Assembly (NCBI GenBank): GCA_013265495.1
Contig: MU058233.1
Span: 469,038-533,037, forward strand
From: Vicugna vicugna
Lineage: Eukaryota
Length of the DNA: 64,000 bases
Direction of reading: 5' to 3'
In this document: piece by piece, positions 1 through 64,000 of the stretch
How positions within the stretch are numbered: position 1 is the stretch's first letter
Layout of the letters: each line of letters starts with the position of its first letter
The notes under the pieces: model-generated
What the model was told of the DNA's origin: nothing
The model's input: only the letters and a program-made list of their open reading frames with translations
Database searches by the model: none
Program-made: the position numbers and the translations under genes

Positions 1-100
1 CACGGGGAGGCCAGCGCCAGGCCCCTCCTGCGAGCTGAGCGTGACCGCCACGGCCCAGCACTGACGGGTGTCGGCGCTCATCTAAGGACTTGTGACGGCT

Positions 101-290
101 GACTTGTCCCCCGAGCCCTAACCCCCAGCATCTGTGAAAGCGGCCTCATTTGGAAAGTCTTTCTGAGGTGATCAAGTGAAAATGAAGACTTAATGCCACG
201 CGAATCCCCAGGACCACGAATATATTAGGTTACATATCAGGGGACGAAGGCTGCTGATCAGCTGACCTTAAAAGAAAAGCCCGTAGCCCT
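101..290 (+). mobile_element. MaLR MLT1-type LTR fragments
   Basis: gagccctaacccccagcatctgtg...tttgga...gaggtgatcaag and ...ttaggttacat...gctgatcagctgacctta resemble MLT1 5' consensus motifs; boundaries approximate. Confidence 0.55.
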
Positions 291-1294
291 GACACGGGAG
301 AGGGGGCTGAAGAGGAGGCTGGAGGGACGGTGTCACCCGCCTCTGTCCAAAAATCAAAACTGTCCCTGGGCTGGTCCGAGGGCAGTGGTGTTACAACTAA
401 CTGATCATAGCCAGTTACAGATTTCTAGGGGGGAAGGTATTAAAAAAAGGTCTGCAGACACCCCCTGGTAGGGGACAAAATCATCCTAGTGAGCCCCCGC
501 CCTGGTCTGACGCGTAGGCTGGGGTCTCCCACCGTCACATACCCTGCGCCGCGTGGCCCTGCTGCTGGAGGCAGAGGCCAGAAACACAGAGGAGGCGGGC
601 GCAAGGCGGCCTGCACCCACCTCCCCACCTCTGCACCCCACGCACCCCAGGGCCCCCGGCTGGCAGGAGGCCCTTCCCCAGTCCACCAGCAGCCCCTCTC
701 TCTCTGGCCGACGGCCCTAGAGGACAGCCTCCGGGGAGGACCTGGGGAAAAAAGACTGTCCCAGGAGGGAGGCCGACCCCACCTCACCAGGCAGTCTGGA
801 TGCTCTTAGGAAAGGCACACGGATGCTAGGCAGCAAGAAAACAGCGTCCCCGTGAAACTCCCAGCTGTTCTCAGAGCAAAACCTGCTTTGACATGGCGCC
901 GGCGCCTCTGCGCGCCTCCCAGAAGCACGGGTTCCAGATCCCCAGGCCCTGGTTGCAGGCAGGGGCTCACACCAGCCTCTAAGAATAGTTGTTTCACGTG
1001 CTACTTCCAACCTGCATCTTTCTCTGGTGACCTTCAGGTCGGGACAGAATCTTGTGGGCAGTGGCCTCGTTGCCTAGCACAATTGTAGCCACAAGGTCGA
1101 GGAGTGACCCCACAGATCCCCCTTCTTGATCAGCCCTCCCTCCACCTGGCTGGTCACCCGCCTGCCTCAGCTTCCAGCCTTGCCGACTGTAGTTCACCAC
1201 AGGCTAGCCTGAGAGTCTGGCCAAACCTCCTGCTCAAATCCACACACGTTTCACGGCCACACTGCACCTCGTCGCCCTGGCGTGGCTGTGCTGG

Positions 1295-1640
1295 GCAGAA
1301 CCTCAGCCCCCCAGAGACACCAGGGGCGAGTCCCTGCGACCCCTGAGTATGTTACCTCATCGGGCAAAAGGGACTTTGACGATTTTATTAATTAAGGTCC
1401 TTGAATGGAGAGATTGCCCTGAGTGATCAGGGTGGGCCCAGAGTCATCATGGGGTCCTTGTGAGAGGGAGGTGGGGGGTCAGTCAAGGAGGAGAAGTGAC
1501 AGCGGAAGCAGAGGTTGGAAGGATGCGCTTGGAAGGCGGAGAAGGGATGGAGCCAAGGATGAGGGCAGCTTCCAGAAACTGGAAAAGGGAAGGAGTGAAT
1601 CCTCACTGGAGCCTCCGGGAGGAACCAGCTTGCTGACACG
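1295..1640 (+). mobile_element. MLT1 (C/D-like) MaLR LTR fragment
   Basis: gagtatgttacctcat..caaaagggactttg..ttaaggtccttgaatggagagattgccctg..gggtgggccc...ggaaaaggaaggagtgaatcctcactggagcctcc matches the MLT1 layout; boundaries approximate. Confidence 0.7.
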
Positions 1641-4439
1641 ACCCCAGATCGGGGGGGGGGGGGCAGAAGAAGAAAGGAGTGTGGCTCTGAGTCACAGGGG
1701 TGTGCAGCAGGGAGCCTGCCACTCGGTGACTGCTCCTTTCTTCCGGGGCCTGGAGCATCCGCACCGGGGTCTGCCTGAGAATTGTGCCCAAGGCCACGTT
1801 CACCTCAGGGCTCGGTGCCCATCCTCTCCGCCCTTTTGGAAACTGAAGTCTCGCTTTGTTTCCCTCCGGGTCCCCGGCCTTGTCTCCTGGCTGTGAGAGC
1901 CCTCCCTGAGCAGCTGGGTGGGGCACGCCAGACACTCAGGCCAGAGGGGCCCCTGCGGGGTGCTTGGTGGAGACGTCCGGTGGCTCCAGCTGTCAAACCA
2001 CGTCAGTCCGATGTTTGCTCAGATGGCTGGAGAGCCAGGCTTGCGTCCCATGGTCTGCTGGTAACAGGCTGGATGGGGAGGCAGGAATCGGAGGCCGAGA
2101 GAGAGCACCAGCCAGCCCCACATGGGGCCAGGGCCCGATACAGCAGACCCTGGGGTCCCACAAAGAGAACTCCCTCTCCTGAGGAGGGAAGGACTGTCAG
2201 GTCCACTGCCTTTCTTTCCCCCATGCCTGCAGCTCTCCCAGCCGGCTGGCCTGCATCTGCGGCCAGGCCACCTGACGGCCATCCCCAACCCCGGCCCCCA
2301 GCCCAGGACTGGCCCTGGCGGACACGTTGAGGGGCTGGTGTTTGCATCTTTCTCTCCTGCCTGAAGGTCACACTCCAAATTTAAATTTGAAGGATGCATT
2401 TAATTACCATCATTACTAAAGTATCGTGTGATCAGTAATGAAGTCTAAGACGGAACAGATGGAACCTGGGGTCATCCCCGGACCCAGGAGCCCCATCTCT
2501 CACCCGCCCCTGAGAGGGCCTAGCAGACCCGCCCCGGCTTTACAGTGAACGTAGCGTTCATCGAGCCTCACCTCGTGTCACTCTCGACATTGACCAGTTC
2601 ACTGTCTCACTAATTCACGGACTAATTCCCTCATTTCCGGGCTGAGGGACCCCTGTCCTCCTGGGGCCCAGCTCTCGCACTTAACATCTGCTGGCCCCTC
2701 AGCAAAGACGTGCCCATCGGGAGCCTGCGAACGTGACCTTACTTAGAGAAAGCGCCTTTGTGACGGAACTACGTTATGTATTACCCCAGATCAGGGTGGG
2801 CCCTAAAGCCAGTGGCAAATGTCCTTCCGGGCGATGAGCGGCGGAGGGGACACCCAGAGAGCTCCGTGCAGGTGAGGCGCCCCCGAGGCAGAGACGGGAG
2901 TGATGCAGCCCCAGGCCCAGGACACGGAGGATGCCCGCGGCACCAGGAACCGGAGAAGCCTGGACCAGATTCGCCCTCTGACCCCAGGAGGAACCAGCCC
3001 GACAACACAGATCTCAGAACTCTGGCCTCCAGGCTGTTTTCAGCCCCCAGTGTGGTCATTTGTTCTGGCCGGAGGTGACTGGTCCAGCTGGATAGAGGGT
3101 GCGGAGCTGGGTGGAGCGCGGGTAGAGGAGAGGGTGCTGGCGGATCTGGGTGTGGGGAGACTGGTCTGCGCTGCAGCGTTCTTTCAGCTTCTCCAAATGT
3201 TTGAAGGTTTTCGAAACAAAATGCTGGGGAAAAATGAAATGTCAGAAAAATACAGATCAGTCTCTCCCAGCCCGACTTGAGGAAATCAGAACAAATGTTC
3301 AAAGACTAGAGGTTTGAAGGGCAGCTTAGCTCTGGCCAGCAGAATCCAGGCCGCCCAGCGACCCCCGCTGCCTGTGCCAGGCCTCCCCGGTCCCCAGCAC
3401 TCTCCACCTCAGCTGTGCCCTCCTATCCTGCTCCCAGACCCCCGAAGCCGAGTCTTATGGGCCCGCAGCGCGCCCCCCTCCTCATGAGGCCTTAGCAGGA
3501 CGGCCTTACTTGCCTCCCATGTGTGAGGCTGGACATCCTTAGGGACGGGGTGGGGACCACATCCTTCCCCTGCCACGGCAGCCACTCCGAGACCCCAGGG
3601 CAGGGCCACTCCACGGCAGCGGGGCCTCTCGCCCTCTGGGCTGTGCCTGCTGCCAGCGCCCGGAACAGGGCCTGACTCACAGCAGGCCCACCGACCGTCA
3701 GCACTTGCTGGACGGGTGAATGAATGACTGAATGAATGAGTGAACAAGTGAATGAGGGCGTCAGACACCGCCCAGGCCGTCGCCGCTGTCCTGGGGACGC
3801 CACGTGGACACAGCCTTTCACAGCCTTTTACGTGAGTCCCTGTCTCGGGCAGAGAAAATCTCTCTTAGCTCTTTTCACAAGTTTGCTGCTGTTACCCAAG
3901 CAGAATAAATACGACCAGCCCCCGGCTGGACCTGGCCCCCTGCCCGCCGCCCCTGGAGCCGGGGGGCCTCTGCCAAGTGCTGCCCTGGCTCCTGTCCCCT
4001 CCCGTCTGTCGTATGGCCTGGAAGGGGGACACAGCCTCTGCTCCGTCCTCAGCACCACAACCACCCGCTGAGCCATCCAGGGCGAGTCCCTTTGCCTCTC
4101 TGGCCCCCATCGTTACGTGGAGATGGGTGATGCCGCTGACCTTGGGGGTGTCAGGAGGGCCGGGGGCACGATACGGATAAAGGGCCCAGAGAGCAACCGC
4201 AGCTGGTCGGCCCGCGTTGCTGTGGCTGCTGCTCCGACGGCCAGCGGCGGTAGACATTTCCTCCTGGACCAAAGTCCGCGCTGGGTGGAGGGAGGGAAAT
4301 CCCTGTCGGGAGACAGGCCACACCCCCAGGACAGGTGTCAGGTCTCATGCCCAGGCCTCTGTAAGTGAAGAAGGTGCTGTGAGGGGCCTGCACCTGGAGG
4401 CGGAGAGGAAGGGAGGAGGGCTGGGCAGAGGGAGAAGCC

Positions 4440-4676
4440 CCCTGGGTGCGGGTCGGAGACGGGAGGGATGTGGCCACGAACCAGGGGGCGCCCGGGGCCG
4501 CCAGAAGCAGGAAGACGCAGGAGGGTCCTCCCCTGGAGCCTCTGGACGGAGCGTGACCCTGTCCACGCCTTGGCTGCAGACTTCTGGCCTCCAAAATGGT
4601 AAGAGAAGACATTCGTGTTGCTTCCAGGCAGCCAGTTCATGGTGCTCTGTGACCACAGGCCCAGGAAACAAACACA
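4440..4676 (+). mobile_element. MLT1 LTR 3' half
   Basis: gtcctcccctggagcctctgga...cagacttctggcctcca...gtgttgcttccaggcagccagttcatggtg...ggaaacaaacaca matches the canonical MLT1 3' end. Confidence 0.7.
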
Positions 4677-7600
4677 GCACCCCAAACTCCCCAAAAGCAC
4701 CCCCGACTTGAGGAAAGCAACATTCTCCAGGCTGATCAGGCCAACAGGTCTCCTACTGGAAATCCCCGCGCCTTCGCGCAGTCCCTCTGTCCTCTCATCC
4801 GTGTCCAGTCCATCGGCACCAGAGGTGGGCGTCCCCGTGCACAGAGGGCCAAGGACGTGGTCTCAGAGTAGACGCATTTGGCACCGAAGGAAGAGAAGTA
4901 CTCACACCCGGATGCACACCTTCTGCTGCCTGGGTTTGCCTGACGTATTCATTCATCTATCCATTCATTCCAGGCGTTGGCTCACATGACTATAAATGGA
5001 GGCTGGAAAGTCCCACAGCCTGCCGTCTGCAAGCTGGTGGCCCAGGAAAGTGGGTGGGGTAGTCAGTCTGAGTTGTAAGACCTGAGAACCAGGGGAGCCA
5101 ATCCCAGCCCGAGGGCAGGAGGGGACGAGATGAGATGTCCCCATCACCACGAGGCAGGAGAAAGGGGCGCATTCTCCCCCCGTACCTTTGGTCCTAGTCA
5201 GGTCCCCGGGATTGGAGAAGCCCCAAACTGGGGAGGCGCCCGCTCCAGAGTTCACCACTCAAACGCTAATCCCGCCCGGAAACACCCTCGCTGACCCTGA
5301 ACAACGCTGCATCTGGGCACCCGGTGGCCAGTCACGCGGATGCACGACAGAGGGCCCCTGCAGGCTCTGTGCCTGCTCCCCCTGCAGCCCGGACACGGCA
5401 CCCAGAGGACGCCTCCGGAGCATCGCTCGTCTAATGTCCCCCCAGTGCCCGTCTGGTTTAGAGAGGGTGTCGCTGCAGTGACAAGCCTTTCACACGTGCC
5501 CTGGCTTCCTCTCCAGCCTCTCGCCCCGCCGCCCACAGCCCAGCGGAGCTGCCTCCCTGCACCCCTGCCTCACTCACCTCCCCACCCAACGCCTGCCACC
5601 TCCCCCAGGTAAGGCAGCTTCCCTAGGCCGGCCCCACCCACCCTTTAAACAGCATCGTTCCCAACCCCCTTCCTTCCCGTCTCCTTCTGTGGCACCTGAT
5701 AGGACGCAGCGGCCAGCTGCGCGGGGCCGCATCCCAGGCCTAGAGCACCAGCGCACCGCAGGTCCCCACGCAGCGTCGGTTAAGGGAGTGAGGGTTGGAG
5801 CACACAGCATACCGGGGCATCTTGGAGGCCCCACCCCATGTGATCACCTGGCCCGCCCCACCTCCAGCCCGGCCCGGAGCACAGCGAGGGGACCCAGATG
5901 GCACGGCTGCTGCGCGTCTCTGCCCGTGGAAGGGCTTTGTGTGGCAAAGAACGCGTCTCTGGCACTAGGATGCTCAGTCTGCTCCAACCTCAGGCCGCGA
6001 GGGACACCCAGGAAAGCAAGCCAGCTTTGTAGAGGGTGTGGCGAAGCGTTAATCTCACCCAAATTGAGGGCTGGTCTTTGGCTCCGGGAGGGACCCCCCC
6101 ACCCGAGGCCCCAGGCATCCTGTCTGATGGGAGGGCCGCCTCCTGGGCCAGGGGTGCATCAGGGTCCTGCTGGGGTTTACAGCAGGGCTCTGGGCCGAGC
6201 AGTACCCATTCCACCTCTGGAGGGGCTGGACACCAGGGGCAGCCCTGTGGGACCCCCAGCCCCGGTAAAGACCGGACACCACGGTGGGGAGCCCCTGGCT
6301 GGCCGCACCCTGTTTATGCTGCCATACGTCGCGGCGGGGACTCAGCTCTGTCCACGGCCCCACGGGGAGGACACCGGAGGCTCGTGTTCGGGAATCTCCT
6401 GGGTCTGTCCCGTGCCCTTCCCTTGGCTGATGCTACTCCGTGTCCTTTCCGTGCGGTGAACCGTGACTGTGAGACAGAGCTCTCCAGGGACTCCAGGCAT
6501 CCTCCCAGGGGCGTGTCCAATCTGAGGGGTTTCGGGGACCCCAGCCCCGCAGTCGGGTCAGAAGTGGGGGTCTTGTTTGTACTGGGCTCCCCCTAACTTC
6601 GAGTTGTCTGACTCTCACAGGATAACCAACACCACGAATGCTCCCCAGACTCACATGCTGCGTCCCGGTGGCGAGAACGGCGCCCGGCACAGAGCAGGCG
6701 CGTCACCGCTGTGGTTTGCAATCAGTGAACCGCCTGGTCGGACGTGCAGGTCTGGGAGAAGCGGGGATGCCTTCCAGATTCCAGGAGCGCAGTCTAGACC
6801 TGAGGACCCGGACGCTGGACTGCAGTGACAGAGAGAGGGGCCAGGGGCCGGCTGAGCCCCCTCCGCTAGCCCCCGGTGCCCTCACTGCCTCTCTGGGGAA
6901 GCATGTACTCTGTGGGAGCTGGGGGAGACGTTCTGGCATGTCTGTGTGGACAGCGGGTACTTCCTGTTCCTGCTCTGAAGGCTCCACCCCGGTCCTGGGT
7001 GGTGGCCTTTGGTGATCCGAGGGCCACTCAGTGCACGGGCATGACTTAGACCCAGGCCACAGAGCACACGCAGGGGACACACTCTGAGTCCACTGGACGT
7101 GGGACGGCCCACCTGCACCGCACAGCCTCTGCCTCCCACCCAGTGCCCGGCTGCCTGTGCACCTGCTGTCCCCGCCGCCACCATGTGGGGTCCGTGTCTC
7201 AGGCCTTCACTCCAGCCTCTCTTTGAAGCCCCTGGCCTCTTCGTTTAACTGTGACCTGAGCTGTGCCTGCCCAGCGTTCAACAGCAGGGCCAAGCACGCC
7301 TGCGTAGGGTCGTAGGGCCGTAGGGCAGACACCCCACCTGGGGGGCCCAGCCGACCCTTAACTGACCCCTGTGAGACCCAAGTCCAGCTCCGGCCTCTAG
7401 GCTGAGGTTACGAGCTTCCGGGGTCTCTGGTGGGCCCCTTGGTTACAGCGGCCGGGACGCCACACACCCTGTAGCCATTGTGAGAGCATCTGTCCAGCCT
7501 GCGGGCTTTTCCAAAGCCGGTCTTGTTTGAACAACAACCCAGCGGTGCGCTCACCCGCATTCACCCTCTGGCAGATCCCTGGGGGGATCAGGAACTGGGA

Positions 7601-9389
7601 TCACCAAGGTGGCAGCAGCTGTCCCTGGGGTCACCTCGCAGCCCCCAGGAAGGCCTCCGCCTGCTGCTCCCCGCCTGCGGTCGCCCAGGGATGGTGAGGT
7701 GGAGAAGGATTGGGTTTGTCAGATGAGTAGCAACGCTGATTGAATCTGCTGGCTGGCTGCTGGCACCCTGCCACCGTCTCTCCCTGGTGGGCTGGGAATC
7801 CATTTGAGGTCGTTAAAAAGACGGTAATTGAAACATCCCAGGGACTAGACCCTGCGGTGAGAGAACACCGTCTCCAAGGACAAAACCCCAGCCCCAGGGC
7901 TGCGGCTCAGACCCCCCCCGGGGGGGGCAGGGTGGGAACCAAAGCCCAGGCATAGACACAGGCACCGGACGCTCCCACAAACCAAGGACAGGGCAGGGTC
8001 GTCCATCTTCACTTTTCCTGGAGTTTCTGTGTCTGCCCTTCACCACCCTGCCCTGGGCCCCGAGAGGACAAGTCAGGGCCCTCTGCCCTCTGACCACCGC
8101 TGGGTCCAGCCAATGGGAGCATCAGCGGCAGAGCAGGGGCAGAGGCGGGGGGCGAGGTGGGCGTTGCTCCCGGGTGCCCCTGGCTACGCCCCTGACCTAC
8201 TGCGACCACAGCTCCTGCGGGCACCTGTCCGCGTGGGGTCCTGTCCTCCCTCCCTCCCCGTGTCTGTCTCCCTCCGCCTCCTCTCCGGCACCTGTCCCTC
8301 CGCCTCCACCCCTTAGCCGCAGGTGGACACAGCTCCTTCCTGTGCCAACACTACACACCTGTGTCCCTGTTCAACAGAGCAATTCTACTTCCTACAAAAA
8401 TATTTCTTAGCCGTTGCCCTAGAATTTGCAATATACATTCACAACTAACCCCAGTCCATTTCCAATAACACCGCAGGGCTTCACAGGCAGGGCCGGCACC
8501 TTGGGACAAAATATTGCTGGTTCCTGTCTCCTCTCCGGGTAACACTGCGTCATTCGCTCCCCCCGAGCTAGCACCACGCAATACCTTGTTCTAGCGTCCT
8601 TTGGAAGAAACTTTATTTGCCACAACCCAATGACACGGCACGATCATTCGTGTCCTACAGAGGAGGACATGGAAGCCCAGATTGCTGCATGCACGGCGTT
8701 TGAGGTCATTCACCCACACAGTGTCATGCTGACTTCAAAGCCCTGCTCTGAGCCACGGTGCCTGCACCCCAGAGAAACTGCAGGATGGGTGAGAACAGAG
8801 CCTCAGCTGGTTCCAGCTGCCAGGCCCTCCTGGGAGCCCCAGGCCTCCTCTCGCCTCCCACACTGTGGGCCGCGCCCTCAGGCCAGGCTCCCCTCCTCAT
8901 CAGGATGCAGGACACAGCCTCACGTTCGCTGAGAGGCTCATGAAGTGTCTGCCAAGCTGCCAGCTGGCCCAGCTGTTGCCATGGAAAAGCCCGGAGCGTG
9001 CGGACCGCCTGGCAGCCCGACACCGCTCCCCTGGGACCCCCCAGCCAGGCTGCTGGCCCAGCGCCCAGAGCACACACATGGCAGGGGACCTGCTCCCAGC
9101 AGGCTCCAGTAACAACAGCCAGGGGCCTTCCCGGGGCGGGGCAGAAGACGTCAGGGCCCCCTGCACCCGTCGGGGCTGGGGACCCCCACTGCGGAGGACG
9201 GGAGCTCTTTCTGCCTGCTCACCTCTCTCTCCCTTTCTACTGCTTTGAGGAGCACCCTCCCCCTGTAAGTATAGTCTCAGGGGTGCACCCTCACCTTGGT
9301 CAAACCCAGGTCTGGCCAGTCACCAGGTGCCCTTCCCCTTCCCTCTGTCCATGACACAGGTTGGTCCAGGCACGAGCAGGCAACCTTAG

Positions 9390-9615
9390 TTAAACCAGTG
9401 ATATTCCTGGATCCGTGCACACACTCAGGAAAGGCAGGTGGCTAAGCGCAGGGCCAGGGAGACCAGATATGTCCGTCTGGGTTGACCTCTGGATCAAGCC
9501 ATGCCTGAACCCAGTCTCCTTGGCAACTCCAGTTGCCTGAGGTAACACAGTTCCGTTTTTATTCATGCCTGATTGGGTAGAGTTTTTGTATCTTTCGGTA
9601 AGAGCCTAACACCCT
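9390..9615 (+). mobile_element. Ancient MLT1 (J/K/L-like) LTR fragment
   Basis: ctctggatcaagccatgcctgaacc motif and a degenerate MLT1 3' terminus. Confidence 0.5.
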
Positions 9616-10502
9616 TTGGCTCCTAAAAAGATCCCTGCAGGTGGGCTGTGTCCTGTTTCCACTCTGACCCGCCCTGTGTAACTTTGAATAAATCACCCCC
9701 CAGAAGCTTCGGTCTCTGTGTGTCATGGGGACTGATCCCCACAGTGGCCCCTCACTCTGAGCATCCTCTTCATTACCTCCTGCCATCAGGAGGACCCCAA
9801 AAGAACTTCCTTGTGATGTCAGCCTTTTCCCATCTTCAGAAAAATATCAGGACATGCAGGGATCCAAGAGGGCCCGAATGCTGTCTTTTTAACAGAAGTT
9901 TGAGCCTCCTGCTTCGCCAAGGCAAGAAGAGCCTTGTCTGTGTGTGTAGCCAGCCATGAAGTTCTTCCTCGTGTCCATCCTTGTGTTCCAGCTTGTGCCC
10001 TGCTGTTTTCCCTGGGACTCATTCCTTGCCTGATCCTGACCCTGCACGTGGAGTCTCCCAGGCTGGCTTCTGTCAGGGCTCAGCCAGAGGGACCCCTGGG
10101 TGGGAGGCTGTGCGTCCATCACCCTGGATAGGAACTTTCATACCCCTCAGCACTTCCTGTCAGACCTAGTGCGTTTTCCAAGTGGGGCTCAAGGGACTGG
10201 AAAGGGATCACCCCACATCCTCCGCCTTCTTGGAGGAAAATTCCATAACTTACCCCAACTGTGTGCAAGTCCTCATGTCCCCCCATCACATCACGTCTAT
10301 GAGAAGTGACACTGCAGAGAGCCTAAAGCTAATGTATTGATCTTCCAGCAAAGGCTTAACCAAGCTCTGATGTCCAACATGCTCCCCTGACTCTCCCCAT
10401 GCAGGCAAAGCACTCTTGCCTGACATCTGGGCTGAAGACCCCTGTGGCCAAAGAAACCTTCCCTGCACTCCTCACCACCATCACGACCTCCATCTCTACT
10501 TT

Positions 10503-10912
10503 NNNNNNNNNNNNNNNNNNNNNNNNNNNNNNNNNNNNNNNNNNNNNNNNNNNNNNNNNNNNNNNNNNNNNNNNNNNNNNNNNNNNNNNNNNNNNNNNNN
10601 NNNNNNNNNNNNNNNNNNNNNNNNNNNNNNNNNNNNNNNNNNNNNNNNNNNNNNNNNNNNNNNNNNNNNNNNNNNNNNNNNNNNNNNNNNNNNNNNNNNN
10701 NNNNNNNNNNNNNNNNNNNNNNNNNNNNNNNNNNNNNNNNNNNNNNNNNNNNNNNNNNNNNNNNNNNNNNNNNNNNNNNNNNNNNNNNNNNNNNNNNNNN
10801 NNNNNNNNNNNNNNNNNNNNNNNNNNNNNNNNNNNNNNNNNNNNNNNNNNNNNNNNNNNNNNNNNNNNNNNNNNNNNNNNNNNNNNNNNNNNNNNNNNNN
10901 NNNNNNNNNNNN
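10503..10912. other. Assembly gap (N run)
   Basis: Run of N, flanked on the left by CAC/CAT-like low-complexity sequence. Confidence 0.99.
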
Positions 10913-11130
10913 TGTCTGGGTTCAAATTCTGGTTCATGACTGAAAGCTATGTGACTTTGGTCAATTTGTTCAACCTCTATGTACTTCAGTGTCCTCATTT
11001 ATAAAATGAGGATGAAAAAGGATGGATCTCATCATGTTGTTATGACAATTAAATGTCCAGATAGAAAGATAGTACTCTGGTAGTTGACGAGCCCTCAGTA
11101 ACTCTAACTATCATTGTCATTGTCATCATC
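10913..11130 (+). mobile_element. MIR SINE
   Basis: ctgggttcaaattctgg...gctatgtgactttggtcaatttgttcaacctctatgtacttcagtgtcctcatttataaaatgaggatg is the MIR core. Confidence 0.8.
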
Positions 11131-11179
11131 CCCTAGTCACAGTGTTTGATCAAGGATGAGCAAATAACCCAAGTGAGTC

Positions 11180-11465
11180 CAACCAGAGTGAACCCTGGGA
11201 TTTCACTAGGGTGGTCTCACTAGGGTGAGATCACACCCTGGTAGAGTGTGATGGGAGCTTCAGTTCCAAGCCATCTTGCCACCCCAGGGCGTGAGCCTGG
11301 CCAAGGACAGCAGAGCTGAGGGAGGGAGGGTCCTGGAAGAGCATCTGAAACCCTAGGTCAAGCTGTGTTTGCCCTTTTCAACCACATGAGTAAAGCCCTT
11401 TCTTTTACGTAAGCCAGTTGAGTTGGGTTTAGATCCTTCACAACAGAAAGGAACCCAATAGATTC
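11180..11465 (+). mobile_element. Ancient MLT1 LTR fragment
   Basis: ccacatgagtaaagccct..taagccagttgagttgggttt..caacagaaagg resembles the MLT1J-L 3' end. Confidence 0.5.
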
Positions 11466-13169
11466 TTGTGAGCCTCTAAAGAGTTTTGAGGGCAGGTGAT
11501 AAATGAAGGATTAGCCATGCAAGGTCTGAAGAGTGAGGTAAGGAGGGAAGGGAGGACCTGCGGTGTTGGCTTGAGCTTCCTCACAGCATGGGGTACAGGT
11601 TCCAGAACTGGCCCATCTCCCCTTGCCCTCCAGACCAGGGTCGCCATGTACACCCATATAGGTTGTACACTGCACAACTCCAGGAGGCACCAACCTTCAG
11701 CACTTAGGCTTTCCAGCCTATATTTGGAGGGATGATTTAGAATCTCTAAAGGTCAGCTCAGGTCAGGCTAAGTCATCAGTTCTCTGGAAATATCTGAAAT
11801 TAGGCTTAAAGAGTAACCTGAACAAGAAAGATAAGAAAGTCCAGGGGTAACATATATCTGTGGAGACAGAAAAAGAACAGATGGGTGAAGTTTATGGGTG
11901 AGAGGGAATGGGGAGTGGTGGAGACTGTGGCAGGGGAGGGCATACTCGGCCTAAAGGTGTTCAAATGCCTAGACCTTCCATCTGCCAAAAAAGTGAGCCC
12001 ACAGCAGAATTCAGATCCAGTTTGGAATCTTTGAAATAGAGACTCTGCAGCTTAGGCAGGGAGGGTGTCTCACGGCTCCCATGGAGCCTGGTGCCCAGTA
12101 AACACACAGACCCGAGTTAACCTGAGACTCAAGACAAGTGTGGTCTCTGAAGGACCGGAAGGTGGGGCACCTGTGTATGAGTTCAGAGAGTTATAAACAT
12201 GACAGCTGGTGCCTTCTGAGTCCTGCCAACAGCCAGTGCTCTTACAGGTCACTGCAGAGATATCTACTGCCTGCAAACACCTGGGTGCCCCCCTCACTGC
12301 CCAGCCCTTTCTGGTGTTTTGGGGACCCATGTGGCTGCTCTGCCTTGTGTCACTTCAGGACTGCTGAGTGACGAGGTGGGGCATTCCCTCCCAGCTCCCT
12401 TTTACACTGCGGGGGCAACCAATGACGTTCTGGATGGAAGACCTTCCACTGGCCAGGATCCCTGAATGACCACACGGAGCAGAGTCCCACCCGGATCCCC
12501 GACGGGCGGCACGGGCAAGGAGTAAAACGCTACTGTGGTGAGCACTGCACTGTCACAGCACAGTCCAGCCTAGCGTGACGAAAGCCTAAGCATTTTCAAA
12601 ACAGGACAAAGCAACAGAGCGGGAAACAGTTTCAAAAGCAGCAACAGCTCCTGGGAGCATGGAATTGCGTCTGAGCCCCTCTTCCAGCCGCTCCTAAGAC
12701 CCACCCACCTCCTGTCCTCCAGGAGATATTGGCTCAACCTTCCTTCAGTTGGCAAATACTCCAATCGCTGTCCTTTCAACACACTCCTTCTGCCCAAGTC
12801 AGCCGAAGCCGAAGTTGGGTGTCTGCCATTTGCAACAACAGCAGAAGAAAACCTGGCCAATCCAAGCTCATGTCTGGGTTCTCCGTAACCATAGTTAAGT
12901 TCTAGAGTTCCGAGGAGCTCAGGAAACGCTTGCTGGATAAACAAAGAAATGAAGGGCAGTGTGGTGCCTGACAGCTGCCAGAACCAGGCTCCTCAGGGGT
13001 CATTTCTTGCCAGAGCAGGTGGTTGGTGGCACCAGCCCTGACTGAGGGGCAGCGAGGAGCTTGGGAGGTAGCATCGAGCTTCAAGGCACAGGGAACCAGA
13101 GAGCCTGGGGCCCACCCCCTCCTCTGTGGCTTGCATGGGCTTTTGACAGGGTCATTTCAGATTGCACTC

Positions 13170-13640
13170 CTTCAGTAAGTTGTGCCTTATGGCAGAAGAC
13201 TCAACCTGGATTAAGCAAAAAGGGAATATATTGAATCTTGTGTATTTGAAGTCCACACATAGATCTCGCTTCAGGTACAGCTGGATCCAGAAGTTAAAAA
13301 AATGTCTTCAGGTCTCCTTACTCAGCTTCCTCCATCCATTCCCTAGCAGGCATTCCCCATGTGATGGCAAGACCCCAGCTGACACCTGCCTTCCCCCAAG
13401 ACCTGAGGGAAAGAGGGAACCTGCCTCCCATGGTTACCACCTGGGTCATGTGCCCATCCCTGGACCAATCACTGGGGACAGAAATGGGATGTCCCAATTG
13501 GCAAAGCTTGACTGACACACTCATACCTGGAGCCAGAGATGGAGTTAACACCTCCCTAATTTCAGAGTCAGTGTAGGAGAGGAAGGATTCCCCAGAGGAA
13601 AATCAGGGTGCCATTACCAAACACATGAAGGACAACAGAT
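13170..13640 (-). mobile_element. Ancient MLT1 (J/K/L-like) LTR
   Basis: cttcaggtacagctggatccag and gggtcatgtgcccatccctggaccaatcactgg are reverse-strand hallmarks of old MLT1 LTRs. Confidence 0.6.
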
Positions 13641-14074
13641 GTGGGACAACTCTCACTGTCCACTAAATAGCCACCCATGCCCCTCTTTCCAGCTCACAGA
13701 GCCTCATTTTGTTCCATAAGAGGCAGAAACTCCTGGGCCACAGGAAAGACTGACCACCCAATGCCAGCCTTATGATATGTGGTCTACCAAATTAGTAAAT
13801 ACACACCCCTTGCCAGATTGCCCTCTCTACGTGGGCACTGCAGTGAGGACGTGATGCCTAGAGCTGCATGTTGTATCTACAAACCATCAAGTAAGAGAAA
13901 TAAAAGCCAATGCTGCGCGTCATGTTCTATTTCTTGACTGTTACACGGGCAACATGGAACACATAACATTTTGTGAGAATTTACTGAACCCTGCACTTTT
14001 CCACCTGGGGAAAGCTAAGAATTGCAATTAAGAACTGGTAACACCTACCAACTGAAAGTCTTGTATCAGTTCAA

Positions 14075-14160
14075 CTAAGAGATTAAGTGAATTAACATGT
14101 GAAAAGTGTTTGGAATCACGTCTGATAAATTCTCGGGGAGTGATAGCTGTTAGCGTCATC
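14075..14160 (+). mobile_element. MIR 3' fragment
   Basis: gagattaagtgaattaacatgtgaaaagtgtttggaa resembles the MIR 3' core. Confidence 0.5.
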
Positions 14161-14352
14161 ACCATCACCACTCCTGCTGGCCTAACATGCAACGCTTCCT
14201 CCGTGGGGAAGCTTCTCTTGGCCCCACATTCCTCTCCAGATACTTCCCACTCCATGGTCCCCCTCACCGTTAAACTCGTTGATTCTGCCTTAACGTCACA
14301 TCCACAGCTACCAGCCATGGTTTCCACCACTTTCCATGGCAGAAACTGGTAA

Positions 14353-14871
14353 TGAGACAGGAGGAAAGGGGCAGGGCACAGCCATTCAAGGAATGACACA
14401 GCAATTAACACCAAGAGGCGGAAGATTCAACTCCCATTGGACCCTGAGCTTCATTATACGCTCACTGTAACATATCAGCATGGGAAATTGGCTCTCCCTC
14501 AGGCGCCATGGCAGTTCCGAGGCTGACCAGAAAAGGTCAAGAAGTGGGCGGTGGCCCAGCTCCTGGGAATCCCCTCCCCTTCCCCAAAAGTAGCGGGAAT
14601 AATCCTCCCACTCGCTAGCGTTTGAAGCTACCGAGTCCGTGAAAACTAGCAAACCCCATACCTTGTGGCCGCTCTGTCTGCTGAGTGAGACAGCCTGCCC
14701 TCTGTCTACGGAGTGTGCATCTCTGAATAAATCTACTTTTACTCAGTTGTGGCTGACTCTTGACTTCTTTCCTGCACGAAGCCAAGGACCCACACTTGGC
14801 AGGGCGCATCCCAGGGACTCAGCCAAGACCTGGGATGTGGCCATCCTCTCACCCACATCTTTCCTGTATCA
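14353..14871 (+). mobile_element. Solo LTR, ERV1-like (519 bp)
   Basis: Starts TGAGACAGG and ends CCTGTATCA (8/9 inverted repeat, TG...CA). 4-bp TSD GTAA on both sides (14349-14352, 14872-14875). Internal AATAAA (~14727) followed by a typical U5 segment (ttctttcctgcacgaagccaaggaccc). Confidence 0.85.
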
Positions 14872-15179
14872 GTAACTTGGAGTGTGAGGCCTTGTTAATA
14901 CTCATCTCCACTTGCTGACTGCAGGCCCCCGAGGACCAGGTCTGTGCCTCTAGAGGTCACCACCACCTACACTGCACACAAAGATGTTCTGAAAGTTGTG
15001 CAGAACCAACAACTTGCTCCCGCAGGCTGGCAGAGCAGACCTGTGCTGGTCCCTAACTGGTGGGCTCATCACAGTCCGTGCCTGAGGCACCCAGCCATAG
15101 CCAAGCGGCTATGGGAGATCTTTTCTGAGCCTGGCTGCATGGACCCTCCACCCTGCTCATCCCCATTTGCATCAGTCAA

Positions 15180-15490
15180 CTAGTGCACAAAGTGCTGAGT
15201 AACAAACAGCCCCAAGAGCCCAGCCTCTTGAAACAGCAAGTATAGTTCATGTGTTTGGAGGTTGGCTGAACTGCTCACTTCAACTGGAATCACCCATTCC
15301 AGGTGTGTCTCGCCCTCCCTGTCCTCCTGGATCCAGTGGGCCACCCTGGGCATGGCCTTCTCACGGCCCTGGCAGAGGCACAAGAGAACAAGTGGAAACA
15401 CACGGGGTCTCTTGGGTCTAGGCTCAGAGTGGGCACTTGGTCACTTCCATCCTTCCCATGGACAAAGGCAAGGCATAGCAGGACCCAGGA
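15180..15490 (-). mobile_element. MLT1 (G/H-like) LTR fragment
   Basis: tgagtaacaaacagcccca...gagaacaagtggaaacacac...ctaggctcagagtgggcac..gtcacttcc is typical of reverse-strand MLT1. Confidence 0.6.
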
Positions 15491-15544
15491 TGGGGTTTCC
15501 AGGACGGGGAGCAACGTCCCACCATCCGAGTAGTGGCCTGTAGG

Positions 15545-15700
15545 CATTTCCTGTGGCCACAAACTTGGTGGCTTAAAGCAACAGACAGCCATTCTCTCAC
15601 AGTCCTGGAAGCTAGAGGTCCTAGATCCAGGTGTCAGGAGGGCTGCGCTTCCTCTGACAGCTCTGAAAAGACTGCCTCTTTGCTGCTGACCTGAACTTGG
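15545..15700 (-). mobile_element. MLT1 (A-D-like) LTR 3' end
   Basis: ccacaaacttggtggcttaaagcaacagacagccattctctcacagtcctggaagctagaggtc is the reverse complement of the MLT1 3' end. Confidence 0.75.
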
Positions 15701-16959
15701 CAGACTGAGACTTGCACCCATCACCTCCCCAGGGAAAGCCAGTCTGAGTCCATTCCGGCCCGAGGCCCAGTTGGACATCTAAAGTTCCACAGCAGAGTAA
15801 GCCAGCCTGGGTCTGGGTTTCTGTTACCTCCAAGCGGAAGAGCCCTGCGGCCCCCTCCTCCCTCCCACAGGCTGCCCCCCACCACCTGCCCTGCATACCG
15901 CTCAGGGCCAGGTTGGAGGGCAGGGTCCACGCAGACAGGGCCTGCCTGCCTTCCCGTTCTTGCATGAGCCTCCCATTCCTCCCCCAAGGCTAGCCCTGCT
16001 GGATGACACCCTCCAGGGAGAGTCAGGAAGTCAGGACGCCTGGGTCACCCCAGACAAAGGCCACTTATGGCCCCCACTGTGCGCCGCCACCGAGTCAGGC
16101 CCACAACCTCTGTTCTGGAGACAACGTGCCCCTGAAGGACAGGAGACCAAGACGGCAGGAGGGCACCCGATCCTGGAGAGGCCTCGGGCCCCCGAGGTGC
16201 ACTGTCTGTGGGATTGGGTGCCAAAGCCTGACCTTCCACGGTGGACAGCTGGGGTGGTGGGGACAGCCCTGATGGGCGTGGCCTGTGTGTCTCTAGGGCG
16301 GCCAGGAGTCTGGGTGGCAGCTTTCAAGATGCAGAGCCCAGACAAACCCAGGGTCCAGAGGGGACCTCTCGCCACCCCCGCCTGCAGGACACAGCCATCC
16401 CACAGAGTCTGGCCCTTCCTCAGGACCCCAGGAGGTGGCCAGAGATGGACGGAAGCCCCCAGGGCTGCAGCCTGGAGCTGCCCGAGCTGCCTGGAGGTGG
16501 GGGGTGGGGGGTGCTGGATCGTAACTCCGTGCGTGACTGCAGCAGGCCGGGCGCCTTGCGGGGGCCCCCGGAGGTGAACTGGCCGCTCTTGCTCTCACTT
16601 CTGTTGGCCAGAGCACACGGCTGTCTCATGTGGGCAGCCCTGACCCGCCACCCGGTAAGGGGAATTCTGAGAAATGTTCCCACCTGGCTGAGTCCACCCA
16701 GCACGAAGCCACCAACTTCGGGGAGAAGTGACATCTGAGTTAGGAGTGATGAAGTGGGAGGGTGCGGACACGGCAGGACGGGTGGGGGTCAGGACAGCTG
16801 GGCTGATCCTGTGGAGCAGGAATTAGGGGAAGGGGCACACTTGGGATGAGGACACCCCAAATTTCAATCCCTTGGGTACACACCATTGGACTGGCATCGC
16901 CTGGGAGACCTGCTGTGACGAGTGGGAATGCAGTCCCCAAACCTTTACTTCCCGTTTGT

Positions 16960-17352
16960 AGTAGGCCCACACACCTGCCCCTGCCACATAACCACAGTGC
17001 CCCCTCCCCCAACTGGAGTGGAAGGCATCAGCTTCCTGCCCTATGAGTGATGGCTTTGGCCGAGTGACTTGCTTTAGACAGGATGTCGCCCGATGAGGCT
17101 TAAAGCACAGGCTTTCCATGTGCCCGTGCGGCATGGCTCGGCCCCGTGAAGATGCCTCAGGTGGCTTACTTCTTGCAGCCTGAATCCCAGAGACAGAGCC
17201 TTGAGACAGACCTGAACTTGACCCATAGTCTGACGCAGAGCCCCTCTAGAAACCCACAGCCTTTTGGGAAAGAAAGAAAGAGTTGATATTCTAAGACACA
17301 GAGATTCTGGGGGCTGTTTGTCACACAGCATTATCGTGACGGGAGCTAGGAC
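16960..17352 (+). mobile_element. MLT1 (F-H-like) LTR
   Basis: ggctttggccgagtgacttgcttt...tctaagacacagagattctgggggctgtttgtcacacagcatta matches MLT1 middle and 3' motifs. Confidence 0.65.
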
Positions 17353-19215
17353 ATCTGCCCGTTCCTGAGCCAGGAAAGCGAGGAGCATCTCAGTGAGCTG
17401 TCCACCTCCCCAAGACTGCATCCCTGGAAGTAGGCTACATAGCCAGAAAGAGGTGGGATGGATACTGGGAAGGCTGAAACCAAACCACCATGATGGAGCA
17501 AAGAGCTGGCTCACAGATGTGGCACCAGGGCTGGCCTGTTAGCCAGAATTCATTTTCTGGCTGTCATCCTACAAGTAAAAAGTGTGTCTGAACCCCAAAG
17601 GGCTTCCGGCTCTGATGATTTATAGGGCCTGAATCAGAGCTGTGAGGGCACATTGAATTTTGAATACAATTCCACATCAATTAACTTTGCTCTGAGCCTT
17701 ACAGAAAAGCAGGGACTCTAAAGCTAACCGGAACAGAGAAGACTGATGTGAGCCTATGGGCCACCCTGGAAGCAAGCCATTTCCAACAATGGCTTTCAGA
17801 GCTCTGCGGGGGCGGGCGCTCTACTGTGTGTGGTGACTGGGTGAGGGTCTGGGCTGCAGGTGGTGACCAGGTGAGGACCTGGCCCTGGGAGTGGGAACCA
17901 AGTGAAGGCTGGGCTTCAGGCCACACAGCAGTGGGCCAGCACTTTCAAGGTAGGCTGAGGGTGGGGAGAGGCTTCTCTCTGACAGCGTCCTGCCCTTGGG
18001 AAGGGGTCCCATTTCCCTGATTGGAGTCCTCAGGGATGGGAGGAGGCAGAAGGAGAGACCTGGGCCGGCTGCAGACTGGAACCCTGAGCCCTGAGCCCCA
18101 GGGGCCTGGGAGGAGCTAGTGAGAGGCTGGGGAGAAGAGGGAGGAAGTCAATGTCATTGAGAGCCACGCTGCCGGGGAGGTGGGGCAGGGCGTTAAAGGA
18201 GCCCACCCTCAGGGACCCTGGTTTGTTGCACATGAACAAGAGGGGCGCTGTTGGAGGCACACAGCCTCTGGCCCCCAGCCTCCCAGCCCCAGCCCGTTGG
18301 AAATGCAAATTTTTGAGCCCCAAGTAGGACCAGGACCAGATGAGTCTGGTATGTTACCAAGCCTCCGTCCCTGTGTGACTCCAGGCCTCACCTGGACCAC
18401 ACACCACAGAGGGTATCGCGTCACACCTGGCCCCCTCCCCCTGTCTGACACAGAGAAGCTGGGTCATTTGCCCACAGTCCCGTGAGAGGAGCTGAGGTTG
18501 GAATCCAGGCAATATTCCATTTCAGATTAAAGGTAATAAATAAAATGTGCAATTCTGTTCTTCAGTTGCACGAGCCACATCTCAAGGGTTCAAGGACCCT
18601 GTGCGACTGGTGGCCACCAGACTGGACGGCAGAGATCTAGCAAGTTCCCATCACTAGCATGATCTAGAAGCTTAGTCACTTTGGGCTTCCACACCCCACA
18701 CCCGCCAGACCCTCCAGGAAGAAGAGGGCAAAGTTGTATGCAAGCGAACAAGTCAGAACAAAAAGCAGAGCAGGCCGGGCCCCCCGCCACACCCACCACA
18801 CCAGCCGGGAGCCAAGGACGCGGAGCTCAGCCCCACAGGCCCCTGTAAATCCTGGGGAGGAGGCTCGGAGTCCTGGCAGGTGTCTAATCATTCCTGTACC
18901 ATCTGCATGGTTGAGGGGTTGGAGGGCGGGGGTTGATGCACACAAGTCAGGCAGGCCGGATTCTGCCCTGACCACCTGCCCTGCCTCTCTCCTGAGGGTA
19001 GGTTTTCTGTGCCCAGAATCCTGAGGAGATGGAAGCTGATCCCTGAGGTGCTGGCTAGCCCCCTGGAAATGAATCAAAAAAGGGAAAACACCTCGGGGGG
19101 CTCCTCCTGGGGGAGAGCTAAGGATCCCAGAGAAGATGCCCCACATAGGGGTCTACAGAAACCCCATCCTTCACCTTGAATACACATCTAAGCATCTTCA
19201 AGAACAGGTGATCAG

Positions 19216-19343
19216 GGAGGAGGGTATAGTTCAAGTGGTAGAATGCATGCTTAGCATGCACGAGGTTCTGGGTTCAATCCCCAGTACCTCTTCTAAAAAC
19301 AAATAAACCTAACTACCCCCTCAAATTAAAAAAAAAAAAAAAG
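19216..19343 (+). mobile_element. tRNA-Ala(AGC)-derived camelid SINE (Vic-1 type) with poly(A) tail and TSD
   Basis: GGAGGAGGGTATAGTTCAAGTGGTAGAATGCATGCTTAGCATGCACGAGGTTCTGGGTTCAATCCCCAGTACCTC shows box A, an AGC anticodon arm and box B, then an A-rich tail. Flanks AAGAACAGGTGATCAG (19200-19215) and AAGAACAGATGAGCAG (19344-19359) match at 14/16. Confidence 0.9.
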
Positions 19344-19959
19344 AAGAACAGATGAGCAGATACAGGAGTTTCTGTCCTTGAAAACTTCATCAGCAGAACT
19401 CAAACTTTCCCAAGCATTTTTCTAGGAAAGTGGGGAAGGGGTGGCAAGAAAGGACCCACTGGAAGCCCCTTGCAGTCCCCACGATCAGCGGCCCAGGATA
19501 CACAGAGGCCTGAGGGGCCCCTGGGGACGGGCAGGCAGGCCCAGTGTTACCCCTAGGACTCCCCCCTACCACCCCCATCCCAACACACACATTTTCTGGC
19601 CTTCTGTCCTCAGAGGGGAATTAGGGCCTCAGGAATGCAGAGGAAGTTTTCTGTCCTCCTAACAAGGCTCTTAAAAATCAAAAGGAGGCTGCTGGGGGGA
19701 GTCAGAGTTATACGAAAACCTGCAAGGGGAAAAGGAAGAGGGGGAGGGGACCCTGCCCCCACCCCGGGGAGGCTAGGAGGTGGGGGAGGTTCCCAGAGCA
19801 GAGAGCCTGAAGGGGTGGGCCTGGGTGGACTGGAGGCCAGCAGCTCTGGGGGCCTGGGATCCCCACCCCCTGTATCCAGAAGTCTGTGGAGCTGCCTTCC
19901 CAACTACTCCCAGGGACGACCCTGACAACTGTCTGTGACAACCCAGACCACGCAGCTCC

Positions 19960-20245
19960 CTACCCTGCACACCCTAGGGCCCTGGGACGGCTGGCTCCTT
20001 CTCATCTGCTAGGTCTCAGCTCAGATTGTCACTCCTTGGAGAGGCCTTCCGGGACTACCCCATGCCAGCTTTCTATGACACCTCCCTATTGTGTTTTCTT
20101 CATGTGATCCTTTGATATTATCTTATTTGGCTCTGTGTTCAGGTTCTCTCTCACTTATAACAGGGCCGTCTGTCTCATCCATTAGTGCATCACAAACAGC
20201 GCAGGATGTACGGCATTTGGTAAATATGTGTTGAATGAATTAATG
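19960..20245 (+). mobile_element. L2 LINE 3' end
   Basis: tcactccttggagaggccttcc..gactacccc...gtaaatatgtgttgaatgaattaatga is an L2 3' terminus pattern. Confidence 0.6.
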
Positions 20246-21493
20246 ACCTTAAGATTTGAGGAAGACAGTGGCCACTCCCCACTTGCAGTGGGTCCTTGCC
20301 GCAGTCTCCCCTGGGTGAAAGAGGAAGTTCCTCCTTATTTCTAGCTTTCAGCTCTCCAGCTGCCCTTTCTCATTGTTCCCTCCCTGATGCAGCCTTCAGT
20401 GGAGAGCGGTTCCAGCAGCGCAAGCCACTGTCTCTATGCAAACCAGGCAGCCCACCCAGGGTGGTGAGGTGGCCCCCATAGGGCACAGTCCATGGTCCCG
20501 GGCTCTAGTCTTGGGAGCGCTGCCTTACTATAAAGCCTGGCGAACTTGACCCAGGAAGAGGGTGAAGAGATGCACTTCGTGTAGAACTCCCCCTCTTCAC
20601 CCCTCCTGCCCCCAAGACTAGAACTCAGAGGTCGGGGTTGCCTGAGCAGGGAGCGGTGGAGAGCACCAGGAGCCGCGGAGGGGCAGGACCAGCCTTCAGG
20701 GAGACCCCGGGGTAGGGGAGCAGGGCACACGCGAAGAAGCCCTGGACTGGGGTCCAGGGTAATGAGGGGGCCGTGAAACCCTCACATGGCTTTCACACAC
20801 CTCCACTCTTGGGGGGGTGGTCGGTCCCCCCTCACGAGCCGAGTAAGACCCTTACCCCCTGCCCCCGTATTAGGAGTGGTGGCGAGGACGCCTCACGCAT
20901 AGCCCGCCATCATGGGTGGGGACGAGGACGCCCCATCCTTGCTCCCCTGCCCCCAGCTTGGGAGTGACGGTGAGCGCGCCCCTTCAGTCCATATGTCTAG
21001 TATGGCTGGAGGGGCCTCCCACTTTTCTGTTCATGCGCTCCCATTTAAAGATTCTTTCGGAATGAGGCCGCGGCTGCGGAGGTGCAAAGACGCCCCCAAC
21101 TCCGCAACGGGAAGAAAGGGTAGCGCTCCAGCTTCCCACACCTCCCACGTGCGGGGATGCCCGCCCAGGTGCACCCGGAGGGACGGGAAGGGGCGAGGCC
21201 TCCTAGCGCCCTCCCCGAGGGGCGGGGCCGGGGCGGGGCCGGAGGCGGGGCGATGGAGCAAGGCCGCAGGGGCAGAGCGGAGGTGGGCGGGACCGTGAGG
21301 GGCGGGGCCGGGCCGGGGCGGGGCGGGGCTCGCGTCGGCCCTGCTGGAGTGCCCACTTCCTCTGGCGCCCGCCGCCTGGCGGAAGTACGTCAGTTGTTAT
21401 CCGCTCGGGGCGCCGCTGCCGCCGCCGCCTCACGAGCCCCGGCGCCTCAGCCCGGGTCCGCGCCCCGCCCGCCCGCCCGCCGGGCCTCCGCCC

Positions 21494-21623
21494 NNNNNNN
21501 NNNNNNNNNNNNNNNNNNNNNNNNNNNNNNNNNNNNNNNNNNNNNNNNNNNNNNNNNNNNNNNNNNNNNNNNNNNNNNNNNNNNNNNNNNNNNNNNNNNN
21601 NNNNNNNNNNNNNNNNNNNNNNN

Positions 21624-21625
<2 letters not shown>
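21494..21625. other. Assembly gap covering the distal 5' UTR and the first two bases of the start codon
   Basis: Run of N inside the CpG island. Confidence 0.99.
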
Positions 21626-21902
<277 letters not shown>

Positions 21903-24900
21903 GTAGGTGGGCCCCCGCGAGCACGCTGCGGCCAGAGTCGCGAGCGGGGCTCCCCCGGGCCATCGGGACACCCACCCCCCAGGGCTCCGCGGGCTGCGTG
22001 GGCCCCGCGTGTCTTCCGGGTTGCTCTTGAAGGACCCTGGAGCCTGCGGTTGGTGCAGGGATGTTTGTGTCTTGAGGCTGTGACTTAAAAATCTCTAAAT
22101 TGCACTGTCCGCAATGGGTCTGTCTAGCTACTCAGTCGGCCTTTTTTTCAGTTGTGTTTCTGTTGCCAAGATATCACTCTGTTTAGTTCGGGATGTGCTA
22201 GGGAGGTGGACACTGCTGGGCTTGGAGGTGAAGGTGATAAAATGGATACTTAGGGGATTCTTCCTGTTCCTCTCCTCCCGTCTGAGGTCTCTGTTCAGAT
22301 GGGGAGAGGGACGGTCATATTTTAGCTCCCTCTCTGGGACCACTGTTTGCTGCGTGGTTAATAGGATACCAAAAAAATACTGCTTGTCTGGTTGACTTGA
22401 CATGGACTGTATTTGTTGAGCAAATACTTCCCTTCTTGCCTGAACCCAAGTGAGTGGAGAAGGAAATGAATGCTGTCAGAGGTGGCAAGTGGACTGGTTG
22501 GGTAGCTGCTGTCTCCTAGAACTGGCAGGCCCCAGAACCCTGTGAGCCTCAGCCAGCCAGCCTACCCCTCCACCCTCCAGGGGCCCCATGCAGCACTTAC
22601 TTTGGGGGACCCGCATCTGCTGGGTTTGGGGTCCCAGGGACTGCTCAGTTAGCAGCTCCCCTTCCCTTTCCCTGGGGCTTGGAGGCCAGCGACCTAGGAT
22701 TCCCCAGTCTCAGAGGCTGAGCTCTAGGAGAGGGGAAGTCCCCATACTGCAGATCCCTGCAGTGAGCTCTCTCCAGGGGGCGGGGGTGCCTGGTCTGTAG
22801 AGAGCCTCAGGGTCAGGCGCTTGCAGCCAGGGGGAGGTGGCCCAGGGACAGGTTTGCTGCTTTCTGTCTGGGCACATGGGTGCACAAGGGTGGGGCACCT
22901 GCGTCCGAGCTTGTGCTAACACACAGCTCCAGGATCCTCTGTTGTGCACATCTGGAAAGCCTGAGATGGCTCCTGGGCCGAGGGGTCCTCAGCTGACGCG
23001 CTTTGGTGGCGTATGGGGGCACCTGCCTTGGCTCTTTATTGGGGAGGGGTGGCCCCAGGGCCGAGTTTTCCACCTTTGTACAAGCCAGGTCTTGCCCTGC
23101 AGCCTCTAAGAGTGGATACACCACCTGCCTTCCAGATGTAACCACTCTGTCAGGTGGAGGGAAAAAGAACCCTAACTGCAGCCTCCAAGGTTCTATGCTC
23201 CATCAGCTGCTCTGACAGCTGGACTCTGGCACCAGCCCGTCAGCCTCTTTCAGGTTATGCCTCAGGGCCTCCGTACTTGCTGTTCCCTCTGCCTTGGTCA
23301 CTTGGTACCTTCCTGTCTCAGCACGGATGTCTCTCAGAGAGCCTCTCGGGCCTGACGCAGCATCCCTTTCCCCCCACAGGTCCTTCTCCCCATGTTATTT
23401 TATATACTTTCTTTCCTGTCAGTTCCCATTCTCTCCCATGCTGTCTTGTAATTTGCTCACTCAAAACAGGTGCTCTCCCCACCAGAACTAGTAGCTCTGG
23501 CATCTTGTCTGTGTGTGTGTCCTGTGGGGTCCTAGTGCCCCAGACATGGTTGTGGAGTGAACTAGTGAGAGGAGAAACCGAAGTTCAGGGCGGCTGCGCC
23601 CAAGGTCACTCACGGGCCCTGGTGAAATGAGCCTGGTCCACTCACTGCCTGCGGTGGCTCTGGCTGTACCTCTCCTGTATCAGGGGACACAAAATACAGC
23701 TTTGGGTTTAGGGGACTTCTGCAGGCTCAGACCAGACGAGACTGAGCCTCCCTTCTGCTTGGCATTCACACAGACGCATCACCCTGGGGCCGCTCCGTGT
23801 GCCTTTCTCTGCCCTTCTGAGCCAGGGAGAGGGCTGCTGCCTTGGAAAGTACGGGGCTTCTGGGCAAGTCATGACTTCTAGATCGGCCTGCTTGTTTGGC
23901 CTCATTTCTTGCTGAAGTGTAGTGGTTTTCCCCCAGAGTTCAGATAACTCACGATGGCTAGCGTGCAGCGATCGAGGACTTGGCCAGCGCTGTTTGGAGC
24001 CTGCTTGTCCCCACTGCACAGATAGGGACTCTGAGGCCCAGCGCCGTGAGTGTCATGGCTTTGGCCTGCCCAGTCTCAGATCTCTGCCAGGCCCTCAGGA
24101 GTCTGTCTTGGCCTCCATGTGGACATAAGCTGCCACCCTGGGAGCATAAACAACCAAATGTCAAGTGTAGACCCGTCAGGAGGTGGGACCATGCAGAGTG
24201 CCAGTGTCCCTCAAGTCCTCCTTTGTCCTGAGCTGGTCCTCCCCACCCCCCACCCCCCAGTAGAGAAGGCCTCCTCCCACCCTGTTCCCCAGGCAGACTC
24301 CCACCCACCATGTCCCAGGCAGGTGCCAGACTCCCCCACTCTCAGCCCCATGTACTGCTGCTTTTCTGTGTCTGCCCCTGGGGGACAATGAGACAGATCC
24401 CTGCCTCTGGGGCAGCTGGGAGGGTCACCGGCCACTTCTGTTAAGTGCTGTGGGCAGAGCAGGCACTCTGTAATGTGGTGGCGATATTGTCAGCTGAGAA
24501 AGAGCCCCTAGATGTGGCCTGACTCAGGATGTGTCAACAGGTCTGGGGATAGAGTTGTCTCCATTGGAGCCCTGGGTTGGACGGCTGGAGTCCAGTGTCT
24601 GAGCTGAGGGTGTGCAGAGGCCACAGTCTGGGCACGGGGTCACACCCCTGAACCCTGTCCCACATCAGCTTTCTGATTCTCCATTAATCAGGGTAGGGGC
24701 CGTGAGCAGGTAGCAGTGGGATGGGGTCTTGTGTTGGGGCTCTATTTTCTGTTCTCAGGGACATTTGGCATGGACCAATGGACAACTCTTGCTGTCTCTC
24801 TGGTTCCTGTGACATCTCTGCCTCCTGGTGTGTTGACCAGAGGTGATGGAGAGGCCCTTGGGGGACAGGCCAGAGCAGCGCTGTGGTTCTCTACCTAGAT

Positions 24901-27358
24901 CTGCCCTTCTTCCCTATGACAAAAGCCACTCTTGGACTGCAGGGCAGGTTGTGCAAGCCCCTGGGTGTCCCAGGAGATCCACCTTGCAGGCAGAATTAGG
25001 ACGGGCCTGGCAGACCTACGTGTGCCTCTTGGTTGCCCTCGGGGTTGGCTGCACAATGCTCCGGCCCTTGCTCCTCAGTGCTCTGTCTGTGCAGGTCTAG
25101 AGGGTTTGCCACTAGCACCCAGTGGAAACCACCCTTCTGGTTTGGCATCCGTATGATTCCTTGTTGGTTTGCTTTTCAAACAGTAAAACACTTTTACCTG
25201 GTTCAGAGGAATCAAGCTCTATGGAAAAGCGTATTTTGGAAAAAGTCGACTCCAAACTAGCCTCCTTCAGTAACTACTCTCACCAGCTCTTGGTGAGCAT
25301 GTTTCCGGGGCATGTTACACAGCTGTCACCATACCGACTTGCAGTCTCTCCTTTTTTGTTGAAGGCAAAGATCATTCACCACATCTGTACCCATGTCTGG
25401 GAGGTGTGTACCCAGGAACAGAGATGGAAAGGAAAACACCCCAAGTTTTAGCTGTGGTCACAGGTGACTTCCTTTCTCTAATTCTGCTTCCTACTTTCTG
25501 ATCAACATATGTTAACTTTTATAGCCCACAAAACGTACACCTGAAGCCACATGTGAACGACTCACTGAGAAACCCTGCTCCTCCCCCCACACACCACATC
25601 AGCAGGTGGGTGGGTGGTCCTGGTCTGGCCGCCCAGCTCCCAGCCTTCAGGGCTGTCCAGGGCTGCCCAGCGGCTTGCATTGCATTTCTGCTGAAAATAA
25701 CGGAGCTCTTCCCAGCTTGGGATATGCGCCTCAAACCCGCTGACTGCAGCTGAGGGGCGGGTTTAGCTCTGGACATGGTCCCATGGTGGATGGGGTGGTC
25801 TGTGAAGGGAGCCAAGACTCCCCCGACCCTGGGTCACATCCAGTAGGCTCAGGACTGGTGGCGTCTCTGCAGGCAGGATTCCACATCCTTCAGGAGTAGG
25901 GAGCACGTGATCTGTGCTGGCTCTGGGTGCTCAGGGCCCAGAGTGTGGGGACCTGGGTGTAGCTCCACTGGCCCATGGATAGAAGGAAGCTCATGCTGTC
26001 GGTTTGTCTGGGGGTCCACGTACACAGCCCAGCCCCCTGACAGAGGGAGAACAGGGCTGAGACCACGCACATGACTAGGCTGGGTGAGGAGAAGCCTCCA
26101 GGCCACAGCACCTCCTCCAGGCTACCTTCTGCTCTTCACATGGGGAACCTGAGCCCCAGAGAAAGAGAGTGCAGGCACAGGCTGGCAGTGTGGTACTGAG
26201 ACTGGAAACTGCCTAGGACAGTGTTAGGCTGCTCCATCTTGCCCCACAAAGGCCCACAGCTTGGGGTGGGGGGCACTGCTCCCTCCAGAGGGGACCCTTC
26301 CAGCCAGTGATTGGAAAGCCATCGCACAGCCCCCTTGGTCCACGTGAGCATCTGCCACCCTAAGGCAGCAGGAGATTTGCTACTTGCAGGGTGGGAGGGC
26401 TCTGGGCGCAGCCTGCCCCCGCACTGCTACTGTCTCCTGTTGTGGGTTAGCGCCTCGTTGTCCGGGAGCCAAGCACTGTGGGCACAGCGGTGACAACAGC
26501 TGCTCAGGGCATGTCTGGAGGACTCCCCGTCCTCACACGTCCACCTTGTAGACGAGGAAACCGAGGCCCCGGGTGGTGAAGTCCTTGCCCGAGATCTGCC
26601 CACCTCAGGACCAGTCTGCACCTGGACTTGGGCTGCATTTTTCGGATGCTCTTTGTGGAGAATCAGAGCTTGAGCAAGGGTGGTCCTGTGCAACATCTGA
26701 AGGGGTAGCCTTTTCCTGGGCTGTAGGAGCGATGTTGTGGCCCTGGGCCGGCTGCCTGACCTCTGGGGAAGGGCCATCTCTGAACACCGCGGGTATAGAC
26801 GTCAGTCTGCAGAGCCTGCAGCTGCACGCGGGCTGGGAGGGGTCCGCCGCGTCACCCACAATCCCCACAGGCTCCTCATGGGAGGAAGGGCCCAGGCGAA
26901 CACAGCAGTGGAGGCAGCCTCAGTCCTGGTGGGCAGTGCCTCTGTCTCTGCTGGCCAGCTCATCACCCTCACCCACCCTTGAGCACAGGTGAGGGCCTTG
27001 AGCCCCATGTAGGGGGCGGGGCCACCTCCTGGGCTCCCCCAAGGCTGCACAGCACTGTGGCGTCTGGGCCTGTTTGTGTCCTGCCCATACTGTGCCCTGG
27101 CCCCTGTGAAGGCCTGTGGGGCTAAGGACAGTGAGGGTGGCAAACCGTCTGTCTCCCCACTTTCACCTCCACTGAGCACCTGGAGGCTGTGCTGTGCTTG
27201 AGGGGAGCCAGGGGAGGTGTAGCAGCATGGTCCCCGTCTTCCCACAAGTTGAATTTGCCCAGGAGGGGCAGCGTGGGCTGTGGGGGCACCCCTGTAGCAT
27301 GCGGCAGCCCATCTTCCCTCTGCCCCTGCTGAGTTTCTGGGCAGAGTTGGGGTCCACA

Positions 27359-27386
27359 GTGTGTGTGTGTGTGTGCGCGCGCGCGC
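27359..27386. repeat. (GT)8(GC)6 compound microsatellite
   Basis: Read directly: 28 bp of perfect purine-pyrimidine alternation. Confidence 0.95.
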
Positions 27387-29139
27387 TGTGGGGGTGGAGG
27401 GGTGGGTCCGCGTCCCAGATACTTGTATGCGTGTGTGCACACACGGGCGTCTGTCTGGTGGGGCTGTGCCTGGGTACGTGTGTGAAGCCCCACGCGTGTC
27501 CATGCGCCCAGGACCTATCTGGGTCCAGGTAGTGAGTCAGGGAACCATGGGACCAGCGGGCTGGAAGCCGGGTCAGCCGGCCCCCCCAGAGCAGGGCTGC
27601 CTGGGACGGGAGGTGCTGAGAAGGGCACCTGTGTGCTGGCAGGTGTTAAGGCTCTGGGCGCCGTCCCATCACATTCTGTGCCGGTGGGCAGTGGTCGACT
27701 TCTGGAGAAAGGATGCTGGAGTCTAGCAACCACTCCCACCATGGGCACGGGGATCACTGTGAGCTGGGGGCAGCTAGGGTGACAACAATGGCACACAGTG
27801 ACTGAGCGAGACACCTGCTGGGAGCCACCACCGTCCTGGCCCTGACCCGTTTGGCTCACGTGCAGTGTGCGGAGCCCCAGGAGGTGGGGGTCAGTCAGCC
27901 GTCTGCCGACGGACAGACCCGGGTGTGGGCCTCTGCTGCTCGCCTAGGGCAGGGTTACAGGTCTGGGCCGAGCCCACGCTGCCCAGGCCGTGTTGCCTGC
28001 TCCACCTCCTCTGCTGAGAGCCCCTTCCTGCCCATCTTCGGTGACTGGCGTGCGTGCTGGCCTGAGGACATGTCCCCAGGTGCAGTCTTCACAGGGCCTC
28101 CGGGCAGCTGGGCCACCTCCCAGTCAGGTTTTCAACACCAGGGGTTGCATAACAGCCGTGGCCTCCCTCCTCCAGCCAGGGCTGTTGCTAGGGAGGGTCT
28201 CTTAGCTCTCACACCTCGGGGCTTAGGCAGCAGTAGCCCCAGGGCAGGCCACGCCAGGCTAGAGTGGAGCCCTGGCCGGCAGGGAGGCTCTGACCCATGC
28301 TCCCTCCCTGACTCCCTGAGCGGTGCTGAGCACAGCTGTGTGCCTGGCCTCTGCCAGCTGCGGGCTTTGCTCCAGGCAAAGGAGGCAGACGGTAACTAGA
28401 TGGGCCGGAGACTGAGAGGAGACAACTGGCAGGTTCTGGGGAGGGGCCGGGGCCAGGTGGGGCTTTCGGGTTGAGATGTCTGGGGAAGGTCAGTGAGGCC
28501 ACTGGCGGAGGGGCGGCTGGGTGGGGGCGTTGGGTGTCACTGAGGTCACCTGAGGCACTTTCTCTGTTGGGAGCTGGAATCTGAAACCTCCATGCAGTCA
28601 AGTGCTCTGGGGACTCGGGGCAGATGTGTTTGGCTCCAGTTTGGAGTGGAGAACCTTCCAGTGCCCTGGTTTGCCCCAGTAGTTCTGGGAAGAAAACTCA
28701 CCCGAGTTCCCCACATCATGCAGCTCACCAGGACTCTGCGTGCACACGGAGGGAGGGCTGATTGGGCCCCTGACGCCAGCCCGGCTGTTAGTACGCGCAT
28801 GTGGTAGGGGTGACGCAGGGGGCTGTGAGTGTGTCTACATGGGGAGGGACTGCCCGCCTCTACTTCTTGCTGGGAGCAGCCATTCGGGATGGTCACTGCC
28901 TTCTGGACTCTGCACAGGCCGCAGGCGTGGAGTTGCACACACTGACCCGGCTACAGGTGCCTGTGGGCCCCAGACAAGGGAGGGTTCTCTGGTAAGAGCC
29001 TAGCGTCAGCAGGCGTGGCGGGGAGCATCCTTGTGAGGCACAGGCGTGGCCTTGTCAGGGGGCCGCCACCCACACACGTGATCTGCGTAGATGCTGAAGG
29101 TCATGGGAAGCAGGAACGATGGCAGTCAGAGTCTCCACT

Positions 29140-29275
29140 TGCTTCATCCTCCTAGCAGCCCCTGCAGCAGGTGCTTGCTGTCCCCATCGTGTAGACGAGA
29201 GAACTAAGGCATGGGGGTTAAGTCACATGGCTGGCAAGTAGCAGAGCAGGATTGGAACCCAGAGCAGGTCTGGGG
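29140..29275 (-). mobile_element. MIR SINE
   Basis: atcctcctagcagccctg...tccccatcgtgtagacgagagaactaaggc..gttaagtcac..ggattggaaccca is the reverse MIR core. Confidence 0.6.
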
Positions 29276-32200
29276 CGGGGGTCTTTGCTGCGCCTTGAGG
29301 GGTTGCGGATTGGAGGCCATGCGACCTGAGAGCAGCAGGGCTCCTGCCCGTCCAGCGTGGGCTTCACCGCTCTAGTCTAGGGCCCATGTGTGGCCGCTCT
29401 GCCTTTCTGTCCTTGGAAGGGGCCTCACAGTTTCACACTGCGTCAGGAGTTGGCCCCATGGACCCTGATCCTTGCTGGGCTGGCAGGTTCCTGGTGGGAC
29501 ATCCAGACCAGCTCCCATGGGAGCCCCGGCCCACTGATCACCCCCAACCTGACATGTTGTGCCATGTGGGGTGCCTGGCAGCTGCTGCCCTCCCTGCAGA
29601 TACACTCTCCAGCCTTGGATTGTGGGGTGTTCATGCTCATGTGACCCCAAGACTCCTGCCTCAGGAAGAGCCAGAGTCCCCACAGGAACCCTTGGGAGCC
29701 GGCCGTGGCCTTGTCACTTACCTGACGTCACACATCACAGCTGTCCCTCCGACCCCAGCCCCACGTGCTGGTCTTCAGACCCTGGCAGGGCCCTGGCCAG
29801 TGCTTTTCCCACGTCCTGCATGGCCTGCCCTCAGCCCCAGTGAGGATTTGTCAGACAGAAGCACGCCTAGACTCGTCTGCTGGGTAACACCAGGGGCCCC
29901 TGGCCCCTGAGATCACATCTCTGCCTGGCCCAGATCCCCCAAGGGTCCCCTTTCTGTCATCTGCGGAAGAACTCGTGTTGCCCTGGAGACCTGGCCCAGC
30001 CCATCTCCTCACCTCAGGCCCCGCCCCTGGACCACCTGCCTCGGGCCTCTGCCCCTGGCTCTTGCCGTCTCCCAGGCCCTCCCGGCCAGCTGAGGCGGCC
30101 AGTGAGGCTAGAGAGCGTCTCCTCCTCCTCACACGTGGCCCCAGGTTGCCCTGTCCTGCTCTGGGACTGTTTCCTCATCCAGGGGGTGACGAGATGCAAG
30201 TGCCTGCTGGGCTGCCTCACGTCCTCCTGTCTCCTCTCTGAGGCCCTCCTCTGAGCTGACCCTGTAGTTTGTTTCTCTTTGTCCCCCACCCCGGACAGAA
30301 GGCAGGCACGAGATGCTTCGGCGGTGGCTGCTCTGGCTCCTGGCCTGCCTAGGCTGCTCCCCCTCCCGAGGTGGGCCAGGCGGGCTGGCTGGCAGCAGCT
30401 GTGCAGGTTCGGGGCACGGAGGGGGAGCTCCCGGGGAGCGAGCCTGAGACCTGCTTGGGCACCTGTGGGCGAGCACGGGATGCACCGTCTGGGTGTGCAG
30501 GGGCTGGCGGTCGGAGCCTCTGGGCTCGGTGCTCGGAGTCCTCCCCCGGTGTCACAGGCTAAGAGGGCCCTGGACAGAGACTGACTTCAGAACATAATTG
30601 TCGGGACAGTGGTTGTGAACATTAAGTCCCAGCTGAATGTTGATCAGAGGGCAGCTCAGGCAGCCACGGGGCAGGTCTGTCTTCTTTCCAGGTGACTCTT
30701 CGCTGTCGCAACAGCACACAGCGGGGGCTCAGCGGACTTGTGAAGGAGTGGGTGTCTTCACAGGGCCCGGGAGGGGGCTTAACCCCGGGAGGGGCCTCCC
30801 CGCCTGCGGACTGGGGGCCCAGCGCTCAGGAAGCAGCCGCAGTGCTGACAGAGGCTGCAGGCATCCTGCTGGGGCTGCCCTGTGGCTGCCCGCCTGACTC
30901 CTGGGTCTTAGACCATCTGCCCTCCAGCCATGCTGGCCTCACCAGGTGTTGGGTGCCCAGAGCGCACTGTGGGCAGGGACTCAGGGACAGGGTACTGAGG
31001 ACAAGTGCAGTGAGCCAACAGAGGACTGACCCAGAGGGGCCAGGATACAACAAGCAGGGTCCAGAAGCTTTTGGAGCGGCTGAGGTCAGTGAGGCCTTCG
31101 GGAGACCATCCTTGGAGGCAGTGTGACACTTTAGCGGCCATGGTGGACGGTGCTGGGCCAGGGAATGAGGGGCCTCTCAGGTGGAGATGCCTCGCCTGGG
31201 AGTTGGCAGACTGGCAGTGGGGTTGGGGAGAAGGTGGGGAGCAGTGCCTGTGTGGTGTGAGTATGAACTTAGGAGGGAGACGGGACAGGGAGGACAGTCC
31301 TGTCCCAACAGTGTAGCTGGAGGGGGCGACTGGACCTGGGCCCCATACCAGGGTGGAGGCAGCCCAGCCAGCTTCCAGTTCAGCGTTTGACCCGAGAGAG
31401 GTCAGAGGCAGGTATTGGAGGTGCCCCAGGATGGGGGTTGGGCCAGGCAGAGGGACCTTCCCACCCGCTCCATCCTGGCCTGCAGGACACTGTGGGCAGG
31501 GAAGGGCAGAGGCTGTCTGCTTGGAGGAAGGCACTGTTTGGGTGGTTCATGGGGCCTCCTTGGTTTTTCTGGGGCTTCCCCTGTTTTAGCACTGAAGCCC
31601 CACACCCCAGAAGCCCTCTCAGTCCCAGGCAGACAGGGAGACTTGGCCGCTTGAAGGTGGGGTCACCAGTTGCTGGTAGGCGGTGCAGAAGCCACTCTTG
31701 TTTGGCCAAGACGGAAGGGGAGGGGGTCCCTCTTGAGGAGTGACTCTGCGCTAAACCATGCGCTCCCCTGAACACAGGGAAGGACGTGTGGTCTGCCCCA
31801 TGGTGCAAACCACGGCTGAGTAATCCAGGCGATGAGTGGGGAAGGTGGGGCAGGACTCTGGGTTGCGGGGAGGTTTGAGCCAAACTCGCAGGTGACGGGA
31901 AGTGAACCACGTGGCTGCCAGGGCAGAGGGCAGAGCCGAGCCGAGCCCCAGGCAGACGTGTTCTGAAGGGTGTCCAGGCTGGGGGGTGACAGGCTGCCAG
32001 GCGAGCTGTGAGGGAGGCTCTGAAGGTAGAAGGGGTGGGGCCGCACTCCGACTAGACGTGGTAGGGTTCAGCCTGCACTTCTGGAGCCATGGAGAGCTGG
32101 TGCCGAGCCGCAGATCCCGGAGGGCTGCTGGGGCCCTCAGGTCCAGGAGCTTCTGAGACTCAGGCTACCGCAGCTGCCCACAGCCTTCTGGCGCCTCACT

Positions 32201-35200
32201 GGGAGGCAGCTGTCATCCACCAGGACCTCCCTCCCACACAGGGCGGGAGGTTGAGGGGCAGGTGGGGCCAAGGGCTGTGGTGAGGGCTCAGGTGGGTGGT
32301 CCCCTGGGGCCAGGCTTTCCTCTCCTCCTGATGGGGCCAGTGACAGGGTTGCCCGTGTTTGGTGACAAGAGGTGGGCTCTGTGGGGCTGGGGCCCAGGTA
32401 TCAGGAAGCAGGCCCCAGTGTGCTTCCTGGAGCAGGGGGGCTCCCACCTGGCTGGAGGGGTGTGGCCATGCCTTTGCCTACAGGGCCTGGGGGCCTGGAG
32501 GAGCCTGGTCCGTGTGGGGACAAGGAGCCTCAGCCCCCAGTGAGGGGAATCATTCCTAATCTGTGTGTGTCAGCTATAGTTACTTTTCTCTCTCCCCGGT
32601 CAGTTCACTGATGCAGTTGGAGACTACATTGGTGCTGTATAGTAATAATGTTTAGGAGAGCTGAAAGTAGTCATGTAAAATCACTACAGGAAAATCTAAC
32701 CTGTGATTTCACAACAGCTCGCACCCCGCCCCAGTGGTCCAGGGAGGGTTCAAGGGCTTGGCCACTGCCAGGGGTGCTGGGGGCTTCACTGTGGGGTGAC
32801 TGCCTCAGGCTACGAGGGGTTGTGCACTGCTGTGCTTGGCAGTGCCTGCTCTGTAGGTTCCCTGCACGCGGGCATGGGCACATCTGCCCGTGTCTGTGTG
32901 CTCACAGGTGTGCACTGACCCAGGTGGGTTGCACAGGTAGGTCTGTGCGGGGGAGGGGTTGGCTCAGGCTCTGCTGACCGAGGCCCTGCCTGGACCCCTC
33001 TTCAGGTCTCCTCACTTGGAGGCAGACACTCTGGTGACAGCAGGAGCTGGCCACCCCCGGGGCTGGCTAGAGGGTCTGGGGTGCCAGTAGACATGACCCT
33101 AGACCCTAGACCCCAGACCCCAGACCGACCCCAGACTGCTGGAGTGCCTCCCAGCTCACCCTGAATCATTGTAGCCTCGGCAGTGCCTTGGTTTCCCCAT
33201 TTGTACAGTGGAACACTTGTATCACCCAAATTGGTGGGCTCACCTCCACACACCGCAGCCTCGCTCCTCCCTGTGGGTCTCCCCATAGGCTCTCTGATCT
33301 GTAGCTCTGATTTCAACTTCTGGGCACAGCACTCCCTGGGGCCCTTGGTGTGGCGGTCGTTGTTGGGCTCAGCATCACTGGGAGCCTCACCCCAGCCTGG
33401 GCGCAGCTGCAGCCCCAGTCTACAGATGAGGCAACTGAGGCTGGGCAGGGCCAGCACTCCCAGCACAGGCTCAGTGGGGGCAGAACTGTGGCACTGCGTG
33501 TGCCCGAGCGCAGGTGAGCCTCCAGAAAGGGCCCAGACACACCCTGCAGGAGTGGCATCATGGGCGGAGGGCAGCTCGTGCTCCCCAGCTGTGTGCTGTG
33601 GAACAGGTGCCTGCCCCTGTGACCGCGGGCCCGTGGGACAGACGCACAGGATCTGTGCCCTGAAGCCCAGGGACCTTGGGTCATGCTCAGGGCAGTGGCT
33701 CAGTGGGAGCCGCTGCTCCTGGACCCTGTGCGCCCTGCTGTGGAGAGGTCCTGTTGAGATGGTGGTTTTCCTTCCAGGAGAGGGAACTGGCGGGGCCGTC
33801 GGCTTAGTTCATCCTCTCCAACCTTCAGGCAGGATGTGCACTGCAGGAGGCCCCTGCCCGGGAAAGCCGGGAGGAGAGAGCCTGTGGTCTCGCTGTCCCC
33901 TCGGTCTGCACAAGGCCCACGCCTGCTGCACACTGGCTCACCCTTGGCCTGGCCAGCGCCGGCAGCTTTCCCGCTCCCCTCCTTCTAGGTGCAGGAGTTC
34001 CTTCCCTGGGCCCTACCTGACACCATGGGCTGTGGCCAGGATGGAGCTGGACTGAGTCCAGGCTGGGGAAGAGGCCCAGGCACTGATGGTTCAAGGATTC
34101 TGACAGCCTAGTTGTTAAACACCAGAATGTTGGACTCGGGTCTACAGAAAATATGATGAACTAGAACAATTTGTGGTTGACAAGTGCGTCCTTTTTGCCA
34201 CGTGAACAGCACAGTGGCTGGATGTGTCTGGAGAGATAGCCTGGAGTTTTCCTGAGGCCTTTCTAGAACCTGTGGAGGGGCAGAGGTGGGCCCTGTGCAG
34301 CCCCCACCACAAAAGTCACCAGGCCTGCTTTGCTGCGCGTCTGCCCCTTTGTCGTCTTTGCTCACAGATGCTTGTAAGAAAGACAGATCCCAGCCCAGCC
34401 AGGTGTCCCCGTGTTTCATAGTCAGTAGTGGAAATGGTAACACGTTCCGTGTGTTTGCTCAGACTTCTAATCAGACACACCACAGACAGCCCTGTTCCCT
34501 TTCCAGGGCTCAGACATGAGAGCTCCAAGATCATCCCCCAGGCTAGAAGCGGTTTCTGTGACATTAGCCAGGTAGGTAAGAAGTGGCCTCGGACAGCCTA
34601 GGAAGGCCCTGAGTGGCTCCTTCGCACAGAGTGAGTGGCTCCCCTGCAAAAGTGGGGCTAAGCCACAGTGACTCGGGACGTGTGTGTCGCTGGGTCAGGT
34701 CACCCAGTGGCAGCATGCTTACTTTTTCCAGAAGGAAGTGGGAAGCTGGGGAGAGCTAATTGGCCGCCTTCTGTGGCAGTTGGAAGGTCAGAGAGGCCCA
34801 GGGGGCCTGTCAGGTCAGGGCTCTGGGGGCCTCACTGCTCCCGGGGGCCTGTGTGAGAACAGCCTGTGAGCAATGAGATCCTCGCAGGCTGGGTGACCAG
34901 GAATAGCGCTGGACATCTCGGGCCCTTGGACTCTGTCTCTGAGGGGGGACAGCACTTGTGTCGGGGGGGCACCAGCAGTCAGTAGTTATTAAGTACCCTG
35001 CGGTGGGGAGTCAGTTCCTGTCTTCACCAGTACTTTGTCGCTGGAGGGACAGCATCCATTTTCTTCCCCAGGGAGGCCTGTGCCGTGTGCTCGGCCAGCT
35101 GCTGACCGATGGAGCCTCCCTCTAGCATCCCTGTCCCTGGGAGATGGGCACCAGAGAGGGAGAGTGGAGCTCCTCGCCGCCTCAGGGACTTTGCACCAGC

Positions 35201-37226
35201 TGCTCCCAGTGGGAGGCTCCCCAGGCTCTGACCGAGGGTCCTCCCCACGCTCTCTGAAGCGGCTCCTTCCCTTCTGCTTCCTCCCTATGTTACCTTCCCA
35301 CCTGTTTGTGTGTTGTGACAACTTGCCTTTTGGGCAGGCTCCCTCCTGAGCTAGTTATAGCTACCTGGAGGCGAGCTTGCACACAGTTGGCGCTCGCTGC
35401 CAGTTAAAGGGAATGACCTGATGCCCGTGAACAGGGCAGGCGCTGGGAAGTCCTGGGGTCAGCGGGGGCTCCGTCGTCAGGGCACGAGGGGAGAGTGGTC
35501 CCCTCGGGCTGAGATGAGCTGGTGCTCTGAGAGGTTCGGGATTGGTGAGGACATCTGACCAGGGCTCTAGAGGAGGCCACAGAAACGCAGGTGGCCTGGG
35601 GTGTCCCTCCGGTCTGATAGCTCACAGTGGCTATCCTGCGACTGGGAAGTTGCTCAGGCAGAAGCCTGTGGAACTTTGGGCAGACCCACGTGTGTGGGCC
35701 AGGCAGGTCATCAGCTGGGACCCGAGTTCCAGGCTGGTAGGGCCGCTTCCGATAGGGAGTGCTTCTGACCTCATAGACTTTCCAGAACAAGCACCGTGCT
35801 TGTGGCCTCATGGCTCAGCTGACTTTTAGGAGCCCCCAACCCTACTGGCACACCAACCCTTAGTGTGGGGTCAGAGGTCAAAGGCTGCTGTATGCCCCCT
35901 CTTGAGAGGCTCTGGAGGGCCTGTCCCTCCTCAGATCCTGCAGTGAGCCCCGGATCTGTGTGACCATGGCTTTGGGCCCCTCCTTGGGCAGTCAGTCCGG
36001 GAGACGGGAGGAACCTCCTGCCGCCATGGGCAGCCACAAGCCTACCGTGCCCATGACTGCTCCCAGACCAGGCTGCTGGTCACACGTGGCGGGGCAGTCG
36101 TGGGAGCTTCCACACCGAGGGGCACTTCCTGTGGGACCATGGGGCTGTCACTGAGGGGCATTTCCTGTGCGGCCGTGAGGGTGGCACCTGGAATGTGGGG
36201 TAGCACCTGGGATATGTCACCACTGCCCTCATTTAGGCTGGCCTCCCCACCTCCTTGGGCAAATGCTTTCAGAATCTTGTGGGTCGCTTGTTGGTATTCC
36301 CTTACCTCTCTGTTCAGCAGCCCAGTGTAGCTGGGAGGGGTGCCACCTCACCTGCTCACCAGCAGAAAATACCAGGCCCTCTTGGGCTCTGGGCACATTG
36401 GTGGGGCTGCAGATGGGCGTGGGTCCAGGACCACCTCTGCATAGTAGGAGCCGTGCAAGTGCGCAGGCCTGGCTGGGGGCAGGGGAGACCACGCTCCGTT
36501 GTCGGTATCAGTGTAGCACGTGCTTACTGAACACCCGCCGTGTCTCAGGCCCTGCTCGAGGCACTGGGTGCAGCCATGCAGGCAGGCACAGGTCCCTGTT
36601 CTAGGGACGAGAGCTGGCTGAGATGGGGCCTGCTTTCCCAAGACAGGCTTCCGTGGCATCAGGATGCCCTGCTGCGTGGAGCTGGGCTGCTGAGTAAGCC
36701 CTTGGGTGGCTCAGGACCAGGGGATGGGCGACTGGAGCTGCAGCGTGTCTGCCTGTGGCCAGCTACTGTGGTGGTGGCCCTCTGCCCAGGAATCCAAGGG
36801 GCACCCCCCAGGAAGAGCCTTCCCTCACTAAGGCTAGCACAGCTGCCAGTCTCAGCACCTGCTTCCTGCTGAGCTTGGGCGAGGCCTCACGCTGGGCCCA
36901 GATCAGGGCCCTCCATTACCGGCTGGGAAACTCACTCCCCCTCCCCAGACCCCCAGTCCTGACAGGCCCACACATATCTGACCCATCTGCCCCCTACCCA
37001 TCCGTCCATCTCCTTTCATCCTCCCTCAGATGGAGCCCCCCCAGGGTGGGAGGCTCCTTCCCAAGGTATGAGTGTCAGCTTGCGAGCCCACTCAGGGCAG
37101 GGTAGGGTGGGGGCCGGCACCTCCAGGTGTGTGCTGTCACTGCCCAGGTCCCCGCTCAGCACCACACAGTCTCACACGGTGTCCCTGGTGGGGTAACACG
37201 TAGAATCGTGGGTCACTGCCGATTAA

Positions 37227-37658
<432 letters not shown>

Positions 37659-38321
37659 TGAGCAGAGGCAGGAGACCTGCCCCAGGTGGGTCACAGCCAG
37701 GGAGAGGCCAAACCGGGCCAGGAACCCAGGGGTTGGGGGTAGGGGTGCTCAGCTGAGGCGGGGCGGGAGGATGCACTTGCTGATAGGCTGGCCCCGTTTC
37801 CCCATTGCGTCTGTCAGGCTCCGCCGACTACAGGGTGTCCAGCGTGTCTGTAATGCGTGGGGACCAGGCTCATTGCTAAGTGCTCTCCATCTGCTAAACT
37901 TAAGTGAAATGCAGTGTGTCTGCGAGACGGGGAGGGAGTCATGTCACTTGTGGTTGGTGGTCCAGGTGCAAGGAGCAGCCCTGCCCCGGGGCCTTCCTCT
38001 GCAGCTGCTGGGGGTGAGCCCTCAGGGGGAGGGGCTGTCCTTGCTGGGATGGGGCTGGGAGACGGGTCAGGGGTTCTCTCCCCGAGTGCAGGGTTCTGTC
38101 CTAGGTGTCGGCTCAGCACTGCAGCTGCTCTCCTCTTCAGGGACTCACTGGTTTGCGCCTTCTTTTCAGAGATGGGTTTTCTTGGTGTTTCACACTCCAC
38201 TTTCAACTCCCTTGGGGATTGGAAGGCTGGTGAGGGGGCAGCATGTCTCAGGGACCTGGGCTGGATGGGGGGTCTGCAGGCACACCTGCCCAGGTGGACA
38301 CGTGCTCTTTCTTCCATGCAG

Positions 38322-39653
38322 GTGTGCTCCCCAGAAGGGGGGCCGCTCCCAGCCAACCACTGGGACCAGAACAGCCCGGCCCAGCACCAGCAGCAGCTCC
38401 AGCCCAGCCAGCCCCAGGGGTCACTCCCAGCCCCGTGTCAGCGCTGCCAGCCCTGTGGGGCTCTCCCGGACCCTGGGCAGCCCTGCCAGCCCCAGCGGCC
38501 ACTCTCGGGTCAGCGCAGCTGGCCCCAGCGGTCACTTCCAGGCCCAAGACGGCCCTGCCAGCCCCGGCGGTCACTTCTGGGCCCAGGTCAGCCATGCCGG
38601 CCCCAGCAGCTGCTTCCAGCCCCAGATCAGCACTGCCGGCCCCAGCGGTCACTCCTGGCTCAGCCCCACCAGCCACGTTGGGCACTGCTAGCCCCCAGGC
38701 AGCGTTGCCGGCGCCTGCGCTCCCTCCTGGCCCCGTGGCAGCGCTGCCGGCCCCTGCGGTCCATCCTGGCCCCCTGTCACCTCTGTCGGCCCCTGCGGTC
38801 TATCCTGGCCCCATGGCACCGCTGCCGGCCCCTGCGGTCCATCCTGGCCCCGTGCCACCTGTGTCGGTCCCTGCTGGCCCTCTGGCACCGCTACTGGCCC
38901 ACGCGATCATGGATGGCCCCACGTCTCCGCAGCCAGCCCAGCAGGGCATCCTCGGGGCAGCGGTACCGGCCCCTTCGGTCACTGCTAGCCCAGTGCCAGC
39001 GGTGCCAGCCCCCACAGTCACTCCTCATGCTGCGTCCACGTCGCCGGCCCACCAGCTCACTCTCAGGCCAGTGCTGCTGCCCCCGGCGAGCATCCCTAGC
39101 CCTGGGCCAACCCCGAAGGTCCCTCCTGGGCCAGCCCAGCCGCCCTCGGCGGTCGCTGCTGGGCCTCAGTCAGCCCCAGCAATTAGTTGAAGCCCCAGAG
39201 CAGCCTGGCCCCACCAAGTCTTCGCTGCTGGGCCCCGGACAGCCGTGCCAACAAAAGCGGCCACTCATGGACCCAGAACAGCCTCACCCACCCAAGCGGC
39301 CACTCCTGGGCCCAGAGCAGCCGTGCCGACGAAAGCGGCCACTTATGGGCCCGAAACAGCCCTGCCAGCCCCTGCGGTCACTTCTTGGCCCAAGCCAGCC
39401 CTGCAAGCCCCAGCCATTACTCCCCATACCCGAGCGCCCGTCACTCCTGGGCCGGCCAGCCCCACCCCGCAGGCCTCTCCTGGGGCCCCCAAGCCCGCCA
39501 CGGCAGTCCCTGCTGGACCTGGTTCGGGCCCATCAGCCCCAGCTCTCACTCTTGGCCCTGGGCCAACCCTGCCGGCCCCTGAGGTCACGACGGACTCGAT
39601 CCTCTGCCCCTGCAGTGGCCCGCCAGGCCCCGTCTGTGAGCCCCGGAGCCTGA
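38322..39653 (+). CDS. FBRSL1: Putative alternative terminal exon 3 of a short N-terminal FBRSL1 isoform (443 aa + stop; Pro/Gln/Arg/Cys-rich 13-aa repeats)
   Basis: Pyrimidine tract and acceptor gtgctctttcttccatgcag|GTG TGC TCC, phase 0 and compatible with exon 2. It is the 3' part of track ORF 37914-39653, open to TGA at 39651-39653. Human FBRSL1 is recalled to have short isoforms using an alternative stop-containing exon 3. Confidence 0.75.
   Translation: MCSPEGGPLPANHWDQNSPAQHQQQLQPSQPQGSLPAPCQRCQPCGALPDPGQPCQPQRPLSGQRSWPQRSLPGPRRPCQPRRSLLGPGQPCRPQQLLPAPDQHCRPQRSLLAQPHQPRWALLAPRQRCRRLRSLLAPWQRCRPLRSILAPCHLCRPLRSILAPWHRCRPLRSILAPCHLCRSLLALWHRYWPTRSWMAPRLRSQPSRASSGQRYRPLRSLLAQCQRCQPPQSLLMLRPRRRPTSSLSGQCCCPRRASLALGQPRRSLLGQPSRPRRSLLGLSQPQQLVEAPEQPGPTKSSLLGPGQPCQQKRPLMDPEQPHPPKRPLLGPEQPCRRKRPLMGPKQPCQPLRSLLGPSQPCKPQPLLPIPERPSLLGRPAPPRRPLLGPPSPPRQSLLDLVRAHQPQLSLLALGQPCRPLRSRRTRSSAPAVARQAPSVSPGA
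38390..39590 (+). repeat. Degenerate 39-nt coding minisatellite (~30 units)
   Basis: Unit resembles CTGCCGGCCCCTGCGGTCCATCCTGGCCCCGTGGCAGCG. Near-identical copies at ~38740-38880, more diverged copies on both sides. Translates as PC(R/Q)P(L/Q)R(S/P)LL(G/A)PxQ. Confidence 0.88.
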
Positions 39654-40883
39654 CACCCATTTTGGCAGACCACCGCAGGTGTGGCTGTGCAGGGCGGGGC
39701 CGAGGCCCCTCACCCTGCCACCTGAGATGCGCTGTCAGACTGGCCGGAGGCCTTCTCCAAGCAGGCCGGGCTGTTGGCAGTTGGAAGCTGAGGCTCAGCA
39801 GAGGCAGGAGCCCCCTGCAGGGCTGCCACCAAGCTGAGGCCTGCCCACGCCAGGAAGAGAGGAGAGGACCCGCAGCGGCTTCCCACCTCCCCGCCACGGC
39901 ACCCCCGCCGTGCCCACTGCTTTGTGACGCGCATGCCCCGGGGAGAGGGGACACAGCCACCCCCTGAGGCTCAGACTTGGGGGGGCCCTCAGCATCTCTC
40001 TGTGCCTCTGAGGTGCCCACGTACACCTGTCCCAGCTGCGCTGAGTGCGAGTTTGTGTGTGAACGTATGTGGCATGTGGTCTGGAGTGTGTGCGTGTACG
40101 TTGGAGGGGAGCCTTGCCCTCCTTGGGCCCTACTCAGTCCCCCACCGGCAGGATGTAGGCACAGCTGGAGCGGGGCCTCAGGTCCCGCTTACCTTCCCTC
40201 AGGCAGAGGGTGATGTGTGTCCACCTCCAGGGCCCTGTGGCGGGGGAGGGGGCGTGAGGGGCGCTTAGGGCCGTCTGTGGTTGAGTCTGAACTGCTGGTG
40301 ACGAGGAGGGTCTCCCTCAGGACTCTGCCTCCACCCCAGAGGCTGAGCGCTGAAGTGGGGGGCAGAGTCTCACGTCCCCCCTAGCTTTGGACCAAGAGAG
40401 CCTGCAGGACCCGAGGCCATTCTCAGAATGTCCCCTTCCTACAGCTTTCCCACTGCTGGCCCCCTATGATGTCCCCTGTTGGGACACACCCCGCACTGCA
40501 GGGCTTTCTCTGCCCCACCCACCTCACACCTGTGCTCAAGGTCACCCATCCCTCGCCCCAGGCCTCTGACTCAGGGCAGCCCCACACCAGTGCTCCTGGA
40601 GCCCCGGGCACGTGGTGGGCAAGCAGCACCGGCCACAGGGGGCGCCCTGGCCAGGCTCCCAGTCAGCGCTTTGTGCGCCTAGTCTCACGGAGCCATGACA
40701 GCCACCTCCGGTACTGGCCCGGTTCGTGGAGGCCACAGAGGGGCCCCTCTGTTTCTGGGTCCAGGCCTTCCTCCCTGGCCTCCCGGGGTCCTGACGAGCC
40801 AGACGTGGTGTCTGCCCCGTAGCCTGGCACCCAGAGCAGGGCCCCAAGGTCTCCCTCCCAGAAACGTGGGGCTTATTTTTCTG

Positions 40884-40898
40884 ATTAAAGGAAATAAA
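40884..40898 (+). terminator. Candidate intronic poly(A) signal (ATTAAA + AATAAA) for the short isoform
   Basis: ATTAAA at 40884-40889 and AATAAA at 40893-40898, followed by a T/GT-rich stretch, ~1.24 kb after the alternative exon's stop codon. Confidence 0.5.
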
Positions 40899-43204
40899 AA
40901 GTGCTGTGCCATTATTTTTATAACAGCATCAGTGTTTGTAATTTAACAGACAAGCATGTGCCGTGCGGGAAATGGTTTATTCCGACAGGTGGTTCTCTGC
41001 ACATCTGTGCTTGCCTCTCGCTCGTGACGTCCTGGCTGAGCCGCAGGAGAGCGGCCCAGGGAGGGGGGCGTGCAGCCTGGACACAGCTTGCTGCATTATG
41101 CAGCTTGGGGGGATTCCAGCGTGCCATGATTGCCCTCCAGGCCACCCTGGCAGCCCCCTTGCTGGGCTGGCTCCTCCCATCCTGTTTCTCGGAGCCCTCG
41201 CTCGGGAAGGGATTTTTTCCTAGATGCCCCTGAAGGTGCCTCTGAGGTCTTGTCATTGACCCCTCGAGTTCCCACTGTCCCCTTGTCATGCCCTGAGGAT
41301 GGTGAGGCTTCAGGCGCCCCTCCTTCCCACTCCCCTGGAATCCTCCCCACCTGAGGGGCAGTGTGGGCACCTGTGCCCCGTGGGCCCCGTGCGTGCTCAT
41401 GTCTGGGTTGGTCACAGGCGGGCCAGGCCTGCACAGCGTAGCCACTGCCTTCCAAGGCCTTTCTGCTCAGGGAGTGTTGGCTGCAGTGCTTGGTTGCCAC
41501 TTAAGGGGGAAGACAGAACTGTTGGGCACCAGCGCTAATGGCAGGAGAGAGCAGAGGCCACAGCCCCCTGGGCTGAGCGCACAGGGTGCCCGCAGCCAAG
41601 GTCTGGGGCTGCCCTACTTATCCATCCAGAAGGGCCCCACCCTGGGTGACCCCTAGGGTGAGTAGGGGTGGGGCCTATTCCCTGCACAATCACTTGCTGA
41701 AGAAGGAGCTTGGGTTCCTCTGAGCCCAGAGAAGCCCACCGAGCCCTGTGCGTGACTTCCACCCTCACCATGGCTGGCCTCAGGTTCAAAGTGCCAGGAC
41801 CCTGAGGGGCGGGCACTCCTGCGAGGCACCCGCTGGCCGTGTCAGGGACTAGAGGACATGTGTCGTGCGTGTCCTGGGGGCTCGTGTTGCCGTAGGTCCT
41901 GTGTGGCCAGGTCTTCATGTTTCTGAGAGCAACTGGAAACCTGGGTTTTTTTGTGGGGTCATTGATTTTTGAAACATTGGTGGCTAATTCTAATTTGATG
42001 ACTCACCTTGTAGGCAGAGAACACAGGTATGTGGGCTCTGTGTGTCCCAGCGGCACAGGTTTGGACCCTGATGACTGATCTGGCCCCGAGGCCAGGAGTG
42101 TGGGGTGTGGCCCACCCTGCCACAGAGAGAGTTGGGCAGCCCTGCCTGATGGGTGGAGGTCTGGAGGAGGCCCCACGCTGCCCCAGGGACCCCAAGGATG
42201 GAGACCGCAGCCTGGGCACAGTGCTCTCCTGGGGCCTCTCCTCCTCTGAGCCCTGCAGCCGCCTTCCCCTCTGCAGTCCAGGCTGTAGGCAGGGGGCTCG
42301 CACCTTCTGTAGAAGAGCCCCCGCTAGGCCCGTGAGGAGCGAGGGCAGTGGTTGTGGTCTGCTGTCGGGTGGAGGCGTAACCAGGTTGCTCCCTGCAGAA
42401 GCAGCACTGACAGGGCATGCTGCAGGTGCCTACTAAGGAGAGTCCCTTGGGATCCCCCCAGAGGGTGGCAGGGCGGCCCCAGGAGGGGAGGGGTGGGAGC
42501 ATGGGTGACCCTGATGGGTCAGTGGGCTCCCAGTCCTTGAAGGGGGTCTGCACGCCCGACCAGCGTCCACCTGGCAGTTCCCTGGGGACGATCGCGTGTG
42601 GAGGTGCTCCCCAGTGAGTGCCTGGTCACTCACTCCCAAAGGTTCTGCGCCTTCACGTTGGCGACGCCGTGGTGGGAACTTGAATGGCGCTGGGCTGCGC
42701 CCTGCCTGGAGCGTCCCCCTGCCCCGTGGAGCCTGTGCTCTGGCAGATACAGAACGTGAGCCAGGGCCTCAGCACGTCAGAAGGGGCAGGCGTGCGTCGG
42801 TCTGTACTGGCGTTTGGCTGGGCAGAGACGCTGGCCAGCCCTCCTCCCCGAGCCGGAGGCTGCACTGACTGCGAGATATCCCCAGCAGCTCGCCAAAGCA
42901 GGGTCGGGGGTGCTGGCCGTAAGGAAGACAGTGTCCGCGTCCAGCGACCCACCCTTGCCTGGAAGACTTGGCAAGAAGCCTGTCCCAGGGCTGGGATTTG
43001 GGGGACCTGAGACTTCGGGGGCCACCACCCAACCCCCTGGGGGGATCCCAGAGGCCTTGTTAAAGGCAGGTTCTGACCCTGCAGGGAAGCTCAGAGCAGC
43101 GACCCTTATGGGAGCTACATCCAGAATCGTAAATGTTCCAGTAGCCACATTAAAAACATGAAAAGAAGAGACGAAAGTAACCCTAGTACATTTTGATCCA
43201 TACG

Positions 43205-43349
43205 CCGTAAGCTCTGTGCATCTGCAGATGCCGAGGGCTGACCGTGCTACGTCCTTTAATATAAGAGACTTGAGCATCCCACATCCGTGGGTTTTGGTAT
43301 CTGCAGGGGGGTCCTGGAACCAATCCTCCACGGATACTGAGGGACAACC
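43205..43349. mobile_element. MER2 (Tigger/TcMar MITE) fragment
   Basis: taagagacttgagcatcc...ttttggtatctgcaggggggtcctggaaccaatcctccacggatactgagggacaac matches the MER2 terminus and TIR. Confidence 0.8.
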
Positions 43350-43869
43350 ATATCCTAAATCCTACTGTTTCAGTACGTAGTCAGTATGAAAATTATCAAT
43401 AGGATATTTGACTTTATTTTTGTCCCAAGTCTTGGAAAGGCAGCGTGTATCTTACTCAGCCCTTCTCAGTTGAAACTGGCCCAGTGTGGCTCAGAGTGGG
43501 CAGGGTGGGGAGGGTCCAGGCAGAGGTGCCCTTTCTCGAGTTCCCTTTCTCCTCACACGTGCTGCCTTCATTGGTGTTCTCCTTCTCTGGCTCGGCCCGC
43601 CCTGTGGTTTGAACCCCAAACACGTGACAGCCCAGGGCCCCCGCTCTGGGCTGCAGGCCTGTGTATCCAGATGCTCCACTCGGATGCCACAGCGCCTCCC
43701 CGAGCGTGAACACGCCAGAACACATGAGCTCCACCCTTCCCCTCATCTCAGCGATGAGCCTTGCGTCTGCCCCAGTGATCAGACCAGAAGCAGGAGTCCC
43801 CTCCCACACTCTCTCCGACCCAGGCCAGCCCTTTGCTTCCACCTCCTAAGTGTCCCTCTGAATAGGGTT

Positions 43870-44390
43870 TCGTTAGAAAATAATTCAAGGCAAATGAAAA
43901 CAAAAATTCATCAGAATGTGCAGGGTGCGGCTAAAGCTGTGTCCGCAGTAAGACCGCCAGCTTCAGGGCTCGTGTTGGAAAAGACTGTGGGTTCAAGATC
44001 CATGACCTTAAGAACCTGGGAAAAGAAGAGGCATCCCAAAGGAGAAAGGAGGAGACGCAGATGAGGGAAGTCGGTGAACAGGAAGCAAACAATCGGTGGA
44101 CGCAGGCAGAAGCGGTTTCCCGGAAAGCATCAACAGAACTGGGGAATCCCTGGTTAGGAAGCTCCCCCTCAAAGAGCAGATCACCAGGGCTGGAGGCGGA
44201 AGAGGAGATACCACGGCAGGGGCCCCAACATTGAAGGATGGGACGGAGACAGTTTCACTCCAGTAATTGAACAACTCAGGTGAGATGAACACATTTTTTG
44301 AAGATTACAATTTACCAAAACTGACTTAAGATGAAATGGATGCTCTGAATAGTCCTGTGTCTGTTAAAGAAACTGTATTTGTCATCTGGA
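43870..44390 (+). mobile_element. Degenerate L1M ORF2 fragment
   Basis: aaatgaaaacaaaaattcatcagaatgtgcagggtgcggctaaagctgtg and gatgaaatgga/aatttaccaaaactgac...ctgaatagtcct match old L1 ORF2 consensus pieces; A-rich, no intact frame. Confidence 0.7.
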
Positions 44391-44504
44391 TGTCCGTGCC
44401 TCCCCATCACTGCCAGCCCACCACCATCTTAGCAGCTGAGAGAAGGTGACCTTATCCAGCGTTTGGGCACTGTCCCTGGGGGTAACGGAGCAACTCACTT
44501 AACC

Positions 44505-44695
44505 GGACCACACCCTGTTATGACCATTTTTCAGATGAGGATACTGAAGCGAAAAAGAAGAAGGAAAAACAAAGCAAAACAAAAAAAATCCAAACGAAGA
44601 AGCATTTAAGTAACTTGCCCAAAACAAGCAGGAAAAGTGGCTGAGTCAGGAATCAAACCAGGATCGGCTCCAGAATCCACGCCCTTGACCCTGAC
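44505..44695 (-). mobile_element. MIR SINE interrupted by an A-rich stretch
   Basis: ccatttttcagatgaggatactgaagc ... ttaagtaacttgcccaa...ggaatcaaaccagg. Confidence 0.7.
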
Positions 44696-47600
44696 CTTTT
44701 CCTGGAATGCAGCAGCCGCAGCCTCAGCAACTACTGGCCTCCTCCTGTCTCCCTGCCCCTGCCCGTCTGCAGCAGCCACGTTTCCTCTGAGGAGCCCATT
44801 TGAGCACGCCCTTGCCTTGATATTCCTCCCTGAGGGCTTTTGGGGTTAGTGAGTGAAAGTCAGAACCACGCTGGTCCCGTGGAGCTGGCACAGCAGTCTG
44901 GCTCCTGCTGCGGTGATGGGTGCTCCCACCTCCCCCACTCTAGGCCTGGGCTGTAGCTTGAGGAGCAGCCGCCTGGGGCTCCCCTGGGTGGCTCTGCAGT
45001 CCTCACCGGCGTGTGGGCCACACACACGGAGCCAGGGCCACGGCTTGGCCACTTGGTCGCCTCAGGCCAGTGACTGCTCCCTTCTGGGCCTGTATCCTCC
45101 TCATTGGGGCTGTCCAGACCACATGCGTCTCAGGTTGTCGAGATGGGAAACTGAGCTGGCGTGCGCTGTCCCTGCTGGATGCGCGTAACACACACGGATC
45201 CGCTGCCGTTAATGCGATGACTGCTCTATCATTCATTACTGTGGGATGGTTTCTCCCGCCTCTGGGGTGAGACCTGGCCGGCGAGGCTGGCTCATCTTCG
45301 GCCTCTTTGGCAGGCTCACCTGGTCCCCTCGGGGTGGCCATCCTGGAAGGGCCTGTGGGGAGAGCCTTGGGCGCCTGTGCCTGGGGCCGTGGAGTCCCAG
45401 GGGGTGAAAGCGAGGCTGCCCTCAACCCCTGAGCACCCGCCCCCGGCACGGCCCTCCTGTGAACCGAGCATCGTGGGGGCCTTGCTGGCAGGCTCTGCTG
45501 GGAGGATGGTGGCGGAGGGTGGGCGCCCGGGGTGTCCCCTCCCCCCGCCTGCTGCCAGGTCACAGCCTCAGTGGGAAGGGAGGGCTCGCCATCAGCATGT
45601 GCTTCTGTGGGCTTGGTGGTCAGTTCCTGTGTGGGCCCCGGGATGCCACGGTGACTGAGACAGGTGACAGCCCCTGCCTTCATGAAGCTTCGATTCCAGA
45701 CAGGCATGAAACGAATCGGGGGGTTTTGAGGTGATAGCCGGCCTGCCTGGGAATGGAAAGGAGGCAGCTTTAGACCAGGGGACTGGGGAGGCCTCTTCCA
45801 GCAGGTGACCAAAGCTGAGGCCCGAGTGAGCAGGAGACACCTGGCCAGTGCCCCCTAGGCGAGCATGGACATCTCTGTTCTGCAGGGGGGCAGCTGGGGA
45901 GTTTTAATCAGCACAGTGACATGAGTTATGGTTTTAAAAACTCACCCTTGGGGGAGCTGGGCAGCTGTGGGATTGACTGGGGGACTGTTGCAGCCGGAGG
46001 GCGGGGCATGTGGCTTGAATCAAGTCGTTAGTCCTTTGGGCAGATGGGGACAGCGATGAAGCCCAGAGGACCTGCCCCTGCTCTGGAGGCACATGTACCA
46101 GAGCCCACTGACCACTGTGGGGCAAGACACGGCTGCCTCACCCCTGTCCATCCGGCAAGAGGGACCACACTCAGGCCCAGGCAGGGCGCCGCAGACACTC
46201 ACGGGCACTTGGTCACATACAGCTTGTGTCGCCTGGGGCCTGCTGGCCATGCGTCTCCTGGGACGGTGGCCTCCACTCAGCCAGCATCCTCTGTGAATCT
46301 GTTTAACACCTCCATTCCCCCATCTGTGCCTCATCTCCCACTCACCCGTCTGTCCATCTGTCCACCCACCCGAGTCCCAGGGGAGGAATGTGGAGCAGTG
46401 CGGGGTGGCCAGCCCCAGAGGGCAGCAAGCATTCTCCCTGGCTCCGCTGGCTGTGGGAACATGCGGTCACCGCCTCGCACTGCTGGAGCCCCTCCTCCCT
46501 GTGCCAGGCCCAGCGCGCCACGTGAAGGGGACAAAGGACTGCTCCTTTGGGCATTCGCAGCCTATTACAAGGAGAGGGACACCCAGCCAGCGACCCTGCC
46601 TCGCTCTGAGAGGGACCCCTGGGGCCACAGGGCCCTGAGGGGCCTTTCCCCAGCCTGGCTGACGGAGGCGTAGAGGGAGAGTCGGGAGGAGTTCCAGGAA
46701 GAGGCAGGGCCCGCCCAGAGCCTGGGTAGGCATTAGCTAACCCAGAGAGAGGGAGCACCAGGGTGTCCTTACAGCCGACACCCTGGCTCTGGCGCCTCGA
46801 CCCCACTTGCAGCCCCGAGAGCCCCTCCCGCCTCCCTCCCGCGGGCACACGGCGGCTGCAGTACCACACTTCACCAGCAGGCGCTGCTGTCATTGGATGA
46901 CGCGGTGTCCGAGTGACCTGGAGGTGGTGGGTGGCGTGCACACAGAGGAGAGGCTGCAGGCTTGTGGGGTGGGGAGCAGGGCCTGGCCTTCCCTGCGCAC
47001 CCCAGCATCTCATCCTTCCACCAGCCCCACTCACGGGTGTGTTTACATGGTCTGCGTGAAGTGTCCCCTCCCTGGCCGGCCTTGCTCTGTGGCCCTGCCC
47101 TGAAGTCCACACCTCCCCGAGGCAGCTCCTGCCCAGGTTCCCACAGAACTGGAGGCACAGCACAGACCTCTGCCAGACACAGGTGTGGGCACCGAACTTG
47201 GAGGGCTGGGGCGCACTGAACAGAATAAAGTGTATGACACCCTCACTGCTGTTACATGCTGGGGGTGGAGGGAGGTCACCCCGGGCCGAGTGCTGCTGGG
47301 TAGGGCAAGGGTGCAGGTTCAGTGGGGTTGGGAGGCCCCACTGAGCACCAGGGACCCGAGTGCCTCTTGACAGTGGAAAAAGCAAGCATGTGGGGTCCGG
47401 CAGACACCCAGGCCTGGGGACACAGAAGGGGCTTCCCGAGCAGAGCTGGGGGTTTACAGCCCTGGGGCAGTGAGGTACCAGGTGTGACGGAGGGGGCAGG
47501 GAGTGGGACGCCCAGGGAGAAGGGGGCCCCCACCCCTGGCACAGCGCAGGCCCCAGACCCTGCACTGTGAGAGCTTCAGGTGGACAGGACAGGCCATCAC

Positions 47601-50399
47601 CCCCAACTCAGCCACATGAGGCACCTGCTCCAAGGGTTAATGCCAGGATTTGGGGCCACAGAAGGCACTGGACGCTGGGATCAGCTGGAACGAGCAGGGA
47701 AGGCGGGGTTGGGGGAGGAGGCCAACGAGTTCTCATGAATGAACACAGCTCAGCCCCCCAGTCCAGCTGGCAGGGGCCCAGTCAGGGCCAATGGCTTGGC
47801 TTCGGCTGCTCACTCAGCAGGGGCCTCGACCTGGAGCGCCCAAGGAGGTCTCTGGGACCCGGATCCACCGTGATCCATCCCTGGGAAGGCCCAGGGGTTT
47901 TAGTGCCCTCCAGAGGGCACAGTTGTCAGGGGGGTCCCTGAGAGGAAAATGGGGTGCTGTGAAGAGCAGGGAGTGAAGAAGTGGCCAGGAGGAAGGTCTT
48001 CCCCTCAGGCCTGGGCTGCCACGTGGCCCCAGGTCAGGGAGGCCAGGTGTGCGCACGCACGTGGAGGTGGGGGATGGAGGCAGGATGGGGCACCTGGGCC
48101 GTCGGGAGTCTGTGCTCAGTTTCTGCAGGGGCGTCGTGGGGTTGGTTGTGGGGACGCTGGTTCCAACTCCCTTCCTGTCAGAATGGTAGCCTCGCTGTCT
48201 AGGGGCTGAGGAAGGGTCACTGGGGCTTGGCCGGTGCCTGCCCCTTGCCCCACCGCCCAGAGCCTGCCTCCAACTGGTTTGAGGGAGTCTGAGGGTGTCC
48301 TCAGCCACATCCCCCTTCTCAGGCTTCCCCAGGGTCTGAGGCCAGGCCTGCAGGTGTGGGGGCCAAGTGCGCCTCTCTGGAGGCCACTGTGGTCCAGCCG
48401 TGGGTCAGAGGCACCTCCCAGCCCTGGAGGAGGAGAGGTGTGGGGCAGAATCCAGAGCCCTCAACGCCGTGTGTGCTCGTGTACGCTCCCGAGAGCTCCG
48501 TGGAATGACCGTTGTCCGAGGGTGAAGCCGTCTGGTGGGGTGTGAGCTCCTGCGGGGGCTGCCATGGACAGCTGTTCAGGCTGTGCACTGCACAGCTCCA
48601 GGGCACTGTTCCCACTGTCTCCACTGGTGACATGTGCATCTGTGACGTGTAACAGTCGAGCGTGCCGGCGGTGGGGGGTGCCTCTGCTCCGTCTGCACGG
48701 AGGGGCTCTGGGGGTAGTCGGAGCCTGTGTGCACCTTCCAGTGGGGGTCTCTGCAGGGTGGTGAGCGCAGAGTGTTGGGCAGGTGTCAAGAGCAGGTGGG
48801 CGCTGTGTCCAGATGTTAGGTGGGTGTGGGGCCATCGAGGGGCTCTGGGTGCCCCTTTGTGTCTGTGAAGGGATTGGGGCGGGTTCAGAGTCCCAGTGAG
48901 CTTGCTCGCTGCTGGAGAGAGGGGTGCCCAGGGCTCCTTGGTCAGCCCCAAGGTGCCCCAGGCACAGGTGGCTTCCTGTCCCCCACAGCCTGGGGGGCAG
49001 CCTAGGTCCTGCCTCTTGGGCCCCTTCTCAGCTGTGCCTGGACAGGCCACCCTCAGCCCCACACCCTGTGGGTCTGATCACCAAGTGGAACCACATGTTG
49101 CCTGTCTGCGGCCGAGAGCACTTGGCGGCCGGCCCAGGAGGCAGACGCTTCCTCCTGGAATGTGCAGCAGAGCCCGGGCTGGGGGCCCTGCCAGAGAGGG
49201 GTCACAGGAGGGGGTTCTTCATGGGCCAGCCGCCATGGCCTCACTGTTACTGCTAGAAGGCCCAGGACATGCCAAGATGAGGGCAGTGTCCCTAATGCTG
49301 CTGGTCTGACAGCAGTGCCCTAACCACGCTGGTCTAAGGGAAATGTCCTCTCCCCACCTTTCTGACGGCTGTGACCTGACCGTGCCAGGTTGAGGGCAGC
49401 GCCCTACTTTTCACACAACCACGAGTCTGAAGGCAGAGCCCTGGCCCCTCCAGTCTAAGGGTGTGTTTTTGGAAGAGCTGGCTGTTACGTGTTCAGGAAT
49501 TTTGCAGGCCAGCTGTTAAACTATCGGTAGCTGGAAGCAGCCACAGTGTGAGTGTTCTCCGCGCAGAAACAGAAACTGCAGGCGCTGCATGTCAGGCTCC
49601 CCTCTCCCCCAGGGGCCCCTTTGCCCCTACCTCTCCGATGGCCTCATGGCCCACTTCCACTTTCAGAAGGGTCACCTTCAGTGAGGCCCGCTTCTCTGCT
49701 GTTGTCCTTCCAAAGCACCTGTGGCCGTCTGCCGGCGTGTGCTGGCCTCTTCTCTGAGGGTTCGGGAGGGCGGGCCCTTGTGTCTGTTTGTGTCCACTGC
49801 CCAGAACAGAGCCATCTCACGGGCACTCAGTAAGCACTGGGTGGGTGGTGGATGAACGGTAGATGGGTGGGCAGAAAGATGGATGGATGGATGGGTGGGC
49901 GGACAGTCCCAGGGACTGTAATCTTGTCTCTCCAGCCCCAGCTGGAAGTGGAGGCGTGCCATCCCTGGCTTTCTGGCATAGCTGGCCAGCAGCACTTCTA
50001 AGCAGGTAGGAAGCAGAGAGGGCACCAGGACAGCCAGACCCGAGCTTGGTGACCGGCCATCCCAGTGTGTCCAGGATTGGGGTGGTTCCCAGGGCACATG
50101 ACTGTTTCACAGGATTTTCTGAGACATGGGACTTCCAGAGCTAAAACCAGCCACCTGAGGAAGGATGGCTGACCCCAGCCTGCCCTCTCCGGCAGGGCAC
50201 CACCGAGGAGTCAGCATAAGGTATCCCCTCTGGGGACCAGCTCAGAGGAGACAACTCGTGTGAACGTATGAAGTGGAACGTGGCATCCTCCCTCCTCGCA
50301 TTCCAGCTATGTGTGGGTTGTTCTTCAGCCTCTGCTTCTCCTCCCCACCTTGCTGGGTGTCCTTGTGCAGTGAGCAACCTGCACAGCTGTACGCAGCAG

Positions 50400-50580
50400 C
50401 CCTGCACCAGGCCTTTCCAGTCCTTGTAGTATCTCTGGGTCCAGCCACCTTCTTCTGCGGCAGGGACCCTGCCCTGAGCTCAACCCAGAATACTGTCCCC
50501 CAGCAGTGAGACCATCCCTGACAAGCTTCTGGGTGCCGCTGATGCTGCTGGTCCAGGGACCCCACTTTGAAAACCATTGG
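50400..50580. mobile_element. MER5A (hAT-Charlie) fragment
   Basis: gctgatgctgctggtccagggaccccactttgaaaaccattgg matches the MER5A end. Confidence 0.75.
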
Positions 50581-51934
50581 ACGGGGGCATTTGTTTTCTC
50601 GCAGAGACTCCCCTCAGCAAGGCAGCCAGGAAGGTCCCCCGGGCTGGGATTGTCCCTCCTTTTGGTGAGGCCTATCATGAGGTTCAGAGGCAAGAAAGGC
50701 CCATTCCCACGGGGCAGTGAGAGCCCAGCTGGTGACAACAGGGACACCTAGGGGCTTCTCAGTGCTGGTCCTGGGCTCAGGCTCACAGGCAGAACCTCTC
50801 TCTCACCCCCATAGTGCCTGTGAAGGCTGAAGGCATCCCCATGTCACAGATGAGGAAGCTCAGGCTTGAGGAAGGTCGGACGAGGCAGCACTAGTTCAGG
50901 GTCTCCGCGTTCACCGTTTGGCTGAGCAGGGTGGAGCCAGTGAGGCTGGGGTCCCACAGGCTCGTGACGGGGGTGGGGGCAGGGGGTCCTGCCTGGGGGA
51001 GGCCTGGGACCCTGCTCTGGGCCTGCCGCGGGGAGGGAGGGTGGTACCGAGGCCAGGGCTTCCCGCAGGTGTGGCTAGTCCAGCTTCCCGAGGGGGCTTG
51101 CTCTCGCCTGAGCCCTGGCACCCTGCGCCCCAGGTTGACACTGGTTCTGTGTTTTGTCATTACGCTCTGCCCTCTACACAACGCAGGGATCAGTGGCTTG
51201 GCAGGGGTTGCATCGCACTTCAGGACCTAGGGCCGCCCTGGGGGCAGGGGCTCTGAGGCGCTGCCTTGAGAGGGGCTTCTGGCTTAGCCCACCATGGGGT
51301 CTGCAGGAGGAAGGGCTCAGGCCATGAGAGGGTTCCGCAGGGACCCGAGAGTCTTCCAGAGCGTAGCTGGCGCACCTTGCTCACCGGTCCTGGCCTTTCA
51401 CCCCAGCTGGGGTCTCCAGGGCTGAAGGACGCTTAATGACAAAATGGCTGGGTGTGGAGGACTGGGCCTCACTGACCTTGGTTTTGGGGCAGATTCTCAG
51501 CATTCCAGAGCTCTGAGAGTGTGTGCACTGGGCTGGGAGGCCTGGTGCGTAAAGAGGAGGGAACATCCCGCAGTGTCCCCACGCTGTCCCATGGGGACAT
51601 TGGCAGCACCTGCGGCAGGAGTCATGGGGTGCTAGGCAGCGTGCTGGCCAAGAACCATGACTTCGGAAGGTTTGGACTGTCAGTGTGTGTCCAGACAAAG
51701 ATGCGGGAATGAGAGGTGGTGGGACAGCAGAGCTCACTAGGTCCTGCAGGGAAGGCCAGGGTGGGGGCAGCCAGGAGCTGAGGAGACCAGGAGGTGGGAG
51801 GTGAAGCCAACGTGGTTCAGGGGTGGCGACTTCCTGGGCCTGGGAGGGTGAGGGGGTCAGGGGCTGTGATGTGCATCCCTTCCCCGCAGCTTTGTGAGGT
51901 GTGAAATTATTTCCAAGTAAAAATTAAAACACAA

Positions 51935-52215
51935 GCAGGCTTCTGAGTCTACTTCCTGCACTGTCACTTAACCTCTCTGGGCCTTGATTTTCTCCTCTGT
52001 AAAATGGGCACAAAGTGTCTAATCAGGGCTTTTGTGTGAAGAGTGAAAAGCTAAGGGCAGGCTCTCAGTGCAGCCATGTCTCTGGAGATTCCGGCAGGTA
52101 TGGGACAAGGCAGCAGCTAGCCTAGTGGGTACTACTTGCTTCATTCTGCAGATGACAGAACTAAGGCACAGAGAGGTTGAGTAATGGCCCTGGGACACAC
52201 AATGGGGAGTGGCCC
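51935..52215. mobile_element. Two MIR fragments in opposite orientation
   Basis: gtcacttaacctctctgggccttgattttctcctctgtaaaatggg (+) and cagatgacagaactaaggcacagagaggttgagtaa (-). Confidence 0.6.
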
Positions 52216-52704
52216 GGTCACACACAGCTCTGCAGATCTTGCAGCCCGGACTGCCCACCGTGGATTGTGGTGAGGACTGAGGAGGCCTGTGAGCGGTGGG
52301 CGTATGGGGAGCAGGAACAGGGGTGAATTGCCGCCGCTGGCCTGTCTTGACGCCCGGTGACCCAACCCTGGTGGAGGGGAACAGCTCAGGCAGCCCACTG
52401 GCCTGCTCCCCATCCAGGCGTCTTTCAAATCATCCGCCGGCTGGAGGGAAGGGGGCCACTGCAGTTTTGTCATCCTGTGCCAGCCCTTCGCCCCCCGCGG
52501 GGCACCTCTTTCCCATTCTGCATAGGAGTGGGCATTACTGGGCTGTAAATGGTCAGCTCTGCCCCTCCCGCCCCCTCCCTGGGTTTCGGCCCAGAGGGAT
52601 GGGGTCGGGGTGGGGGTGAGGCGCCTGAGCCTGGCCGTGTGCCTGCCCCACCCCACAGGCAGGGCCGTGGTGTGTTTGCTGAGCCCGTCTCTCCCTGTCC
52701 CCAG

Positions 52705-52809
52705 ATGAAGGTCACAGTGTCCAGAGGGGGCGACCACAACAGTGATGGCGACAGCTTCCGAGAAGCCACCAGCTCCCGGAGGAGCAGTTCTCGGGACCAG
52801 CTCAGTGAC
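52705..52809 (+). CDS. FBRSL1: FBRSL1 canonical coding exon 3 (105 nt, phase 0/0)
   Basis: Acceptor ctctccctgtccccag|ATG AAG GTC; encodes MKVTVSRGGDHNSDGDSFREATSSRRSSSRDQLSD; donor GAC|GTGAGT. Recalled human sequence: [30 protein letters not shown]. Confidence 0.94.
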
Positions 52810-54881
52810 GTGAGTACCCCAGCCCCTCACCGCAACGTTCCTGGGTCCCCAGGGTGACTGCCGCAAGCCCTTTGCTTAGGGGCCCGGAGTCTCACTTGAG
52901 GGTTTTGTGCTCACAATTAGCATTCGCCTTCATTAAAACATGATTTTTCACTAACTAGGACTTCCCTGTCGGGGGCATTTAAATGAGGAACTACCATTCC
53001 GCACAGGCAGGAGCCGGTGGAGGCGGCTGTGGGGGGGCTCTGTCCAGTGGGGCTGGGCGCGGGGTGGGTGCCAGGCGGTCAGCAGCCCACCCCGCTCCAC
53101 TTGCTTCCACAGGCAGAGTTGTGGTCTGGGAGGCAGGACTCCCGCCAGTGTGTTTACCAGAAAGGGCGGTGGGAAGTGCGACTGGCCAGGCGAGTGGTCC
53201 TGCACTGCAGGGAACAAGCCGGAAGTTCTCCCACCCGCCCCGCGGACCGCCCTATCCGCTCAGGCCAGCAGCCTGCACGGTGAGGTGGCGGTAGGGTGCC
53301 CCTCTGAGGCACAAGCTGGCCTGGATCTGGGGATACCCTTCGGTGTCCTGTCTGAAAGACAGGTCCCTGAGCTTAGGTCCCTGGGGGCACCAGTGTGGGG
53401 GGGCCCCAGGGGCTCCCACTGGGGTTTGACCAGTGACGGGGGTGCTGGGTGGCCTTCCAGGGCCCCTGCGTCTCCCTAGAGCTTGGAAAGAGTGGATGGG
53501 GCTGGTGCAGCAAGGGCTAGGAGTGGGGGCAGAGGGGCCCAGCGGGGAGGACTCAGGCGGAAGGGTCCCCCAGAAGGAAGCTTCGCTCCCGGAAGAGGCC
53601 TTTGTCTCCTTGACCCCCAGCTGCAGAAGTGGCCGCGGAGCAGAGGTGGGTTTTCTGCCGGGCTAAATGGAACAAGTCTCTTCATTATCATTTAAATGGA
53701 GGCTGGGGGAGGGCGGGCGCGGAGGCCGGGAGGAGGGCCTAATTGCCCGGCTCCGAGCTTGTAGCCACAAGACGGGAAAATAGGCTGGTAATTGTCTGGG
53801 GCCGCGGGGGCTGCCCTATTTCGAACTCCTCTAATTGTCGGCCAGGGTGAATGGAGAGATTCTGAGCACAGCAAGGGCCGGCGTGAAGGCGCATGCTCGT
53901 GGGCAATTATGATGCCTTAGCCACCCCCTTCGGCAGGGCCAGGGTCTGCCTGGGGAAGGGGGAGGGGTCCCCCAACCCCTGCTGAGCAGAGTGGAGCCGC
54001 CCAGGCTGCAGTGCCGCCTGCCCTCCCAGACGTCCCTGGGTCCCTCCCAGTGCATGCTGGACCCTGGTCTGTGGTTCCCACATCCTGGACAAGCCCGTTC
54101 TCGCCAACTGCTGGAGGCCCCCCTCACACACACCTGCCCAGCCAGTCACCGCGTCCTGTCCTCCTGTGCCTTGGAGGTCAGCCCTGGTGAACACCACCAG
54201 CCCTGGGGACCTTGTGAAACACACTTAACTGGTTTCTTTCGTCAGGTCAGAAATGCCCATTTGAGCCAAAGGGAGCCCCATCCAGCACTGGGTCACCCTC
54301 ATGGGGCTTCCTGGGATGGCTGCCAGCCTCCCGGCCACAGCTGACCCATCTGACACCTGAGGCCCAAAGTTACCCGCCCAGCTCCTCCTCCAGGAAGCCT
54401 TCCCTGAGGTTCCCCGCTGGACCTCGTGACCCTGGGAGGCTGGTGGGTGACAAGGGACAAGTCGACCTGAGCATAGAGGAGTTTGACCCCCCGCCCAGAA
54501 CCATGTGTAGAACCCAGGGCTGGGTCTCTGGGAGGGGCCGAGACCTGGCCAAGGGTTGAGCCCATCCCTGAGGAACATCAGGGCTTTGCCTGCCTCTCTG
54601 TTGGGGTGACTCTGCTGGGCTGGACCACGTCTCCCGGGTCTGGGGGTGGCAGGTTCCTCATGAGGGTCCTCAGGGCTCCGTGATGCTCTGCTGTGTGGTC
54701 CCCAGCCCTCACGGCCCCCAGCCCAGAATGCCAGCAGAGACCCAGGAGTGGTCTAACTGGCCTGGCTTGGGCTCACAGTATCCTGCCAGGCAGGTTCTCT
54801 GACTGCTCAGGTCCTCGGGGGGAGGGTGGCCATCGAGGGGCTGCGACCTGGTTTCTAACTGTCCTTCTTCCTTCTCTGCAG

Positions 54882-54917
54882 AGCTCGGCGCAGGCGGTCT
54901 CAGGCAGAGGTTACTCC
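54882..54917 (+). CDS. FBRSL1: FBRSL1 coding exon 4 (36-nt microexon, phase 0/0)
   Basis: Acceptor ttctaactgtccttcttccttctctgcag|AGC (branch-like CTAAC upstream); encodes SSAQAVSGRGYS; donor TCC|GTAAGT. Recalled human sequence: SSAHAVSGRGYS. Confidence 0.93.
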
Positions 54918-56799
54918 GTAAGTCTCCCGCTCTCCCACTGTCTGCTCCCCACATGCCCCTCGGGACCCCCGACTGTGCTGAACGCTGCCTCCAGGCTGGA
55001 AGTGGGTTTGTACAGGGGTGGGGATGGGGCCAAAAGTGGGCCAATTCAGAGGGCCCGTCACTCCCTCCCAGGGTCCTGCCCTGCAGCCCTGGCCTGCGAG
55101 GAGTGGACGGTGGGGCAGGACACTCCACCTCTGGGGCCGGTGGGGCAGCGCTTGGTGTCGGGGGCCCCGGGCATGGAGCAGCACCCCCCTGCCCTGACAC
55201 CCTCTCCCCTGTCCATGCTCAGCCCAGGCCAGGGAGGCTGCACTGGGGCATGAGCGCCCTAGCTGTCGTCAGGGGTCTGGTAGGGGGAGGTCCAGGGGAA
55301 GGAAGGGGCAGGCCTGTGGTGGCTGATACTCCAGCTATGGCAGGGGTACCCTCCCTGTCCCCCAGCCCCCTCCTCACATCCTCACGACTTTATTTCATTT
55401 CTCCTTAAGTATCAGGAGGAACGTTAATGACACCATAAACCCCAGAGCTCCATAAAGGCCGTTTCTACAGATTTACAGCCATTTCGGCTCACTGGAGGGC
55501 AGGGGCCCAGGCTCCGCCTGCCTCATCCCCACAGCCCCTGATTTACTGCCAGTTCCCAAGTGCCAGGGTGTGACAGGCTGGCTCTCTAAATCACAGCGGC
55601 TTTTTATAGGGTGTGTAATTAACCCATTAATTCCCTGGTGGTGGGGACAGCCATGGATCCCTGGCCCTTCCCTCCCCCAGCTCCCCAGCCCCCAGGATCT
55701 GCCAGCCCAGGAAGTCTGCCTTCTGCCTCCGGCCTGGCCAGCCATAGCGTCTACGAGTCGTTGACCGGGGGCGCTGCGTATCTGGGCGGTGGTCCCGGTG
55801 CCACCTGAGGGGAGTTCCCTGGGGAGGACTCTGCCCTCCTTGGGCGGCCTTGGTGCTCTCAGCTGTTGTCACAGTCATGGTTGGCGGCCCCAGGCTGCTC
55901 CTGCCTCCCACAGACCTGGGCAGGCCGACCATGCCTACGGCCCCTGGGAGTTGACCATGTTGGCAGAGCAGCGTTCGGGCCAGGGCCTGGGCCAGGACCG
56001 GGCTCCAGGCGGGAACAGAGCAGGCAGACCTGCACTGTGGGAGGCGACTGACAGTGACGCGCTGGGTGGTACAAATCGGGACTGGGGAAAGCTGGGACAG
56101 TGATGGGGACAGTGGGGGGCCAGAAGGCCCACCAGCACGCACCAGTCCCGGTGGGTCCAGGAGTCCTGAGGGGCTGGGCTTGGGGATGCCCTGTGCCGAG
56201 TCATGGCTGAGAGACCCAGGGCCGCTGGGATCTCCCTTGGATGGCCGCTCTGCTTCCACATCCCCACACGTCATTCATGGTCTTCTCCCCAGAACGTTGC
56301 TTTGAACGTTGCCTGGCGAAGACCCTGTGATTGACCCGCCAGCTGCTTGCAGCTTAACCCCCCACAACCGCTGCACAGGAGTGACAGATGGCGTCAGGCA
56401 GGGCCCAGCCTGCTGCTGAGCCATGGGGGTCCCTGAACTGTGTCTGCAGACGGTCTGCAGGTGTGCCAGCTGGGCCCTGCTGTGTGCCGGCTGGCACTGC
56501 AAGGGCATGTGGTCGACCTGGCCCTGGTAGTCCTCTGGTCCACTTGGTGTGATGGCAGGTGGGGCTGCCCCTGGGGCTGGAGGAGTGGGAACGGGGCCCA
56601 GAGGACCCTTGCCCAGTAGGTGGAGGCTCTGGGCTGGGGCCAGAGGGATAGGGCTTGGGGGCCAGCTGGGCCGAGCTCAGGGCAGCTGCACTCCAGCCTC
56701 TAGATACGGACTTCGCCGTGGAGCCCTCAAACTGGAGGGTGCACGCTCAGGTGGGGCTGCTTCTGTGTGGCTCTCAGCGAAAGGGGAGTGTGTGGGGTG

Positions 56800-57160
56800 C
56801 TTCCTTGTGTGTTGACATGTGTGTCACATGCACGTGCCAGTGAGGTGGTGTCTCTGTGTGGCCGTGGTGGGGCTGCAGACCTGCACCCAGAAGGGTTGCA
56901 TGTTTCTCTCTGGCCGTCTGTGTGAGTCGGGGTCTTGTCCTCTTGTGAATCTGTCTGGGGATGCCTGGATGTGTCTGTGGCTGTGGCAAATGTGCGTTTA
57001 TGTGCTGGTGAGTGCGTGCATGCCACACGTGTGTGTCTGCATGTAAGTGTCCATCTAGGAGCCTGTGTCTGGGCATGGCACGGTGCATCTGTGACTCTGC
57101 AGTACGTGTGTGTGTGTGATCTCTGGCCACATGACACTGCCTGTGTGTGCGTTGGCCCCT
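56800..57160. repeat. Degenerate TG-rich low-complexity tract
   Basis: Many gtgt/tgtg/atgtg runs; explains the spurious Cys/Val- and His/Thr-rich ORFs in the track. Confidence 0.75.
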
Positions 57161-60100
57161 GTGCCCCTTACCGCCTATGCGTGTCTACAGTTGGGGTATC
57201 AGGCCCAAAAGGGTCATGCTAGGCCTCGCCTCTCCCAGACAGGACCCCCCCACGCCTGTGCTAAGTGATGTGGGACGTCTGTCATCTGACCTGGTTTATA
57301 GACCGTACTTAAAGGGGGTTAATTTGCCAAGGTTTATCCCCAGCAAATCCCCAATTATTGCTCATCCTCCCCCACTTCTGTCCCGAAAGCTCAGTGCGGC
57401 CTCCCAGCACGCCATCAGATGTTCATTAGTGCCATCAAATTAGTTAGGAAGTCATTTTCTTCATTTGGCGGCTTGTGACCAAGGACGTGTGGATTCCTCT
57501 CCCCTGCGGCAGGGGACTTGGGAGTTTTCGCTACTAAAAAGCAATGAGGATCTACTGAGGCAGAGAGGCCCGCCCTGCCCCAGTGTGTGGAGTGTTCTGG
57601 AAGGGGGCCTGTGCCCACCGCAGGCACCCCTGTCAGGAGGGGCCTCTGCTCGGGGCCGTACTCTGAGCTGAGACTCAGGGCCGGGTGGGCCACTGACTCC
57701 AGACACGCCCCAGCGCCCCCTCGGCCCTCTCCCACCCAGCACCAGCCTCCACAGGTCCCCGGTCACCGTGGGCAGGAAGATCGGGCCTTCCCTCCGTCTT
57801 ACCGCGCCCTGAGCCCACAGCACTGGCGCCCACTTGGCCGCAGGCCTGCAAGTGCCTCTCCCACCCCGCCGCTTGTTGGCTCACCTTTCCCATCCCTTGG
57901 GGACAGCGCTCGCCCGCGCATCAGGGCACATTTCGTAGTCCCTCCTCCCCTCAGCAGCATCTACTGAGCGTCCCCTGCACCCGTCAGCAGTGCTGGGAAG
58001 GGGCCAACCAGCCAGCTTCCCGGCCCCGGGGCTCCTGATCTGGGGGAGAAGGTGCTGAACAAAGCAGCTAAGTGTGGTCCCCAGGGAGGTAGTGAGTGCT
58101 GGGGAGGGACGGGACGGGGAGGGGTAGGCAAGGGGTGGCCCGAAGCCTCCCAGCCTCCCCCGGACACAGGGAGCAGCTGTGCAAAGACCCTGAGGCGGGA
58201 AGGCCTGGGTGAGGCTCTGACTCTGGTTCCCAGCAGAGCAGTGGTGGGTTGGGAGGAAGCAGCAAGTGCCTGCACCCCAGGCCAGCAGCCTGGAGGCGGA
58301 GGTGTGCCTGTGAGAGAGCGGCCTCCAGACTCGGTGCGGAAGGGCACGGGCCGCCCACGGCCCACCTGCACCGGCAGGGCCCGCCTGCCAAACCTGCCAG
58401 GGCAGCCCCTCCCCCGTTACACACACGGCATAATTAGCTGATTGGCTTGATTGCCTCCAGGGGGTTTCTGTTAATCTCCCATCACCAACCGTGGCACCTC
58501 CTCTGGGTCTCTGGGGCCTCCACACCCCAGGCCCCTGGCCCAGGTGGGTGTCCTCAGATGCCATGCAGCCCAGCTGGTGCCCTGCCACAGGGCCATGGAG
58601 GAAGACTGCTGCAGCCTGTGGCTTGCCCCTGGCTGGGCCCTTCACTCAGAGCCCGGGCGGCAGGGCACAGTTAAAACTAGCAGCCGGCAGGGCCCCGACA
58701 GAGCGGGCCCAAGGCTGGCACTGTGTCGGTCCTTCAGTTGCTGAGAAAGTCTCGCAGGGCAGGTGGGGCGCGGGAGCTCACCGTGGAAATACCGCAACAT
58801 CTGGGGCCTCCGGGAGAGTCCAAGGCCAAGGCTGGGGTCAGGGAAGTCTCCTTTACTCCCTTGCCTGGGGCTTGCTCCCAGCGGGTGGCAGGTGACAGTC
58901 CAAGAGCGGGAGCCGAGAGTGGGCACCAGGAGCGGGCGGGAGCAGTGGCGTGGCTTCGTAAGTTCCCGGTCTCCTGGAGTCGGGGGGTGCTGTAGACAGC
59001 AGATGTCTGCCGAGCACCAGAGCCCCGCCGCAGACCAGGCTCTGCCTGGGTGCAGCAACAGGCCAGGCCAGCCTGCTCAGGTCCGCGTCCCATCCGCCCA
59101 GCACGCGCGATCTCCAGTCCGTGCAGCCCATGTGTGCCCGTGAATGTGCACCCCTTCCTCCTGGAAGGGTCGTCGGGCTCAATGCTCAGGTTTCTCCCCA
59201 AGGACACGCTCTGGCAGGAGGGGCGCAGCGCTGCCTTCTGGGAACCCCAGGTGTGGGCTCGGGAGGGCAGAGCAGGTGGCCCCCGGGGGATGGGGTGCCG
59301 AGCTCAGGGTACCCAGATGGTTTCCGTGTGAGCCGGGGATAGTCGTGTTTAGAAATGAGGTAATTGCTGGGGAGCTCAGCTCTAGGAAGCATCAGACAGC
59401 AGAAGGGCGGGTGGGCTGGCAGAGTTGCCTGGGGCCCCTGAGCCGTCCTGAGGCCTGCCTGCCCCACCACGCTCACCCTGGGGGCAGCACAGGCCCCCCC
59501 CCCACCCCAGACGGCAGAGCCCTCTGCTGCCCTGGCCGGTGTGGGCCTCTGCTGACCCGCACAGTGTGCGGCCCTGTAGCGCAGGCTCCGCCTTTACGAG
59601 GCAGGTTTATGACATCCATTACCCTGCTCCGTGGGCCACTTCCGAGCAGCCATAATTTGTACAAAAGCAATAAAAAACCCGTCAGCCTCTCCCTGGAGTC
59701 GGGGGAGCTGCATTCTCCTTCCACCTTTAAGCACAAGACAGTCCTTAAGCCGGCGGCTGGGAAGTGGCCACTGCTCAGGGGTCAGCAGAGACGGCGGGTG
59801 TGCGGTGGGCAGTGTCCTTACCTGTGATGCAGCCCCAGCCCAGGCCTGGCCTCCTGTCAGGGGATCCACCTGTCCTCCCGTTCTTCTGTCCAGCCAGCCT
59901 TCCCTCAGCTCACCTCTCAGGGTCCCTGGGGTGCAGCTGTGGCCCACATTTGAGCAGTTGGAGAACATGGAGGTCCTTCCCTGTGGGTTGGTAGAGAGCC
60001 GCTGTGCCCCCCGGCCCTGTCTTCAGCGTGTCTCCTGGATAGCCGGTGGGTAGGGAGTGGCCAGCACCACTTTGGGGGGACTCTGAACGCGGCACGTGGA

Positions 60101-63100
60101 CGCATCCGTGGTTGTTATTCCCAGGGGAGCAGACCTGATGTGGAGATTGACAGGGGTGAGGCTTGATTTTGTGGTCTGCGCCCTTAGAAGGAGGGCGGGA
60201 GGGGAGATTGCCCAGGACAGCTGGACCGTTCATCGTGGTCCTGGGTCAGTGGATGGGGCACCAGGAGAGGTGTGGCCTTGGGGGCCTCTGCTCCTGAGCT
60301 TCCTGTGGGCAGGCACCGCAGGGGCCACTGCCACAGCTGGTTCTTCCTAAAGGGGGTCTCGGCGCTGAATCAGGGGCACCCTCAGATAGAGCAGGGACTG
60401 AATAAGTGGTGAAGAAGAGGAGCAGGTGACCCGCACAATGCTGTAAATGTCGACGGTGCCGGCAGAGGGGTGCTGGGTGTGAGGGGCGCTGCCTGTGGTG
60501 GGGTGCGGAGTATGGGGGAGTGTACTAGACTTAGAGGGCTGCTGTCGGGGGAGGGGTTCCGGTATGAGGGAAGGAGTGCTCAAGGATTCTGGATTTTATT
60601 GGCATGAGCCATTCCGAGTGGAGCGGCATGCGTCTGACCACTTTCCTGGCCTGGGCAGTCGCATGGACGCATTGCTGTATCTGGCCAGCCTCTGCAGGCA
60701 GCTGAGTCCCTCACTCTGCTGTCCCACATGGAGGTCAGCCCAGCCAGGGTGGGTGTGCACCAGGCAGGCCAGGGCAGCCCAGGGAACAAGGGATGGGCAC
60801 CTTGGAGGGTCCTGGGGACCCACCCTCCTGGCCAGGAAACATCCCACCCCCACCCTTCTGTCCTGCCAGATGCTGGAGGGGAGGAGGCACCTTGTGCTCC
60901 CTGGGAGTTCCCATCCCAGCATCGTGGCCCTGAGCTTGTGTGTACTGGGGTGGGGAGGCCATCCGAGAGCCCCCACGGGTCACTGTCAAGCTGGGATGTC
61001 ACAGATCTGGACAGCTACTTGCCCCTAGGGCTTTGGGCATTGAGGAGTTAGCGCTTGACCCAGCAGGATGGCTTGGCCCTCCAGCGCAGTAAACACTCTG
61101 GCTCCTGGTTCTGCTGTATCAGGAACACTACCAGAGCTGCCTGCAAAGGTCACGTGTGGCCTCAGGTGCTGAGCAGGGGAGGGGTAGGGATGGCAGTGCC
61201 AGAGGCCACTAGCCCCCGCCTGCCTGGGGGCTGCACCGCAGTCCAAGTTTCTGCGAAGCCCTGCCAGGGGTGAGGGGCCGACTGGGCAGGGCCCAGCAGG
61301 GTCTCAGGTTGGGAGATGGAGAGGGGGAGCTGCCACCAGGCTGGGTGCCACCCGGTGCCTCAGTCTTCTCGTCTGTGAGAAGGTGGAGCCGCGGTACCCG
61401 CCGCAAAGGGCTGTGGGCAGAATAAACGGGCCCGCCAGGCACCTGCTGTTACTGCCAACTCCCTCGCTCTGCACTGTGGGGCGGGTCGCTGTCACCTGCC
61501 ACGTGTCTGCCTGTGGCATCACTGAGGGCTGTGGCCTCTGTGCCGCCCGTCCTGGGGCCCTGCTCCACTGGGCTGCAGCCGAGCAAGTCTCAGCGTCCCT
61601 GCCCTGGTTGGGGGCCAGTGGCAGAAAGCAGGTACGCCAGCGGCAGGTACTTCCAGACCGCGCTGGCTGCTGTGGTGGCACCTGGTGGCAGCCGTGGCGG
61701 GGGTCAGGTCAGCACCCCAGAAGAACAGCAGGGACGTCAGGCTGAGGGCAGACGCAAGGTGGGGTGCAGGTGCGCCGGGGCCCCAGGGGAGGAAGGGAGG
61801 GCCCTCCGGCTCCGGCCTCAGCGGGGCTTGTCCCAGCCACCCAAGCGCATCGGGCCCTTTGGCGCTCCTCGGTGGGCAGCCCCTTGGGAGCTGTGGGGAG
61901 TGGTCAGCAAGGCGGACTGGATGCTGGGAGGTGCTCTGCTCCAGCTTGGGGCCTGGAGCCCCAGGCTGGGTTTTCCGGGCCCCAGGGCAGGGTGATGTGG
62001 GTGTGTCCCCCCAACCCACGTGTCTTGTGCTGTCATCAAGCAAGGGTTGGATTTAGTGGCAGGAGAGCGTTCGCTCATGAAAAACCCTCCAGTCTCTGTG
62101 GCATTTTTCAACCGTCTTTAAACCTTCCCCACTCCCATTATTTTATTTCAAACTGGCAGCAACCTGGTGAAGAGGCACCAGCCACTGAGAGGCAGAAGCT
62201 GGGGTGCACACGGCAGCCCACTGACCAGAGAACATCCCCACCCAGCACATGCGGGGTGCGGCCTTCTGTGGGCCCCAGATTTGCGCCCCCTGGTCACTTT
62301 GCAGGGACTGCCAGGGAAGCCACTCCAGATGCCCTCTGGGGCCCCTGCCCTGCAAGCCCCTCTGGCTCCACGCGGAGCCCCTGGCTTCCACACAGGGTCC
62401 CTTTCCTCCCCTGCTCTCCACGTGGAAGGCTCCAGACACTCTAGATGCCACTGGCACCCCAGAGCTGTCTTGTCACACCCCGCTGCTCTGTGAGCTCAGC
62501 TCTGGGGGCTCTCCTGCCCACCATGGTGTGGCCGGGCTGCAGGCCACAGGCGCTCACCTGGCTCCTGGGAGGGAATGGGCTCAGCCTCTCCAGGGCAGCT
62601 TACGGCCCTCCATGGGGGCCTCTCGGTGGTGCAATAGGATGCTCGGGGCTCCTAGCGGGCAAAGAAGCCATGGGGCTGGCTTGGGTGCGGTCCTCCCCTG
62701 GGTACCTCTCCAGAGGGTGGCCTGCGGGGAAGGGAGTGTGAGGCCAAGCCTTGGACTGCATTGTCACTGTCAAGTGTCCCCTGGGCTGGGACCACACATG
62801 GTATGGACTCTGGGGGTCTTGTGGGGGCCACCACCGCCCCCTCACCTCTGCCGGGCCCTCCCCAGCCTCCTCCCTCTCCCCTCCAGACAGGGGACAGCTT
62901 CTGCCCCTGGACCCCTCTTCCCACCCATCTTGGCCTGCAGCCAGCACCTGGGGCAACTGCAGAGGGGTAGGGGTGGCAGGCCCACTCCCCTCCTGGCCCC
63001 TGCGGTCCCTCCAGTGAGGCCTCACCACGGCTTCCGGCCCCTGCTAGCCCCCAGGGCTTCCTCGCCCCTTACATCACCTGCGTGTCTAATTCCCTGCTGC

Positions 63101-63574
63101 TGGTTGAGGTCCCCAAGTGGGTCTGCCTTTCTGCCTGGACCCTGATCACAAGTTGGTCAGCCGCAGGCAGGCCCCAACCCCTCAGATTAGCCCAGAGCAA
63201 TGAGGCCCCCCCGAGGCCTTGACCTCCCTCACACCTTCAGGCATCGTGAGCCAAAGGCCTCACCATCCTGTCCCTGGAAGCTGGACACAGATGTTCTGGA
63301 CAAACCTGCAGGAGCCCTCAAGGCAGCAGCCAGATGTGCCTGGAGCCACAGCTGGAGGGGTGGTCAGCCCGGGGAGCAGGTGGATGACAGACTGGGCCAC
63401 TGGGAAGCTGACATTCAGTGCTGTGGAACCGGCGGGGCTTCTGGGGCACAGGAGGCTGGGAATTAACGTTAACTCTGTTCTGGTGAAGACTTTTTGTGTT
63501 GATAAATAATTCATAAGGCAGTTAGCGCTCCGAGTCTGACAACACGAGAATATATTAATACAGTCGACTCCACG

Positions 63575-63790
63575 AAAGGTCAGCCGCCGCGCGGCGCAGC
63601 GGGCGGGGCCGGGGACCGCCTTTTATGCGTTCTCTGACACGGGCTCGTTCGTCATTCCGGCCCAGCAAGGGCTGCGCCTGGAGAGCCGCTCATGAGGGAA
63701 AGGGGGCGCGGGGCGGCATAACACGTGGTCCGCGGGGCGGAGGGAGAGGGGGCCCGAGGTGAGGCCCCCGAGACCGGAGCAGAGGGTCCC
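63575..63790 (+). promoter_or_regulatory. CpG-rich intronic element, candidate internal promoter or enhancer
   Basis: Local CpG cluster with GC box GGGCGGGGCC (63601), AGGTCA (~63577), CACGTG (63722), strong donor-like GAG|GTGAGG (GT at 63759), and an AT-rich block just upstream. Confidence 0.45.
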
Positions 63791-64000
63791 CTGCCCCTGC
63801 AGCTTGCGTGGGGCCGGGGATGGGTGGGGAGAGTCGCACAGGGACCCCAGCACTGCTGGCCGTCCCCAGGCGTTGGTGGTGCCCTCACTGTGGTCCAGGT
63901 GCCACTCCAGGCCCCAAGGTCAGAGGATTCAAGAAAACCCAGAAGTCCCTGCTCTGGTGGGGGCCATGGAGGGAGGGGCAGATGGGAAAGAGAAGTCAGA

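Follow-up and report, generated by a model that had tools for sequence, protein, structure and literature searches.

Does the camelid FBRSL1 gene carry the alternative terminal exon that gives the human gene its short isoforms, or does its second intron hold a GC-rich repeat that happens to lack stop codons? In human, isoform 3.1 joins exons 1 and 2 to an alternative, stop-containing exon 3 and is 589 aa long, and isoform 3.2 starts at an ATG in exon 2 (PMC7519918). Both were validated in human by RT-PCR and western blot (PMC7519918, Ufartes et al. 2020) and are now RefSeq NM_001382741.1 and NM_001382742.1 (PMC12449339); truncating variants in exon 2 or in alternative exon 3 lead to a malformation and intellectual-disability syndrome (PMC7519918, PMC12449339). 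A first-pass annotation of the vicuña locus described these isoforms and the syndrome accurately and proposed that a 443-codon open frame is the camelid orthologue of the exon. Here, we analyze the whole 64,000-nucleotide stretch of Vicugna vicugna DNA in which this frame lies (the window; assembly GCA_013265495.1, contig MU058233.1, positions 469,038 to 533,037, forward strand). Positions 38322 to ~40920 are very probably the camelid orthologue of the FBRSL1 alternative last exon ("alternative exon 3").

Anatomy and annotation of the locus

On the plus strand, 38322-39653 of the window codes for the tail end of the short product as an alternative terminal exon (exon 3), with 443 codons, translated as a basic tail, before a TGA stop (39651-39653). 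Directly 5′ of 38322 lies a strong phase-0 acceptor (ctctttcttccatgcag/GTGTGC; slashes mark splice sites). FBRSL1 exon 2 (37254-37454, plus strand; 67 codons, phase 0 to 0) encodes a peptide ending in PAKQ and closes in phase 0 at a consensus donor (AAGCAG/gtgagc); its in-frame ATG (37260-37262, plus strand; context gacATGg) is the counterpart of the human isoform 3.2 start. The intron from this donor to the alternative acceptor (37455-38321, plus strand) is 867 nt long. The open frame, the acceptor and its phase, the 867-nt spacing and the 13-aa repeats discussed below had all been described correctly in the first-pass annotation. The length of this intron is also a multiple of three (compare L003:3196-4023), yet it contains four in-frame stops, and it is better conserved than the 3′ untranslated region (UTR) (0.88 versus 0.78 nucleotide identity against contig L001).

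With a phase-0 junction to exon 2, a stop of its own and an AATAAA block at 40893, the alternative exon has the makeup of a terminal exon. The poly(A) signals ATTAAA and AATAAA (40884-40898, plus strand) sit in the block TTATTTTTCTGATTAAAG.AAATAAAAAGTGC, ~1.2 kb (1240 nt) 3′ of the stop. From this conserved signal, the putative 3′UTR spans 39654-40920 on the plus strand, with an approximate end ~20 nt past the signal.

Exon 1 was located by tblastn of three proteins (P0007, P0004 and P0014) against the window. Its visible middle part (~21626-21751, plus strand) equals residues 2-43 of the rodent and hedgehog short isoforms, and its ATG and 3′ half are hidden by runs of N at 21494-21625 and 21752-21898 (a third run of N in the window lies at 10503-10912). 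In the orthologues, ~95-97 residues precede exon 2, giving a total of ~605 aa. The product length of ~600 aa first put forward thus agrees with the orthologues and rests on them, since masking of part of exon 1 blocks a full reading in the window.

The alternative exon is positioned in the intron after exon 2 and is left out of the long isoform, as judged from rodent models and from a candidate exon at 52705. In three rodents, a long-isoform model of 1033-1036 aa begins like the short one and extends past the alternative exon. In the window, 52705-52809 (plus strand) is likely the canonical exon 3 of the long isoform, a candidate of 105 nt or 35 codons (MKVTVSRGGDHNSDGDSF...) in phase 0 (ag/ATGAAGGTC...AGTGAC/gtgagt), assigned from the Camelus ferus gene model and from its splice sites. 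If so, intron 2 of the long isoform would run from 37455 to 52704 (15.2 kb), with the alternative exon inside it.

That Camelus ferus model (EPY88296.1; P0021, 844 aa), a match of the profile search described below, is identical to the window in 64 of 64 residues of exon 2 from the ATG, in 25 of 25 residues of an intronic stretch and, at window 52.66-52.81 kb, over 51 residues that include the candidate exon. An Auts2 Pfam domain (PF15336; E = 1e-70) lies at its C-terminus, corresponding to sequence outside the window. The model itself is chimeric (window 37260-39000 and 51486-56556): it runs from exon 2 through the intronic piece, the start of the alternative exon out of frame and the central repeats in frame to downstream exons of the long isoform. 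It also holds one 26-residue double unit (PWHRCRPLRSILAPCHLCRPLRSILA) more than the window, at 38730-38880; camelid lineages may thus differ by 78 nt in repeat copy number, provided that neither the model nor the assembly is at fault.

The chimeric model was the sole camelid entry found, and the protein collection contained no camelid short isoform; camelid annotation of the FBRSL1 locus is deficient. The claim that annotation misses the exon is therefore partly right, for camelids; RefSeq already curates the human exon and NCBI predicts it for many mammals, so it is a known feature and not a discovery. What the present analysis offers to work on FBRSL1 is a quantitative case for selection on the tail across Boreoeutheria, together with a set of conserved tail blocks and the poly(A) block.

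Homology, frame preservation and selection across mammals

Annotated "fibrosin-1-like protein" isoforms aligned end to end with the window peptide in a protein search. They came from Erinaceus (hedgehog), Suncus (shrew), Pipistrellus (bat), the rodents Microtus, Arvicanthis, Psammomys and Acomys, and the non-human primates Rhinopithecus and Mandrillus. Named matches had 50-64% identity at 78-100% coverage (E = 1e-80 to 1e-134), apart from two fragmentary entries with ~40% coverage, and further mammalian contigs matched the peptide at 65-89% identity. The junction ...KQ/VCSPEGGP... is common to all annotated isoforms compared, and the C-terminus ...ARQAPSVSPGA or a close variant occurs in nearly all of them (the Rhinopithecus entry ends otherwise). 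Mean column identity in an 11-sequence alignment was 66%. In one ENA contig (P0009), the conserved stop after ...SVSPGA is replaced by a Trp codon, and the open reading frame is ~190 residues longer.

Homology to the tail of human isoforms 3.1 and 3.2 was established through these same-named primate, rodent, bat, shrew and hedgehog entries, the non-human primates standing in for human. Homology and the shared junction argue for the orthology first proposed, and the stretches identical to the Camelus ferus model, with its Auts2 domain, support both the assignment to FBRSL1 and a camelid origin of the DNA. As annotated orthologues with homologous tails occur in both Laurasiatheria and Euarchontoglires, the exon predates the split of these groups, and the claim that it is older than the primate-artiodactyl split holds.

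The length of the open frame says far less. At 72% G+C, dinucleotide composition predicts ~4 stops per 443 codons in this region, and the probability of a stop-free run is ~0.017. The stop-free frame extends upstream to 37908, and the other two plus-strand frames are also open for 410 and 318 codons across the region. Elsewhere in the window, stop-free stretches with no Pfam match occur at 46345-47607 (minus strand, 421 codons), 5482-6456 (plus strand, 325 codons), 62225-63142 (plus strand, 306 codons) and 45006-45854 (minus strand, 283 codons); tandem repeats were absent from window 44.5-48.5 kb. All of this would suit a chance open frame, in which a GC-rich intronic 39-nt minisatellite without stops is mistaken for a coding exon in camelids, as would the fact that a repeat unit divisible by three spreads an open frame. 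Given the probability of ~0.017 and the other long open frames in the window, length alone is weak evidence, and the cross-species data decide.

The genomic set comprised eight sequences, namely the window, L001, L003, L004, L005 (Erinaceus), L006 (Microtus), L007 (Acomys) and L008 (Arvicanthis); Suncus (P0005) was not located on a contig and is not part of it. Frame 1 contained the terminal stop only in 8/8 genomes and the other five frames contained 1-19 stops, so that it is the only frame open in all eight, including the rodents, where G+C content is 64%, 6-7 stops are expected and composition gives a stop-free probability of ~1e-3 each. Coding length was a multiple of three in 8/8 (range, 373-443 codons; camelid longest). 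In codon-blind nucleotide alignments, gaps in the coding part measured 39, 69, 3, 12, 9, 6, 30, 87, 42 and 48 nt, with one adjacent pair of 4 and 5 nt summing to 9, and gaps in the intron and 3′UTR were of any length (1, 2, 4, 5, 7 nt, etc.). Because indels of whole 39-nt units keep the frame automatically, part of the multiple-of-three signal comes free; the gaps of 3-12 nt remain, and gaps that are in frame without being of whole-unit size speak against a chance repeat.

Pairwise dN/dS (Nei-Gojobori, NG86; alignment guided by protein translation) was 0.25-0.68 in the annotated frame, with a mean of 0.42, and averaged 1.16 and 1.20 in the two shifted frames of the same alignment. The window-L001 pair (dN/dS, 0.25) is free of any concern over translation-guided alignment, as it has 94% nucleotide identity and one gap. 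An excess of third-position substitutions was found in Laurasiatherian pairs (p = 5e-5 to 1e-6). Among the three rodents, dN/dS was 0.41-0.68 and the excess was not significant in 2/3 pairs, and this weak or absent third-position bias indicates looser constraint there. These comparisons of aligned sequence show purifying selection on the annotated frame across Boreoeutheria, moderate overall, and the checks of dN/dS and of frame preservation across mammals that had been proposed for the exon both came out in its favor.

Nucleotide identity to L001 was 0.94 in the coding part, above the intron and 3′UTR values given earlier (0.88 and 0.78), and against hedgehog it fell from 0.78 (coding) to 0.52 (intron) and 0.47 (3′UTR). 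The eight species have almost the same acceptor context (ctctttcttccatgcag), and the poly(A) block is recognizable in 8/8, 0.6-1.5 kb past the stop, with some changes in hedgehog and rodents. The comparative sequence data already contradict a chance origin of the frame: dN/dS of 0.42 in the annotated frame stands against ~1.2 in the shifted ones, the acceptor, the stop position and the poly(A) block are all conserved, and the human orthologue is experimentally validated. We regard a chance origin as exceedingly improbable.

One further contig (L009, Logan SRR23625869) was considered as a species with a frameshifted exon, rejected and left uncounted. Its positions 1376-3723 are orthologous to exon 2 through alternative exon 3 and contain many small indels and stops; in alignments with each of its relatives, gaps recur at intervals of ~20-25 nt. 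The damage extends to exon 2, on which the essential long isoform depends as well, so that L009 is probably a noisy contig or a dead copy.

Repeats, predicted disorder and the FtsK label

Arrays with a 39-nt period cover ~47% of the coding part (Tandem Repeats Finder). A 39-nt (13-aa) array at 38400-38655 (plus strand) has ~6.7 copies with 68% matches, and a 39/78-nt array of RSILAP(C/W)H(L/R)CRPL units at 38691-38874 (plus strand) has 4.7 copies with 84% matches. The latter is the least conserved part among species and varies in copy number. A third 39-nt array, of (K/R)RPL(L/M)GP(E/K)QPC-type units, lies at 39229-39411 (plus strand; ~4 copies, 75% matches). Over the whole tail, the unit is a degenerate 13-residue motif (R-S/P-L-L-G/A-P-x-Q-P-C-x-P-x); the peptide has 16 [RK][SP][LI][LMP] cores, and 7 of the 15 spacings between them are exactly 13 residues. 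The best-conserved blocks are residues 1-20, 81-100, a QCCC block near 250, 361-380 and the last 23, and the Cys/His/Trp repeat core (residues 161-220) is the most variable, with changes in copy number.

The 443 residues are 19% Pro, 15% Leu, 14% Arg, 12% Gln, 9% Ser and 6% Cys, with 70 basic versus 11 acidic residues and a pI of 11.8. Pfam gave no match at E ≤ 1 for the camelid peptide or for two orthologous short isoforms, in line with the first description of a short product that lacks the AUTS2-family region, and NCBIfam gave none at E ≤ 10 for the camelid peptide. AlphaFold2, run on the 11-sequence alignment, returned a mean pLDDT of 40.9, a pTM of 0.13 and a single 12-residue helix, with no fold, and the tail is predicted to be intrinsically disordered. 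As it shows no recognizable domain or predicted fold, the case for its function rests entirely on work in human and Xenopus.

On the strength of a CDD hit, the FBRSL1 papers assign the alternative exon an "FtsK DNA translocase domain", a term still quoted; the camelid orthologue lends it no support. The likeness to FtsK/SpoIIIE translocases is one of composition only, between the Pro/Gln-rich tail and the FtsK linker. The long linker of Escherichia coli FtsK is rich in Pro and Gln. A composition-adjusted BLASTP comparison of the tail with residues 1-1258 of the 1,329-residue E. coli K-12 FtsK gave a best E value of 2.5. With this value, no Pfam or NCBIfam match and no predicted fold, the label looks like a low-complexity artefact, as judged from the camelid rather than the human sequence.

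Two proposed transcript fates and the possible role of the tail

By analogy with the human gene, we infer that camelids splice and translate the exon as an alternative last exon, with two fates open to the primary transcript after exon 2. In the first, donor 37454 would splice to the more distant canonical exon, for which 52705 is the candidate, and the long isoform with its AUTS2 domain would result. In the second, the same donor would use the nearer acceptor, 38322, with cleavage and polyadenylation past the AATAAA at 40893. The product would be ~605 aa from the ATG of exon 1 or ~508 aa from that of exon 2, combining the common N-terminus with the 443-residue basic, disordered tail. Since no exon follows the one that holds the stop, nonsense-mediated decay should spare the mRNA.

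This arrangement resembles that of human isoforms 3.1 and 3.2 in its exon 1 (or exon 2 ATG), exon 2 and stop-containing exon 3, in the lack of an AUTS2 domain, in the position of the exon just 3′ of exon 2 and in size (589 aa for isoform 3.1 versus ~605 aa here), and differs in repeat copy number, which varies between lineages. Human isoform 3.1 associates with YY1 (PMC12449339) and, in yeast two-hybrid assays, interacts directly with SF3B1, in a study that also showed rescue (PMC12690526). By orthology, the camelid short protein may likewise act in the nucleus, in association with YY1 and in direct contact with SF3B1, and do what is beyond the long isoform.

An account centered on regulation would instead have the exon act mainly through intronic polyadenylation, tuning the amount of long isoform, with the tail sequence mattering little beyond being open, basic and disordered. 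It draws on the moderate to weak constraint (dN/dS up to 0.68, little third-position bias in rodent pairs), on repeat copy numbers that differ between species, on the missing domain and mean pLDDT of 41, and on an acceptor and poly(A) block whose conservation at least equals that of the coding part. Experiments on the protein speak against it. Human isoform 3.1 rescues Xenopus morphants, which the long isoform fails to do; a 23-bp frameshift restricted to the alternative exon is pathogenic and abolishes rescue (PMC7519918, PMC11128277); in the heart, rescue was obtained by isoform 3.1 only (PMC11128277). SF3B1 is bound directly by isoform 3.1 and not by the long isoform (PMC12690526), and the tail blocks at residues 1-20, 81-100, QCCC, 361-380 and the last 23 are well conserved. 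We consider a mainly regulatory role unlikely, if less so than a chance frame; regulatory and protein-level readings are nonetheless compatible and do not exclude each other.

An alternative last exon encoding a functional tail, as preferred here, has a parallel in the paralogue AUTS2, whose N-terminal isoform AUTS2-202/003 uses an alternative stop-containing exon 5 (PMC7732068). In both genes, an alternative terminal exon in an early intron yields an N-terminal isoform without the AUTS2 domain; in AUTS2, unlike FBRSL1, this intron follows exon 4. No sequence relationship to the AUTS2 alternative exon was seen, and the profile search gave no AUTS2-type match.

That search, of a profile of 11 orthologues against 1.84 billion representative proteins, in which unannotated exons are invisible, gave ~20 matches and no named non-placental protein. 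Two of the matches, an unrelated perfect tandem repeat (P0022) and a giant protein from an acoel (P0028), were set aside because they look driven by composition or repeats. Tentatively, and with rather more doubt than confidence, the exon could be a placental invention, in which a 39-nt minisatellite expanded in intron 2 and gained an acceptor and a poly(A) site. If that were true, a young, fast-evolving, disordered repeat tail would have become the developmentally critical part of FBRSL1, and the rescue of frog morphants by a human isoform would imply that the tail acts via generic multivalent R-S-L-L/Q-P-C motifs and not through a conserved fold.
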